This document shows, piece after piece, positions 1 to 64,000 of a DNA stretch of 64,000 nt. A program made the position numbers and the translations under genes. Positions within the stretch are counted from its first letter, which is position 1. The number at the start of each line of letters is the position of its first letter. Source of the DNA: Phyllobates terribilis (lineage: Eukaryota); the NCBI RefSeq assembly GCF_046119375.1, contig NW_027362764.1, positions 102,486,001-102,550,000 on the forward strand, in the 5' to 3' direction. The notes beneath the pieces were generated by a model that was not told the origin of the DNA, made no database searches, and saw only the letters and a list, made by a program, of their open reading frames with translations.

Positions 1-2191
<2,191 letters not shown>

Positions 2192-2329
2192 ACTGTAAAA
2201 ATGTATCCCAATTTGTCATTCAAACATTTGGTTCATTTAGTGAATGACACATTCGAGTAGAGCTCACTTAATTTCCAGAATCTAAACCTTCCATGGCGTG
2301 CTTGTTTCTGGAAATCATCCATTGAGTTA

Positions 2330-2521
2330 AAATGGTCACTAAACCCATAGATGTATTTCCAGAGGGGTGTCATTTCCAAAATGGGGTCACTTCAGGGGGA
2401 TTCTTTAGTTCTGGTACTTGGCACCTCTGAAAAGTGCCAGAACAGCAGAATCCCCCCTGAAGTGACCCCATTTTGGAAATGACACCTCTCTGGGAATTCA
2501 TCTATGGGTTAGGGACCATTT
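2330..2521. repeat. Imperfect inverted repeat (~88-bp arms) inside piggyBac 3' region
   Basis: AAATGGTCACTAAACCCATAGATG...GGGGTCACTTCAGGGGGATTC pairs with GAATCCCCCCTGAAGTGACCCC...CATCTATGGGTTAGGGACCATTT. Confidence 0.85.
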
Positions 2522-3480
2522 ACCTATCTACTTATTTTCCCACCACTAGATTAATTTATACAGAGGAGTAGATTGTAAAATTCGGTCACTTGTTGGGGGT
2601 TTCCTCTGTTTAGGCACCTCAGGGGCTCTCCAAATGCAACATGGCGTCCGCTATCGATTCCAGTCAAATTTCCATTCCAAAAGTCAAATGGCGCTCCTTA
2701 CCTTCCGAGCCATGCCGTCCGCCCAAACAGTGGCTTTGCACCACATATGGGGTATCAGCGTGCTCAGGAGAAATTGCACAACACATTTTGGGGTCCATTT
2801 TTTCTGGCTGCCCTTGTGAAAATTAAAAATTTGAGGTTAAAGTAGCAGTTTTGTGAAAAAAAGTTAAATGTTCATTGTTTTCTTCCACATTCCAAAAATT
2901 CATGTGAAGCACCTGAAGGGTTAATAAACTTCTTGAATGTGGTTTTGAGCACCTTGAGGGGTGCAGTTTTTAGAATGGTATCAGTTTTGGGTATTTTCTG
3001 TCATAAAGGCCCCTCAAAGTCACTTCAAATATGATGTGGTCCCTAAAAAAATGTTTTTGTAAATTTTGTTGTAAAAATGAGAAATCGCTGGTCAACTTTT
3101 AACCCTTATAGCTTCCTAACAAAAAAAATTTTGGTTCCAAAATTGTGCTGATGTGAAGTAGACATGTGGGAAATGTTATTTATTAACTATTTTGTGTGAC
3201 ATATCTCTCTGATTTAAGGGCATGAAAATTCAAAGTTTGAAAATTGCAATATTTTCAAAATTTTTGCCAAATTTCCGATTTTTTCACAAATAAACGCAAG
3301 TGATATCAAAGAAATGTTACCACTATCATGAAGTACAATATGTCACGAAAAAACAATCTCAGAATCAGGGGAATCTATGAAGCATTCAAGAGTAATTACC
3401 TCATAAAGTGACAGTGGTCAGAATTGAAAAAATTGGCCCGGTCACGAAGGCAAAAACAGGCTCTGGTGCGAAGTGGTTAA

Positions 3481-3850
3481 AAGATTCTGGAGTAGGCCAC
3501 ATAACTATAACTGTGGTTTTGCAGTTCCACGGTTCAAATCTCTGTATTATCCAGCTTTTGGCCTTTTTTCCGTTAAAAAGAAACAGTGTTAGTGTGTCAC
3601 TGACTGTTCAGACTCAAATATATCTGTTTAAAAGATTCTGGAGTAGGCCACATAACTATAACTGTGGTTTTGCAGTTCCACGGTTCAAATCTCTGTATTA
3701 TCAAGCTTTTGGCATTATTTCGGTAAAAAAAACCAGTAATAGTGTCTCCCTGACTGTTCAGACACAAATATATCTGTTTAAAATATTCTGGAGTAGGCCA
3801 CATAACTATAACTGTGGTTTTGCAGTTCCACGGTTCAAATCTCCTATTTA
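3481..3850. repeat. ~150-bp subterminal tandem repeat x3 of hAT copy A
   Basis: AAGATTCTGGAGTAGGCCACATAACTATAACTGTGGTTTTGCAGTTCCACGGTTCAAATCT at 3481, 3632, 3782. Confidence 0.9.
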
Positions 3851-3902
3851 TTACCCTTTTTCCATTGATAGTGCGAGTGTAAGCTATTTTACTTCATTTA
3901 CA

Positions 3903-4965
3903 ATGGGCAAGGCGCGTGGCAAGGGACGTGGAACTGGACGTTCTAGTGATGGTGCGTGTAGAGGACGGGGCCGTGGCCAAGGTGAAAATGTGCCACAACC
4001 AACAGCCACATATTCTCACTCCCACTTCTTGACCGAATTACTAGGGAAGCACACAGCAACACCAGTATTGCGAACTGATCAGTGTGAACAGGTTATTAAT
4101 TGGATAGCAGATAATACTTCCAGTTACCTGGGAACCACCACCTCTGGTCTGTCTTCCACACGGTCAAGTTTTAATAGCCGTGAGTCTCGACCGCATACTC
4201 CTCCTCACCCTGATGCTCCTTCTTCCCACCATGCCGAGTGTCGTCAGACAGCAACTGATCCCACAGTTGGACACTCTGAAGAGCTGTTCACTGGTCCATT
4301 TCCATATTTGTGCCCCTCGCCTGCTCCACTTAAAGTGGTGGAAGAGGAGATCCATGTAGCGATACCCAAATATTTGAACAGCCACGGCCACAGGAAGGCG
4401 ACGCTGGCAATTTGTCACAAGAGGTGGACGATGACGAGACACAATTGCCACAATGTGAGGAGGAGGATCGTGGTGGAAGATGAGGAGGTGGTGTATGATC
4501 TAGTAACTGACCCAATGTGGCAGGAGGGCACGCAGAGCGAGGCCAGCAGCACACAGGGGGAAGGAGGCAGAGTACCCCAACAGGCAGGAAGAAGCAGTGT
4601 GGTGGCCGCAGACAGAAGGCGGGCAATAGTTCCCCGTAACACCAACACGAGGGACGTTGCCAGTACAACTGGTAGGTATTTCAGAGTCTGGAATTTTTTT
4701 AAAGACTCTGCTGATAACCCCAAAAAGGCCATTGGTACCACCTGCCATGCCAGCATCAGCAGGGGTGACAAAACTATCAGCCTGACCACCACCAGGCACA
4801 TGTCAGCAAAGCACCCGACTTTGTGGAGCGAACCCCAGGGTCCACGACCAGTGTCAGCGGGTGTCACCACTGCTTCTTCCACTGTTGTGCGTGTAATAGA
4901 ACCCCCTGCTGTGCGTGCAAGGCAATCCCTTGTCCATACTGCATGCAAAGATGCTAAGTGTATGG
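3903..4965 (+). pseudogene. hAT transposase N-terminal fragment with BED zinc finger
   Basis: MGKARGKGRG start; VWNFF..KAIGTTCHASISRG..RHMSAKHP (first BED Cys is Gly, 3 codons deleted relative to the other copies); truncated after the BED finger. Confidence 0.85.
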
Positions 4966-5032
4966 GCTGACAAACATTTACCCCTGGGGGGTATACATGA
5001 ACATACTGTCTAAAAATTTTTTTTTACAGGCA

Positions 5033-8000
5033 TCATAAACACCCGTTATAAAAATTATGTGGGTGTTGAATCACGGACCACGGTAACCTTACTGATATGG
5101 TGGTGGAGGATGAGGAGAAGGAGGAGGACAAGAGCAAATAGCCAAAATCAGGAAGCGTATACCCATGTGTGGGTGTGAAGAGGTGCATTGGAATACAACT
5201 CCCAAAAAAAGACACTGGATTTGAGTTTGTTACGCTGCAATCATTCGGTGGTGTTGAGAAGCCTGGCCCAATCCAGCCCTTGTTCATTTTTATAAGAGTC
5301 AGCCTGTCAGCATTTTCAGTTGACAGGTGGATGCGCTTATCAGTTATAATTCCACCAGGGCACTAAAAACCCGCTCTGATAAAACGCTAGCGACAGGGCA
5401 GGCCGGGACCTCCAAGGAGTAGAGAGCCAGTTCATTCCACGTATCCAGCTTGGATGCCTAATAATTATAAGGCACAGAGGAATCACGGAGGACGTTGGTA
5501 CGGTCGGCAAGGTACTCCCTCAGCATCTTCTCAAGCTTTGCACTCCTTGTGAGAGTACCCCACGCCTCAGGGCCTGTGCGATGGGAGGGGCTGAGAAAAT
5601 TCTCCCAGAACTTTTGAAAGTGTTCCCCTGCCTCTGCTGGATTGAAGTTGTGTATCTCTTGCCTGTACTCCTTGGTGGTTCAACGAACTGTGACCTGCCG
5701 CCAGCGTTTTCAGATGGGAATTTTTTAATAGTTCCGCAACAAGGGCCTTCTGGTACTGCCCCATTTTTGTAGACCTGTCCGCCTCAGGAATAAGAGATAT
5801 AAAGCTCTCCTTGTAGAGTGGGTCTAGAAGTGTCACCAACCAGTAATGACTGTCACCCAAAATTTTGAGAACACGAGGGTCATGGGAAAGGCAGCGTAAC
5901 ATAAACTCAGCCATGCATGCCAGACTGCTAACAGGCAAGTATTCTGTGTCCTCACCAAGAGGATGACTGACCATGCTCTCCTCCTCCTCTTTGTCCTCTG
6001 GCCATCCACGCTGAACAGACGGTATGACAGTTGTGCAGGTAGTACCGTCTATAGCGCATGAAACTAGCTTCTCCTCCTCCTCTTCCTCATTGTCATCCAA
6101 TCCACGTTGGGATGAGATGAGGCTGGGCTGTGTGTAATTACCCTGTATGGTTCCTTGTCCGCCATCCTATTTGATTGTGAGCAGAGAGTGTTTCAGAAGA
6201 CAGAGAAGCGGGATGGTGACGCTAATTATGGCGTCATCACTGCTCACCATCTTGGTGGAGTCCTCAAAGTTTTGGAGGATGGTACATATGTCTGACCTCC
6301 ATGTCCACTCCTGAGGTCTTATGTGTGGAGTCTGAACTGAATACCGACGGCCTTGTCGATGCTGGTAGTAAACAACTGCCCTCTTCTGCTCACAAATCCT
6401 TCCCAACATCTGCAGTGTAGAGTTCCAACACGAGGGGACATCACACACCAGTCTGTGAGCCGGAAGCTGCAAATGCTGTTGAAGCACGGCAAGGGCGGTT
6501 TAAGCTGTATGTGACTTTCTAAAGTTGGCACACAGGCGGCGTACTTTAACAAGGACATCCGGCTGCTCCGGGTAGGATTTGAGAAACCACTGAACCACGA
6601 GGTTAAGCACATGGACCAGGCATGGTACGTGTGTGAGCTCACCTCGCCTCAGAGCCGCCACCAGGTTCCAGCCATTGTCACACATGACCATGCCTGGCTG
6701 TAGGTTCTGCTGTGTGAGCCACAGATCTGCTTGCTCTTTCAGAGCTGTCCACAACTCTTCAGCATTGTGCGGTTTGTCACCTAAGCATATTAGCTTCAGC
6801 ACAGCCTGTTGCCGCTTGGCTGGGTCAGTGCTGCTGTGCTTCCAGCTTGTGACTGATGTGGTCATTTCGGAGATGGAGAATGAAGAAGAGGATGAGGTGC
6901 AAGAGCTGTAGACTGTGGGGGCAACCCTGAATGACCTAGGGCCCGCAATCCTTGGCATCGGGAGGACGTGTTCCCAAGGTCCGACTGGGTCCCGGCTTCC
7001 ACAATGTTAACCCAGTGTGCCGTCAGCGATATGTACCGTCCCTGCCCACAAGCACTTGTCCACGTGTCCGTGGTTAGGTGGACTTTCCCGGTAACTGCGT
7101 TGTTGAGGGCACGGCTAATGTTTTGGAACACATGATTGTGTAATGCGGGGACAGCACACCGGGAGAAATAGTGGCGGCTGGGGACCAAAAACTGAGGAAT
7201 GGCCGCTGCCATCAGGTTGCGGAATGCATCTGTTTTCACGAGCCTGAAAGGCAACATCTCGAGCGCAAGCAGTCGTGAAATGTGGGAATTAAGTAGTGTG
7301 GCCTATGGGGCGTTGGCTGCGTATTTGCGCTTGCATTCCAAGGACTGGGGTATGGACAACTGAACGCTGCGCTGGGACAAGGACATGGGCGTGCTTCCTG
7401 ACGCTGCTACGAGAGTGTGCAACGACAGGTGTAGGGCAGAAGGCATCTTTGCATGCACCATGGACAGGGGATTGGATTGCATTCACAACAGCGGAAGAAG
7501 CAATGGTGCCACCCGCAGACACTGTTTCTGGACCCTGGGGTTCAGCCCACAAAGTCAGGTACTTTGCTGCCATGTGCCTGATCATGCTGGTGGTGGTCAA
7601 GCTGGTCGTTTTGCCACCCCTGCTGATGCTGGCCTGGCAGGTAGTGCAAATGGCCTTTTTGAGATTATCGGCAGAGTCTTTAAAAAACAACCAGACTCGG
7701 GAAGACCTAACAGTTGTAGTGGCAACTTCCTTCGTGTTAGTGTTACAGGGAACAGTTGCCTGCCTTCTTTCTGCGGCCACCACACTGCTTCTTCTTGCCT
7801 GTTGGGGTGCTCTGCCTCACTCCCCCTGTGTGCTGCTGTCCTCGCTTTGCATGTCTTCCTGCAAGGTTGGGTCAGTTACTATATCATCCACCACCTCGTC
7901 TTCCACTTCCGCACCCTGGTCCTCCTCTTGACTTTCTGGCAATTGTGTCTCATCATCATCCACCTCTTGTGACACTTTCACACCATCGCCTTCGTGTGAC

Positions 8001-8473
8001 CATGGCTGCTCAAATATTTGGGCATCGCTATATGCGATCTCCTCTTACCCCACTTCAAGTGGACCGGGCGAGAGGCCCGAATCTATAAATGGAAAAGTGA
8101 ACAGCTCTTCAGAGTGTCCAAGTGTTGGATCAGTTGTCTCCGGGGACTCAGCAAGGTGGGAGGAAGGAGGATCAGGGTGAGGAATATGCAGTCCAGACTC
8201 ACAGCTACTGAGACTTGATTGTGTGGAAGACAGAGTGGTGGTGGTGGCTAAGTGACTGGAAGCATTATCCGCTATCCAACCAACAACCTTTTGACACTGC
8301 ACTGCGTTCAATAGTGGTGTGCTGTGGTCCCCTAGAAATTGGGACAGGAAGGTCGGGCGATAAGATGTGGGTGTTTCTTGTGGCACAATTTCAGCTTGCC
8401 CACGGCCTCGGCCTCTGCATGGACCATCACCATCATGGCCAGTTCCCCTTCCCTTGCCACGCGCCTTTCCCAT
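5033..8473 (-). pseudogene. hAT transposase (BED + DDE + dimerisation domain), multiply frameshifted
   Basis: MGKARGKGRG at 8473; BED VWLFF..CTTC..RHMAAKY; LTTDTWTS; MCDNGWNL; VPCLVHVLNL; DVPSCWNST; LIKMNKGWI, spread over several frames. Confidence 0.9.
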
Positions 8474-8526
8474 TTTAAATGGAGGACAATATCTTCCACG
8501 CTCACTACAAATGCCTGAATTTGGAG

Positions 8527-8900
8527 CTGTTATATGTAATCCATGTGATAGAGAAACAACAGTTTTAAATACCTGGCCTGTAGGTAACTTTTTTGAACAG
8601 CAAACCGGTGTCGAAAACTTTGCTGACACACTGGAAAAAAAATTGAATGGAGGCCAGAAATGGCAGAATTTTCAGAAAACGTATATGTGATCCGTGTGAT
8701 GGACAAACCACAGTTTTAAATACCTGGCCTGTAGGTAACTATTTTGAACATCAAACCGGTGCCAAAAACTTTGCTGACACACTGGAAAAAAATATTTGAA
8801 TGGAGGCCAAAAATGGCAATATTTTCAGCGCAATTATATGTGATACATGTGATGGACAAACCACAGTTTTAAATAGCTGGATTTTTAGCGCTGTAATATT
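8527..8900. repeat. ~160-bp subterminal tandem repeat x3 of hAT copy B
   Basis: ...GTGATGGACAAACCACAGTTTTAAATACCTGGCC... recurs near 8540, 8700 and 8850. Confidence 0.85.
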
Positions 8901-9361
8901 GAAAGGGCCTGTCTGTATTCTGCAGTGCCAACTAGCAAATGGCGCAGAAAAACGGTGTTCTCTGGATTGCTTTTTAAGCAAATAATGAGGATTAAGATCC
9001 AAGAAAATTATTCCTGGCCCCGGAGACCTGCGCGTTTGTCTAGAAATGTCTAACAGCAGCAGAAACTGGAATGGAGCCTCTTGTGCTATATGCACTGCAG
9101 TCTGTTGTATACACCAACCAATGAACACAGATCGAGGTTTCTTAAAAAATAACAATTCTTTATTTCATTCACAAAAAAACAGAAAAAAAAAATATTAAAA
9201 AAGGCATAAAAGTACAGCATAAATAGGCATCATATGGCATGACCAAACACTCAATTGCATCTTTATTCAGAAGACAGGATAAACAGTACATAGATCTCTA
9301 TAGTGAAAGAATGCCAAGGGATGGTGTTACAATATCGCCATCTAATGGCGACAAGCAACAA

Positions 9362-9539
9362 GTTTTAAATTGAATAAATAGAGAAATTACCTCTTTAATA
9401 TAACTTGCTAAATAATATATGTCCATCCATCATTTGGCCCTTTTGACACCATCAATATGCCAAATGATGGATGGACATATATTATTTAGCAAGTTGTATT
9501 AAAGAGGTAATTGCTCTATTTATTTATTAAATTTAAAAC
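9362..9539. repeat. AT-rich fold-back (MITE-like), ~78-bp arms
   Basis: GTTTTAAATTGAATAAATAGAG...GTCCATCCATCATTTGGC pairs with GCCAAATGATGGATGGAC...CTCTATTTATTTATTAAATTTAAAAC. Confidence 0.85.
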
Positions 9540-9544
9540 CTTTA

Positions 9545-9783
9545 AATTTTGGTCTTCAAAAATGGATGTATGGCCTGAACTAGCCTCTCACGCCTTGGAG
9601 GTTTTATCATGCCCAGCAGCCAGCGTTCTCTCTGAACGTGTCTTTAGTGCTGCTGGTAGTGTCTTGACGGATAAGCGCACCCGGCTGTCCCCTGAAACTG
9701 TAGACCGCCTAACTTTCATCAAGATGAACAAGTCATGGATCTCCAAGGACTTTTGCACCCCAATTGCAGACTGTACAGAGTAG
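9545..9783 (+). pseudogene. hAT transposase C-terminal dimerisation-domain fragment (copy D)
   Basis: FWSSKMDVWPELASHALEVLSCPAASVLSERVFSAAGSVLTDKRTRLSPETVDRLTFIKMN. Confidence 0.9.
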
Positions 9784-9829
9784 GCGATGTTGTCGTTTTG
9801 AATGTGCTGCATTGATCTCTTGAAATTGC

Positions 9830-10489
9830 AGTCAGTGATATGGCTTCTGTGCCTGCTCTTGCTGCTGCAGGTTTTAGGCCCTAATTTTGGGAAATGTGGA
9901 GAGTTCTGATTGTGTCTCCATTCATTGGGTTGGCTGTAGTGGGACAGGTTTGGGTCTGCGTTAAACTACTTGTAGTCTGATGACATTGATGCCACTTCAG
10001 TGGAGTTAGGCCCTCATTTAGGGCAATGTGAACACTCCCGGTTAGGTCTCCATCTTCTGGGTTGGCTGTACTGGAAGAGGTCTGGGTCTTATTTACACTA
10101 TTTCTACTGTAGTCAAATTGATCAGACATTGCTTGTGTCTACCACAAAATTTTTGAAATGTAGAGAATCCTGATTGGGTCTCCATCTATTGGGTCGGCTG
10201 TAGTGGAACTGGGTTAGGCCTCCTTTGCAATACTTATACTCTAGTGAAATTGATGCCACTTCGGTGATGTTAAACCCTCATTTAGGGCAATGTGAACACT
10301 CCTGGTTAAGTCTCCATCTCTTGGGTTGTCTGTACTGGAAGAGATGTGGGTCTCATTTACACTATTTCTACTGTAGTGAAATTGATTACACTTTGCTGGC
10401 GTCTGCCGCTAATTTTTGGAAGTCAGGGGAATCCGGAATGGGTCTCCATCCATTGGGCTAACTGTAGTGGAAGAGGTTTTGGTCTCCAT
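9830..10489. repeat. ~132-bp degenerate tandem repeat (~5 units) 3' of hAT copy D
   Basis: GTCTCCATC..TGGGT..GCTGTA.TGG recurs near 9915, 10046, 10179, 10312, 10442. Confidence 0.8.
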
Positions 10490-10680
10490 TAGTGATGAGC
10501 GAGCACTAAAATGCTCGGGTGCTCGAAGCTCGTGCCGAGCACATCGTGATACTCGGGTGCTCGACCCGAGCAACGAGCCCAATGTAAGTCTATGGGAAAC
10601 TCGAGCATTTTTCTGCCGATCCCCCCCGGTGGTCTGCAGAAGGTCAAAAATTGCCCAAATCGATGCGAACAGTGCTCAAT
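10490..10680. mobile_element. hAT terminus (TIR TAGTGATGAGCGAGCAC plus subterminal CTCGG/CCGAG motifs)
   Basis: Near-identical to 47577-47760; preceded by GTCTCCAT. Confidence 0.85.
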
Positions 10681-10829
10681 GAAGCATGTCAGGCAGGCAG
10701 GCAGAATATATAGGCAGGCAGGGTAGATAGGAGGGTGCATGAAAAACATAGCAGGGCACTGGGAACACACTAGTGCCATCTGATTTTCATGCACCCGTCT
10801 CTTTAAAAAAGCCGGCAATTCAGCAGCCG

Positions 10830-11970
10830 CATACACCGGTACCCGACAATTTAGAACAGAAACAATAGAGCATCACACATAGATTAGATAGATAGAAACA
10901 TGTCAGTCACATATATAATAAGTACAGTGACAGTGTTGGTTACTGTACTTGTCATTTAGTGTTAAAATAAAGGATTTATTTAAAAAAAAATTGGTGTGGG
11001 GTTCCCCGTAATTTTAGTCTCTAGCGGAGGTTAAGCAGACGGCTGGGGAAGATGTTTGAAGCCTGGGAAGGGGGTAATACCCACGGAGCTTCCCAGGCTA
11101 CTAATATCAACCCCAGCTGAATACCTAGCCTTTACTGGCTATTAAAATGGGGGACCCAAAAAAAAATGATGTGGGGTCCCCTTAATTTAATAGCTAGCAA
11201 AGGCTAGGCAGACAGCTTGGGGCTGATATTAATAGCCCAGTAAGGGTGCCATGAATCTTGGCCCCCTCCCAGGCTAGAAACACCAGCCCTCTGCCGCCCC
11301 AGAAATGGCGCATCCATAGGATGTACCAATTCTGGCACTTAGCCTCGCTCTTCCCACTGCCCTGTAGCGGTGGCAGTGGGGTAATAGGGCTGAAGTTGTT
11401 GTCAGCTTATAATACCAGCTGACATCAAGCCCAGGTTAGTAATGGGGAGGAGTCTATAAGACGCCCCCATTACTAACCCCATAGTGAAAGTGAAAAAAAA
11501 ACACCAACACCCAGAAGAAAATCTTTTAATTGAAATAAACAGACAATACTTTAATATTCCAAATTAAACTCTACTTACCATCACGCCCATTCCAGCTGAA
11601 GCCAACGATCTCCTGCACTAAAAGTAAAATAACTAACCAACCTCATCCTTACCTTTCCATGGTTCCAACGACGGCTCCAGCTCTGCTACATCGAGATGGC
11701 AGGCTGGATGTAGCAGAACGCTGCCATCCAGCTTGCCATGCCGCAGAGACACTGAGAAGCCTTGAGCTCCTCTGTGTCTGGCTGTGATGGCATCCAGATG
11801 GACTCGGCTCACCTCATGCACGTTACTGACAGCGTGGGAGAATTCTCCTGCGCATGCGGTGCCGGCAAATGACGTCACCGCTTGAGCAGGAAAATTCTCC
11901 CCCGCTGTCAGTGACGTGCATGAGGTGAGCCAAGTTCATCTGGATGCCGTCACAGCCAGACACTGAGGAG
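10830..11970. mobile_element. Non-autonomous DNA element (MITE-like), one arm plus central hairpin
   Basis: Shares blocks (TTAGTAATGGGG..CCCATTACTAA, CCAATTCTGG) with 55950-56350 in reverse; ends in hairpin 11767-11970. Confidence 0.55.
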
Positions 11971-13985
11971 AGCAAGTGGCGGCTGGGGACCGAGTATGGA
12001 CGCCCGGCCGCCTCCGCCATGAGGTTGTAGACAGCTTCTGCCTCCACGAACCTAAATAGCCATATTTCAAGTGAAAGCAGCTACCCAGAAATCTGGCAGT
12101 TCACTATTGCGGCCTGTTCTGGCTGGCTGCATACTTGCGCTTGCATTCCAAGTAACAGAAAACTAAGCAGATGCTGGCCTCTATCATCATCATGGCCTCA
12201 CCTCGGCACTATGAACTCTCCCGATGGAGAAGCCAGGGCCCACTGGAGGAGTCTCCGGTTCTCTGGTGGGTCTGTCCAACCATGCCGAGAAGCAGCCCTG
12301 GCTAAGAAAAATGTGTGGGAAGGTTCCCAGACACTCTATGGCTTCGTTTTTAATGTGGATCAGACGTGCTTATGCATGTTATTTCTCAAACCGCATTGCA
12401 GATCAGTCCATTGCCCAACTCTGTAGTCATGAAAATAAAGGGCAAAGAAAGATGTTTGTGTGTCGAAGCCCCACCGACAAGTGTGAGCTGATGTTGGACA
12501 GGCTGCATTAGAGGACTTCCTGGGAGAAATGACACCCGGAGTAGATATGGTTTCCCTCTATGCCAGTCCTTTCACTGAGCTAAAGAATATGGCTGTGGTG
12601 AAATACCACTGTCACTGAGAAACAGTGTCAGACTGAAAAACATTGGGCCCACCAAAGGATTTGATTCTGAGGTCCCACCTTTCTCCCCCGCTCTAGAGCC
12701 CCATAGCAGCTGCAAAGTTTGCGCCTATCATGAACTCTGCTGATGGAGAAGCCAGGGCCCACCCGAGGACTCTCTGGTGGACCCATCCAATCCTGCCGAG
12801 AAGCAGCCCTGGCTAAGAAAAGTGTGTAGGAATGTTCCCGGACATTCTATGGCTGCATTTTTAATGTGGACTGGCTTTGTACCGTCCCTGGCCACATTCA
12901 CCTGTCCACGTGTTTGTGGTTAGGCGGTCATTCCCAGTAAGTGCATTGGGGAGGGCACGTGTAATGTTGTGGGACCCGTGCTTGTAGAAGGCGGAGACAA
13001 CACCAGGAGAAATAGTGGCGGCTGGGGACAGAGTATGGACACCCGGCCCCCGCCGCCATGAGGTTGTGGACAGCTTGCGCCTCCACGAGCCTAAAAGGCC
13101 ACATTTCAAGTGCAAGCAGCTGCCCAGAAATATGGCAGTTTACTATTGCGGCCTATGGATGGGAGGCTGGATGCATACTTGCGCTTGCATTCCAAGAAAT
13201 GGGGTAGGGTCAACTGAATGCTGCGCTGGGACAAGGACGTGGACGGTGATTGTTGCAAATCTGCAACGACAGGTGAATGGCAGGAGAGGTATCTTCACAA
13301 GCGCCAAGGATCACTTATGATGGGCACACTTTTAGGCAGTGACCTGGGAGTCAGAGATGCTTCCAGGGGTCTTCCCCATGCTGTTCCCATGTCTTTTCAG
13401 CACTGTATGCATGTGTCTGATGATGTGTCCCACACCACATGGCCAGATAGGGTTGTAAAATGTTAAAATGACATTTGCCAGTGAATGCATTTGTCTTGCT
13501 TGAAAGCAATGGGAAAGTGCAAAAAACGCATCAAAAACGCTACGTGTGAACATAGCCCAAGGTGTGGAGGAGCATTTTTGTTTTTGGCTATTTATTTTGC
13601 CTTATATACAAGTCATTACCCTGGAAAGGATGTTCTTTAACATATTTCCCAGGAAAATACATTTTGGTTTCATTTTTGCATGTTTTATTATGAGTCCGGA
13701 AAAGTGGCGTAATACCTCTGACAACATTGTTGACAGCAGTGACCTGGGAGTCAGAAATGCTTCCAGGGGTCTTCCCCATGCTGTTCCCATATAATTTGAG
13801 CACTGTTCCCATCTATTTGGGCAATTTTTAGGCCCTCTGCAGACCGCCGGGGGAGCCGTCGGAAAAATGCTCGAATTTCCCATAGACTTACATTGGGCTC
13901 GTTACTCGGACCGAGCACTCGAGCATTCCAATTTGCTCGACTCGAACAACGAGCACCCTAGCATTTTAGTGCTCGCTCATCACTA
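11971..13985 (+). mobile_element. hAT 3' terminal region with internal duplications, ending in TIR ...GTGCTCGCTCATCACTA
   Basis: 13320-13985 is the reverse complement of 47577-48220; carries minus-strand transposase fragments at 11971-12150 and 12885-13270; 12210-12340 is duplicated at 12730-12870. Confidence 0.8.
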
Positions 13986-14171
13986 GTAATGAACAATATA
14001 ATACAAGTAATATCAGTAAAGTGCATGTAATAAAAGGCAGAGAGCAGTACAGTTCATGTAGCACAGGTAGAAAGTAGCACAGTACATATATTACAGTCAG
14101 AGAGCAATACATCCAATGTTGGACATGTAGAGGGCAGTACAGTACATGTAGTACAGGTAGAAATTGGCACA

Positions 14172-14540
14172 TTAAGAGTTTGTTCACATGTAGATTTTTC
14201 CTGCACTTTTTTCTGCTGTGTTTTTACTGTGCGTTTTTACTGCGGAAAAACAACACAGCATTTTGTAGTACCAGCAAAGTGAATGAGATTTCTGGAATCT
14301 CATGCATAGACTGCTGATTTTTTTTCTTTGCATACTTGAACAATCAAACCATTTTTTCTAATCTGCAGCGTGTCATCTCTTTCTGCGTTTTTTACCAATT
14401 CAAATGGATGTGAAAAAATAAACGTAAGTAAAACCCATTAGAAACACAACAAAGATGCACATATTTTACACTGTTTTTCTGCCAAGACTCTGGTATTTGG
14501 TGCAGATTTTTCTGCACCAAATACCAATGTGTGCACACAA
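14172..14540. mobile_element. Degenerate PIF/Harbinger-type MITE
   Basis: Begins TTAAGAGTTTGTTCACATG, ends ...TGTGTGCACA; internal TTTTTCTGC/GCAGATTTT motifs. Confidence 0.4.
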
Positions 14541-14925
14541 GTGCATGTATTTCTGCAACTGCACTGCCAATCAACAAATTAAATTCCAGAACAATCCGCC
14601 CAATGTAGTGAGCTGATAACAAAATGTTTTACTGGTAAAATGTATATGCCAATAAGCCAAATCATTCAGCTTGTGTCATCTGCTGCAAATTTGCAATGTA
14701 TGTGGCAAGTTAACTGTGGTACACTGGTGAATAAAAAGCTATTGTATCTTAAAGAAAACATGTCAGCAAAAAAACCCACGTTATTTTCATGCAGTGACAG
14801 TGATAATCTGCAGGGATAAAACATGTGCAGCTGTCTGATTGGGAGTTGGGCTGCAGAGAGAAAATTACATCATAATCTCCCTGTTGCGGCTCGATTCCAG
14901 TCATCAGTCCAGATCAGGAGCTGTG

Positions 14926-15975
14926 TGACGCGCCCCTGGGGCAATAAGGTACTCGGCAGCCGGGCCTATGGATTCTGGGGGGGTATGTCACAGTGGCTGG
15001 CCCGGTCCGTGGCCCAGGGCGGTCAACCAAAGAGGGGGATTGTAACTTGGATAGGAAAAATAAAATAAATAGTTTGTGACGCCACCTGTGGTACCTGGTA
15101 AGGTTTACCAGCGCTGCTGCAGACCTCCGGGGGGTGATGGGATGGCAGCTGAGGTGTTTCTGCTCCCCACAGGTGGAGCGGGCCCCCGGGGCAGTATGGA
15201 GTGTGATGGTGGTGATGCTGGGACTTGTAGTGCAGGCGGATGGCGCAGCAGGAGTAACTGACAGAGACAGGGGATTTGCTTCAATACCTTTACTGGTGCG
15301 GATGTCAGGTATGGTCCAGGGTACTCGGTAGGATGGGTGCACTTCAGGACTTCTCCCCAGTGAGCGGGTATAAGGCCTCCTGGTCCATGTCTGCCTCTCT
15401 GTATGCTCCTGGCCAGCCTGCAACTTGGCCTAGCTTATGTGTCGTACTGTTCCTTCACCTGTCACTCGGTAGTAGGACCTTCTGCTGGCAACCACTATCC
15501 CTGGTAACGCTGGGGCCTTCGTGGTTCCTGGTCCTGTGATGGGTCTAGCTTCCGGTCGTCCAGGGACTTGTAGTCCTCCTGGAATGCTTGTGATCCCTAC
15601 TGGGTATAAAGGGACCCTGTAGGCGCGGACCCGGTGTCCGGTTTATATATCGGGGAGAGCCTATGATGCTCCTCTGCCCCCTTAACTCCTTTCTCCTCTT
15701 TGCCATCGGCCACACTCGGGGCCCTCAGAACTCAGCAGCAGACGAGCTGCGTCTTCGCTGCTCTCAGCGTCAGCACGCTCTCAGACTCTCTCTGACTGAC
15801 TCCAACTGAACTGACTGCCTGGCTCCACCCTTTATATTTATATATCTCTAACGGGCTCCCTCTGGTGGTATGAGGTGGAAGGGTGGAGGTGTTTGTATGT
15901 AATGAGGGCCTCTTGTGGAGAAGTCCGTCCATGCACCCTGGGTCCTGTGGTACCTGTGCACAGCAGGGTGCCACA
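14926..15975 (-). mobile_element. Solo LTR (Gypsy-like), ~1.05 kb
   Basis: TGACGCGCCCC...GGGTGCCACA flanked by 4-bp TGTG duplication (left boundary ambiguous by 2 bp); TATA-like TATATAAATATAAA on minus near 15840; AGTAAA on minus near 15290; no internal ORFs. Confidence 0.7.
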
Positions 15976-16166
15976 TGTGCACAGTGAACGTGTTGTAATC
16001 ACTCCCCCTACTCTTTGACTGACATCCTTCTCTTTAGTGTGTGAGCTGAGTAGGCTTTCAGTCAACGTGTAGTGGGAGTGGTTACAGCAAAGTCACTGTG
16101 TGGCCAGCGCTGACTGTTCACAGCCTGAAGAATGGAAGCGAGTGACTGCAGGGAAAATAAAACTTA

Positions 16167-17760
16167 CCATATTTTTGGATTATAAGATGCACTTTTTTTC
16201 CACCAAATTTGGGAAGAAAATGGGGGTGCGTTTTATAATCCGAAGTGAGCTTATCAGGGGGATGGCTATGGTGGAGGGGAGTCACAGGAGACAGGGCGGC
16301 TGCTTCAGGAGGCTGGCGGTGCAGCAACGGGGTGATGCTGGGGAGCCCTGGGCTCTCAGAAGATGTCGGCGTCTGTGATGTCACCTCTCCCATAGATTTC
16401 CCATGGGCTTCGGGAAAATGGCCGCTGAAGGCGGTGCATGTGACGCGCCCCTGGGCCTGTGTCGCGCTGCGTTGCGCACGCGGGAGCTTACCCGGAGCCG
16501 GATCTCTTGAGGGTTGTAGTCTCGTGGCGGTGATCCGGTCCGTGCCCAGGGAGTCAGACTAAGTGGCGCTGTATTAGCGGTAGATGTTGGACGACTACGC
16601 CACCCGTTGAGTACAGCTAAGGAGCTGCTGCTGCAGGGCAGACCGCTGAGGCCGGTGGTAGGATTGTGCAGCGTGATAGTATAACCCCCAACGGGAGGGG
16701 TATGGCCTCAGGGCAGCCGACGTGGATGATGGGGGTAGCAGGAACCACTCGGAGACGGTACGGTGTAGTTCAGGGTCTTTACTGGTGACAACGATAGACC
16801 CTCCCGGAGTACTGGCTAGCGATTGGGGCCTGGTCAGTCCTTGAGCAGAGGGGATCTCCCCTGGCCAGGCGGAGTTGTAGGCCTCCCAAACTAACAATAC
16901 TCTTCTGGCTACCTTGCTAGAAGCGGGTATAAGTAGCCCACGTCCCTGAGTGTACCGTGTGGTGCTCACCCGTATGGCCGGTGACTCGGGGCCTTCTAGT
17001 AGCTTCCGCTCCACGACGGCGGTGCTGGTCCCACGCGTGTGACCGTGCCTTCGGGTTTCTGGGCCAGAGGACCTGCAATCCCCTGCCGGTCGGTTTCTGC
17101 TGCTGGATAGGAGTTAGTCCCCACAGCCTCGGACTCCGGGTCCGGTGATAACTTCTCAGTCAGGGCGAGCTCTGCAGCTGCCAGCCCCTGACTCCTTGTA
17201 GCACTGCTCCCACAGAGCTCCTGATGTTCTTTTCCTATATCTGCTTCTCTGTCTCTACTTCTTCTCTACTCCCTAACCCTGCCTCAGCCCTAGGTTTATA
17301 TAGGGGAAGTTCTTCCCCTCCCAGGACTGGGCAGGAGGTGTGGCATGCATAGGATCCCTGACCAAGAGACCTCCCACCTGCTCTCAGACATAACATTGCT
17401 GTTACTGTGGAAACCAGACCCCTGGGGTGCCACACATGCGCAGATTGAGATCTCATCTCCCGAGATCTTGTCTCCCAAGATATCAATCTGAGCATTTGCC
17501 GCCTCCGGCGTCCATTTTCCTGAAGCCCGCCGCAAGGAAGTCATTGGGAAAGGGGACTCCGCTCACCGGCACCTACATCTTCTGAGAGACCAAGGCCCAC
17601 ACCATCGCCCCGCTCCTGCCGCCGCCGGCCTCCTGAAGCAGCGACCCTGCCTCCTGTGACTCCGCTCCACTTCAGCAGCCCTCCAGGTAACTTACCATTA
17701 AAACGGACTATAAGACACACCACATTTTATTTAAACATTTTTTTTTCCTATTTTCCACCC
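16167..17760. mobile_element. Tc2/Kanga-like (TcMar) MITE interrupted by a solo LTR
   Basis: TA|CCATATTTTTGGATTATAAGATGCAC start; the halves rejoin as GCGGTGCATGCGCAGATTGAGATCTC, like the related MITE at 32096-32614. Confidence 0.7.
16441..17434 (-). mobile_element. Solo LTR, same family as 14926-15975
   Basis: TGACGCGCCCCTGGG...GGGGTGCCACA with 4-bp CATG duplication; TATATAAA on minus near 17300. Confidence 0.75.
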
Positions 17761-18030
17761 CATAGCTCTTTCTCCCCCTCCCATACTCATAGTTCTGCTT
17801 CACGTCACTTGTGTCATCTATTGCATTATTCTTGTGCCCTGTTGTGTATAAATATGTGATTCTTCAGATTTTATGTTATTCTATGCCTGATGAAGAGACC
17901 TGAGAAGTCTCGATAGCTTGCAATTCGTTACCATCTTTTCAGATTAAAAGGTATCAACCACTGAGGACGCTCAAATCCTAATATTTTTCTCTCTACTGGC
18001 TAACACAGTACAAATATATATTTTTTCCTG
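17760..18030 (+). mobile_element. Penelope-like element terminal-repeat fragment
   Basis: AT-rich segment carrying a hammerhead motif followed by ACCATCTTTTCAG..AAAAGGTATCAAC; family assignment is from recalled PLE architecture. Confidence 0.5.
17881..17925 (+). ncRNA. Degenerate type I hammerhead ribozyme
   Basis: CTGATGA (17887-93), stem II GAGAC/GTCTC, GATA in place of GAAA, then GCTT (AGCT palindrome), with TGC/GCA closing stem I. Confidence 0.6.
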
Positions 18031-19709
18031 CATCCGAGGTCACACGTTCAGCTAAAAAAAGCATTGGTGTCAGTGGGCCCCAGGAACCCAGTCATAATTG
18101 CACCCTCTGTATGGATATTGTAACCAATCACTCACATTGAGATGATTTTATGTGGATACACATCTGGTATTAATAATGTAATTATGAAGTACATTGTTAT
18201 GTACACTGTTTATGATTATTCACTTTTATTCAAATTGATGTATCTTATGTATGATAAACTGGATTAATCACATGCACATGCAATAACACATTTGTTTGCA
18301 CTTGTACCCTTTGAATGCTGCCTCCATTTTTGTCTGTTTTTGCATTTTCATATTTTCTTATGTATTTCCTTATTTTTTTAGTAATAAAATAGACATTCAA
18401 TAAATTAAAATGTGTCCATTATATAAAAGATTTAAAAAAAAAAATAGCATCCCTGGTACTTTTCAAAGAAATACAATGGGACAAAATAAGGTTGTTAGTT
18501 TTGTTTCGGAAAAAAGACAGTGCCAGCAAAAGGCGGCTGTATTTAGGTGGTGTGTACAGGTCTAATAATGGATTACAAGAAGAAAGAACTGTGCAAAAAA
18601 ACATTAGTATTGATTTCAGGATTCTTCTTTACTAGAAAAATTAGGTCAGAGAGTATTAAACTGCCCTCCTGGTTTGCAATTGTTCTAATAAACACAAAGG
18701 AAATCCACAAGACACGTGTAATTGCAATAATTTTCTGTGAGAAATTCTTCATTTTCTGAACATTTCAAGGGAGCCAACACTTTCAGCCATGACTGTAGGT
18801 GTGCACCTCATAGAGCCTTTTCATTGAGTTCCTTTGATTTATCCTCTACTCAGTATGTACAAGCCCTTCTGTTACGATGGTCATCTGACTGCCACATTGG
18901 GATCAGAGGCGTAGCTAGGGTTTTGGTTCGGGGGGCGGGTGGGGGTAGGAACTTCTGAGTGGGCCCCTTACCAGATAACCCTGATTACAGCTATGGTGGC
19001 GCACCCAGATAGTGGATGTAGGAAAACCTCAGCAGATGACGGCGCTGTTACTAAAAATAATCTCTATACAAAGACCAGCACTGATACTACCGCCATATGG
19101 TGACATATATTGATAGATGCCAGTCCTGCAGAACATATAAGAGATCACAGCACGGTTATATATTGTAACTTACAGCTGATGTTCTTTCTGATTAAATTGT
19201 TCATTTTTTCCGTCTTTTCCATCTGGCCCAGACCGACACGACAACTCCTCCATCCAGGACTCAGTCTCAGGTCTTCAGAGATCACATTTGACTCCTTACA
19301 TTTCAGACCCCATCCCCATCTATTCCCAACCTGCACAAACTCCTCATCCTGCTGATACCCCAATACTGAGTTCCTATTACTGCACCTGCTGTGTGTCCTC
19401 TAGGTGGTTAAACAAGCCTCTAGAATACAGTAATGCAGTGTGCCAGTGCCCTAGAAAACAGTGCCCACATTTTGCCCCCTAGAAAGCAATAATGCCCTTT
19501 GTGTGCCCCTTTGACAGTCATAATAACCTGAGTTCCCCTATAACGATAACTGCCCACTTAACATTAAAAAATGTATTGAGTTTCCCCCCATGTACAGCTC
19601 CCCTCTACACAGTATGATGCTCTCCTATACACAGTATAATGCCCCCTCACTGTATAGTACCCCACACACAGTATACTGACCCCTTAGTAGCCTCCAAACT
19701 GATGGCTCC

Positions 19710-20040
19710 AACACTGTATGATGGACCCCACAATGCTCAAAGACCCCACATTATCTCCCACACTGTATGATGACCCCCACACTGTGCCAAGACCCCCACA
19801 TTATCTCCCACACTGTATGATGGCCCCCACACTGTGCAAAGACCCCACATTATCTCCCACACTGTATGATGGCCCCCACATTATACAAAGACCCCACATT
19901 ATCTCCCACACTGTATGATGGCCCCCACACTATACAAAGACCCAACATTATCTCCCACATTGTATTATGGCCCCCACACTGTGCAAATACCCCACATGAT
20001 CTCCCAAACTGTATGACCCTAACTGTAATCCCCACACTGT
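19710..20040. repeat. ~49-bp minisatellite
   Basis: GACCCCACATTATCTCCCACACTGTATGATGGCCCCCAC near 19743, 19791, 19841, 19890, 19939. Confidence 0.9.
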
Positions 20041-20094
20041 ATAAATAGCCTACATATAGTATAATGCACCAGATAGTCCTTCATATAGTATAAT

Positions 20095-20415
20095 CCACTC
20101 ATAGGCAGGGTCTGTAACATAATCCCCCCCCATAGGCAGTCTGTAGAAAAATCCCCCCCCCCCCCCCATAGGCAGTCTGTAGCATAATCCCCCCCCTAGG
20201 CAGTCTGTAGAATAATCCCCCTCATAGGCAGTCTGTAGCATAATCTACTCTCCCCCCCCATAGGCAGTCTGTGGCATAATCTCTCCCCCAAAGGCAGTTT
20301 GTAGTATAATCCCACCCATAGGCAGTCTGTAGTATAATTTCCCCCCCATAGGCATTTTGCAGTATAATCTCCCCCCCATAAGCAAAGTATTTAGCATAAT
20401 ATCTCCCCCAATAGG
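20095..20415. repeat. ~30-bp minisatellite
   Basis: ATAGGCAGTCTGTAGCATAATC(C)n repeated about 10 times. Confidence 0.9.
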
Positions 20416-21104
20416 AAAAATAAATAAATAAACGCACTTCTCACCTCTCCTCCTCGTTCCCTCGCTGCTCCGAGAGCCCGGCCCACACACATCTTCAGCA
20501 CTGCAGCCGGGCGCCAGGTGATGACATCATTGACGTCAGAGACGCAGAGGGGGGACTGATGGGAGAGGGAGCGTTGCGCTCCTTCTCTCATCAGTTAACC
20601 TGCAGCAGTGACGGGCGGGGGAGTACGATGCTGGCACCGGGCCCCCCCCCGTCATGCTCAAGGGCCGCATATCGGCCGCCGGGCAGTGCAGGGACATCCA
20701 GTCTCCCTGGTCTGCCCAGAATGTAACTGTAAAGGCGTGCTACGCCGATACAGTTACAGTAGCATAGCTCTGGGTGGGCCCCCTCAGAGCGCGGGACCCG
20801 GGGCGACTGCCCCCTCTGCCTCTCCAGTAGCTATGCTGCTGATTGGGATATTCTATTTTTTCCTGAGTGATGCATGAGCGCACTGGGTTCTTTGGTGGTC
20901 TGATGTCACACCATGAGCCAGTCATATGATTGGCTGACACTCATTGGAGATTACTGTGCATGTGCCGGTGTCTGTGGTAGGTCATGTGTGTCTTCACTAT
21001 ATGTGAGGTAATTATTTTACACTTACTCATCATATGTTGCTTTATGTTTATGCATATGCTGATTGGTCACTGACACTTTAAATACCTAGCCCACAGTCCC
21101 ACCA

Positions 21105-21144
21105 ACCACCGCTGATGAAGCATTTATGAAACATGCGTCGGGTG
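21105..21144 (+). ncRNA. Highly degenerate hammerhead-like motif in a probable Penelope-like tail
   Basis: CACC-G-CTGATGA-AGCATTTAT-GAAA-CATGC-GTC-GGGTG: both core boxes, GTC triplet and CACC/GGTG stem I present; stem II eroded. Confidence 0.45.
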
Positions 21145-22458
21145 TTTGGTATGCACTTTGAGCTTTATATTATGTGACTTTTGGGAATTATCTTGCCTAC
21201 GACACCAACTATATACTCTGTGTGAGTACATATATGAGGTATTACCTATACATTGGTTATTTGTATGTTTTATATATCTCCACAGATACTCCTTTCGTAT
21301 TTTGTTATGACATATAAGTATTGGTGCCTTTATGTTATTGGGGCTCCCTCTCTGGCTCACCCACCAATTTGTCCTTTTGTATGTATTGTTGGACATCTAT
21401 ACCTGTTTTTTAATGTTCAATTAAAAAAAAAATCGTAAATATTTGGCATAGTCCTGACACACATTTGTTCTTTCGGTTTCCCATTTAATCCGAGGGCATG
21501 ATTTAGGGGCTGAGAGTCTGATTCTAGCAATGTATCATTTTCTGGGACGTGAGTTGTAGTTTCAATAAAGTCACTGATTTATCAGCACGATAATATTACT
21601 ATACAGAGGACTGATTGTCTCATTCATATTTTCTTCTCATTCATATTTTTCTCAGAAATACTCCGGCGTTGGGAAAAGCTGGAGGCTGAACTGGACTAGT
21701 CTCATCTCTGGCTATGGTCCCAGACTAGATCATCTAGCTACAAAAAAAAAATATTATGCATGTGACATATCCACCTATATATATACTGTATCTATGCTAA
21801 CTATATAATGTTTGTATCCACATATACATTTAGTCACTTCCTTGACTAACCATATTTTTATACCATACTCGCATTGTCTTTATGTAAAATTACATTTGTA
21901 CTTGATACTATTCATATATTTTCAATATACTGTTGACAGCACTATGCAGCTCGTCTCCCTACTTAACTTTGACATGCGTCACTTTTACTAAATACAACTG
22001 TTATGTGCCCTTTTTCTTATGTTTGTGTGTCCATCACATCTTTTATACTTGACTAATGAAATATAGTTTTTATATTTTCATACATTGTTCTATTGACTTT
22101 TTTCTCGGTTTTCTGGTGTTTTGCTTCCTTTAATTATCAGATTAGTCTTTCTTCGGAATTCATATCCTAGTCGCATGCACACATACAGGTGCTTCTCACA
22201 AAATTAGAATATCATCAAAAAGTTAATTTATTTCAGCTCTTCAATCCAAAAAGTAAAACTCATATATTATAAAGAGTCATTACAAACAGAGTGATCTATT
22301 TCAAGTGTTTATTTCTGTTAATGTTGATGATTATGGCTTACAGCCAATGAAAACATAAAAGTCATCATCTCAGTAAATAAGAATAATTATCAAAAAACAC
22401 CTAAAAGGCTTCCGTGTTTAAAAAAGTCCCTTAGTCTGTTTCAGTAGCCTCCACAATC

Positions 22459-24741
22459 ATGGAGAAGACTGCTGACTTGACAGATGTCCAGACGGCAGTC
22501 ATTGACACACTCCACAAGGAGGGTAAGCCACAAAAGGTCATTACTAAAGAAGCTGTTGTGACGCTCACAGCCCTCCCTGGGAGATGGGGAACTCGGAGCC
22601 GGGTCAGATGTTGGGGGAAGCAGTCGTGGCCTAGACCCGCTCCGTGCCCAGGGCCGTCACATTAAAAAGGGTGTAAGGGCTATCAGGGTTGAGTAGTTGC
22701 TATCGACTACGCCACCTGTGGTACCTGGTGAAGGCCACCAGCGCTGCTGCAGTCCTCTGAGGCGGGATGTTGTGGCAGCCGAAGATACTACTCTCCACAG
22801 GCGAAGGAGGGCCTCAGGGCAGAGACAAGGATGGAGGGAGTTGTAGTGTAAGAGGTCTGGTGCTGCGTAGTGCGGTGCAATGCAGAATAAAGAGTCCGGA
22901 GGCCATAGGGGTTGACTTCCAGGGTTGTTTACTGACGGTGGAGAATGCAGCTGAAAGGCTTCTCCCTGCTCCTCACGGAGTTCAGCGGTCACCAGAGACA
23001 AGGAGGGGGGTCCGACAACCTCCGAGTATGTCCAGTGTTCAATCTGGACCCCGCACCAGAGTGTTCCTAGACTTCAGACCGGGTCCTTTCCTGTCTGTGT
23101 GTGTGTAGATAGGCCGGGTCTCCCTCTGAACTTCACTCAGAAAAAGGATACAGGTGGCAGCTCTGCTCCTTCCGTTACCCGGTGGGATCCTCTGGGCCTA
23201 CCCGGGCTTCCCTGAACAGGACGTAGAGTAGCAAGGTCAGGTGTCGGGGGCCAGTACCCCTTTTGCAGCCGGAATCCCTCTGAATATATCAGTTTGGCGA
23301 GGACAGGTAGCGTATACCGCTCTGTCTGCATCCTCCCCGGGATCCATTTGCCTGTGGAGCTACACTCTTTAACTCCGGGCCTTCTTGGTCATGGTCCTTG
23401 ACCGGGTTGAGACATGTTAACTCCAACCTGCCCCTCGACCCAGGCCAGGGTACGAGGGCCGTGTCTCCCTCCTCCGCTGCAGGTCCACACAGGATCCACA
23501 TTCAGCGTGGGAGATCACAATCAAAAGAAAGTCAAAGAACCAAGAGCCAAGATGGCTGTGTATTAAATATGAATTATTAAGTGTCACTAAAATGTGAGTC
23601 CTCCACCCTCACCCACTAATTGGTTCCCCTATCTCTTGGTTCCCCAGTCTCCCAACTTCCAGTAGGGGCAGCACCTAGTGCCTATTAGCCCCCTCTGGTG
23701 GGAGAAGTGTGGTGTTGGATGTGAAGGAAGGGTCCTGACCATCGCACTGTTCTTACCTCAGAGGAGGAACACTACACCCCATTAAAGAGGTGCAGCATCC
23801 CTGTGGCGGTCGAACCCTCAGGGAAGCCACACTGTCTGTTCACAGAGTGCGGTATCCAAGCATATTAATGGAAAGTTGAGTGGAGGAAAAAGTGTGGTAG
23901 AAAAAGGTGCACAAGCAACCGGGATAACAGCTGTCTTAAAAGGATTGTTAAGAAAAGGCCATTAAAACATTTGGGGGAGATTCACAAGGAGTGGACTGCT
24001 GCTGGAGTCATTGCTTCAAGAGCCACCACACACAGACGTATCCAGGACATGGGCTACAAGTCTCACATTCCTTTTGTCAAGCCACTCATGACCAATAGAC
24101 AACCCCAGAAGTGTCTTACCTGGGCCAAGGAGAAAAAGACCTGGACTGTTGCTCAGTGGTCCAAGGTGTTGTTTTCAGATGAAAGTAAATTTTGCATTTA
24201 ATTTGGAAATCAAGGTCCCAGAGTCTGGAGGAAGAGTTGAGAGGCGCACAATCCAAGCTGTTTGAGGTCTAGTGTGAAGTGTCCACAATCAGTGATGGTT
24301 TGGGGAGTCATGTCATCTGCTGGTGTAGGTCCACTGTGTTTTATCAAGACCAAAGTCAGCGCAGCCGTCTACCAGGAAATTTTAGAGCACTTCATGCTTC
24401 CCTCTGCTGACAAGCTTTTTGGAGATGGAAATTTCATTCTCCAGCAGGACTTGGCACCTGTCCACACTGCCAAAAGTACCAATACCGGGTTTACACACAA
24501 CAGTATCACTGTGCTTGATTGGCCAGCAAACTCGCCTAACCTTAACCCCATAGAGAATCTATGAGGTATTGTCAAGAGGAAGATGAGAGACACCAGACCC
24601 AACAATGCTGACGAGCTGAAGGCTGCTATCAAAGCAACCTGGGCTTCCATAACACCTCAGTAGTGCCACAGGCTGATCGCCTCCATGACACGCCGCATTG
24701 ATGCAGTTATTGATGCAAAAGGAGCCCCGACCAAGTATTGA
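22459..24741 (+). pseudogene. Tc1 DD34E transposase, interrupted at 22557-23835, several stops
   Basis: MEKTADLTDVQ..; FSDESKF; QQDLAPVH; WPANSPNLNPIENL; GAPTKY stop. Confidence 0.92.
22557..23831 (-). mobile_element. Solo LTR (1275 bp), related family
   Basis: TGTGACGC...GCCACA with 4-bp TSD CTGT; shares CGCCACCTGTGGTACCTGGT..CCAGCGCTGCTGCAG with the LTR at 14926. Confidence 0.85.
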
Positions 24742-25763
24742 GGGCATTTACTGAATATACATTTCAGTAGGCCAACATTTCAGATTTTAAAATCATTTTT
24801 CAAACTGGTGTTCTAAAGTATTCTAATTTACTGAGATAATGACTTTTGTGTTTTCATTGGCTGTAAGTCATGATCATCAGCATTAACAGAAATAAACACT
24901 TGAAATAGTTCACTCTGTTTGTAATGGCTCTATATAATATATGAGTTTCACTTTTTGTATTGAAGAACTGAAATAAATTAACTTTTTGATGATATTCTAA
25001 TTTTGTGAGAAGCACCTGTATACTTTCTGTATTTATACATTTATATATTTATAACCTTGTGTACCTATGTGCATATATATTTGTCTGGTTCCCTGCAACT
25101 CCTCTTATCTTATGTATATATGTATAAATCGTCTTTTAAGTGGCAAGGGGTCATATGAGCAAACATGTACTTTAGAGCTTGAGCCCCTAACTTTTTTGGA
25201 CCCTAGCAACACCTCTGGTATGTAGTGTAATGTGTTAATATATTCACTTACCACCGAGTTCTCTGGTATCAAGGGTTGTTACTCTCCTTCTCCGTGTGAT
25301 GTCATCGTTCTCCAGAAAGTCCGGGTCACACTGTGCTCTATGTAACCTGGATGTGGCTTTAACAATGTAAGACTATAGAGTGTCAGAACGAGGCCCCATA
25401 GGCTTACATTGTAAAAGAGACTTCCGGCTCCCGCCCAGAGCAAACAGTGAGCGGAAGTCTCTGAAGAGCGATGACGTCACACAGAAGAGGAGCAGAAGCT
25501 GGATCCCGGAGAAGACGGCAGTACATGAGGTATATTAACTCAGTCACACTCAGGTACATACACATGTTTAGTGACAAAAAACAAAACTTCATGAGAGTGC
25601 TGCTTTAATGGGAGACATTGAACCAATAGTCTCCTGTTTGGGACCCCAGCAATCAAACATGTAAGACGTATAGTATAGATATGCCATACATTTCAGAAAT
25701 ATTCTATTAAATACAAAGGAACATTAATTAATTCAGAATTATTATTTTTTTAAATTCAGAATT

Positions 25764-25941
25764 GAATTCCCTATCAGTATGTCTTTGGAGTGTGGGAGGA
25801 AACCGGAGAACCCGGAGGAAACCCACGCAAACACGGGGAGAACATACAGACTCCTTGCAGATCTTGTCCTTGGTGAGATTTAAACCCAGGATCAAAGTGC
25901 TGCAAAGCAACAGTGCTAACCACTGAGCCACCGTGCTGCCC
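25764..25941 (-). mobile_element. tRNA-derived V-SINE
   Basis: Minus strand GGCAGCACGGTGGCTCAGTGGTTAGC (A box), GGTTTAAATCT (B box), V-core GGTTTCCTCCGGGTTCTCCGGTTTCCTCCCACA. Confidence 0.85.
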
Positions 25942-26028
25942 AAGTACAGCTTTGATGGTGGACTTGCTGTAGTTTCTTCAGGGCACTAGATGTGGAAAGT
26001 TTTCTGTCATTGAGATGACTATGGTGCC

Positions 26029-26126
26029 CTAATGACAGACTGGAAAAATGCATCTTCTTCTGATGCTGCGAGCAGCCCTGGATAACCCACGCCGGCAGGA
26101 TGATATCATCCGGCGGAAGATGGAAC
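26029..26126 (-). CDS. MAST-like terminal coding exon
   Basis: TCTCTTCTCACAG|[31 protein letters not shown] then TAG (26031-26029). Confidence 0.75.
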
Positions 26127-29100
26127 CTGTGAGAAGAGATGTAAAACTAATGTAAGTAATGGGGCTCCATATTAGGGGATACTGCTGTGGTGTCATGGTG
26201 GCAGGACGGTAAAGGAATTTTATCCGTACAGAGGAATGGGATCATTGTCAGTCATCATACATGTGACAATCCCACCACTGACAGATAACATCTGCTCCAC
26301 ATGAATTATTCTCACTGGCCGACATGAGACAACATAGACCTTATTGTCACACTTACGTCTTCTAGGTTCTTGCTCTTCTACTATTTGGGCGTTTTGCTCT
26401 TCTACCAGTTTTAAAGCAGATTTATTCTTCTTCTCAACTGGAAATTCATATAAAAAAGTCATAAACACAAGTTAATTATCATTTTCAGTTATCATACATG
26501 TGACAATGCCCCCACTGACAGATCACATCTGCTCCACATGGATTATTCTCACTGGCCGACATCAGCCTACATGGAGCTTATTGTCACACTTACCTCTTAT
26601 AGGTTGTCCCTCTTCTACTATTTCTGCTTTTTGCTCTTCTCCCAGTTTTGATGCAGATGTATTATTCTTTTCAACTGGAAATTTATATAAAAAAGCAAGA
26701 AAAATAAGTCAACGATAAACTACTATAAGATTAGATTCATATCTTTATCTAGCAAAATTATTTTATTTTTGTACCCTATAGTCCTGGGAATCTGGCATTG
26801 CACCATAAGGCCTTGTTCACATGAAGCATTTTTGCAGTATTTTTTGCAGCATTTTTTTCATTCAATTTATAAGCTACTTTTTACAGTGAAAGTAAAAGCT
26901 ATGAGATTTCAGAAATCTCATGCAGACATTTGTTTTTTTTTTCCTAACGGGATTTGAAAACTGCAATGTTTTTGAAATCTGCAACATGTCAATTCTTTCA
27001 GCGTTCTTGCAGTGCTTTTTCAACCACAGAAAGCAATGCGCATGCATGGGGAAAGGCCAAAGAGCGTCTGAGCATGCGCACTATAGTACTTTAATCTGCC
27101 CTTAGCAGGGCAGAGAGAAGAGCACCTGCGCAGAAGCAAAATGAAGGACACTCTGTGAATGATATAGGACGCATCATCCACAAAGCAGAGAAGGAGAGCG
27201 GCATCACAGGAAGAGCGGAGGCTCCGGATCAAGACCAGTGACGCCCATCGGACCGGACCGCACCATCTGTGAGTATAATAAAAGGTCTTTATTTTGTTTT
27301 GCAGGGCGGCTTGGAGACTTATATACAACTTTCCAGAATGCTGTAACACAGGGCTGAAAGGTTGTGGTTTTAGGTTATATGGGAAAAATCTGGTGACAGG
27401 TTCTCTTTAATATGACATTAATAACAGCAATGTTCTCATATAATCAATTACATAAAATATTTGTCTAACATTAAGGGTATATGTAGGGTCTGTTTGGGGC
27501 CTGATGGGGCCATGGGCACAGTACTCAGTATCAGTATCAGGCACCAGCTGTATGACCCCTTATATCTTTTCATGCACAGCACAAAAGATTGAGTATTTGA
27601 TACATTGAAGTGTTGTATTGTTGATCGTTTTAAGGGCGCAAAAAAAGCAGTGATCTTCTGAGCATTTATGTAACATTCACATTACACCTTTTGATCATTG
27701 CCTACAACAAGATGTCTTATAGACCTGCACATACCTGACAATGGGGGAGAGGATGACTTGTTGTTTTCAGTAGTCAAACACTGAATGTCACCATCACTTA
27801 TGGTAGGAGAAGATTCTTTCTGCCTGTTTGGTACAAGAAAAACAAATAAATTACAAGTGAATGCAATTAAAAATACAAGAACTCCTGTCTGTAAGGGCAA
27901 TTAAGACACTTGGTCAAAATGGAGGGGATACCTTTCACAGGGCTCACTTCCATCAGCAAGAATGAAGAATAACTAGTAATAAAGGGCTTTAATGAACTGA
28001 AAAAGAAAGGCTGGTCACAATGATCAGCTGTTATCACCAGCGCTATCACAAGCCAAATACCACAGTCATCAGCAATCATGGGGTGGTGGGTTCAGGATTT
28101 AGTCTTGTATCATATGTGTCTTGTATTTGGTGTTCTGAACATATATAAGTACTAAGCCCCATAATAATAATCTACTCACACGTCTGGGTGTTTTGTGCTG
28201 GTCTCTAGGGAACAATCTGGAGATGACTCGCGTTCTTCTTTGCTCATTGTCCTGCTATTGGTTGTATATAGCTAAAACACACAGAGTAAAATTAAATAAA
28301 TATATTTGTAAACAATTTTAGTTACAGTTTTATGGATTTACTGATCACATACTTACCATAGACAGTCTTTGAGAAGAGGATACATAGTTTAAGCTTTCTG
28401 GCCAGTCATTCACCTCACTTGCGTCACCCTCATCTGAATCTGTATGTTTGGGTCTCCTAATGCCAACTACAAAATACAAATATTATCAGAAATTATTAGT
28501 ATAATTACAGATAATCACCATGTTATTGCTAATAATGGACACATTTTTTCAAATAAAATGGAAGACGAGACAAACAGCAGCATGAGCTAGATGACGTCTC
28601 AATCTACTTACTAGGAAAGTAGTGGGTGTCCACCTCTGATACTAGATTTGGCTTAAACAGTGGCTCCTGATTGTGAATGTTCTCAAAGTCTAACTCCCTC
28701 AGGAATGGATGACTCTTGATCTCATTTGCTCCTCCTGAAAATGGTAGATAAGAAAAAATTGATACAGACAATGTCAGGAAGACTGCTCTATATCTGTACA
28801 TTGTATGTTAATTGGAACTGAAGACATTGCAGAGCCAAAATATTCTGTAAGTCATAGCATGAAGAATGAGGAATGGACAAGAAGGTAAAGCAGAGTCCTC
28901 CACGCTGATCCTCACGGAAATTATCTTTTTGTCAGGACACAGAGGAGTTATAAGTTACATTACCTGTTCCGAGTCTATGTGCTGGATTTTTCCTGAGGAG
29001 CTTAATCATGATGTTCTGAGCATCGAGAGGAAGAGCAGAATTGCGAAATTTCCTAGTGATTTCATCTGTTATAAAAAAAAAAGTAATAATTACAGAAAAG

Positions 29101-32100
29101 AAAATCTCTACATTTACTATAATTTAAACACATTATCAAAAAACAACAAATAACTAAACCAAAGAATTAACCTAAAAACCGAACCAGTTACTAGGACATC
29201 ACACAGCATTCAGATTATTTTACTTACTCGTGATGATACTGTGGAAAATAGCACTTCTGCAACGTCCTCTAAATGGCACATGCCCAGTTAGAAATTTATA
29301 TATGATGATCCCTATTGACCACCAGTCAATAGGCCTTCCATAGCCCTTCTGTAAAATGACTTCTGGGGCTACAAAACAAAAGGTGCCAGTCGTCTGGAAA
29401 CCAACAGAACAATGAGAAGATGATCAATGAATATAATTGTGACAAATAATATCAGTAGAAACATTTTCTAGATGAGAATATATCAGAGAAGCAGAAATAG
29501 ATCAGATCTGTAAAGAATAAGTTTCTGTAAGTAAAACTGACCCCATCATCAGGGAACTCTCTGGTGATGTCCACAGTTGAAGCCTTGTATATGTCTGATG
29601 TTGGTCTCATGAGGCCGAGTTTTGAAAGGCCAAAATCGGTGACTTTAATATGTCCAGTTGACGATATCATGAGGCTGTAAAAAAATATATATTGTCAGTT
29701 TTAAGTAATAACCCATAGACAGTATATCAAACTATAACTATATTTCCCTTTATTATCCCACAGGGGTCACTTACTTTCCAGGCTTCAGGTCTCGGTGCAC
29801 CACACCATAGCTGTGCAGATATTCCACAGCAAGAACTGTTTCTGCAATGTACATGCGGGTCAAGGAGAGGGGTAAAGGACTATATAACGTCATAAGACTG
29901 GCACAGTCTCCTCCTAAAGCAGAAAGCAAATATGACAGGTGAGGGTTTGTTACAATGTAAATTACACATGATGAGTGTGAATGAGAGATAAGCTGAGACA
30001 TTGGGGCAGGGTGTCAATAATAGAGATACACTGTGTAATGTAGAGCGTATACTGTATACTGCAGAGTAATCCTATATAAAAAGGGAGGTGAGCTCTGCCC
30101 GCTGCCGGTAACCTCCTAGATTGCACTGTCAATCTCCGACAGCGGCATTTACAGCACACGGCCCGGAGGCGAGCTGCTCCATGCACTCATCACCCCCCAT
30201 TCCATGTCTATGGTTTGTTATGGCTGCTGGGGGTCTGCGGAAGACCTCTATTCCTGCCATTATGGTACTTCTGTGAAGACCAGTGTGTAGCTTGGCTTCA
30301 TAGGGGACCAAGATTTGCACCATATGCTGCAATACCATGGTATCACAGTACATAGTAAAAGCGGTTATATGATAACAAGTTCAAGTCCCTCATGGAGGCT
30401 AAAAAATAAAGTAATAATAAAAATGTTTGGGTAAATAAAATAAAATATAAAAATCACTTTTTCCCCATTAAAACTAAATAATGAAAAAAAAAAAAAAACT
30501 CAGAACACATTGTAGTGTTTTGGTTTCTTCCTATTGCATTTTTTTGTGATGTTGGGGCAATGAAAATGATTTATCTACTACAATGTGTTATCAATAAAAT
30601 CATCAGCTCGCTTAGAAAAAAATAAGACAATAAAAAGCTCCATTTGCTGAAAAAGGAAAATGTAAATTTTCCTTTTTTTTATAAATTTCCAAGGATTTTG
30701 TCAACATAAAATAAAACATATTTATATACATGTTTGGTATGACTGAAATTGTAGTAACTTGTATACTTAAGATACCAGGTCATTTCCATCACACAATGAA
30801 CACTGTAAAAATAAAACTTAAAAAACAATTGCGGAATTGTAATTTTTACATAATTCCACGGCACTTGGATTTTTTCCCCACTTTCTAATACATTCGATGG
30901 TAAAGTGATCAAAACTACAGATGGTTCTACATAAAAACACGTCATGCGGCTATGTGGATGGAAAAATACAAACATTATGGCTCTTGGAAGAATGGGAGGA
31001 AAAAGCGAAAAACGGGAAATTGTCAGGTCAGGAAGAGGTTAAAAAAAATCTGTCAGAAAGATTTAACCCTCCTAAACTGTTTTTCTGAACATGTAGGTCA
31101 ATGAAATATAAATACATTGGTCCCTTTATATATTTGAGCAGATATGGGTTGGATATTGATACAATGGATATGTCTTACCTGCTTCAAAGTCCATGACCAT
31201 ACACAGATGTTCTTTAGTTGGGAAGGAACAAAACGTGGAGACCACAAAGGGACAATCGGAGAATATTGCGATATCCCTTTCTAGATAGGCCGATTCCAGA
31301 AACATTGGATGATGCAGGTTACACCTGGATTGTTTCTTCATGGCGAATACCTTGTTTGTGTCCTTATGACGCACTAAGTGGACGGCCCTGTAGAGGAGAA
31401 AAATCCATAATTTATAATAAATTCCTACTAACAGTCTGTCTATATGTCAAATGATCCTCTGTACTAATAGTTAATACTAGATGTACGGCCATCACTAGAA
31501 ATCAATGTCTGGAAATACATAAAATAACACCACATTAATGATCACTTATGGAGGTTCTCATCCATGTCACATCCCAACTGAGCTGAATAGATGTGGACTA
31601 GATGACTAGATGTGGATTACATCTACTCCAAAGTGGTATCAATAACAACAACAGCTCGCCACACAAAAAGCAAGTCCTTACAAAGCTCTATCGAACGAAA
31701 AATAAAAATGTGACAGGTCTTGGAAAACAGTAACATTTAGATGTGGACTTATATACAGTAATTTCACTATGGCAGGACTTATAGACAGAGGCATCATCAT
31801 AAGCAACTTGTGAAAAATGTAGATTATACAGAAAGCTCACCCAAAAGTTCCACTGCTGATCTCTTTGATCTGGTTATAGTCGCTCTTACTAGGCTTTCTC
31901 ATTGGGCTCAATAATCCAATTACGGCCTAAAAGAATAAGAAATGACAATAAGACATAAAAGTTGCAGGAAAATAAAAAGCTCCAGATGCAGGAACTTCTC
32001 CTCTACATTATGTCCCCACTGATTACACTGCAGCAGATGTAGAGGGCATGATACAAGCAAGACGCTCCACAGACACTATTAAATAATAACGGGATCCGTA

Positions 32101-34440
32101 CTTTTCGGATTATAAGATCCATTCTTTTTCCCAAAAAATTTTTGGGGGAAAAGGGGGGGGGGGGTGTTTTATAATCCGATTGTAGCTTATTGGGAGGGGG
32201 CGGCTGCGGTGGAGCAGGGTCCCAGGAGGAGGGGTTACTGCTGCAAGAAGCTGGCGACGGCAGGAGTGGGGCGATGCTGCAGGCCCCAAGCTGGAAGGAA
32301 GGGGTGTTTGGAGGTGCAAGGCTGCGGAGGGCCGCGGGCTTTAAGAAAATGTCGGCGGAGTCCCAGCACTTCCTATTGTTTTCATTGGGATGGACTTTGG
32401 TAAAATGGCCGCATGCGCAGATTGAGATCTCGGCTCCCCACTCCTGCCGCAGCCAGCATCCTGTAGCAGCAACCCTGCCCCCTGGGACCCCGCTCCACCT
32501 CAGCCGCTCCCCCCCAAAAAGCCACCATAAAATCAGACAATAACAACAATTCATTTTTTACAAAAAATTTCCTCCCCAAAATTTTGGGCGTGTCTTATGG
32601 TCCACAAAATATGGTATATCATTCTACTGCAGCGGAGGATAAGGGACATCACACAGAGGAGACAGGAATAATAATGCTAACATCACTGATAATAACTCCA
32701 ATCTACATCAAGAACAGATATCCCTCTGTCATATGGGGTATAATATGGGATGTGTAATTCATACCCCGTTATCTGATTATATACTTACATTGCCAGATTT
32801 GGGGATCTTTGGTGTCTCACATATTCCCCCATCAGCATTTGCCGGCGGATCAGTTGCCTCTAATATAATGATAAATAATGAAGAGACATCATGTATTAGA
32901 CGATATCAGTACTTAATATATAACACATCATTATAAGGAAGGAAAGATAAGACCTCTGTAAATGGTATAATACTAAATATATGGATATTCTGCACATACT
33001 ATGTATACTTATGGTACATCCATAGATAGATATACTCCACCATAAATGTGTAATAATTGTTCAGGATCTGACAATGACTTGAATGGGGATCCTATGAGGC
33101 TCTTTGTACATTTTAAGGCGTATAATATCCCAGAGGAGAGAACCAGAGGGGTTTTCAGAATGACATGGACCTTCTCCATTATAGTCTACCGGAGGTTCAA
33201 GAGCCGTCACCGGCCTCAAACAGAGGATGAAGAGTAAATTTATATATTCTCGGGTGTCTCTATAATATTAATATGTTTGTAGGAATATGAAATGTTCGGC
33301 TTACCTTCAATCAGATCACTTTTTAGCCCTGGCTGACTGGTATTAGGGTCAGCCATATTTAGGTTCTGCCCATCTTCGGAGTCGCCGTCCGGTGTTTCCT
33401 GATGGATATAATATATACAATTAATATAACATTTCACAAATACTAAATTACCATATACATGAGACAGAAAGGACTAAGTCAGGATTTACATGATAATTGC
33501 AGTATTGCGTGGACTATACACGACCGCTCCCTCCAGTAAGTCCACATTAATATATAAGGGACTAGTATATACAACGGTTCTCCAATAACATCTATTATCA
33601 GAACTGCAGCATTTACAAGAAGGAAGATTGTGAATTTATAGGAAGACAGAGGTGATATACAAAGTCCGCACCACTGAGTACAGACTGTCACCACAGAGGA
33701 TGGAGCCGCAGAGACAGACTGCCATAAATACCCTTCGTCCGCCTGGAGCAGACAGGGAGGCCTCTAAAACAAAAAATCTGCCATTCTGCCATATGTCTGG
33801 TAATCTGGAGAAGATCATACAATAAGGACATGAGATATAGAAGATGAGGGATCCTTACCAGGCGCTCCAGTGAATGGGCCGGATAATCTAGTACATACAG
33901 GAATACGTACAGGACATTTTGGGCCAATTGTTTAAAAAAGGCCAAATCTGCACTTTGGGATCTTTCTTCAGCCTATAAAGATGGAAATAAAGGAAAATAA
34001 TGAGAAAAAGTGGAGAATGTAGGACGCCATTTATGTTACCATTTTACTCCTGCTATCTGCAGCTACAATTACTACCTATCTGGGTATTTGGTATAGACTA
34101 TATATTATATTGGTCTAGGCCAAAATACATATTTTATGTAAATGAACTTGCATTTTGTTAATATTATCCTTTATTATTTTTACACACTTTGCACAGATTG
34201 TCTGCTAATTACCTGTTGTATTAATTTCCTGATGTTCATCTGTAAATGCTCAAGATATTCTGAGCTTATACGACCTTGGTGGTATTTGGTCAGGCAATCT
34301 CTCACTAGCTTCATAACCAGCCGGTAAGTGAAGCTGAGGACGCCATCGGGTAGTGGTAGCACAAAGTCAGGGTCATAGGTAGTAAGAATCCCCTGGAGTA
34401 GTGCCAACTTCTCAAGTTTGTCTGGAGGAATTTCAGACAT
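26029..34440 (-). CDS. MAST: MAST-family (microtubule-associated Ser/Thr) kinase-like gene, 18 coding exons, ~695 aa, no PDZ; family-level call only
   Basis: DUF1908-like N-terminus ([23 protein letters not shown]), AGC kinase domain (SSGTFG, FAMKK, HRDLKPGN, DFG, APE) and AGC tail (DTHYF). Hand-assembled exons sum to 2088 nt in frame with consistent intron phases (assuming a 72-nt exon 3). Confidence 0.88.
26357..26437 (-). CDS. MAST-like exon 17 (81-nt repeat copy 2)
   Basis: TTCCAG|[26 protein letters not shown]|GTAAGT; phase 1-1. Confidence 0.78.
26594..26674 (-). CDS. MAST-like exon 16 (81-nt repeat copy 1)
   Basis: TTCCAG|[26 protein letters not shown]|GTAAGT; phase 1-1. Confidence 0.78.
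27735..27823 (-). CDS. MAST-like exon 15
   Basis: AAACAG|[29 protein letters not shown]|GTATGT; 89 nt, phase 2-1. Confidence 0.78.
28180..28271 (-). CDS. MAST-like exon 14
   Basis: TTTTAG|[30 protein letters not shown]|GTGAGT; 92 nt, phase 0-2. Confidence 0.8.
28357..28466 (-). CDS. MAST-like exon 13
   Basis: TTGTAG|[36 protein letters not shown]|GTAAGT; 110 nt, phase 1-0. Confidence 0.85.
28612..28734 (-). CDS. MAST-like exon 12 (AGC C-tail)
   Basis: TTTCAG|[40 protein letters not shown]|GTAAGT; 123 nt, phase 1-1. Confidence 0.9.
28964..29065 (-). CDS. MAST-like exon 11
   Basis: TAACAG|[33 protein letters not shown]|GTAATG; 102 nt, phase 1-1. Confidence 0.9.
29228..29393 (-). CDS. MAST-like exon 10 (APE; absent from the ORF track)
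   Basis: TTCCAG|[43 protein letters not shown]...SIIT|GTAAGT; 166 nt, phase 0-1. Confidence 0.93.
29542..29674 (-). CDS. MAST-like exon 9 (DFG)
   Basis: TTACAG|[22 protein letters not shown]...TREFPDDG|GTCAGT; 133 nt, phase 2-0. Confidence 0.93.
29775..29913 (-). CDS. MAST-like exon 8 (catalytic loop)
   Basis: CTTTAG|GDCASL...[23 protein letters not shown]|GTAAGT; 139 nt, phase 1-2. Confidence 0.93.
30310..31038. mobile_element. piggyBac-like non-autonomous element in kinase intron 7 (left end unclear)
   Basis: Ends ...GGTCAGGAAGAGG|TTAA (31039-42); AT-rich interior resembling 34629-35490. Confidence 0.5.
31179..31387 (-). CDS. MAST-like exon 7 (subdomains II-V)
   Basis: CTACAG|[18 protein letters not shown]...AYLERDI...[10 protein letters not shown]|GTAAGA; 209 nt, phase 2-1. 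Confidence 0.93.
31841..31926 (-). CDS. MAST-like exon 6 (kinase Gly-loop)
   Basis: TTTTAG|[29 protein letters not shown]|GTGAGC; 86 nt, phase 0-2. Confidence 0.9.
32096..32614. mobile_element. Tc2/Kanga-like MITE in kinase intron 5
   Basis: CCGTACTTTTCGGATTATAAGA ... TCTTATGGTCCACAAAATATGG|TA inverted ends. Confidence 0.75.
32789..32859 (-). CDS. MAST-like exon 5
   Basis: TATTAG|(E)[23 protein letters not shown]|GTAAGT; 71 nt, phase 1-0. Confidence 0.75.
33305..33398 (-). CDS. MAST-like exon 4
   Basis: CATCAG|[32 protein letters not shown]|GTAAGC; 94 nt, phase 0-1. Confidence 0.75.
33692..33763 (-). CDS. MAST-like exon 3 (donor uncertain)
   Basis: TTTTAG|[24 protein letters not shown]; LLQADEG resembles MAST LLEAAEG. 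Donor GTGACA is weak; an alternative phase-0 donor GTAAAT lies near 33616. Confidence 0.5.
33859..33972 (-). CDS. MAST-like exon 2
   Basis: TTATAG|[38 protein letters not shown]|GTAAGG; 114 nt, phase 0-0. Confidence 0.88.
34213..34440 (-). CDS. MAST-like exon 1b (ATG exon)
   Basis: [26 protein letters not shown]...NIRKLIQQ then GTAATT donor, phase 0. If it is instead an internal exon, the acceptor is at 34421. Confidence 0.8.
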
Positions 34441-34628
34441 TTCAAGAAAATCCAATCGCAGTCAATATATCACCAGCTTCGTAGCCAAACACTGACAACA
34501 ATGTCACCGGGGCAGTAAACATTGCATACATAGTGGCTGTGCATTATGATGTCATAATGGAATCTTGTGGTGGAATATTAACATGTCATCAGTGATGTCA
34601 TCATGGAATCCGGTGATGGAATCTTAAC

Positions 34629-35490
34629 CCGTTTACAACCTTGAACATATAGGTACGTCCAAGCTTGTATTTCTGCCTTTTTTAGGCAGCGCCAGAGCCC
34701 ACATCTTTCCCCGCACACAAAAGCTGATGTGCTCAACTGTCATATGCCTCAAATGGACACAGGTGGATCTTGTCTGTTAACTAGTTAAATGCCGTTGTCA
34801 ATCACTGACAACGGCATTTAACACGTGCCAGTCAAAAGTGCATCAAAAGTCCCTCTTATCTGCGCCCCTGTCACGTGATCGCAGGTTGCCGATGTGTTAT
34901 CATGACAGCCGGGGGTCTGCAGAAAATCCCTGTGCCAGTCATTGTTAATTTTTTTATGAATGCCGGCTTGTCGCCGGCGTTTAAAGAAGATTGTGATTTC
35001 TGATATACATAGCATTGCTGAAGCCCCGGATGATCGCTGCTTCAAATCTCCTAAGGTGGCTATTGAAGCTAGTAACAAAAAAAAAACACAAAAGTTCAAA
35101 TCGCACCCCTTTTGCCTCATTGGAAATAAAACAATTGAAAAATATAAAAAAAACATATTTGGTATCACTGTGTTTAGAAATGTCCAATCTGTCAAAATAT
35201 AAGCTAAATTAATTAATCTGTAAATGGCGTAACCAGAAGACAATCAAAATGCCACAATTACGTTTTTTTGGCCGATGCAACATTGCAATAAAATGTAACA
35301 ACATGCGATCAAAATATCCTATCTACACTAAAATGGTATAAATAAAAATGGAAGCTCAGGGCTCAAAAAAACAAGCCATCACCAAGCCCCAAATCCCAAA
35401 AAATGGAGACGCTACGGGTCTCTGAAAATGGGGACATAAGCTAATTTTTTTTTCTTACTAAGTCGGATTTTTTTTTCACCACTTAAATAA
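34629..35490. mobile_element. piggyBac-like non-autonomous element between exons 1a and 1b
   Basis: Starts at TTAA|CCCGTTTACAACC, exactly where homology between the two duplicated blocks ends. Confidence 0.5.
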
Positions 35491-35534
35491 AAAAAGAACT
35501 TATAGCTTGTATTTTATGAATATTATCTTCTTAC

Positions 35535-35762
35535 CTGTCGTACTAGTGTCCTGATGTTCATCTGTAAATGCTCAAGATATTCTGAGCTTATACGACCTTG
35601 GTGGTATTTGGTCAGGCAATCTCTCACTAGCTCCATAACCAGCCGGTAAGTGAAGCTGAGGACGCCATCGGGTAGTGGCAGCACAAAGTCAGGGTCATAG
35701 GTAGTAACAATCCCCTGGAGTAGTGCCAACTTCTCAAGTTTGACTGGAGAAATTCCAGACAT
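35535..35762 (-). CDS. MAST-like exon 1a (duplicated ATG exon)
   Basis: [37 protein letters not shown]...NIRTLVRQ then GTAAGA donor, phase 0. Confidence 0.7.
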
Positions 35763-37649
35763 TTCAAGCAAATAGCAAATCCAATCGCAGTCAGTATATC
35801 ACCAGCTATAAAGCCAATCACTAACAGCAATGACACCGGGGCAGTAAGCACTTGAATAAATGCTGGGGGTGCATTATGATGTCATGATGGAATCTTGTGG
35901 TGGGGGAATCAGTGATGTCATTTAGGAATCCGGTGATGCAATCTTAAAGGGGCATCTTACCATAAAAGGACGTTGCCTAGCAACAATTAAGGTGGCAACA
36001 CCATAGGCTGAGCATCAGTAACAGACTGAGGCATGGGAAGAAGAACCATGGCTTTGATCAGTAGGGCAGGCTTTTACATCTGTCTGTTCCCCCATAAAAT
36101 ATTTAAAACAGAGTTTGGATGCTAAATGTTCTTCAGACGTGGAAACATTTGCTTTTTCTAGAGATTATGACCAGGGATGGACTGGGAATAAAATACAGTC
36201 CTGGAATTTCAAAGCATGCTAGTCCATGCTGTCGCCGCCCCTCTCCCCAGATTGGGGTCTCTGATACTAATTTTATGCTGCCTGAATGAAATTAAGATTT
36301 ACTAAATATATTTCCAATAATACTGCTTTATTGGATTTCATAATAATAATATTGCAAAATAAGGTTATGTTTTTACAATGAGGTTTTGCTAAGTATTTTC
36401 GCTGAAATCCACAACATACAGAATCAATTTCTTTTGCAATTATGCGGAGCTTTGTATGCAGATTTTCTCTATAGAATTGCATTAGATGAGGAAAATACGC
36501 TGGTTAAAAATACAAAGCGCATAAAATCCACACATGACTCGATCATTAAAGTTTTATTAAAGTACGAGGAAGTATCAAAAATAAAGCAGATTCATTCAAT
36601 ATGGTCGGTGGAGGGCTTAATAGTCGCCTTGTGGAAGTCAATGACGGGCTTAATAGTGCTGCAGTGTCCAGAAACAGTTCCAGGACTTTTAGACTGAGGC
36701 CCCCCTTTCTTCCACTATAGAGAGGGAAATATGTGTATAAGAGCATCCCAGAAGGGTTCCAAAAGTTTGGGTGAAATATATACCAAAGAGACAACAACCG
36801 CAGAGTCAAAAAGAGACAAAAATGCAATAAAAAGGCAAGTAACCTAATGTACTGAATAGGTGGAGAAATGCAGCAGAATGCTGCAACGTCAAAAACTCAT
36901 CAACTACTCATCATGGGAACTTAACCTAACAAACACATAGTACCAGAGCAGATCCAAATATTACCAGAATATACAGTGGTGATAGTGCCGCCATATTGAT
37001 CATTAACCAAAACCAATGTACTAGTACTGATGTCACCACCATACAGTGTCCATATAATGGTACTATCAGTTTTACACCAGTGCTCTTCAGACCATATATG
37101 TGTGCACTGTGCAGGTTTTCACCAGTGACGTTCTCAATGATCGCGGTCATTCATTTTTCCTTTCCTTTTCCATTCGGCCTAAAACGCCATGATCACTTCT
37201 TCAACCCATAACTCGTCCCTGCAAAATGTAACACAGACACCTCTTTGACTTACTCCCCCATTTCTGTACAAACCATGTATTGCAATAATGAGTATCCTAG
37301 ACAGTAATAAAGCCCCTCTGTGTCCTGTATGGTAATACTAATCTCCTTTTGTGTCCCACACAATACCAGTTTCACCCTTCATGCCCCTATACAGTAATAA
37401 TGATCCCTCTGTACTTGCTTAGAGTAACTATCAGTACTGATAGTGGGGCCGTGGCCTTATAGAAACAACTCACCAATTCTGCATTTGTCACCCACTCCTG
37501 GTTTTGGCTTCCACTCCTGAGAAAAAATACTGACCGAATACTGACCAAATACTGATAGTGGGGCCGTGGCCTAAAGGTCAGTCTGTAAGAAGAAAGTGAG
37601 TCTAGGAAAATAAAAGAAAGGCATACTTACTATTCTTTAACGTAAAACC

Positions 37650-38020
37650 CCTCCATCTGGAGAAAGACAGGTTCAATCTCCAGAGGAGAAAGGATTTCTG
37701 TATCATAAGAATATTTATCTGTGGAATAGTCTGTCTCAGGAGCAGGTCGCAGAAGGAATCGTCCATCAATGGTTTAAAAAAAGGCTTAGATGCTTTTTAA
37801 GAAGAAATTAACATAATTGTGTAAATGAGAAAGTTGTTTTCTAAATGTTTTGTCCAGTAGATCAACAATGGCGATCAGGAGGAAAAGATTTCCTCTTTTT
37901 GTGCAGACTGGATCATGCATTATGGCTGTGCTTGTGCGATTCCTTTGTCCTTTCCCATCCTTTGGTTGGACTTATTAGACATGTGTCTTTTTCAACTGTA
38001 TTAACAATATAACTATGTAA
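37650..38020 (+). mobile_element. Degenerate CR1 LINE 3' fragment
   Basis: ..TGGAATAGTCTG..TTTAAAAAAAGGCTTAGATGC.. and tail TTTTTCAACTG..AACTATGTAACT resemble the 3' end of the CR1 at 58985-59340. Confidence 0.55.
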
Positions 38021-38234
38021 CTTCCTGAATTGGCTCCCCTCCTCGCTCCAAAAGTTGTATCACCTGAAGATCTTGTAATATTATGTAAAATGAGCGCTGC
38101 AACCCATCAACAGATGGTAATAGGTTGCAGCACTCATGTGACAAAAGCAGTCACAAAATCAGCGAGATACAAAGCTCTTGGAGAGGAACAATTTTAAGAT
38201 TTAAGCATGCTTATACTGTGTGTATATATATATA

Positions 38235-39378
38235 CAGCGGGTGAAATAAGTATTTCACCCGCTGTATATATACAGTTTTCTAAGTAAATATATTTCTGAA
38301 GGTGCTATTGACATGAAATTCTCACCAGATGACAATAACAACCCATCCAATCCACACAGGCAAAGAAATCAAACCATAGATGTCCATAAATTAAGTCATG
38401 TGTAATAATGAGAAATGACACAGGGAATAAGTATTGAACATGCTTATTGAAATGTATTTAATACTTCATACAAAAGCCTTTATTGGTGATGACAGCTTCA
38501 AGACGCCTCCTGTATGAAGAAACTAGTAGCATGCATTGCTCAGGTGTGATTTTGGCCCATTCTTCCACACAAACACTCTACAACTCCTGAAGGTTCCATT
38601 GGCGTCTTCTATGAACTCTGAGCTTTGGTTCCTTCCATACATTTTCTATTGGATTCTGGTCAGGTGATTGGCTCGGCCATTCTAGCAGCTTTATTTTCTT
38701 TCTCTGAAACCTATTGAGAGTTTCCTTGGCAGTGTGTTTGGGTTCATTGTCTTGCTGAAATGTCCAACCCCATTTCATCTTCATCATCCTGGTAGATGCC
38801 AGCAGATTTTCATCAAGAATGTCTCAGCACATTTGTCCATTCATCCTTCCTTTTAAATATATGAAGCTTGCCAGAGCCGTAAGCTGAACAACCCCAGATG
38901 ATGTTCTCACCTCCAGTTTTCACTGTTGGTAAGGTGTTTTCGGGATGATGTGCAGTGCCTCTTGGCCTTCAAATATGTTGGGTATTATGGCATTCAAAGA
39001 GTTCAATTTTCATCTCATCTGACAAAACTACATTCTCCCAGTCTTTCACAGGCTTGTCTAAATTTTGTTGAGCAAACTTTAAATATGCTTGAACATACTT
39101 TTTGTTCAGCAATGAAGTCTTGCGTGGTGACATGCATACAGGCCATGGATGTTGAGTGCATTACTTATTGTTTTATTTGAAACAATTGTACCTGCTGATT
39201 CCAGGTCTTTCTGTATCTCCCCACAGGTGTTCCTTGGCTCTTGGACAACCCTTTTGATTCGTTTTACTCCTCTGTCTGAAATCTTGTGGGGTGCACGTGG
39301 TCATGGCCAGTTCATAGTAAAATGATGATCTTTCCACTTCGGGATTATGGCCCCAACAGTGCTCACTGGAACCTTCAA
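38235..39378 (-). mobile_element. Tc1 remnant (3' TIR plus C-terminal transposase)
   Basis: TA|CAGCGGGTGAAATAAGTATT; [25 protein letters not shown]. Confidence 0.85.
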
Positions 39379-39379
39379 T

Positions 39380-39447
39380 ATGGATTTGAACCCAGGACAC
39401 CAGCGCTGCAAGGCTGCAGTACTAACCACTGAGCCACCATGATGCCA
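39380..39447 (-). mobile_element. V-SINE tRNA-like head fragment
   Basis: Minus GGCATCATGGTGGCTCAGTGGTTAGT...GGGTTCAAATCC; matches the head of 25764-25941. Confidence 0.75.
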
Positions 39448-39689
39448 GTTTACCTCCCAATCAACACAGATCCAGAGGGATTTTCCAGGAATTAAAGAGC
39501 TGCCCCACTGCCCTGGGAGGGTGGAGTTGTGTCTGTATCCACAGGACACAGATATAGCTAAATATATATATATTGATTGAGTGATGGAGCAAGGAGCCAA
39601 CAGGTCTTTCCTTCCCCATTTACTCTTTGTAAAGCTTTGCCAGGACCTTAGTATCAGATGACAGTCACATGACTAGACAGCAGAAAAGA

Positions 39690-40020
39690 ACAGGACTAAC
39701 AGTGGAGAAGAGCAGGATGTAGCAGAGTTGTGTGTGTAGATGTAGGTGAGCCGTGTGTGTGGATGTAGCCGAGCTATGTGTGTGTGTATATGTTGCTGAT
39801 CTGTGTGTGTGTAGATGTACTTGAGTAGTGTTTGTGTGTAGACATAGCTGAGCTGTATGTGGATGTAGGTAAGCTGTGAGTGTAGCTGTAGCTGAGCAGT
39901 GTGTGTATGTAGATGTTTCTGTGCTGTGTGTGTGTGTGTAGATGTAGTTGAGCAGTGCGTGTGTGTAGATGTAGCTAAACTGTTTGTAGATGTAGCTGCA
40001 CTGTGTGTTAATGTAGCAGA
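39690..40020. repeat. (TG)n/GTAGATGTAG low-complexity minisatellite
   Basis: Repeated TGTGTGTGTAGATGTAG-like units. Confidence 0.8.
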
Positions 40021-41329
40021 CCAGTGTGGGGAGTCAAAATACTTTGTAGGTTGGGCTTGTGGGGGCATAAGACTGTGTGGTGGGAAATCCAATATAGGGA
40101 CATTACACTGTGTGTGGAAGGCACTGTGGGGAGGGGGGCATGAAATAGGTGCTATACTGTGTGGGAACACCAATGGTCTTCACTAGGGGAATATTGCTGT
40201 GTGGTCTGTGAGGATGTATAGGAAGCACTGGCTGAGGTTAGAATACTGTCTTAAGATATAAATTCTGTCAGCGCACTAGAGGCACTGCAGTTTTTGTCCC
40301 TCTTTCTTATCATTCAAAGTTGGGAAATATGAGAACTTATTAATTAGTAAGTGAGACAAAATCATTCCCCCCAATACATCTGTTAAACTACAGATAAAAT
40401 GGACTTTAAAATACAAAAAAGGGGACGTGATAATATAATCTCTGAGCGCTGCAGCAGTTTTAGATTATGCAGTGACTGATTACATATGATTTTCTGCTCT
40501 AGCGGCAATTAATTGAAGGAGCGGGAGAAATAACAGGGATAACATTTCTATTCAAATGAGGCCAATTTTGAAGAATAAGATATCTGCCATCTGTTAATAT
40601 CAGATGAAACGGCGTCATTTTTGCTGGTGGGTAGGCTCGGTGATGCAATGTTATTGCTGCACTGATCAAATATGACCATTTTGGCAATGGAACGACACTT
40701 CAGAAGCGCACATCACAGCAGCTGATTCAGCTTTTAGAGCTCAGCTAAATTATATGAGAACAGTAACAGCCATTGTTAAAAAAGGCTGTTTGGAAAACAG
40801 TTTGTGACATTTCTATACGTCTTTTTAAATAAAGGTATAAAATAACCATTACTTCTGTGTTATCCTGTGTTTTTACCACACACTGCCACATATATTGTAT
40901 ATTCTTGCCAAATACATTTGTAATCTGGTATAACAAAAATTCAAGCTTAAGGGCTTTAAAGGATGCTGCAAAATTTTATATTTGCAACATACACGATCTG
41001 TCATGAATTTCTTCCAAATTTGCAGCTGTTTCACCCATTGCAATAATGCATAATCTGCATCATGAATAATCTTCTGCAGCAGATTTCATGCATCTGTTGT
41101 ATATGGATATGGAGAAATTCCAATGTAAACCTTGGATCTAAGGGGTAGTGTTTCTCCTTGTGGAGAGTGGCATGCCAGGTCTGGAACACCAGTATGAGGA
41201 GACTTAAATGCCTTCCATGCTCCTCTGGGAAATTAAATGTGCAAATTGTCTCTTCAGAGAGAAAGAGGACTTGAACTCTAGTGCCACGTATTGGAAGTAG
41301 CAATCCTACAAGTCATTATCGACCCTTTA

Positions 41330-41717
41330 AACGAGTTATCCACTTCTTTCACATTGATGCCCTATGTATGATCGGCCGAGGTCCCGCACGCGGCACCCAC
41401 GCTGATCAGCTTTTATCGGTGCTGCCGGCAGCGGCCGCCGGCCGGAAGTCCTTCCCTGCGGTGCTTGCCTGTCAAGTTGTAAGTGGCCGCCGCTTTTTAC
41501 TGCACATCCGCCTCCTATTCAATTGAATGGGAGGCGGATGTGCAGTACCCCGCACCGGCCACTACAACTTGACGGCCAAGCACCGCAGGGAAAGACTTCC
41601 GGCTGGCGGCCGCTGCCGGCAGCACGGATAACAGCCGCTTGCCGGACCCTGGCCGATCATATATTGATGCCCTATCCCACAGATAGGGCATCAATGTGAA
41701 AGTAGTGGACAACCCCT
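41330..41717. mobile_element. T2/Kolobok-type MITE (near whole-element palindrome), TTAA TSD
   Basis: TTAA|ACGAGTTATCCACTTCTTTCACATTGATG ... CATCAATGTGAAAGTAGTGGACAACCCCT|TTAA. Confidence 0.85.
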
Positions 41718-41750
41718 TTAACGAGCCTTGAAATATGACTTAAGATAAAA

Positions 41751-41832
41751 GCCAAATCAGAATCTCAATTTGTAGACAAGGTGTTTTGGGGTATTGCCCC
41801 TCATCAGTGCAAAGTATGAGATCTGATTTGGC
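41751..41832 (-). ncRNA. Type I hammerhead ribozyme (G12 appears mutated)
   Basis: Minus: TTTGCA-CTGATGA-GGGG CAATA CCCC-AAAA-CACCTT-GTC-TACAAA, closed by extended stem GCCAAATCAGATCTCA / TGAGATTCTGATTTGGC. Confidence 0.75.
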
Positions 41833-42264
41833 TGGGTGAGAGGGTAAGACTTGGATCTAAGGGGTAAAGTTTCTCCTAGTGGAGAATGACATGCCTGGTC
41901 TGTCATGCCAGTATAAGGAGACTTAAACACCTTGCATGCCTCTGTGGGAAATTAAATATGCAAATTGTGTAAACCTTAAAATTTAGAAGCAATTGCAGGT
42001 GGAGACTTTCACATGTCCAACAATCACGGTCTAAGTATGGACCACAATGTCCAGACCGTCTGTGGGTCTCCTACCCTGAAATCAACAGCCTCATAAAACA
42101 TATGAAACCACCCTTACATGCCATTGGAGGCATCTGGAGGTACAGTAGGGGGCTTATGCATCTATATCATAGCATATCTTATACATATATTATCTATAGG
42201 TCTCCATCAGATTTAATATCAATATTCCATTCTTTCGATGTCACACACGTAAAAGGAACCTGAG

Positions 42265-42527
42265 CATGCTCGCCGAGCTTTTTCAGCGTGCTCGGGTGTT
42301 ATGTTTTAGTCACTCCGTGCTCATGATTTGAGACTGTTTGACAGGTTTAATACATGTGAGGTATGCCTAAGAAACAGGCATTCCTCACATGTATTAAAGC
42401 TGTCAAACAGTCGTAAATCATGCACACAGCTTGACTAAAACATAACACCCGAGCACGTTGAAGATACTCGGGAAACACCCGACCATGCTCATAAATCTTG
42501 AGTAACGAGCATGCACGCTCATCACTA
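42265..42527. mobile_element. Short hAT MITE, left TIR deleted
   Basis: Ends CGCTCATCACTA|AACCTGAC; left flank has AACCTGA then GCATGCTCG. Confidence 0.55.
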
Positions 42528-42926
42528 AACCTGACAGTTGATAAATGCTGCCCTATCCAGAGACAGCATGTATCAGACACTGGCTACATGATTTAGCCGT
42601 GTATGTTTGATTCTGAAACGCTGCGGATGATAATCTTACACAATTTAATAGTTATACAGAATTAATGAGTCATAAATTAAAAAAATAATAGGAAAAACAA
42701 CCAATGGGTAAATACTTTGCTTTATTGTTTTTGTATCAATTTGAGGTTGTCTTTTTCTCCATTTATTTTTAGAATTGTTTTCATAATTAGTTGGTTGCCA
42801 TTAGCAGTCTGCCCTACCCAACTATAAAACAAGTTGTCCGATACCACATTAATGCTCAATTTTTTGGGGGATTCACTCAAATTGCAATGTTACACAGTTC
42901 CTGATCTGAGGCATTATACTGCTCAA

Positions 42927-43180
42927 CAGTGTCGGACTGGGGTGCCAAGGGCCCACCAATAACCAACTCCAGGGCCCCACTTTTCAACTACATGCAAATG
43001 TGACATTATCCTTAATCACAAATTTATATTACAATGAACTGGGTAGATTGTTAAATGAATAAGATGCTGCCTTTGTCTGTACATCGTGATTCAAGTATAC
43101 AGTGCCAAGTACTGCTCATATAAGAGGGTGGTGGCCCACCGGAGGATTCCCCTGTTTTCCTATGGGCCAGTCCAAGCCTG
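42927..43180. mobile_element. hAT MITE, 254 bp
   Basis: CAGTGTCGGACTGG ... CCAGTCCAAGCCTG; flanks CTGCTCAA / ATGCTCAA (7/8 TSD). Confidence 0.75.
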
Positions 43181-43780
43181 ATGCTCAATACCATTTTACA
43201 TAGATCCACCCACTGTAAAATGACCTAATGAGTAAGTAATTTACTGGGTTCCTAAACCCCCTCTGGGCCCCAATGCAGATGGACACTACATTGTAGGACT
43301 CAGAGATTTCGGCTCCATTTGAGTCCATTCTTCCTAGATTTTGGTGAATGCCCATAAGGAAGCAGCTAAAATAGAGCAGAAAGTGCTCAGTATTAAGCTG
43401 AAATCAAATGGCCATGAACCACGGTACAAATACAGACCGTGATTTTCAGACTAACTGGTATGAACGGAGCAGCTTCATAGGCTAAAGAGCGGATAGTTTA
43501 CATCTCATCTCAGAAACCTCTTGCGTTTGATGGAACAGAGTGAGAGAATTACTGACCCTAGAATGCTTCATAATGCTAAAGCCTCATTCACAAGGTCAGT
43601 CAGGTTTTTTTTCATGTATAGAACACATATCCATTATAGTCTATGGGAATGTTTCCACGTTACCGGTCACAGTGTTGGACACATCTGTTCATGCAATGGT
43701 TTCCTTGTTTTTGTTGGAATGTACACACTGTAGATAAACAGTAAAGAAACACATGTGAAACAAACCAGAAAATGGGTTAA

Positions 43781-44214
43781 TGGGGTTATCTGGGAGTTTG
43801 CTTATTTTTCACTACGGGGTTAAAAAATTACAGGCAGGTAGTTTTTAATTACCTGTCTATTCTGCCCGGCGCCAATCTCTGCCATCTCAGAGTGGTCACG
43901 GACCACCCCTGCCAGCGATTCTGTGGCATCAGTTGACCTCACATCAACACAGCAGCTCTTCTGACCTGTTGACGGGGCGTCACTGATGATGTCATGTTGA
44001 TTGACAGCCGGTTCCTTGCAGTTAGGCGATCAATCAGCAAGACATCGGCAGAAACGCCACATTGACAGAGCAGAGCGGAAAAGAAGAAGCTGCTCTGTTG
44101 ACGTGATGTCACCGGAAGCCACAGAATTGCCACCAGGAACTGTCCATTAGCAACTAAATGCCTGTAAGTTTTTAGACCCATAGGTAAAAATAATCAAAGT
44201 CCTGGAAAACTCCT
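43781..44214. mobile_element. T2/Kolobok-type MITE
   Basis: TTAA|TGGGGTTATCTGGGA ... TCCTGGAAAACTCCT|TTAA. Confidence 0.65.
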
Positions 44215-45820
44215 TTAAACCTTAGATTCCTCAAAGTAATCCCCTTTTAGTCTAATGACAGCTTTACACCCCCTTGACATTTTCTCATGCAGTTTCAGCA
44301 GGTTGTCACCTGGAATGGCTTTCCAACAGTTTTGAAAGGGTTCCCATAGGTGCTGAGTAGGGATGGGCAGACCGATGGAAGTTCGTTTCTGGTACATAAC
44401 TTTTGAAAAAGTTTGGTTCGGGTACCAGAGCAGTACCGGAACTTCCATCAGAACCAGAACCCCATTGAAAATAATGGAGACTCGAACTCATGAGAAACTT
44501 AAAAAAATTCTCTCTCTCTCCCTTCGTACAAACAAGAAAAATTGATTCTATAGTAATAGCAAAAAATGGACAGAAAATTGGATAAAATCAGAATATAAAA
44601 TCACTGGTGAAAATTGATCATTGTTTCTCTTATGCAGAACAAAAAGGAATGTCTCAATGAGTCCTAATAAATGCAAACATTTTACTAACTGGAAAATCGT
44701 GCATAGACGATTCAATTTAAAGGTTTTTGTTTATTTTTCCAAGGCGGACATTTATGATCTTCTACAGGATGATAATATATAGTATGTCTGATCCCCGGGA
44801 AGGGAGGTGTCTTCACTGTAATCCGACGCTGACCGTTACAAAGGGGGTCCCGTTCTAGTATTCTCACATCTCAGACTAAAATGAAAATGGGACAAATAAC
44901 AATAGATGAAACTATCAGCATCAGATTACAAGATTAAAGAAATGTAAGTGATAACAGCTCATAAGTATTCTTCTCTGGGCTAAAAGTGAAGAGACAGGAA
45001 GTCTTTGGTACAGTACATGAAGTCCTAGCAGCATGTCGAGACGCCTGACAAATATGAGGTTACAACATACTGAGGGCCATGAATAACGTACATTTTTAGG
45101 AGCCATTAACTCTCTGCTATTGATAAAATGCTGCTCCAATGCGTTTTTCTTCCCCTTGGGCTTTCTAATTGCAAAGTCGGCAATTCCTGCAGTTTTGCAA
45201 ACAGATCTGTTAAAAAAAATAAAATAAAGAGAAAATAGGAAGAACTGTCAGAACAAAGCTCAAGTATTTCAAGTTGTGTCAATGGCCGTAACTCCAAATA
45301 TAAACATCTACTGCCACCTAGTGAGCGACCGCAGAATACGTCTAATCAGTAGATCGAAAACTGGCATCGAAATTATAATATTTATCCATAATTCTACACT
45401 ATATGCCAGACATATCCCAGCCTATAATACCGCTTCCGATGGAAAGTCAGATTCTGCTAACATCCTAGGCAGCAGAGGTAAAGAATGGGATCAAAGAAGC
45501 TTGTGGGTGCTATTACTATTAATAATAATTATCTAGCAGTATATAGCACCACCATATTCATTGATTTCAGGGGGGAAATGTACAAATAATATCAGACATT
45601 AAAGAGCAATACATTACTTTACAATTCAAAGAAGAGGAGTGAGGGCCCTGCTCACAAGAGCTTGTGAGGAAATAGGTAAAAAGTGCTTGTATTTGTAAGG
45701 TCTAGCCATCACTATAATAAATAAGGTTATATATACAAAGCTTTATAATCCAGCCAGTATCTATATATGTCCAGATATGACATGATACTGAGTGCATTGA
45801 GTGTGGATGAAACTGTTTAA

Positions 45821-46271
45821 CCTCTTTACCCCCGAGGGTGGTTTGCATGTTAATGACCGGGCCAATTTTTACAATTCTGACCACTGTCACTTTATGAGGT
45901 AATTACTCTGGAACGCTTCAACGGATCCCCCTGATTCTGAGATTGTTTTGTCGTGACATATTGAACTTTATGACAGTGATGACATTTCTTCAATATCATT
46001 TGTGAAAAAAACGGAAATTTGGGGAAAATTTTGAAAATTTTGCAATTTTCAAACTTTGAATTCTTGTGTCCTTAAGTCAGAGAGATAAGTCACACAAAAT
46101 GGTTAATAAATAATATTTCCCACATGTCTACTTTACATCAGCACAATTTTTTAAACAAGCTTTTTTTTGTTATGAAGTTATAAGGGTTAACAGTTGCTCA
46201 GCAATTTCTTATTTTTCCAACAAAATTTACAAAACCATTTTTTTTAGGGACCATCACATTTGAAGTGACTT
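45821..46271 (-). mobile_element. piggyBac 3'-end fragment, family of 1-3476
   Basis: TTAA|CCTCTTTACC...; reverse complement of ~3010-3450. Confidence 0.85.
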
Positions 46272-46277
46272 GGTCTA

Positions 46278-46818
46278 CAGGTGCATCTCACAAAATTAGA
46301 ATATCATCAAAAAGTTAATTTATCTCAGTTCTTCAATACAAAAAGTGAAACTCATATATTATATAGAGTCATTACAAACAGAGTGATCTATTTCTGTTAA
46401 TGTTAATGATTATGGCTTACAGCCAATGAAAACACAAAAGTCATTATCTCAGTAAATTAGAATACTTTATAACAACAGCTTGAAAATGTTGGCCTACGGA
46501 AATGTATGTTCAGTAAATGCCCTCAATACTTGGTCGGAGCTCCTTTTACATCAATTACTACATCAAGGTGGCAATGTGGCATGGAGGCGATCAGCCTGTG
46601 GCACTGCTGAGGTGTTATGGAAGCCCAGGTTGCTTTGATAGCAGCCTTCAGCTCGTCTGCATTGTTGGGTCTGGTGTCTCTCATCTTCCTCTTGACAATA
46701 CCCCATAGATTCTCTATGGGGTTAAGGTCAGGCGAGTTTGCTGGCCAATCAATCACAGTGATACGGTTGTTTTTAAACCAGGTATTGGTACTTTTGACAG
46801 TGTGGACAGGGGCCAAGT
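46278..46818 (-). mobile_element. Tc1 3' fragment, family of 22186-25018
   Basis: TA|CAGGTGCATCTCACAAAATTAG; LAPVHT..WPANSPDLNPIENLW..GAPTKY on minus. Confidence 0.9.
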
Positions 46819-48389
46819 CAGGGCCGGGGGTGCGGTTACAGTCTCCGCTCTGTATACTCAGTGATGACTGAACAAGCGCTGCCCCCATTACTGATACCCA
46901 ATGCTGGCGGGGAGAATAAAGTTAATTTTCTCCCTGCTGCATTCGGCTGCATGCAGGCACCGGACAGCAAAATGCTATTACCCTGCAGCTTAACCGCATA
47001 TCTGCAGGTTAACAGCATTATTTCTGCTGACAGCTTCCCTTTAACTTCTCACATTTCCAGCACTGTCCCTATCTATTCCCAAACTACAAAAACGCCTCAT
47101 CCTGACTGCTCTTGCAGTGTGAACAGTGACCCCAATAATTAAAAAATTGTGTCATTACTATGATTACCCTCTTCCCCCAAAAAATGCTACAGAGACTTTG
47201 TGTCAGATAGACGGTGCCTCTAAAAATTATAGTGTCCCATGCAAAGAATTAATGCTCCCACTATCCAACCTAGAAAGTAGTAATGCCCCCTGTATACTCC
47301 TATAAAAGTTATAACATCCCAAGTGCCCCATCAAGCAAAGTTGTGTTCCCTTAAAGTAATAATGCCCCCCAAAAAAGTAATGATGCTTCCCTGAGAGCCC
47401 CAATTAAAAAGTAACAATGCCCCTATTTAAAACAAATGTCCTGAGTGCCCCCAAAGCTCTCTATATACTGTTTTATGGCCTCCAGCTACTTATACACTAT
47501 ATGATGGCCCCCACAACCCCTTATACTCTGTATGATGGCCCCTATAGCCCCATATATACTGTATTATGGTCCTCACTAGTGTTGAGCGAGCACTAAAATG
47601 CTCGGGTGCTCGAAGCTCGGGCCGAGCTCACCGTGTTACTCGGGTGCTCGACCCGAGCAACAAGCCCAATGTTAGTCTATGGGAGACCCGAGCATTTTTG
47701 CAGCGGCACCCCCGGCAGTCTGTAGAAAGCCTAAAAAGTGCCCAAAACGATAGTGACAGTGCTCAAATGACATGGGGACAGCATGGGGATGTCCCCAGGA
47801 AGCATTTCTGACCCCAAGGTCACTGCTGTCAACAACATGGTCAGAGGTATTAAGCCAATTTTACGGGCTCACAATGAAATGTTCAAAAACGAAACTGAAA
47901 GTGCTTTCCTGTGAAATATGTTAAGGAACATCCTTTCCAGGGTAAAGACTTGTGTATAAGGTAAAATAAATAACCAAAAATACTCCTCCACACCTTGGGC
48001 TATGTTCACAAGTAGCATTTTTTATGCATTTTTGCACTTTTGTATTGCTTTCAACCGTGACAAATGCATTCACCGGGAAATGTCATTTTAACATTTTACA
48101 ACCTTATCTGGCCATGTGCTGTGTGACACATGCATACAGTGCTGAAAAGCCATGGGAACAGCATCGGGAAGACCCCTGGAAGCATCTCTGACACCTAGGT
48201 CACTGCCTAAAAGTGTGCCCATCAGAAGTGATCCTTGCCGCATCAGAAGATGCAGACTTGCAACTATCCCCGTGCAAGTCCTTGTCCCAGGGCAGTGTTC
48301 AATTGTACCTCCCCCATTCCTTGCAATGCAAGCGCAAGTATGCAACCTGCCATCCACCCACCCCCAGGCAGCAATACCATACTGCTTGC

Positions 48390-48830
48390 TTGCTTGCACT
48401 TGAAATTGGACCTTTTAGGCATGTGGAGGCGGAGTCTGGCCACCACATCATGGCTGCGTCGGCTGCCTGGTATCCATACTCAGTCCCCAGGCGGCAAGGG
48501 GGGCCACGCTTGGTCCCCAGCCGCCAGGGGGCGGCCGGGTGCCCACACACGGTCCCCAGCCGCCTGGGGGCGGCCGGGTGTCCATAAACTGTCCCCAGCC
48601 ACCCCTATTTGTCCATGTGCGCCTTATACACAAGCGCGCATACCAAAACATTACCTGTGCCCTCCCCAGTGCATTTAGTGGGAAGGACAGCCTAACCACA
48701 AACACATGGACAAGTGAATGTGGCCAGGGATGGTCGATCTCACTAACCCCTTCACACTCGGTTAATATTGTGGAAGCCGGGACACAGTTGGACACTGGGA
48801 TGCAACACGTCCTCCAGACATAGAGCATTG
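48390..48830 (+). pseudogene. Decayed hAT transposase fragment antisense to the main transposase
   Basis: PFRHVEAES..YSVP..QNITCALPSAFSGKDSLTTNTWTSECGQG..VNIVEAGTQLDTG versus PFRLVETES..YSVPSRHY..QNICRAL..LTTDTWTSACGQG..EAGTQSDLG. Confidence 0.8.
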
Positions 48831-49554
48831 CGGGTCCTGGGTCAATCAGGCTTCAACACAAAGTTCAGAAGGTAGACAGCAGCAGTGGTCGGCCTCCTAC
48901 ACAACGAGTAAATTATTCATGATCATGAGGCCATCCATCTCCTTAGCTTTCTGTTCCATGGAATGGAAGCGCATGTATGTAGTAGCGGCTAGGCCTGAGG
49001 TGGTCAGTGTTTTGGTGCATATCCTACCCACTGCGAGGATTGCTGGATGTTTTCCTGCTACTATCCCAGTTCTATGACTCCCGTTAAAACAAAGCTTCAG
49101 GTGATGAATGATGGATGAGGTGGTGGCAAAGGAGAAAGAGCAGGAGGAACAGGGACCATTCACATCAATATCAGGCCAGTCAACCACACATGTCTTGTAG
49201 GATATGTTTCTGTACCAAAAGGAGCGGTTCGGCTACACAGTTATAGGGCATACAGTGAGTGCAATGCCTACCAAAAATTTCGAGGCACTCCAATGCCCCT
49301 TGGAAGTGACATGGAGGTCAGAGGGCCTTAACTAAACCTTTTTTTTCCATTTATAGCAACTGGGTCTCCTGTACACTGTTGGCCTAAGCTGTGAATGGAA
49401 GGCTTTCCAAAAATTATGAGGAACTGCAATGCCCCTTGAAACAGACGTGGATTAAAGCGTTCTAAAAACCTTCTACCCATTATTGGGGAGTGGGTCTCCC
49501 TTAGTGTTCGCCTATGCATTGAAAAGCAAAAGCTGACTAAAATTAGGAGAAAAT

Positions 49555-50495
49555 GCAATGCTCATTGGAAGAATCGTGGAAGTTAGAGGTAATTAAAAAC
49601 AACATTTCAATGCCCCTTGGAAGAGCTGTGGAGGTCACAGTAGCTTAACAAGACGGTTTTAATGCCCATTGGAAGAGACATGGAGGTCCCAGTGGAATAA
49701 AAAAACAATATCCATGCCCCTTGGAAGAGTGGTGGAGGTTACAGAGGAATAAGAAGACAATATCAATGCCCCTTGGAAGAGTGGTGGAGGTCGCAGTGGA
49801 ATAAAAAGACAATATCAATGCCCCTTGGAAGAGATGTGGAGGTCACAGTAGCTTAACAAGACTGTTTTAATGCCCCTTGGAAGAGACGTGGGGGTCACAG
49901 TAGCTTAACAAGACAGTTTTAATGCCCCTTGGAAGAGACGTGGAGTTCAGAGTGGTTTAACAAGACGCTTTTAATGCCCCTTGGAAGAGACGTGGAGGTC
50001 ACAGTAGCTTAACAAGACGGTTTTAATGCCCCTTGGAAGAGACGGGGAGATCGCAGTGGAATAAAAAGACAATATCAATGCCCCTTGGAAGAGACGTGAA
50101 GGTCACAGTAGCTTAACAAGACGGTTTTAATGCCCCTAGGAAGAGACGTGGAGGTCACAGTAGCTTAACACCATTTTAATGCCCCTTGGAAGAGACGTGG
50201 AGGTCACAGTGGCTTAATAAGACGGTTTTAATGCCCCTTGGAAGAGACGTGGAGTTCAGAGTGATTTAACAAGACGGTTTTAATGCCGCTTGGAAGGGTG
50301 GTGGAGGTCCCAGTGGAATAAAAAGACAATATCAATGCCCCTTGGAAGAGTGGTGGAGGTTACAGTGGTATAAAAAGACAATATCAATGCCCCTTGGAAG
50401 TGTGGTGGAGGTTACAGTGGCTTAACAAGACTGTTTTAATGCCCCTTGGAAGAGACGTGGAGTTCAGAGTGGTTTAACAAGACGACTTTAATGCC
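49555..50495. repeat. 52-bp tandem array (~18 units, two variant types) in the hAT 3' region
   Basis: AATGCCCCTTGGAAGAG..GGAGGTC.CAGT + AGCTTAACAAGACGGTTTT or GGAATAAAAAGACAATATC; spacing 52 (49765/49817, 49921/49973). Confidence 0.92.
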
Positions 50496-50645
50496 CCTTA
50501 CAAGAGCCATGCAGTACAGCATATTAAAAACATTATTCCCATTATTGGGGACTGGGTCTCCCATAGTCTTTGCCTATGCCTTCCAAGCAAAAGCTGCCAA
50601 AAATTAGGATGGAGGAACTTGCAATACTGGCAACATGGACCACGG

Positions 50646-53600
50646 TCACCCTGGTGGTATAGTGGTGGTGGAGGCTGAGGATAAGCGCAAAAAACAGCCG
50701 AAATGAGGAAGCGTATACCCATGTGTGGGTGTGAAGCAGTGCATGGGAATACACCTCCCGAAATAACACAGTGGATTTGACTTTGTTACTCTGCTGTCAT
50801 TTGGTGGTGATGAGTAGTCTGGCCCAATCCAGCCCTTGTTCATTTTGATAAGGGTCAGCTTGTCAGCATTGTCAGTTGACAGGCGAGTGCGCTTATCAGT
50901 TATAATTCCCCCAGCGGCACTAAAAACACGTTCCGATAACACGCTAGCGGCAGGGCAGGCCAGGACCTCCAAGGCGTACAGAGCGAGTTCATTTCAAGTG
51001 TCCAGCTTGGATACCCAATAATTAAAAGGCACAGAGGAATCACGGAGGACGCTGGTACGGTCGGCAAGGTACTCCCTCACCATCTTTTGAAACTTTCCAT
51101 TCCTTGTGAGAGTACCCCGCGCCTCAGGGCCTGTAAGCTGGGCGAGTCTCAGAAAACTGTCCCAGAACGTTGACAATGTTCCCCTGCCTCTGCTGGATTG
51201 GAGTTGCATCTCTCTCGCCTGTACGCCTTGGTTGGGCAACGAACTGTGACCTCTGCCGCTAGCGTGTTCAGATTGGAAGTTTTTTAACAGTTCTGCACCA
51301 AGGGCCTTCTGGTACTGCCCCATTTTTGTAGACCTCTTCACCTCAGGAATAAGAGCGTGAAAGTTCTCCTTGTAGCGGAGGTCTAAAAGTGTCACCAACC
51401 AGTAATGACTGTCACCCAACATTTTGACAAAGCGAGGGTCACGGTTAAGGCAGTGTAACATAAGTCAGCCATGCGTGCCAGACTGGTAAATGGCAAGACT
51501 TCGGTGTCCTCACCAAGATGACGACTGATCATGCTCTCCTCCTCCTCCCCCCTGTCCTCAGGCCACCAACGCTGAACCGACGGTATGACAGTTGTACAGG
51601 TACTACCGTCTACAGCACATGATACCAGCTCCTGTTCTTCCCCATTGTCCCCCAATGCACGTTGGGATGAGATGAGGCTGGGCTGTGTGTAATTGCCCGC
51701 TACGGCTTCTTGATCCATCTCACCATACTCTGGCTGCAATGCCTCCTCTTTAATTCTCTGCAGAGAGCGTTGCAAAAGACAGACAAGTGGGATGCTGACA
51801 CTAATGATGGCATCATCACCACTCACCATCTTGGTGGACTCCTCAAAGTTTGTCAGGATGGTACATATGTCAGACATCCAGGTCCACTCCTGAGGTCTTA
51901 TGTGTGGAGTCTGACCTGAATATCGACGGCCTTGTTGCAGCTGGTACTCCACAACTGCTCTCTTCTGCTCACATATCCTTTGCAACATGTGGAGGGTAGA
52001 GTTCCAACGTGTGGGGACATCACACACCAGTCGGTGTGCCGGAAGCTGCAAAAGCTGCTGCCACTCAGCAAAGGCGGCGGAAGCTGTTGCCGACTTCCGA
52101 AAATGGGCTGACAGGCGGCGTACTTTGACGAGCAGATCTGGCAACTCTGCGTACTATTTAAGAAACCGCTGAACCACGAGGTTAAGCACATGAGCCAGGC
52201 ATGGTACGTGTGTGATCTCGCCTCACCTTAGAGCCGCCACCAGGTTACGGCCATTGTCACACTCGACCATGCCTGGATGTAGGTTCAGCGGTCTCAGCCA
52301 CAGATCTGCCTGCTCTTTCACAGCTGTCCACAACTCACAAGCAGTGTGAGGTTTATCACCTAAGCTTATGAGTTTCAGCACAGCCTGTTGCCGCTTGGCT
52401 GAGGCAGTACTGCAATGCTTCCAGCTTGTAACTGATGTGGAGATATCTGAGATGGAGGCTGAACATGAGGAGGAGGATGATGCGCAGGAGCTGTACGCTG
52501 TGGGGGCAACTCTGACTGACATAGGGCCTGCAATCCTCGGTGTGGGGAGGATGTGTTCCGTCCCAAGGTCCGACTGGGTCCCAGCTTCCACTATGTTTAC
52601 TCAGTGTGCCGTCAGCGAGATGTACCTTCCCTGGCCACAAGCACTTGTCCACGTGTCCGTTGTCAGGTGGACTCTCCCAGTAACTGTGTTGTTGAGGGCA
52701 CGGCAGATGTTTTGGGACACGTGCTTGTGTAGTGCGGGAATGGCACACCGGGCAAAATAGTGTCGGCTGGGGACCGAGTACCGAGGGACGGCCACCACCA
52801 TAAGGTTGCGGAAGGATTCCGTCTCCACCAGCCTAAAAGGCAGCATTTCCAACGCAAGCAGTCGTGAAATGTGCAAATTTAGGACTGTGGCCTGTGGGGC
52901 GTTGGCTGCGAATTTGCGCTTTTGTTCAATGGTCTGGGATATGGACAAATGAACGCTGCGGTGGGACGTGGATGCTGTTTCTTGAGAAACTGCCATAACA
53001 AGTGAAGACTGAGAGGAGGGGGCATCTTTGCATGCAGTATGGACAGGGGATTGCCTTGCATGCACAACAGGGGGTTCTATCACACGCACAACAGTGGAAG
53101 AAGCGGTGACACCCGCTGACACTGGTCGTGGACCCTGGGGTTAGCCCCACAAAGTCGGGTGTTTTGCTGATATGTGCCTTATCATGCTGGTGGTGTTCAG
53201 GCTGGTAGTTTTGTCACCCCTGCTGATGCTGGCCTGGCAGGTGGTACAAATGGCCTTTTTGGGGTTATCAGCAGAGTCTTTAAAAAAATTCCAGACTCTG
53301 GAAGACCTACCGGTTGTACTGACAACGTCCCTCGTGTTGGTGTTACGGGGTACGGTTGTCTGCCTTCTGTCTGCGGCCACCACACTGCTTCTTCCTGCCT
53401 GTTGGGGTACTCTGCCTGCCTCCCTCCCTGCCTCCCTCCCCCTGTGTGCTTCTGGCCTCGTTCTGCGTGTCCTCCTGCCACGTTGGGTCAGTTACTAGAT
53501 CATCCACCACCTCCTCCTCTTCCACTTCTGCACCACTGTCCTCCTCCTCACTTCGTGGCAATTGTGTCTCGTCATCGCGTCATCGTCCACCTCTTGTGAC

Positions 53601-54087
53601 AAATTGCCAGCGTCGCCTTCCTGTGGCCATGGCTGTTCAAATATTTGGCCATTGCTACATGGGTTCTCCTCTTCCACCACTTCAAGCGGAGCAGGCGAGG
53701 GGCACAAATATGGAAATGGACCAGTGAACAGCTCTTCAGAGTGTCCAAGTGTGGGATCAGTTGCTGTCTGACGACACTCGGCATGGTGGGAGGAAGGAGC
53801 ATCAGGGTGAGGAGGAGTATGCAGTCGAGACTCACGCTACGAACACTTGACCATGTGGAAGACAGACCGGAGGTGGTGGTGCCCAGGTGACTGGAAGTAT
53901 TATCTGCTATCCAATTAATAACTTGTTCACACTGATCAGTTCGTGATAGTGGTGCTGTTGTGTGCTTCCCTAGTAATTCGGTCAAGAACTGGGAGCGAGA
54001 AGATGTGGCTGTTGGTTGTGGCACATTTTCACCTTGGCCACAGCCCCGTCCTCTGCACCCACGTCCTTTGCCACGCGCCTTGCCCAT
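50646..54087 (-). pseudogene. hAT transposase, roughly 1100 codons, frameshifted
   Basis: MGKARGKGRG; BED VWNFF..CTTC..RHISAKHP; LTTDTWTS; CDNGRNL; DVPTRWNST; SVLSERVFS; LIKMNKGW. Confidence 0.92.
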
Positions 54088-54139
54088 TGTAAATTAAGTA
54101 AAATAGCTTACACTCGCACTATCAATGGCAAAAGAGTAA

Positions 54140-54690
54140 TATAAAGGAGATTTGAACCGTGGAAGAGGAAAACCACAGTTCTATTTCTCTGGCCTACACC
54201 AGACTCTTTTAAACAGATATATTTGTGTCTGAACAGTCAGCGAGACACTCAAAATGATTTTTTTTATGGAAAAAAGGCAAAAAAGTGGATAATACAGAGA
54301 TTTGAACCGTGGAACTGCAAAACCACAGTTCTAGTTCTCTGGCCTACACCAGACTCTTTTAAACAGATATATTTGTGTCTGAACAGTCAGCGAGACACTC
54401 AAAATGTTTTTTTTTATGGAAAAAAGGCAAAAAAGTGGATAATACAGAAATTTGAACTGTGGAACTGCAAAACCACAGTTCTAGTTCTCTGGCCTACACC
54501 AGACTCTTTTAAACAGATATATTTGTGTCTGAACAGACAGCGAGACACTGAAACTTTTTTTTTATGCAAAAAGGTGGATTACACCCAGATTTGAACCGTG
54601 GAAGAGGAAAACCACAGTTCTAGTTATCTGGCCTACACCAGACTCCTTTAGACAGATATATTTGTGTCTGAACACTCAGACGCACTCAAT
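54140..54690. repeat. ~150-bp subterminal tandem repeat x4 of hAT copy C
   Basis: GATTTGAACCGTGGAA...AAAACCACAGTTCTA near 54149, 54300, 54450, 54589. Confidence 0.9.
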
Positions 54691-55621
54691 TTTTTTTTTT
54701 TGGTGGGGGGGGAATACCAAAAGGTTAATAAGACGGGTATTTGTACAGTCCAACTGAGGGGAAAAAAAAAAAAAAAAGAGGATTTAGATGAAAAAAAAAA
54801 AGGATTTTTCCTGGCCCCTGAGACCTGGGGCTAAGTCTAGCAATTTGAAAAGCAGCATACAGGACTGTAATGCAGTGTTTGTCGGTATAACCACTGCCTC
54901 TCCTATACAGCGTGCCTGATATCTGGGATTGATATTAGTCCTGAGAAGGACTGTTTGTTTGATTTGGCAGGCTTTAGAGACCCTACACTACCTATTTCAC
55001 AGTATAAATCTCTCCCTAGCTCAGCAGCACTCTCCCTACACCGTCTGATCCGGAGCGACTGTGTCCAAGATGGCGGCGCCCGGTTTTAAATACTTGAGGT
55101 GATGCTGTGCGGCCAGCCAATCACTGTAATGCCCACAACCAACATGGCTGCGGCATTACAGTGACTGGCTGGCAATCCCTGCATGTTCACTGGCTCTGTA
55201 AAGAGCGCCAAACGTACAGGGCGGAGACCCGAGCTCCCGCTCGAGTAACCCGGAAATGCTCGGTGCTCGCCGAACATCCCGAGTAGTGAGATGCTCGGGC
55301 GAGTACCGAGCAGTGTCGAGGATGCTCGCTCAACACTAGTCCTCACAGCCCTTTTAAACTGTATTATAGTCCCATAGCCCCTTTTATACTGAATGATGAC
55401 CACCACAGCCTTTTATACAGTAGATTATGCCCCCCCACAGCTCACCTATATCCTCATAGTACCTTATACATTGTATTATGACCCTCATAGCCCTTTATAT
55501 ACTGTATTACGGCCACTAAAGCACTTTATATACAGTAATATTGCCCGCACAGCTCACTATATATAGTATAATGGCCCCTACAGCCTCTTACATACTGATT
55601 CATGTCCCCCAAAGACCCGTT

Positions 55622-56420
55622 CCCTAAATCTGTCTCTGGCGACTGTGTACTCATGACCATGCTCATTATTGTCGCTGCCTCATGCTGCGCTCAGCGAGAC
55701 CCGGTGGCTCTGATGAGCATTATCGTCACAACCTGGCGCCTGTGAATAGTAATTTTACTGCTATTCACAGTCACCAGAGACAGATTCAGGGAACGTGAGC
55801 TACGGCGAAGCTTCGTGGGAACATTTTGGGTAATAAATTGGTGTACGAAGTACTGTCTGTTGTTTTTGTCTTTTTATGTTTCTCAGGGTTCCTTTACTGG
55901 AGTACTTCGGATTTGGTGTAATACTGCGGACCTGCAAGGGATTTTTTTTCAATAAGTTGGTGAGCGAGGGATAGTGTGGGGGATTCTTTATTCAAATTAA
56001 GTGCTTTTTTTCTCTGTGTTTTTATTTTTTATTAACGGGTTAGTAATGGGGGTGTCTGATAGACACCTCTCCATTACTAACACCAGGGCTTCATGATAGC
56101 TGAGATTTATGACAAATCACAGCTGTCATCAACCCTCCAGCCCAAATACCCAGATTGCCACCAATCCAGGGCAATCGGGAAGAACCGAGTAAAGCATCAG
56201 AATTGGCGCATGTCATCTGATGCACCAATTCTGGGGCAGCTGCAGGCTTGTATTTTTAGGCTGGAAAGGGCCTAATAACCAGGGACCTTCCCAACCTGAT
56301 AATATGAGCCTGCAGCTGTCTGCTTTACTTTAGCTGGTTATTAAAAATAAGGAGGACTCTACATCTTTTTTTTTATTTGGTTAAATAAGGCTAAACACCC
56401 TTTAGTGCCACATGAAAGGC
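55622..56420. mobile_element. Non-autonomous DNA element related to 10830-11970
   Basis: 26-bp inverted arms CCCTAAATCTGTCTCTGGCGACTGTG / CACAGTCACCAGAGACAGATTCAGGG; shared blocks in reverse orientation. Confidence 0.5.
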
Positions 56421-56684
56421 ACTAAAGGGTATAATTTTATTATATGTAGGGGGCTTGTGAAATTATATGTCTACAGGATCTCTATATATTCTAGCTATTT
56501 ATTATCTAATATCTTTCTATCATCTATCTGTATCTTTATATAGCAACTAGCTTTAAATTACATAGAGAATTACAATATGTAAAAGATGATGTTAAAAAAG
56601 CATGTCATACAGATGCTAGGTGAGAATAATCGCATTGTGTTCGCATTACACTCGTCCGACTTTTCAGCCGCAACATCTGAGCGA

Positions 56685-58059
56685 TGCACCCTTTTGAGCT
56701 AGTACAGCCATGAGTCTTCTTGGGAATGATGCAACAAGTTTTTTGCACCTGGATTTGGGGATCCTCTGCCATTCTTCATTGCAGATCCTCTCCAGTTCCG
56801 TCAGGTTGGAAGGTGAACGTTGGTGGACAGCCATTTTCAGGTCTCTCCAGAGATGCTCAATTGGGTTTAGGTCAGGGCTCTGGTTGGGCCAGTCAAGAAT
56901 GGTCACAGAGTTGTTCTAAAGCCACTCCTTTGTTATTTTAGATGTGTGCTTAGGGTCATTGTCTTGTTGGAAGGTGAACCTTTGGCCAAGTCTGAGGTCC
57001 AGAGCACTCTGGAAGAGGTTTTCATCCAGGATATCTCTGTACTTGGCTGCATTCATGTTTCCTTCAATTGCAACCGGTCGTCCTGTCCCTGCATCTGAAA
57101 AACACCCCCATATCATGATGCTGCCACCACTATGTTTCACTGTTGGGATTGTATTGGGCAGGTGATGAGCAGTGCCTGGTTTTCTCCACACATACCGCTT
57201 AGAATTATCACCACAAAGTTCTATCTTTGTCTCATCAGACCAAAGAATCTTATTTCTCATAGTCTGGGAGTCCTTCATGTGTTTTTGAGCAAACTCTATG
57301 CGGGCTTTCATATGTCTTGCACTGAGGAGGCTTCCGTCGGGCCACTCTGCCATAAAGGCCCGACTGGCGGAGGGCTGCAGTGATAGTTGACATTGTGGAA
57401 CTTTCTCCCATGTCCCTTCTGCATCTCTGGAGTTCAGCCACAGTGATCTTGGGGTTCTTCTTTACCTCTCTCACCAAGGCTCTTCTCCCACGATTGCTCA
57501 GTTTGGCTGGACGGCCAGGTCTAGGAAGACTTCTGGTGGTCCCAAACTTCTTCCATTTAAGGATAATGGAGGCCACTGTGCTCTTAGGAACCTTGAGTAA
57601 TGCAGAAATTCTTTTGTAACCTTGGCCAGATCTGTGCCTTGCCACAATTGTGTCTCTGAGCTCCTTGGGCAGTTCCTTTGAGCTCATGATTCTCATTTGG
57701 TCTGACATGTGCTGTGAGGTCTTATATAGACAGGTGTGTGCCTTTCCAAATCAAGTCCTATCAGTTTAATTAAACACAGCTGGACTCCAATGAAGGAGTA
57801 GAACCATCTCAAGGAGCATCACAAGGAAATGGACAGCATGTGACTTAAATATGAGTGTCTGAGCAAAGGGTCTGAATACTTGTGACCATGTGATATTTCA
57901 GTTTTGATTTTTTAATAAATTTGCAAAAATTTCTACATTTCTGTAGGGGTGCAGAGTATTTTAATGAGAAAAAAAAAACTTTTTAGACTTTACCAAATGG
58001 CTGCAATGAATCAAGGAGTGAATATTTTAAAGGAGTCTGAATACTTTCCGTTCCCACTG
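56685..58059 (-). mobile_element. Tc1 transposon, 3' TIR lost; transposase 57687 to ~56690 with frameshift and stop
   Basis: Ends ..TTCCCACTG|TA; MSSKELPKELRD.., WSDETKIEL, FQQDNDPKH, SPDLNPIEHLW. Confidence 0.92.
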
Positions 58060-58500
58060 TACATATTATTAGTTTGGGGTTTAAAATCCTGATGACAAGT
58101 ACCTTTTAAGTCCTGGGATACCCAGAGCCACGTACCTCCTTCCCTTTAAGTGCCTACAGTAGTGCTGGAGAAGTATTGTATTCTGCACTGTGCTGTTGAG
58201 TAACCTGTCGACTAGGATTCTCTGCTTTGTTCCAGTGGATCCAATACTACTATTAGCATACAGGGACTGCTTGTATAGCTATGGAAATGGAGCCGGGTCT
58301 GACAATCTGAAAATAAAAGGTGTTCATTGCATAATTAGAAAAAGCTTGCAAATAAACTTGCTGTATAATTTATGGTTTTCTGGATCTCTATTTTGAATTG
58401 TCCACTGTATTTGCAGTTGATGAAAGTCAGAAATGGCCATGTGATGGACACGGAGGTGCACAGCAAGTTACAAACCATTGCTCTGAAAGCTGTAGTGTAA

Positions 58501-58851
58501 GGGTGTGTGCACACGGTCCGGAAACACTGCGGATTTTACGCAGCAGACTTGCGCTGCGTGCAATCTGCAGCGGCCAGATGTTACAGCATAGTCCACTATG
58601 CGTCTCCGTGCTCCTGCGGATCACCCGCGGACACGGACATGCGGCGCGTCTTCACAGACCGCAGCATGTCAATTTCTCTTGCAGAGACGGTAGAATTTCT
58701 CTTGCGCAGACTATCATTGTAATGTATAGGATGCGGTGAATCCACATGGTTCGTTGAACACATGCGGATTCACCTGCGTGCAGCGCTTTGGACGAAGCAT
58801 CAAGTATCCTGCATTCAAAGCACAGGAAATACCGACCGTGTGCACATACCC
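58501..58851. mobile_element. PIF/Harbinger MITE, 351 bp
   Basis: TAA|GGGTGTGTGCACACGG ... CCGTGTGCACATACCC|TAA. Confidence 0.85.
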
Positions 58852-59193
58852 TAATTGTATGTAAGAGTCCTGCATCAGTGGAGTCGATTTCAGCCAAAAG
58901 CAACCATTTTTGTTATGGTGCCCACACTAATAGTGGTGCTATATCCAGAGCTCCAGACCAGTTCAGCAACCGATGACCATGTAGCTAACATAGTAACATA
59001 GTTTGTAAAGCCGAATAAAGACTTGCGTCCATCAAGTTCGACCTGTTAGTTCTGTAGTTGCTAAAGTTGATCCAGAGGAGGGCAAAAACCCCAAATGATT
59101 TGGCCAATCTTCACCTGAGGAAAAATTCCCTCCCAACTCTGAAACCAGCAGTCAGAATAAATCCCTGTATCAACCTACTATTTTATTTTATTT

Positions 59194-62086
59194 TTAAGTA
59201 TATGCTGAAATCTGCCTGGTATCTAGAAATGCATCCAGTCCCCGCTTGAACTGGTGTAGTGAATCCGACATTACCGTCTCCTCACTCAGTGAATTCCATA
59301 TTCTCACTGCTCTTACCGTAAAGAACCCCTTCCTATGCTGGTGCTGAAACCTTTTCTCTTCCAGTCTTAGTGAGTGCCCTCTTGTTACCGTAATATCCCT
59401 CCTTTTGAACAAATCCCAGGCAAGATCTCTATACTGTCCCCTAACATATTTGTACACATTTATTATGTCCCCCCTCAACCTTCTCTTTTCCAGGTTGAAT
59501 AGTCCTAGTTTTGCCAACCTCTCTGGGTATTGCAGTCCCTCCATTCCCTTTATTAATTTTGTTGCCCTCCTTTGTACCTTTTCAAGCTCATTTATATCCT
59601 TTCTATATATTGGGGCCCATAACTGAGCACAGTATTCCAAGTGTGGTCTGACCAGTGCTTTGTACAGTGGAAGAACAATGTTCTCATCCTTTGCAGCTAT
59701 ACCTCTTCTGATACATCCCATTACCCTGTTTGCCCTTACAGCAGCGGCCTGACTTTGGGCACTCCAATTTAGTTTGCTATCAATCAAGATGCCCAAGTCC
59801 TTCTCCATCTCTGAATTCCCCAATGATTTCCCATTCAGTGAGTACTGGTGACTTCCATTTTTCCTTCCCATATGTATGACCTTACATTTCTCCTCGTTAA
59901 ACCTCATTTGCCATTTAATGCTCCACCTACCCAGCTTATCCAAATCCCTCTGTAGGTCTGCACTGTCCTCTTTTGTATTAATTGTTTTACATAACTTTGT
60001 GTCATCTGCAAATATTGATATTTTACTATTTATCCCGTTGACTATGTCGTTAATAAAGATATTAAATAACATTGGGCCTAGTACAGACCCCTGTGGTACC
60101 CCACTAGTGACGCTTACCCAATCTGAGTATATTCCATTTATAACCACCCTCTGCCTTCTATCCTTTAGCCAGTTAGCTACCCACTTGCAGACATTTTCCC
60201 CCAGCCCCATCATTCTCATTTTGTATGCCAACCTATTATGTGGCACGCTATCGAACGCTTTTGAGAAGTCGAGATACACGACATCCACTGGTTCCCCCTG
60301 ATCTACTCGAGAGCTAACCTCCTCGTAGAAGTCAATCAGGTTTGTTTGGCAGGAGCGATTCCTCATGAATACATGTTGGTTCGGGATTAAAAGATTATTA
60401 GCATCAAGATGCTCCGTAATTGCCTCTTTAATGAAGCTTTCAAAAATTTTGCCCACAACGGACGTCAGACTCACCGGCCGATAGTTTCCGGCGTCACTTT
60501 TCGCTCCCTTTTTGAATATTGGCACTACATTCGCCTGTCGCCAATCAAGTGGCACAGACCCAGTCTCAACAGAGTCCTTAAATATAAGATATAACGGTCT
60601 GTCTATCACATTACTTAGTTCCCTTAGTACCCGTGGGTGTATGCCATCAGGTCCTGGTGATTTGTTTATTTTAATGTTACTGAGGCGTTTCTGTACCCCA
60701 GCTTGGGTTAGATTTGTCATACTTAGTGGAGGATTAAGTTTGTCACTTCTCATTTCTCCTGTTAGTTCGATTTCCTTTGTGAAAGTTGTCGAAAAAAAAT
60801 TATTTAATAGATTAGCTTTATCCTCATCTTTCTCTATGATTTTGCCTTCCTCACTTTTTATCGGTCCAATATTATCCGATTTAATCCTTTTACTATTTAT
60901 ATACGTAAAGAACAGTTTGGGATTTGATCTACTTTCCCTAGCAATACGTCTCTCTGTTTCCTCCTTCGCTATTTTTATTTGTTTTTTACAGGTTCTCGTT
61001 TTTTCCTTGTAACACATTAGTGCCTCCTTACTGTTTTAATCTCTTGAATGCCTCTTTTTTGCTATTTAATACCCCTTTTACGTTCTTGTTCAACCATATT
61101 GGTTTCCTCTTATTTCTGGCCCTTTTATTCCCATACGGTATATATCTCTCACACTGAGTATTCAGAATTCTTTTGAAGGTTTCCCATTTACTATTCGTAT
61201 TCCTTTGATTAAGAACTTTGTCCCAGTCAATAAGTTGAAGGCTTTCTTTCAGCTGATCAAACTTCGCCCTCCTAAAGTTTAATGTTTTTGTTGTTCCCTT
61301 ATTGATAACCCTACTGAAGGGCATTTTGGAGTCGATAATATTATGGTCGCTATTACCTAGGTGCCCCCCTATCTGTACCTCAGTTATTCTATCAGGCCTA
61401 TTAGTCAATATTAAGTCCAACACGGCCTTCCCTCTCGTTGGTTCCTGCACTAGTTGGGAGAGATAATTATCCTTAATATTTGTCAAGAACCTTTTTCCTT
61501 TCTGAGATCTACAGGTTTCTGTTTCCCAGTCAATATCCGGGTAGTTGAAATCCCCCATTACAATCACTTCATTATGTTTTGCTACTTTGTCTATTTGTCC
61601 TAATAGCAGATTCTCATTCTCCTCTGTTATATTTGGTGGCTTATAGCAGACCCCCAGTAATATTTTATTATTATTTTTAGTTCCCTCTATCTCTACCCAC
61701 ATGGACTCGACCCCCTCTTCTCCCTCTCCTATATCTTCCCTTAGTCTGGGTTTTAGACATGACTTTACATATAAGCAGACTCCTCCGCCTTTCCCCTGTT
61801 TCCGGTCCCTTCTAAATAAACTATAATCTAATAAATTTACCGCCCAGTCGTAGCTATCGTCTAGCCAAGTCTCTGTTATACCTACGATGTCATACCTCTC
61901 CTCCGATATAAGCGCCTGCAGCTCATCCGCCTTATTGGTCAGGCTTCTTGCGTTGGTCAGCATGCAAGATAAAACTTTGGGGTTATTTAGCATCCTATTC
62001 TTCTCTAACGATCTAACTGTACTATCCCCACCCCCCTCTCCACCCTCATTATATTCACTTCTCCCCTTCCCCCTTGCTTGCCTCAC
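59194..62086 (-). pseudogene. CR1 ORF2: APE endonuclease + reverse transcriptase, one frameshift near 61030
   Basis: TNARSL, GITETWL, VMGDFN, LDLILTN, SDHN; KSPGPDG, YLDFSKAFD, GVPQGSVLGP, FADD. Confidence 0.95.
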
Positions 62087-62122
62087 ATCCCACCTATTTC
62101 CTTGGTCCCCCCCCCCCCGTCT

Positions 62123-63020
62123 CTAGTTTAAAAACTCCTCCAACCTATTAGCCATCATCTTCCCCAGCACCGCTGCACCCTCCCCATTGAGGTGCAGCCC
62201 GTCCCTACGGTAGAGCCTGTAGCCGACCGCGAAGTCGGCCCAGTTCTCCATGAACCCAAACCCTTCTGCCTTGCACCAACTCTTTAGCCACTTATTCACC
62301 TCCCTAACTTCCCGTTGGCGCTCCTGTGTGGCTCGCGGGATTGGTAGTATTTCTGAGAAAACTACCTTGGAGGTCCTTGCCCTAAGCTTCCTACCTAGGT
62401 CCCTGAAATCATTTTTAAGGACCCTCCATCTACCACTCACTTTGTCATTGGTGCCGATGTGGACCATGACCGCTGGGTCTTTGCCAGCCCCACCCAGTAA
62501 CCTGTCAACCCGATCCGCGATGTGCCGGACTCTAGCGCCAGGGAGGCAGCACACCGTTCGGCGATCCCGGTCTTTGTGACAGATTGCCCTGTCTGTCCCC
62601 CTAATAATAGAGTCACCCACTACCAGAACCTGTCTTGCCTGCCCTACACTTCCCCCCTCCCCCTCATTACTGGAGCATACACTCCCCCGGCGGTCAGAGG
62701 ATCTGTCGTGCTCCAATAATGCCGGTTCTGAACCAGCCTTCCTATACTTCTTCCCTCTATCCCTCCTGTTATCCAGCTTCCTGCCTGTTCGGCCTGCACT
62801 TCCCCTCTATGCTCCACCCCCAGTATTGACCCATTGAGTGTCTGCTCGGTGAGCAGCCAACTCCGTTCCATGTTGTCGATGCTCCTCAGTACCGCTATCT
62901 GAGCACTTAGATCCAGAATTTGGGCTTCCAAGTGCACGATATGCTCACATCTCTCGCAGCAGTATGGATCCTCGAGCGGTTGCTCACGGAATGCATACAC
63001 TGCACGGCTCCGGCCAACAT
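62123..63020 (-). pseudogene. CR1 ORF1: zinc finger/leucine zipper + SGNH esterase domain, frameshifted
   Basis: CCERC..LEAQILDLSAQIAVL; VVGDSIIRG, LPGARV, HIGTND, DGLHL. Confidence 0.9.
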
Positions 63021-63510
63021 GGACGTCATTCTAAATATGGGGATACAGTCAGTATATATATACACAAGTACAAAACACAATTATTTATATATAAGTGTAT
63101 GGACGGGGATCAATTAGGGATGTGCAAGTGTATCAATTAGATATCGGCGGGGGATCAGTTAAATATCAAGTATGGACGGGGGAATCAGATAAGTAGGTCA
63201 GGTGGATTAATTAAGTAAAAAGTAAAGTAAAGAAAGAATGAAATACAGTCAGCAATTCAGTCCTAAGTCCTCCCTTCCAAACTCCCTGAATCCAAAGTCA
63301 CTGAAAAACAAGTCACACACTTACTTTCGTTCGCACTTACGCTCCGGACACACGCAGCTCGTTCACACTCACAAACGCAATTCACACAGGTATTTTCTGC
63401 AGGATTCCCAAATACCTCTTAACTCAATGCACTTCCAAAAGCTCTAAGTGACTGCGCAGTTTGTATAGGATTTCTTGCTTCCATGCTTGTGATAGCACGT
63501 GGCACTGGAC

Positions 63511-64000
63511 TGTCACGAATGTGCTGCATCCTGATTAGACCTTTGCGGTATCTGGGATCAGACTGGCAGATCGCAGGTCTTCTTTGGAGTCCACTTGGCG
63601 TTTAACTTGAATGTGCAGATTGATTTCTGGTTGGTGTAGATGGGCTTAAGAGTTCCTTTTTGATCCTCCTGGGATTCCATATGGCTCTAATCTCAGCTGC
63701 TGCATCTTACTGTCACTCCCTTCCATTATTTAAACTCACTCCTCGCTCTGTCCTGTGTCGGTTATAGGTGTCCTATGCTGACCTCCCTGGAGAAGTTGTT
63801 CCAGTTTAAGAAGTTGTGGAGTTCTAGTTGTTGTTTGATTTCTCCGTTTGTTTCCCTCCCCGTGTTTCCTTACCTTAGTAGTGAGACTTGTGTCTTGCTG
63901 ACTTACTCACTAGTTATAGCCACCCAGGGTTTAGGCACCTGATGGCGCATGGGGGGGGGGGGGGGCAGAACCCATCCAGGAACAATAGGAAGCACAGGGT
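63511..64000 (+). mobile_element. Probable LTR, runs off the window end
   Basis: Starts TGTCACG; TATTTAAA box near 63727; no ORF. Assignment is by general architecture only. Confidence 0.4.

What the first reader, a model, noticed from the sequence alone, without database searches (positions are those of the whole stretch)
26029..35762. Compact, PDZ-less, highly diverged MAST-like kinase with an intact reading frame
Canonical MAST1-4 have a long N-terminus, DUF1908, kinase, PDZ and a very long tail. This gene starts within DUF1908, keeps MAST intron positions through the kinase, and replaces the PDZ/tail with short novel exons. No stops or phase errors across 18 exons despite heavy divergence suggests a functional, lineage-specific paralog, possibly from an expanded family.
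Basis: partly seen in the sequence, partly recalled or inferred. Interest (0 to 1): 0.78.

Follow-up and report, generated by a model that had tools for sequence, protein, structure and literature searches.

The report
Short frog-only MAST4-derived kinase gene
This is an intact, transcribed and correctly spliced gene for a shortened MAST-type protein kinase, one more member of a large, fast-evolving family seen here only in poison frogs and a few related frogs; gene catalogues name the family automatically, but I found no paper describing it.

Summary
On the minus strand, 35762 (ATG) to 26029 (TAG), I read 17 exons, not 18. They give a 2016-nt reading frame (671 aa), and all 16 introns are GT-AG. 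RNA-like contigs from four samples in two studies carry exon-exon joints exactly at 9 predicted borders, and loose ends confirm 2 more.

The protein has four parts: the C-terminal third of DUF1908 (a predicted four-helix bundle), a complete AGC kinase with all catalytic residues, a variable repeat linker, and a conserved basic, cysteine-bearing tail. The 64-kb window holds no PDZ exon and no N-terminal DUF1908 half.

The eight kinase exons have the same lengths and phases as in a bird MAST3 gene. This points to a DNA-level partial duplicate, not a retrocopy.

In a tree, 41 short frog proteins form one clade on a long stem, sister to frog MAST4. Grouping them with MAST3 or MAST2 is rejected.

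The window gene's own lineage changed 3 of 100 near-invariant MAST columns against 35 of 277 others, which indicates constraint.

The first coding exon exists twice, and which copy is used is not settled.

This scan already reported the same family on other DNA of this genome. dN/dS could not be run, and tissue is unknown.

The parts
35535..35762 (-). Exon E1a: first coding exon, upstream copy. ATG at 35762-35760; 228 nt; ends in phase 0; donor CAG|gtaaga. Encodes the start of the DUF1908 remnant.
   Evidence: sequence and model; Pfam DUF1908, E 8.5e-10; colinear with P0003 residues 1-77.
34213..34440 (-). Exon E1b: second copy of the first coding exon. Same length and phase, own ATG, donor CAG|gtaatt. 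It has 10 nt differences from E1a (8 change the amino acid, 2 do not). No in-frame acceptor lies upstream of its ATG, so it is an alternative first exon or unused.
   Evidence: Use of E1a versus E1b was not tested with RNA.
33859..33972 (-). Exon D2, 114 nt, phase 0 to 0; DUF1908 remnant continued.
   Evidence: The D2-to-D3 junction is seen as a loose end at 33399.
33305..33398 (-). Exon D3, 94 nt; acidic linker.
   Evidence: Joint 32859|33305.
32789..32859 (-). Exon D4, 71 nt; linker.
   Evidence: Joints 31926|32789 and 32859|33305.
31841..31926 (-). Exon K1, 86 nt; start of the kinase, glycine-rich loop.
   Evidence: Joints. Same length and phase as the bird MAST3 exon.
31179..31387 (-). Exon K2, 209 nt; catalytic Lys215 and alpha-C Glu234.
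   Evidence: Joint 31387|31841. Exon identity. The K3|K2 joint is not among the listed rows.
29775..29913 (-). Exon K3, 139 nt; ends inside HRDLKPGN.
   Evidence: In one search this exon has very high depth and loose ends into unlike sequence, which I read as paralogs sharing it. Its two joints are not among the listed rows.
29542..29674 (-). Exon K4, 133 nt; supplies the Asn of HRDLKPGN across the junction, plus DFG and the activation segment.
   Evidence: Joint 29393|29542.
29228..29393 (-). Exon K5, 166 nt; APE and DWW.
   Evidence: Joints.
28964..29065 (-). Exon K6, 102 nt; ends at RLGTG.
   Evidence: Joints.
28612..28734 (-). Exon K7, 123 nt; end of the kinase and start of the AGC C-terminal extension.
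   Evidence: Joints. One variant at 28678 (Ile to Leu) in three of the four runs laid (X1, X5, X6).
28357..28466 (-). Exon K8, 110 nt; AGC tail with the hydrophobic-motif region (NYVSSS).
   Evidence: Joints.
28180..28271 (-). Exon T1, 92 nt, phase 0 to 2; same phases as the canonical 146-nt exon after the kinase.
   Evidence: Joints.
27735..27823 (-). Exon T2, 89 nt; Ser-rich linker.
   Evidence: Joint 27823|28180 and the loose end at 27735 that reads into R1.
26594..26674 (-). Exon R1, 81 nt, phase 1 to 1; first copy of the repeat exon inside a 237-bp tandem duplication.
   Evidence: (family D3). The T2-to-R1 junction appears as a loose end.
26357..26437 (-). Exon R2, 81 nt; second copy of the repeat exon. 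It has 14 of 81 differences from R1, against 11 of 116 in the adjacent intron.
   Evidence: No RNA evidence (outside the stretch laid).
26029..26126 (-). Last exon, 98 nt including TAG at 26031-26029. It encodes most of the conserved basic tail; over the last 33 residues there are 11 Arg/Lys, no acidic residue and 3 Cys.
   Evidence: No RNA evidence (outside the stretch laid).

Best explanation
This is a working gene for a 671-aa short MAST kinase, one member of a frog-specific family that arose from MAST4 by partial duplication at the DNA level.

Shown:
- It has 17 exons with GT-AG introns, and it is transcribed and spliced at the predicted borders.
- The copy begins 18 nt upstream of a canonical DUF1908 exon border, in what looks like the old polypyrimidine tract and acceptor. 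It therefore keeps only the last third of DUF1908.
- It keeps the whole AGC kinase and its C-terminal extension, with unchanged exon structure.
- It lacks the PDZ domain and the long MAST tails.
- It ends in tandemly duplicated 81-nt repeat exons and a basic, cysteine-bearing tail conserved across the family.

Inferred:
- It is an active Ser/Thr kinase, because Lys215, Glu234, HRD, Asn314, DFG and APE are all present.
- Targeting or regulation has moved from the PDZ domain to the new tail. The tail may work as a polybasic, possibly acylated, membrane anchor, or through its RRxS-like sites as a substrate or pseudosubstrate.
- The retained helical bundle still serves the kinase, since it is at least as conserved as the kinase itself.
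- Family members differ in substrate choice. The residue between P and N of HRDLKPxN is invariant Asp in canonical MASTs but is E, D, G, Q, K, A or T in the family (Gly here). By my own knowledge of PKA, this position (Glu170) contacts the substrate P-2 arginine.
For: - Gene model and open frame.
- Spliced contigs from 4 samples in 2 studies, with joints at 9 predicted borders and 2 more seen as loose ends.
- Pfam DUF1908 plus Pkinase.
- No PDZ or N-terminal exons in the 64-kb window.
- Kinase exon lengths and phases identical to bird MAST3.
- Family clade (support 100), sister to frog MAST4 (94). Grouping with MAST3 rejected at p-AU 0.0013 and with MAST2 at 4e-5.
- The window model keeps 44 of 47 columns invariant across 52 family and canonical sequences; the 3 changes are conservative.
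- Derived changes on the window lineage: 3 of 100 at near-invariant columns against 35 of 277 elsewhere, Fisher p 0.006.
- Only 2 of 40 listed variants and 0 of 9 indels fall in exons, which make up 24% of the stretch; binomial p 0.0013.
- Tail motif shared from dendrobatoids to Rhinoderma and Engystomops.
- AlphaFold2 model of the closest full-length paralog P0162: four helices at residues 6-111 (pLDDT about 70-89), folded kinase, disordered linkers, helical tail at low confidence.
- Variability at the HRDLKPxN position.
Against:
- The runs are labelled only as 'RNA?' and also hold unspliced contigs.
- The 5' end, the choice between E1a and E1b, and the last three junctions have no RNA evidence.
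- The two joints flanking exon K3 are not among the listed rows.
- E1a and E1b differ by 8 non-synonymous and 2 synonymous changes, so at least one copy looks unconstrained.
- The window gene alone has Phe for the otherwise invariant Tyr of GTPxY(x)APE, which might lower activity.
- The roles proposed for the tail are inference only, and its helix is predicted at pLDDT below 50.
Confidence: 0.78

Rival explanations
1. It is a transcribed but functionless young duplicate that is drifting and simply has not yet acquired a stop codon.
For: The family evolves fast, with long branches. The window gene has three unique changes at otherwise invariant columns, including Tyr to Phe next to APE. The twin first exons differ mostly by amino-acid changes. 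The gene lies in transposon-dense DNA.
Against: The frame is open over 671 codons and all 16 introns are canonical. Derived changes avoid conserved columns, 3% against 12.6%. Variants and indels avoid exons. All catalytic residues are kept. The gene is spliced in four samples.
Confidence: 0.1
2. It is part of a longer gene. Unseen coding exons upstream (rest of DUF1908) or downstream (PDZ) are joined in the real transcript, so the compact model is an artefact.
For: The 5' end was not tested with RNA. The sequence tttctccag just inside exon E1 could still act as an acceptor in phase 1. The window covers only 28 kb upstream and 26 kb downstream, and frog introns can be long.
Against: Dozens of catalogue proteins from five or more frog species start and end at the same points as this model. 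The stop follows the conserved tail. tblastn finds no PDZ or N-terminal DUF1908 anywhere in the window. RNA contigs run T2 to R1, not to a PDZ exon.
Confidence: 0.05
3. The protein acts mainly as a non-catalytic regulator, for instance competing with full-length MAST4 through the retained helical bundle, rather than as a kinase in its own right.
For: The DUF1908 remnant is as conserved as, or more conserved than, the kinase between this gene and its closest paralogs (0.82 against 0.75). The substrate-contact position is no longer conserved.
Against: Every residue needed for catalysis is invariant across 46 family members and kept here. That pattern would not be expected in a pseudokinase.
Confidence: 0.07

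Closest known systems
Canonical vertebrate MAST4 (e.g. frog MAST4, P0107, 2347 aa)
   Same: The same kinase subfamily. The short frog family is sister to frog MAST4 inside the MAST4 clade. A DUF1908 segment lies directly upstream of an AGC kinase with a C-terminal extension. The long MAST-type activation segment is kept.
   Different: It lacks about 350 N-terminal residues, DUF1908 profile positions 1-141, the PDZ domain and the >1000-aa C-terminal region. It gains repeat exons and a conserved basic Cys tail. The family is multi-copy and evolves far faster than the near-static canonical MASTs (branch lengths). The HRDLKP-D-N aspartate is not conserved.
Short 'MAST 4-like / 3-like / 1-like / 2-like' proteins of Ranitomeya, Dendrobates, Phyllobates, Anomaloglossus, Engystomops and Rhinoderma (RefSeq automatic names; e.g. 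P0162, P0153, P0003)
   Same: The same start point, domain order, repeat linker and tail motif. The window gene is sister to a 12-gene Ranitomeya clade with support 99.
   Different: The best identity is only 71-77%. The product of this window is not among the listed database proteins. It has 2 repeat exons, where P0003 has four repeat copies and the longer P0153 (1067 aa) evidently has many more. It has Gly in HRDLKPxN and a unique Tyr-to-Phe change, and a duplicated first exon.
Greatwall / MASTL
   Same: A MAST-related AGC kinase without a PDZ domain. It is the best-matching solved structure for the family kinase domain (E 1e-58).
   Different: By my own knowledge, not tested here, Greatwall has no DUF1908 and has a long insert splitting the kinase. 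The window gene has DUF1908 and uninterrupted MAST exon structure. No MASTL sequence was included in the tree.

Membership tests
MAST kinases (MAST1-4) | AGC-type Ser/Thr kinase domain with intact catalytic residues | tested here: met
   Pkinase hits on exon translations. The motifs GTFG, AMKK, LERD, HRDLKPGN, DFG, APE and RLGTGG are all present. 44 of 47 invariant columns are kept.
MAST kinases (MAST1-4) | DUF1908 domain directly upstream of the kinase | tested here: inconclusive
   It is present above Pfam's cut-off (38.5 and 41.5 bits against 27.5), but only profile positions 142-209 of 281 match in the exon and 142-237 in the paralog P0162. The N-terminal half is absent from the window.
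MAST kinases (MAST1-4) | PDZ domain downstream of the kinase | tested here: not met
   There is no PDZ match in 64 kb with ten canonical MAST queries. Family proteins have no PDZ Pfam hit, whereas P0107 has one.
MAST kinases (MAST1-4) | Placement inside the MAST clade in a tree, with shared exon structure | tested here: met
   It is nested in the MAST4 clade, sister to frog MAST4. MAST3 and MAST2 groupings are rejected. Eight kinase exons are identical in length and phase to bird MAST3.
Short frog MAST4-like family (undescribed; automatic database names) | Protein starts at the mid-DUF1908 exon | tested here: met
   Model residue 1 aligns to residue 1 (or within about 17 residues of the start) of most family proteins.
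Short frog MAST4-like family (undescribed; automatic database names) | Conserved C-terminal motif (RRR-x-S-I/L-F/L-RR[14 protein letters not shown] followed by cysteines) | tested here: met
   The window tail matches, and the motif is present in nearly all listed full-length members, including Rhinoderma and Engystomops.
Short frog MAST4-like family (undescribed; automatic database names) | Falls within the family clade | tested here: met
   41 rows including the window form one clade with support 100. The window sits in a 13-row subclade with support 99.
Processed retrocopy | Intronless copy of a parent mRNA | tested here: not met
   There are 16 introns at parental positions.

The most novel reading that the evidence does not exclude
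The short frog MAST4-like genes are a rapidly diversifying set of active kinases. Their substrate pocket (the variable residue in HRDLKPxN) and repeat linker change from copy to copy, while a lipid- or charge-based tail sends them to a new cellular place. On this reading the family is engaged in some lineage-specific conflict or innovation of hyloid frogs (germline, immunity, or handling of dietary toxins), and the twin first exons give this locus two protein variants from two promoters.
Probability: 0.15. Interest if true: 0.75.

Novelty: new variant of a known kind. Interest (0 to 1): 0.45.

Why it matters
Canonical MAST kinases are nearly static in the domain tree built here, and, by my own knowledge, are single-copy genes tied to neuronal and cytoskeletal functions. 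Here one of them has spawned dozens of stripped-down, fast-changing copies in one frog lineage. These copies kept the catalytic core and one small helical module and gained a new conserved tail. That is a natural experiment on which parts of a MAST kinase are needed for what, and a candidate case of adaptive kinase diversification in vertebrates. For this particular locus the gain is modest. It is another intact, expressed member, with direct splice evidence, a MAST4 origin supported by tests, and a duplicated start exon.

Tried and rejected
- A word search with a single kinase exon gave only two fragments, because of the tool's length filter. One of them (P0001, locus L001) turned out to be a canonical MAST and was no use for dN/dS.
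P0265 was not on record either.
- The Logan transcripts P0242 and P0320 are canonical MAST4 fragments, not family members.
- I looked for an origin of the tail in canonical MAST. There is only a weak 9-residue resemblance to the post-PDZ segment of MAST4 (E about 2-3), with a different exon phase. I treat this as a lead, not homology.
- I considered reading E1a spliced into E1b as an 18th exon. No in-frame acceptor lies upstream of E1b's ATG, and family proteins have a single copy of that segment.
- A retrocopy is rejected, because the introns are retained.
- Literature searches found nothing on this family. Two searches failed on term syntax.
Full report
**What is there.** The finding lies on the minus strand. 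ORF listing and six-frame reading show kinase and DUF1908 pieces between 35.8 kb and 26.0 kb. Pfam confirms DUF1908 (E 8.5e-10 and 1.1e-10) and Pkinase on the exon translations. The window is CpG-depleted, has no N runs and is rich in transposon remnants, as expected for a vertebrate genome.

**Gene model.** I read the splice sites by eye and used the closest database relative P0003 as a guide. This gave 17 exons:
- E1a 35762-35535
- D2 33972-33859
- D3 33398-33305
- D4 32859-32789
- K1 31926-31841
- K2 31387-31179
- K3 29913-29775
- K4 29674-29542
- K5 29393-29228
- K6 29065-28964
- K7 28734-28612
- K8 28466-28357
- T1 28271-28180
- T2 27823-27735
- R1 26674-26594
- R2 26437-26357
- last exon 26126-26029

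Joined, they give 2016 nt, that is 671 codons plus TAG, with no internal stop. All 16 introns are GT-AG. Its count of 18 exons is one too many.

**Transcription and splicing.** Eight public runs from two studies of the same coded organism hold 56-67% of the sampled words of the locus. I laid four of them on 27650-33450. Their contigs contain exon-exon joints at 27823/28180, 28271/28357, 28466/28612, 28734/28964, 29065/29228, 29393/29542, 31387/31841, 31926/32789 and 32859/33305. Every one is a predicted border, and every one reads CT..AC on the plus strand, which is GT..AG on the gene's strand.

Loose ends at 27735 and 33399 read into R1 and out of D2, which confirms two further junctions. The two joints flanking K3 are not among the listed rows. 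K3 has very high depth and loose ends into unlike sequence, which I attribute to paralogs sharing this conserved exon.

The runs are labelled only as 'RNA?' and also hold unspliced contigs. Spliced joints cannot come from this genomic locus as DNA, so I read the runs as RNA with some pre-mRNA. The 5' end, the E1a/E1b choice and the junctions R1-R2 and R2-last were outside the one 6-kb stretch allowed.

**The protein.** The motifs GTFG (195), AMKK (213), LERD (233), HRDLKPGN (307), DFG (327), APE (367), DWW (381) and RLGTGG (444) are all in place, and so is the AGC extension. The Asn of HRDLKPGN is formed across the K3/K4 junction.

Of 47 columns invariant in an alignment of 46 family members and 6 canonical MASTs, the window protein keeps 44. 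The three changes (Ala to Thr, Tyr to Phe next to APE, Leu to Ile) are conservative but unique to this gene.

Downstream come a Ser- and acid-rich linker, two 81-nt repeat exons that lie in a 237-bp tandem duplication, and a tail whose last 33 residues hold 11 basic, no acidic and 3 Cys residues.

An AlphaFold2 model of the closest full-length paralog (P0162, with the family alignment) predicts the following:
- four helices at residues 6-111, with pLDDT about 70-89
- a disordered linker
- a well-folded kinase
- a disordered repeat region
- a helical tail at low confidence

**What is missing.** tblastn of ten canonical MASTs against all 64 kb finds only the exons listed above. There is no PDZ and no N-terminal DUF1908 half. 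Pfam on the family proteins covers DUF1908 positions 142-237 of 281 and finds no PDZ. Frog MAST4 (P0107) has the full DUF1908 at 470 bits and a PDZ.

**Origin.** I mapped the exons of a bird MAST3 gene (L002) exactly. Its exon lengths around the kinase are 210, 102, 133, 68, then 86, 209, 139, 133, 166, 102, 123, 110, then 146 and 108. The window gene has 228 (from the ATG), 114, 94, 71, then the identical eight, then 92 and 89. All of these exons are entered in the same phase as their canonical counterparts.

This is therefore a DNA-level partial duplicate, not a retrocopy. The canonical exon border corresponds to window position 35744. The ATG lies 18 nt further upstream, in a sequence (tttctccag) that looks like the former polypyrimidine tract and acceptor. 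That last point is inference.

**Tree.** I built a tree of 62 sequences over 529 columns. The 41 short frog proteins form one clade (support 100) on a long stem (0.42), sister to frog MAST4 (94), inside the MAST4 clade (97, 96). Trees forcing the family together with MAST3 or with MAST2 are rejected (p-AU 0.0013 and 4e-5). The '1-like', '2-like' and '3-like' labels in the catalogues therefore do not reflect descent.

**The family.** A word search with P0003 gave 2239 hits at E<=1e-10. The top of the list is almost entirely short, PDZ-less proteins from Ranitomeya variabilis (about 40 clusters on at least five chromosome-scale contigs), R. imitator, Dendrobates tinctorius, Phyllobates terribilis, Anomaloglossus baeobatrachus, Engystomops pustulosus and Rhinoderma darwinii.

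A search with the most basal member (Rhinoderma) added one transcript-like contig product (P0318) and otherwise only canonical MASTs of other vertebrates. I saw no member outside these hyloid frogs. The lists are truncated, so absence elsewhere is not shown.

The window protein is at best 71-77% identical to any listed protein, and it is sister to a 12-gene Ranitomeya clade. Its own product is not in the listed set. The tail motif is shared across the whole family.

**Constraint.** I used two proxies instead.

The first polarises changes with the sister clade and the next outgroup. The window lineage changed 3 of 100 columns that are near-invariant in all MASTs, against 35 of 277 other columns (Fisher p 0.006).

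The second uses differences between the window and the run contigs. Only 2 of 40 listed substitutions and 0 of 9 indels fall in exons, which make up 24% of the stretch (binomial p 0.0013 for the substitutions). One of the two exonic substitutions is synonymous and the other changes Ile to Leu.

Both proxies point to purifying selection on this copy. In contrast, the two copies of the first exon differ by 8 non-synonymous and 2 synonymous changes. The repeat exons also differ more (14 of 81) than the adjacent intron (11 of 116). These numbers are small, but they fit relaxed or diversifying evolution in those parts.

**How it probably works.** This paragraph is inference. The protein should be an active basophilic-type AGC kinase. 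The residue between Pro and Asn of the catalytic loop is Asp in all six canonical MASTs, but it is E, D, G, Q, K, A or T among family members and Gly here. In PKA the equivalent Glu170 binds the substrate's P-2 arginine (my own knowledge), so family members may differ in substrate preference.

The N-terminal bundle is at least as conserved as the kinase between this gene and its nearest paralogs (0.82 against 0.75), so it probably still works with the kinase. With the PDZ gone, the invariant basic tail with terminal cysteines is the obvious candidate for targeting (electrostatic or acyl membrane anchoring) or for autoregulation through its RRxS-like sites. None of this was tested.

**Twin start.** The first coding exon and roughly 185 bp upstream of its ATG are duplicated (35947-35531 and 34627-34209). 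The exon part is about 96% identical and the upstream part about 86%. Each copy has its own ATG and a usable donor, and either gives a 671-aa protein. E1b has no in-frame acceptor upstream of its ATG, so it can only be an alternative first exon or unused.

**Literature and earlier notes.** Four full-text searches found no paper on short MAST-like kinases in frogs. Earlier follow-ups in this scan described the same family at other places of this genome (s1-217961, s1-224844), and my results agree with them. So the family is catalogued automatically but, as far as I could find, is undescribed in the literature, and this locus is one more member.

**Limits.**
- Tissue of expression is unknown, because run metadata are coded.
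- The tree is a quick search.
- Exon structure was compared with MAST3 because no MAST4 DNA was available.

Noticed in passing
window 34209-34627 and 35531-35947: A roughly 418-bp segment holding the first coding exon and its upstream flank is present twice, 1.3 kb apart. The exon is about 96% identical and the flank about 86%. Between the copies lies a repeat element with a 17-nt perfect hairpin at about 34790-34830.
   Followed up: partly
window 26241-26712: A tandem duplication of a 235-237-bp unit (86% identical), each unit carrying one 81-nt repeat exon of the kinase gene. The exon copies differ more than the intron copies.
   Followed up: partly
window 950-2191 (+): An open 413-aa frame with a piggyBac-type transposase domain (DDE_Tnp_1_7, E 8.6e-64) and its zinc finger. 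It is preceded by another open frame at 375-968.
   Followed up: partly
window 59194-62716 (-): Three consecutive open frames of a LINE-type retrotransposon: a GDSL-esterase-like ORF (62123-62716), an endonuclease (61028-62086) and a reverse transcriptase (59194-61017).
   Followed up: partly
window 38460-39300 (-): A Tc1/mariner-like transposase remnant broken by stops, upstream of the kinase gene.
   Followed up: no
window 3408-4970 (+): A 520-aa open frame with no Pfam hit. Its 5' part is an internal tandem repeat and its 3' part holds a BED-finger-like motif.
   Followed up: partly
window 39700-40180: A TG-rich imperfect minisatellite (six overlapping 82-nt copies, spacings 23-71 nt) that produces long spurious open frames on the minus strand.
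   Followed up: no
window 29764-29941: Contigs of all four runs match exon K3 and then run into unlike sequence on both sides, and depth here is several-fold higher than elsewhere. Other family members evidently share this exon nearly identically.
   Followed up: no
family proteins (alignment A1, P0162 position 308): The catalytic-loop residue HRDLKP-x-N is invariant Asp in canonical MASTs but takes seven different residues across the short frog family.
   Followed up: partly

What the first reader, a model, noticed from the sequence alone, without database searches (positions are those of the whole stretch)
34213..35946. Duplicated first coding exon plus ~190 bp of upstream sequence: twin start modules
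Blocks 34210-34628 and 35530-35946 are paralogous. Each has an in-frame ATG, 76 open codons and a phase-0 GT donor. The obvious internal acceptor in 1b (34421) is phase 1, so joining 1a to 1b there would frameshift. The copies therefore look like alternative first exons. Homology stops at a TTAA in both blocks, with a piggyBac-like insert after one.
Basis: partly seen in the sequence, partly recalled or inferred. Interest (0 to 1): 0.7.

Follow-up and report, generated by a model that had tools for sequence, protein, structure and literature searches.

The report
Duplicated start exon of frog kinase
A poison-frog gene for a shortened MAST-type protein kinase carries two intact copies of its first coding exon, each with about 190 bases of conserved upstream DNA; they are probably alternative starts, a well-known arrangement, but no RNA data could be obtained to prove it.

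Summary
Minus-strand blocks 34197-34628 (A) and 35522-35947 (B) are paralogous. Each has an ATG, 76 open codons and a phase-0 GT donor.

The exon encodes the first helices of the DUF1908 bundle of a compact, PDZ-less MAST-like kinase, whose gene body lies at 26032-33972. All relatives found start at this same Met. No upstream coding exon was found in the 28 kb of window above it, so this is a first coding exon.

The duplicated ~190 nt upstream block aligns with the leader of a 52%-identical homologue's transcript, and both copies keep its two ATGACATCA boxes.

In Ranitomeya variabilis, five genes of this family have RefSeq isoform pairs that differ only in residues 1-76.

dN/dS between the copies is about 1.2 on ten changes. 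The exon centre is 98% identical against 86% upstream, with too few synonymous changes, which points to gene conversion. Intactness therefore does not prove that both copies are used.

The piggyBac idea is not supported: there are no terminal inverted repeats and no second TTAA.

Earlier notes of this scan had already found this kinase family on other pieces of the same genome.

Verdict: a new member of a known kind, of modest interest.

The parts
35522..35947 (-). Unit B (distal copy): upstream block, first coding exon 1B, donor, and about 13 nt of intron
   Evidence: Gapped local alignment with unit A; repeat families D1-D4
35763..35947 (-). Upstream block of B (185 nt from TTAA to ATG). Holds two ATGACATCA boxes (35877-35885, 35913-35921) and a 7-nt tandem duplication just before the ATG
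   Evidence: 86% identical to the A block; alignable to the leader of homologue L002, z = 15 against shuffles; boxes located
35535..35762 (-). Exon 1B coding part: ATG plus 76 codons; donor GT at 35534-35533 (CAG|GTAAGA)
   Evidence: Translation; Pfam DUF1908 E = 1.2e-9; donor context
34629..35521 (.). Spacer between the copies. Unique in the window, with no long ORF of note. Holds a perfect 17-nt inverted repeat at 34784-34822
   Evidence: blastn finds only self-hits; no terminal inverted repeats; no homology to the L002 leader
34197..34628 (-). Unit A (proximal copy): upstream block, first coding exon 1A, donor, and about 16 nt of intron 1
34441..34628 (-). Upstream block of A (188 nt from TTAA to ATG). 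Holds ATGACATCA boxes at 34547-34555 and 34593-34601, and nine upstream ATGs, the nearest at -82
34213..34440 (-). Exon 1A coding part: ATG plus 76 codons; donor GT at 34212-34211 (CAG|GTAATT)
   Evidence: Translation; Pfam DUF1908 E = 5e-10, profile positions 142-202 of 281; matches residues 21-82 of the solved MAST1 helical domain 2m9x
33859..33972 (-). Shared exon 2 (38 codons, phase 0 at both ends) with a strong acceptor (long pyrimidine tract then TATAG|GCTGAAG). It completes the DUF1908 helical bundle
   Evidence: ORF scan; tblastn with P0002 residues 77-103; junction contexts
26032..33858 (-). Rest of the compact MAST-like kinase gene: about 14 further exons, kinase domain with HRDLKPGN and DFG motifs, repeat-rich tail and a conserved basic C-terminus. 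No PDZ domain
   Evidence: tblastn with Ranitomeya variabilis P0002, P0152 and others and with canonical MAST proteins, whose matches end near residue 836; catalytic-loop junction

Best explanation
A local duplication of about 430 bp copied the 'start module' of a compact, PDZ-less MAST-like kinase gene and placed the copy about 1.3 kb upstream of the original. The module is the family's conserved ~190-nt proximal upstream block, the first coding exon (ATG plus 76 codons, the first helices of the DUF1908 bundle) and the 5' splice site.

Shown: both copies keep the boxes, the ATG, the open frame and the donor, and neither has an upstream coding exon.

Inferred: each copy is transcribed from its own proximal promoter. 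Its donor then joins the single strong acceptor of exon 2 at 33972, skipping the other copy, which has no proper acceptor. This would give two kinase isoforms that differ at 8 of the first 76 residues. It is the variable-first-exon arrangement known from protocadherin and UGT1A clusters, here at its minimal two-exon stage.

The centre of the exon has most likely been homogenised between the copies by gene conversion after the duplication.
For: - The duplication is real and both copies are intact.
- The exon is DUF1908 of a MAST-like kinase, and the gene body is intact downstream.
- All 40-odd dendrobatoid relatives start at the same Met. A stop lies upstream in frame in both copies. Canonical MAST N-terminal parts find nothing in the 28 kb above.
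- The upstream block is alignable to the transcript leader of a 52%-identical homologue (z = 12-15), while the flanks beyond the TTAA are not. Both copies keep two ATGACATCA boxes, which occur 7 times in the window against 1.1 expected.
- That homologue's RNA contig runs collinear with the block for at least 547 nt upstream of the ATG, so no acceptor is used there.
- In R. variabilis, five family genes have RefSeq isoform pairs identical after residue 76 and different in residues 1-76, with 4, 11, 11, 24 and 24 differences: P0158/P0240, P0194/P0199, P0196/P0197, P0183/P0237 and P0236/P0239.
- A and B are each other's nearest relatives in the exon-1 tree, support 92/84.
Against:
- dN/dS between the copies is about 1.2 (8 non-synonymous, 2 synonymous changes), which gives no sign of purifying selection.
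- The low divergence of the exon centre (3/192 against 25/176 upstream) also covers synonymous sites (1 seen, 6.3 expected, P = 0.013). This fits gene conversion better than selection, so intactness is weak evidence that both copies are used.
- The homologue's transcript leader extends at least 547 nt upstream of its ATG. The true start site may therefore lie outside the 190-nt block that was duplicated, in which case B would lack the original promoter.
- The RefSeq isoforms of the relative are computed models, and I could not inspect their support or their DNA.
Confidence: 0.5

Rival explanations
1. Only one copy is used and the other is a silent relic of a partial gene duplication. The used copy is most likely A, which is contiguous with the gene. 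The relic would look intact only because gene conversion from the active copy keeps refreshing its centre.
For: dN/dS is about 1.2. There is a deficit of synonymous differences in the exon centre and a sharp jump in identity from 80% to 98%, both typical of conversion. Changes in the upstream block fall evenly on both lineages and are not depleted at sites shared with the outgroup. The homologue's leader is longer than the duplicated block.
Against: Both copies keep the ATG, the donor and both conserved boxes in the flanks that were not homogenised. Relatives have annotated alternative first exons of exactly this kind. A transcribed upstream copy with a good donor (CAG|GTAAGA) would splice to exon 2 by default.
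Confidence: 0.3
2. Transcripts that start at B splice into A. If they use the CCTCCAG|AC acceptor at 34421, the frame shifts and the transcript is a decay target. If they use an in-frame AG such as CTCCAG|GGG after codon 16, the protein has a tandemly repeated half-domain.
For: The cryptic acceptor exists in A with a short pyrimidine run. A RefSeq model of Anomaloglossus baeobatrachus (P0001) joins two copies of this exon in frame through an internal acceptor, and also repeats exons 2-4.
Against: These AGs lie in purine-rich coding sequence and are much weaker than the exon 2 acceptor. The two repeats in P0001 are identical in protein, so that model may reflect a very young duplication or an assembly or prediction artefact.
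Confidence: 0.08
3. Both copies are internal exons entered from an untranslated or coding exon further upstream, that is, mutually exclusive duplicated exons rather than first exons.
For: The exon matches the middle of the Pfam DUF1908 profile, positions 142-202 of 281. An AG with a moderate pyrimidine run lies about 60 nt before each ATG (TTGTCAG / TGTTAG).
Against: There is an in-frame stop upstream of each ATG. No N-terminal MAST coding sequence occurs anywhere upstream in the window. Every relative's model starts at this Met. The solved helical domain starts only about 20 residues before the match. The homologue's RNA is collinear through the region and lacks that AG.
Confidence: 0.07
4. 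Assembly artefact: two alleles or two paralogues were stitched in tandem.
For: The family is large and recently amplified, which invites mis-assembly. No reads could be laid on the stretch.
Against: The copies differ by 14% plus indels upstream, far above allelic levels. They are separated by unique sequence and have different flanks on both sides.
Confidence: 0.05

Closest known systems
Variable (alternative) first-exon clusters, for example clustered protocadherins and UGT1A (from my own knowledge of the literature: Wu and Maniatis 1999; Zhang et al. 2004, Genome Research)
   Same: Paralogous first exons arose by tandem duplication. Each carries its own copy of a conserved upstream element and its own 5' splice site, none has a 3' splice site, and all lie upstream of one shared acceptor.
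   Different: There are only two copies here. The copies are young, differing at 8 of 76 residues. The product is a cytoplasmic kinase whose variable part is half of a helical bundle. Promoter choice and transcripts were not shown here.
RefSeq isoform pairs of MAST4-like genes in Ranitomeya variabilis (for example LOC143781772 X1/X2, XP_077124704/XP_077124705)
   Same: Same gene family. The isoforms are identical from residue 77 on and differ only in the 76-residue first coding exon.
   Different: Those pairs differ by 4-24 residues. The alternative exon of LOC143781772 is closest to the first exon of another gene (P0174), not to its partner. Their DNA could not be fetched, so spacing and upstream blocks are unknown.
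Canonical MAST1-4 kinases
   Same: The DUF1908 helical domain is followed by an AGC-type kinase domain. The exon border after LLQ(E/Q) and the catalytic motifs are kept.
   Different: The N-terminal 300+ residues and the first half of the Pfam DUF1908 profile are missing, as are the PDZ domain and the long tail. The protein is about 700 aa. The family is expanded in dendrobatoid frogs.

Membership tests
Variable / alternative first-exon gene architecture | Two or more paralogous first exons in tandem upstream of shared downstream exons | tested here: met
   Units A and B lie upstream of the single exon 2 at 33972. There is no other copy of exons 2-16 in the window.
Variable / alternative first-exon gene architecture | Each first exon carries its own promoter or conserved upstream element | tested here: inconclusive
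   A conserved ~190-nt block with two ATGACATCA boxes was duplicated with the exon. Promoter activity and start sites could not be tested, and the homologue's leader is longer than the block.
Variable / alternative first-exon gene architecture | Each first exon has a 5' splice site and no used 3' splice site | tested here: inconclusive
   Donors CAG|GTAAGA and CAG|GTAATT are present. Only cryptic AGs exist inside the exon, and whether they are used is unknown.
Variable / alternative first-exon gene architecture | Transcripts exist that join each first exon to the common exon | not testable with these tools
No transcript-derived proteins were found.
MAST kinase family | DUF1908 helical domain | tested here: met
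   Pfam PF08926 E = 5e-10, above the gathering score. PDB 2m9x E = 2e-14. Only the second half of the Pfam profile is present.
MAST kinase family | AGC-type kinase domain with catalytic motifs | tested here: met
   tblastn with canonical MAST proteins gives 50-70% identity over the kinase exons. HRDLKPGN is formed across a splice junction and DFG is present.
MAST kinase family | PDZ domain after the kinase domain | tested here: not met
   Matches of 2000-2500-aa MAST proteins stop near residue 800-836, and no PDZ-region hit occurs in the window.
piggyBac-type transposon insertion | TTAA target duplication on both sides, and terminal inverted repeats | tested here: not met
   TTAA occurs at one end of the spacer only. 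No inverted repeat joins the spacer ends. The reverse complement of the CCC end is not found elsewhere with up to 3 mismatches.
Mutually exclusive duplicated internal exons | Both copies have functional acceptors and are entered from an upstream coding exon | tested here: not met
   There is an in-frame stop upstream of each ATG and no upstream coding exon in the window. Relatives start at this Met.

The most novel reading that the evidence does not exclude
Repeated duplication of the 'promoter block plus first exon' module may be a family-wide habit of the frog-only compact MAST-like kinases. It is seen at this locus and is annotated at five or more Ranitomeya genes. It would create variable-first-exon clusters that put different N-terminal halves of the DUF1908 bundle under separate promoters. 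That would be a protocadherin/UGT1A-style diversification applied to a signalling kinase, kept partly uniform by gene conversion.
Probability: 0.3. Interest if true: 0.5.

Novelty: new member of a known kind. Interest (0 to 1): 0.35.

Why it matters
If both starts are used, this is a very young example of how a variable-first-exon gene is born. One small duplication yields a second promoter and a second N-terminus without copying the rest of the gene. It lies in a rapidly expanding, frog-restricted kinase family that, as far as my searches go, no paper describes. It would also show that this family diversifies the first helices of its DUF1908 domain in particular. If only one start is used, it is an ordinary partial duplicate kept similar by gene conversion.

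Tried and rejected
- **Transcript-derived proteins of this species.** Three word searches covering lengths 42-133, 137-436 and 393-1251 aa found only NCBI models of Ranitomeya and Anomaloglossus.
- **DNA of the relatives' loci.** It was not fetchable because the assembly files are too large, or there was no record. I therefore could not check whether the relatives' alternative exons carry their own upstream blocks.
- **piggyBac or other transposon origin of the spacer.** Rejected.
- **Tandem duplication of a larger segment, or a deleted upstream gene copy.** Rejected, because the spacer matches neither the sequence above B, nor intron 1, nor anything downstream of the gene.
- **Homology of A's flank beyond the TTAA to the homologue (a shared GGGTTAA).** Not above shuffles.
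- **A and B as descendants of two older paralogue lineages.** Dropped. They share the derived LEK at codons 9-11 and are sisters in the tree.
- **Papers.** No hit for MAST4-like plus frog, or for the run accession. One search timed out and one was malformed.
- **Joined spliced model.** Exons were searched separately by reference.
Full report
**What is there.**
Reading 33700-36400 and running the repeat finder shows two collinear blocks on the minus strand. The core is 34209-34451 against 35531-35773 at 95% identity, followed by three shorter blocks at 86-90%. blastn of block A finds B at E = 2e-140 and nothing else in the 64 kb. A gapped local alignment puts the limits at 34197-34628 (A) and 35522-35947 (B).

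In gene orientation each unit runs as follows:
- a TTAA, then 188 nt (A) or 185 nt (B) of upstream sequence;
- an ATG (34440 in A, 35762 in B) and 76 codons without a stop;
- a phase-0 donor, CAG|GTAATT in A and CAG|GTAAGA in B;
- about 13-16 nt of intron, after which similarity ends.

**What the exon is.**
Both peptides hit Pfam DUF1908 (PF08926) above its gathering score, at profile positions 142-202 of 281. Residues 14-75 align to residues 21-82 of the 112-residue solved helical domain of MAST1 (2m9x) and to the MAST3 domain 1v9v. Exon 1 plus the 38-codon exon 2 (33859-33972) therefore make up nearly the whole structured bundle.

tblastn with the closest full-length relative maps about 16 exons from 34440 (or 35762) down to 26032. 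That relative is Ranitomeya variabilis XP_077127999, 715 aa (P0002). Only exon 1 is present twice. The kinase exons are intact, and the catalytic loop reads HRDLKPGN across a splice junction.

Canonical 2000-2500-aa MAST proteins match only from this exon to the end of the kinase region. Neither their N-terminal 300 residues nor their PDZ region match anywhere in the window, including the 28 kb upstream.

**Is it a first exon?**
An exhaustive HMMER search and two word searches found some 40 distinct relatives. All are from the dendrobatoid frogs Ranitomeya variabilis, R. imitator and Anomaloglossus baeobatrachus, plus one unnamed homologue seen in Logan contigs. Nearly all of these models start at the same Met; P0169, P0172, P0179 and P0184 have other N-terminal starts.

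In both copies an in-frame stop lies 7-12 codons above the ATG.

A Logan contig of the 52%-identical homologue (L001, run SRR5149441) is clearly RNA. All introns but the first are removed, and it ends in AATAAA signals. It runs collinear with the genomic-type upstream sequence for 547 nt above the ATG, so no acceptor is used there. I conclude this is a true first coding exon, not an internal one.

**The upstream block.**
The ~190 nt between the TTAA and the ATG in A and B align to the leader of that homologue far better than shuffled sequence does (z = 12 and 15). The flanks beyond the TTAA do not.

Two boxes containing ATGACATCA are kept in all three sequences. This 9-mer occurs 7 times in the window against 1.1 expected, and 4 of those lie in the two units. 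From general knowledge, it is one step from the CRE octamer TGACGTCA. That is an inference, not a test.

The duplicated unit thus coincides with the family's conserved proximal block plus exon plus donor, which is what a 'start module' should contain.

Two cautions apply. The homologue's transcript starts at least 547 nt upstream, so the start site may lie outside the block that was copied. If transcribed in full, A's block also has nine upstream ATGs.

**Evidence from relatives.**
Among the R. variabilis RefSeq proteins I found five isoform pairs of single genes that are identical from residue 77 to the end and differ only within residues 1-76:

| Pair | Differences in residues 1-76 |
|---|---|
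| P0158/P0240 | 4 |
| P0194/P0199 | 11 |
| P0196/P0197 (LOC143781772 X1/X2) | 11 |
| P0183/P0237 | 24 |
| P0236/P0239 | 24 |

NCBI's pipeline therefore already models alternative first coding exons in this family. The A/B pair here, with 8 differences, falls inside that range. These are computed models. I could not fetch their DNA or see their support.

One Anomaloglossus model (P0001) instead strings two copies of the exon, and two copies of exons 2-4, into one reading frame. This shows that such partial duplications recur, and that read-through is at least conceivable.

**Selection or conversion?**
Within the 228 coding nt there are 10 differences, 8 non-synonymous and 2 synonymous. dN/dS is about 1.2, no different from neutral.

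The differences are not evenly spread:
- codons 8-71 have 3 differences in 192 nt (1.6%);
- the upstream block has 25 in 176 aligned nt (14%) plus 18 gap columns (Fisher P = 4e-6);
- the first 7 codons have 3 differences and the last 5 codons have 4.

Synonymous sites share the deficit: 1 change seen in the centre against 6.3 expected at the upstream rate (P = 0.013). Purifying selection on the protein alone does not explain that. Gene conversion of the exon centre after an older duplication does.

In the exon-1 tree A and B are sisters with support 92/84, which fits either a local duplication or conversion. Against the Ranitomeya outgroups both copies carry derived amino-acid changes, by my reading of the N-termini listed: E3, P5, K44, K72 and I74 in A, and V7, V19 and R75 in B. 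In the upstream block, changes fall about equally on both lineages, 8 and 10.

So the sequence does not show that either copy is decaying. Equally, because of conversion, it does not prove that both are used.

**Origin.**
The 893-nt spacer is unique in the window and matches neither the sequence above B, intron 1, nor the gene's 3' flank. That rules out a simple larger tandem duplication or a collapsed upstream gene copy.

The spacer has no terminal inverted repeats and no TTAA at its B-side end. The reverse complement of its TTAA-CCC end occurs nowhere else, even with three mismatches. The piggyBac suggestion is therefore unsupported.

The TTAA is also the first four bases of a ~46-nt sub-repeat that occurs twice inside each block. 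It belongs to the conserved block and is not a transposon target site.

**What could not be done.**
The decisive test is junction reads and 5' ends. I followed the instruction to move on and did not resend a trimmed stretch.

Earlier notes of this scan name the genome as the golden poison frog (s1-215396). They also report that the compact MAST-like family was seen on other pieces of this genome and is transcribed there (s1-217961, s1-224844). I did not verify the species name. I did verify the family and its distribution independently.

**Verdict.**

| Reading | Confidence |
|---|---|
| Two-member variable-first-exon arrangement | about 0.5 |
| One copy is an unused relic refreshed by gene conversion | about 0.3 |
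| B splices into A | about 0.08 |
| Both are internal exons | about 0.07 |
| Assembly artefact | about 0.05 |

The arrangement is a known kind, its relatives are already modelled this way in RefSeq, and function is untested. Interest is modest (0.35).

Noticed in passing
window 33900-33935 (minus strand, exon 2): Exon 2 carries an in-frame 12-nt tandem duplication (CTGTACGTATTC / CTGTATGTACTA, peptide LYVF-LYVL) that the Ranitomeya homologues (NVLLVLEYP) lack. It lies inside the last helix region of the DUF1908 bundle.
   Followed up: partly
window 35769-35782 (minus strand): Copy B has a 7-nt tandem duplication (ATTTGCT ATTTGCT) in the leader, about 7 nt before its ATG. Copy A has one unit.
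   Followed up: no
window 34784-34822: A perfect 17-nt inverted repeat with a 5-nt loop (GTTAAATGCCGTTGTCA / TGACAACGGCATTTAAC) lies in the spacer, with TTAA in both arms. Meaning unknown; it could be a small footprint or a hairpin.
   Followed up: no
L001:1-2986 (Logan contig of SRR5149441; also L002, L003 from two other runs): The transcript of a 52%-identical homologue retains intron 1 while all later introns are removed. It has a leader of at least 547 nt with several upstream ATGs. The same form was assembled in three runs with 5' ends within 30 nt of each other. The species of these runs was not identified.
   Followed up: partly
Protein P0001 (Anomaloglossus baeobatrachus XP_075207781): This gene model contains the first exon 1.9 times and exons 2-4 twice, in frame, with identical protein repeats. 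It is either a very young internal duplication or an assembly or prediction artefact.
   Followed up: no
window 29780-29800 / 29676 (minus strand): The catalytic loop reads HRDLKPGN (Gly where MAST kinases have Glu or Asp), formed across a phase-2 splice junction. The catalytic Asp and Asn are kept.
   Followed up: no
window about 38460-39300 (minus strand): Broken Tc1/mariner-type transposase reading frames (for example a [10 protein letters not shown]...[17 protein letters not shown] stretch) lie about 2.5 kb upstream of copy B.
   Followed up: no
window 26340-26700 (minus strand): The C-terminal coding region holds tandem copies of a roughly 27-residue unit (VEKKN.SALKL.EEQ...IVEE). The copy number differs among the Ranitomeya isoforms (715, 769 aa and others).
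   Followed up: no

Follow-up and report, generated by a model that had tools for sequence, protein, structure and literature searches.

The window, that is, the whole stretch of 64,000 nucleotides of Phyllobates terribilis DNA analysed here, carries on its minus strand a decayed member of the known class of non-LTR retrozymes (Table 1). The copy shows a direct repeat (41125-41249 and 41844-41968; 125 nt, 84% identity, spacing 719). As a preliminary description of this DNA had recognised, the repeat forms a tandem unit once a miniature inverted-repeat element (MITE) is removed; the period is, however, 328 bp and not 327 bp when the MITE together with one TTAA (391 bp) is taken out. The MITE is palindromic and TTAA-flanked. 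Its right end reads TTAA-AGGGG and its left end is decayed, with TTAA on both sides. T2-MITEs are defined by a TTAA target and a terminal AGGRR (PMC6004289), and the right end can be read as a putative T2/Kolobok-type terminus. The 10-bp target-site duplication (TSD) had been overlooked. It bounds the insertion, and the element therefore extends from 41134 to 41967 and comprises 1.35 monomers and one hammerhead. The window has another palindromic MITE-like element at 42273-42471 (96-nt arms, 86%), which is the source of spurious miRNA matches.

Table 1. Features of the retrozyme copy (positions in the window; m, position in the natural monomer; E1 and E2, 3′ end sites)
Feature	Position	Strand
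TSD, left copy, TGTAAACCTT, 10 bp	41124..41133	
Retrozyme insertion, 1.35 monomers, 443 bp without MITE	41134..41967	minus
'Tail' between the family-wide 3′ end sites E1 and E2	41134..41238	minus
TTAA-flanked palindromic MITE, later insertion	41327..41721	
Hammerhead stem I, 3′ arm and extension; C.A mismatch at 41773	41750..41774	minus
Type I hammerhead core	41775..41807	minus
Hammerhead stem I, 5′ arm with UAC internal loop and extension	41808..41834	minus
Partial upstream monomer (m2-m116), source of the direct repeat	41853..41967	minus
TSD, right copy, TGTAAACCTT, 10 bp	41968..41977	

The window hammerhead and its surroundings

The hammerhead core on the minus strand (41807-41775) had been recognised correctly. 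It comprises CUGAUGA, a 4-bp stem II (GGGG-CAAUA-CCCC), AAAA in place of GAAA, and the GUC site, and it is joined to a long stem I with a folding z of -5.8 (0 of 200 shuffles as good). The cut is predicted after GUC, between 41775 and 41774, and the 64-kb window contains only one such core. The AAAA, a G12-to-A change at 41787, had been noticed, whereas two more defects had not: a G-to-U change at 41779 breaks the palindromic stem III, and 41809 and 41773 form a C.A mismatch in stem I. With GAAA changed to AAAA, two further mismatches and a TTAA MITE in the element, the hammerhead is predicted to be dead. An Rfam search at E ≤ 10 scored no hammerhead in the window copy; at one of three loci searched, an intact relative matched Hammerhead_HH9 with E = 0.0028 and 26.8 bits, under the gathering score of 52. 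Its one, decayed core places the window copy below the two complete hammerheads taken as the mark of an active non-LTR retrozyme, and a copy with one hammerhead is inactive by definition in a recent preprint (bioRxiv 10.64898/2026.07.22.740005). Having a single, predicted dead hammerhead, the window copy could therefore not yield a circle.

The 21 best matches to the window copy (98-100% identity) map to C4 at 100.2-102.5 Mb with spacings of mostly 60-140 kb; dispersed relatives are approximately 88-91% identical to the window copy. Because all 21 copies of this array carry the AAAA change, the MITE and both TSD copies, we suggest that the copy decayed first and was multiplied later within the segmental array. 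The window as a whole is one unit of this segmental tandem array, which holds at least 21 copies (G000:C4:100.2-102.5 Mb, 98-100% over the query). The array unit also carries a minus-strand protein kinase gene (motifs at 31344-31203, 29797, 29646 and 29327; Pkinase profile E = 2e-4, under the cut-off), which we take to be MAST-like. Transposase-like fragments lie on the minus strand at 46523-46921 and 50646-52153, presumably Tc1-like and hAT-like to judge by their motifs; a Pfam search of 51392-52153 gave no match.

Size, composition and fold of the family

The genome-wide search for the unit that the preliminary description had called for returned, in the 10.6-Gb genome, 231 exact intact cores of the window subtype, 2,999 intact degenerate cores and 4,507 exact matches to a 21-mer elsewhere in the unit, with 0 matches in each reversed-pattern control. 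The 21-mer matches are spread evenly, the first 100 covering 239 Mb. Extrapolation from two samples gives 15,600 and 35,800 copies, the firm values being lower bounds only. The family is abundant and forms head-to-tail units of 328-332 bp with GAAA in the core, which bears out the proposal of a retrozyme family and answers the objection that its consensus might lack GAAA. The tandem arrays expected at the outset are borne out in part: head-to-tail units exist, but the copies are mainly dispersed 5′-truncated and inverted insertions with few long arrays. Among the first 100 cores listed there are one run of four, one run of three and four pairs, with 317-332-bp spacing, and only 17 of 224 mapped loci hold two hammerheads in tandem inside one arm. 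A young 332-bp subfamily, which has kept an intact core, occurs in tandem runs whose units are 97-99% identical to each other. The natural dimer of the unit has stops in all six frames, i.e. it is non-coding, and the ends of the unit are not LTR-like. One other repeat, which has TG...CA-like ends and may be a solo LTR, breaks into the unit or adjoins it at L024, L191, L264 and L273 and is also present beside L042; twice it sits at m193-195, next to the cut site.

Among copies picked by the 21-mer, and hence blind to the hammerhead, G occupies position 12 in 44 of 54, and the dinucleotide there reads CG in 29, TG in 11 and CA in 6 of 53. This pattern points to CpG decay, as had been suspected for the AAAA of the window copy. 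Of 47 hammerhead-blind copies, 23 retain an intact core. The family has a canonical type I hammerhead with a 6-bp helix I, a 4-bp helix II and a conserved core. Compensatory pairs occur in stem II (G-C in 166 and C-G in 26 copies, with 3 discordant) and stem I (T-A 174, A-T 15), and a further stem pair covaries (T-A 85, T-G 56, C-G 25); this covariation is at the level of subfamilies and reflects few inherited events, not independent changes. Since the stems show compensatory change and the core of the young subfamily is intact, the hammerhead fold was probably selected. Stem III is a palindrome, ACAC-N-GUGU, predicted to form a self-duplex of -8.8 kcal/mol and no hairpin alone; dimer-acting amphibian hammerheads share such a stem III (PMC7229834, PMC4209133). 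Circular folding of 14 of 42 natural monomers, with 20 shuffles each, gave a median z of -3.4 (+0.6 to -7.6), and the antisense strand also folds well. Contigs of four sequencing runs, three of them guessed to be RNA and one of unknown type, contain sequences related to the unit and were rejected as RNA support, as they come without strand, ends or level; the circle junction in these contigs is the same as the genomic tandem junction and hence was not used as RNA support either.

The class to which the family belongs is known. Axolotl Rtz331 and Rtz353 and newt satellite 2, which are metazoan non-LTR retrozymes (PMC7229834), share with it a non-coding unit of approximately 330 bp with a GC content of 41-46%, a canonical type I hammerhead whose palindromic helix III is weak, an arrangement in dimers to multimers, TSDs of more than 4 bp, and coexistence with Penelope-like elements (PLEs). 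In contrast to these, the present family is mostly dispersed, truncated or inverted and has a helix III of 3 bp with a CNG loop. Non-LTR retrozymes are reported from all seven amphibians sampled, with a mean unit of 316 bp, as likely PLE derivatives (bioRxiv 10.64898/2026.07.22.740005), and the Xenopus and vertebrate retrozymes described there share with the family dispersed monomers and co-occurrence with Neptune/Poseidon PLEs; only one of nine tested Xenopus dimers cleaved in vitro. The newt genome paper (PMC11872487) makes no mention of hammerhead, retrozyme or Penelope. Amphibian retrozymes, including those of Xenopus, have already been described. What the present analysis adds is the insertion footprint of the family.

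Junctions of the insertions

We mapped 224 loci onto a natural monomer whose cut site comes directly after m194. The set is not random, having come from pattern searches and representing mostly the earliest entries for C1-C3; the remaining 20 copies of the segmental array were excluded, as were 7 loci that overlapped or duplicated others. The 3′ ends of the 383 segments concentrate at two fixed internal sites approximately 101 nt apart, E1 (median m12; 170 segments) and E2 (median m113; 131 segments, together 301), with 2 ends near the cut. These medians correspond to approximately 41238 and 41137 in the window copy, whose 3′ end is at the distal site E2 (m116) and whose truncated 5′ end is at m2. 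Head-to-head insertions combine E1 and E2, one each, in 60 of 63 classifiable pairs (p = 4e-15 versus independent choice), a count that excludes the 36 of 99 pairs with at least one end outside E1/E2. Perfect TSDs of 8-15 bp, with 71% AT, flank 53 of 223 loci, compared with 2.8 expected from shuffled pairs; the other 170 have no perfect TSD of at least 8 bp.

The 5′ ends are scattered. A pile-up at the cut, hinted at by 6 of 104 ends in m191-200, was rejected when such ends were counted across the genome: searches for 5′ ends precisely at the cut found 21, of which 14 were true truncations, against 35 and 34 found at two control positions, with 20 of 30 and 17 of 30 examined being truncated. 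Because 5′ ends at the cut show no excess over the controls, the template was not usually a cut monomer. Of the 104 segments in the hammerhead-blind set, 51 span the cut and 21 are longer than one unit. Reverse transcription thus reads across the cut site, and the template would therefore be uncut or re-ligated. One single insertion (L356) has arms of 3.6 and 1.3 units with E1 and E2 ends, a 13-bp TSD and 97-99% identity between units.

An RNA step could be dispensed with if the family were satellite DNA spread by unequal crossover and gene conversion, which we regard as highly improbable. Alleles within the arrays are common to all units in 14 cases, to subsets of units in 42 and confined to single units in 342. 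Of the 42, 32 are rare alleles in L360, whose 5.9-unit arm is what local duplication would give, but the even dispersal, the TSDs, the polar truncation and the fixed 3′ ends argue against this origin. Satellite-type local amplification is a minor contributor, and dispersal by this means is refuted by the TSD and fixed-end data. At L360 itself (G000:C1:4862300-4865600), the alleles common to subsets of units indicate local duplication after insertion.

LINE insertions also show 8-15-bp TSDs, 5′ truncation and inversions, the last of which arise by L1-type twin priming. A SINE-like element moved by a LINE reverse transcriptase would share these three features. However, neither end class carries a poly(A) or simple-repeat tail at the mapped loci, and the two arms both stop at fixed positions inside a circularly permuted unit, the second position lying further 3′ in that unit, which makes such an origin very unlikely.

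Penelope-like elements and the proposed route of mobilisation

The insertions show what marks PLE-type insertion, namely a tail on one of two inverted arms, 5′ truncation and a short TSD. PLEs form partial tandems and inverted 5′-truncated arms with a 30-40-bp tail on one arm (PMC8557442, PMC3846280), and rotifer Penelope has TSDs of 8-10 bp (PMC3846280). In vitro, the anole PLE protein makes nicks in both strands and extends them, beginning at two internal RNA positions by which the tail is defined (PMC11167929). Anole Poseidon PAc (PMC11167929), rotifer Penelope (PMC3846280) and the non-autonomous Chlamys/MRC1 (PMC8557442) have in common with the family two reverse transcription start sites past the hammerhead, a tail on one arm, head-to-head 5′-truncated arms, short TSDs and AT-rich targets. 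The unit differs from them in having no ORF, a canonical instead of a minimal hammerhead, and a tail of approximately 101 nt versus 30-40 nt. For retrozymes, PLE mobilisation has been proposed in PMC7229834, in passages that contain no junction analysis, and the main text of the Xenopus preprint does not use the word 'tail' and leaves junctions unanalysed (bioRxiv 10.64898/2026.07.22.740005). In the literature consulted, which covers subscription journals thinly, we found neither fixed double ends nor arm asymmetry for any retrozyme.

Resident PLEs behave in a similar way. Neptune-like families (L103-L128), assigned to this clade by the Cys-rich segment preceding GIY-YIG and not by a tree, stop at either of two 3′ positions separated by 75-95 nt, namely cut+93-108 in 6 copies and cut+173-186 in 5; this spacing exceeds the 30-40-nt tail given in the literature consulted. 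Another resident family ends at +116 and +211, and the members of an inverted PLE pair (L119/L120) have one of the two ends each. A tail near 100 nt fits resident enzymes, because the ends of the Neptune-like PLEs lie at such distances. Two loci, L373 (G000:C4:301.14 Mb) and L374 (C3:208.10 Mb), have open frames of 808 and 805 aa with minimal hammerheads right after the stop, and their proteins are candidate active enzymes. Several of the L103-L128 PLEs have variant hammerhead cores such as UUGACAAAG or AUGAAUAAG.

The PLE-like architecture could also mean that the copies are 5′-truncated pLTR ends of an ordinary autonomous PLE. PLE-type coding DNA lies within the fetched flank in 6 of 224 loci, and two units (L129 and L315) were reached from the PLE side. 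However, no ORF or 3′UTR is shared as a flank across the 224 loci, and the DNA upstream of a unit is either a further unit or unrelated sequence. The unit at L129/L283 sits mid-ORF, that at L258 has a separate TSD, and that at L315 lies approximately 1.1 kb downstream of the endonuclease match and is absent from 5 sister PLE copies. No pLTR resembling the unit was found in 99 GIY-YIG PLE loci, which represent only a small fraction of the thousands of candidates; 30 + 40 of them came from Pfam GIY-YIG matches, and 29 are related to the L258 ORF, with three of these extended. Where a hammerhead was recognised in these loci, it is of the minimal type, unlike the canonical type of the unit. The pLTR reading is thus very unlikely and largely refuted, and the copies are not, as the preliminary description had considered, always attached to a Penelope RT/GIY-YIG ORF; there is no tie to a PLE ORF. 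In Xenopus, 24 of 57 families match a known transposable element, nearly all of them PLEs (bioRxiv 10.64898/2026.07.22.740005), whereas no matching pLTR was found here. The unit is non-autonomous, its probable partner enzyme being a PLE that pLTR matching does not place among the 99 loci. At L129/L283, L184, L213 and L258, units lie inside PLE coding DNA or right next to it, and the sequence of that DNA differs between the loci. We rejected template-switch chimeras with PLE mRNA as an explanation of L129, L184, L213 and L258 taken together, as the neighbouring PLEs differ between loci and, at L129 and L258 in particular, there is a mid-ORF insertion and a unit with its own TSD, respectively; L184 and L213 may individually have this origin.

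We conclude that the element in the window is very probably a decayed copy, 1.35 units long, of an abundant 328-332-bp non-LTR retrozyme, likely inserted via target-primed reverse transcription by a PLE-like reverse transcriptase-endonuclease acting in trans. The footprint matches the Penelope 'tail' mechanism operating on uncut or re-ligated RNA. From features read in the DNA (the unit, the family size, the compensatory stems, the two fixed 3′ ends, the ragged 5′ ends, the asymmetric arms and the TSDs) we infer transcription, dimer cleavage, circularisation and PLE-driven twin priming at E1 and E2, and propose the following hypothetical route, in which (i) tandem copies with intact cores would be transcribed; (ii) paired hammerheads would cut through a palindromic stem III dimer, and the monomers may be ligated into circles; (iii) a PLE protein, probably of the Neptune type, would nick both strands of AT-rich DNA 8-15 nt apart; (iv) cDNA would be started at one of two internal sites, approximately 146 and 247 nt downstream of the cut, and where both nicks prime, one at E1 and the other at E2, back-to-back arms would result; (v) the reverse transcriptase would pass the cut site, sometimes through several units. 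The window copy would have started at E2 and stopped after 1.35 units; afterwards it would have lost G12 by CpG decay, gained the MITE and been multiplied passively in the segmental tandem array.

The nature of the template admits two readings. It is a real possibility that a linear uncut read-through transcript of tandem copies serves as the template, with the same element and enzyme, and that hammerhead and circle stand outside the mobilisation path. The 5′ ends are not at the cut, most arms are one unit or less (91 of 224 loci have arms longer than 328 bp, and 8 longer than 656 bp), and in anole Poseidon hammerhead cleavage is not needed, as hammerhead mutants insert normally and unprocessed RNA is the main substrate (PMC11167929). 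On the other hand, the stems show compensatory change between subfamilies, the young subfamily has an intact core, and two single insertions (L356 and L357) of 3-4 near-identical units with mostly unit-private mutations fit a homogeneous template. More tentatively, we hypothesise that the insertions record a PLE reverse transcriptase dimer copying the hammerhead-made 328-332-nt circRNA, in which each subunit would prime from one of the nicked strands at its own site, E1 or E2, and could roll around the circle several times.

In summary, the window copy is an ordinary dead repeat, and its value lies in the family. The mobilisation of animal retrozymes by PLEs has, in the sources available, been proposed from co-occurrence and pLTR similarity only. 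The junctions of more than 200 copies provide a counted footprint, with two start sites, one per arm, a TSD and read-through of the cut. For an in vitro test of how small ribozyme RNAs re-enter a vertebrate genome, this footprint and the family supply the precise RNA positions, a young template of 332 bp and candidate enzymes of 805-808 aa. If copying of the circle is true, the insertions would be direct evidence for the circRNA-to-genome step that has been assumed in animals, and the presence of the young subfamily and of open-frame enzymes in one genome makes a test of this possible.
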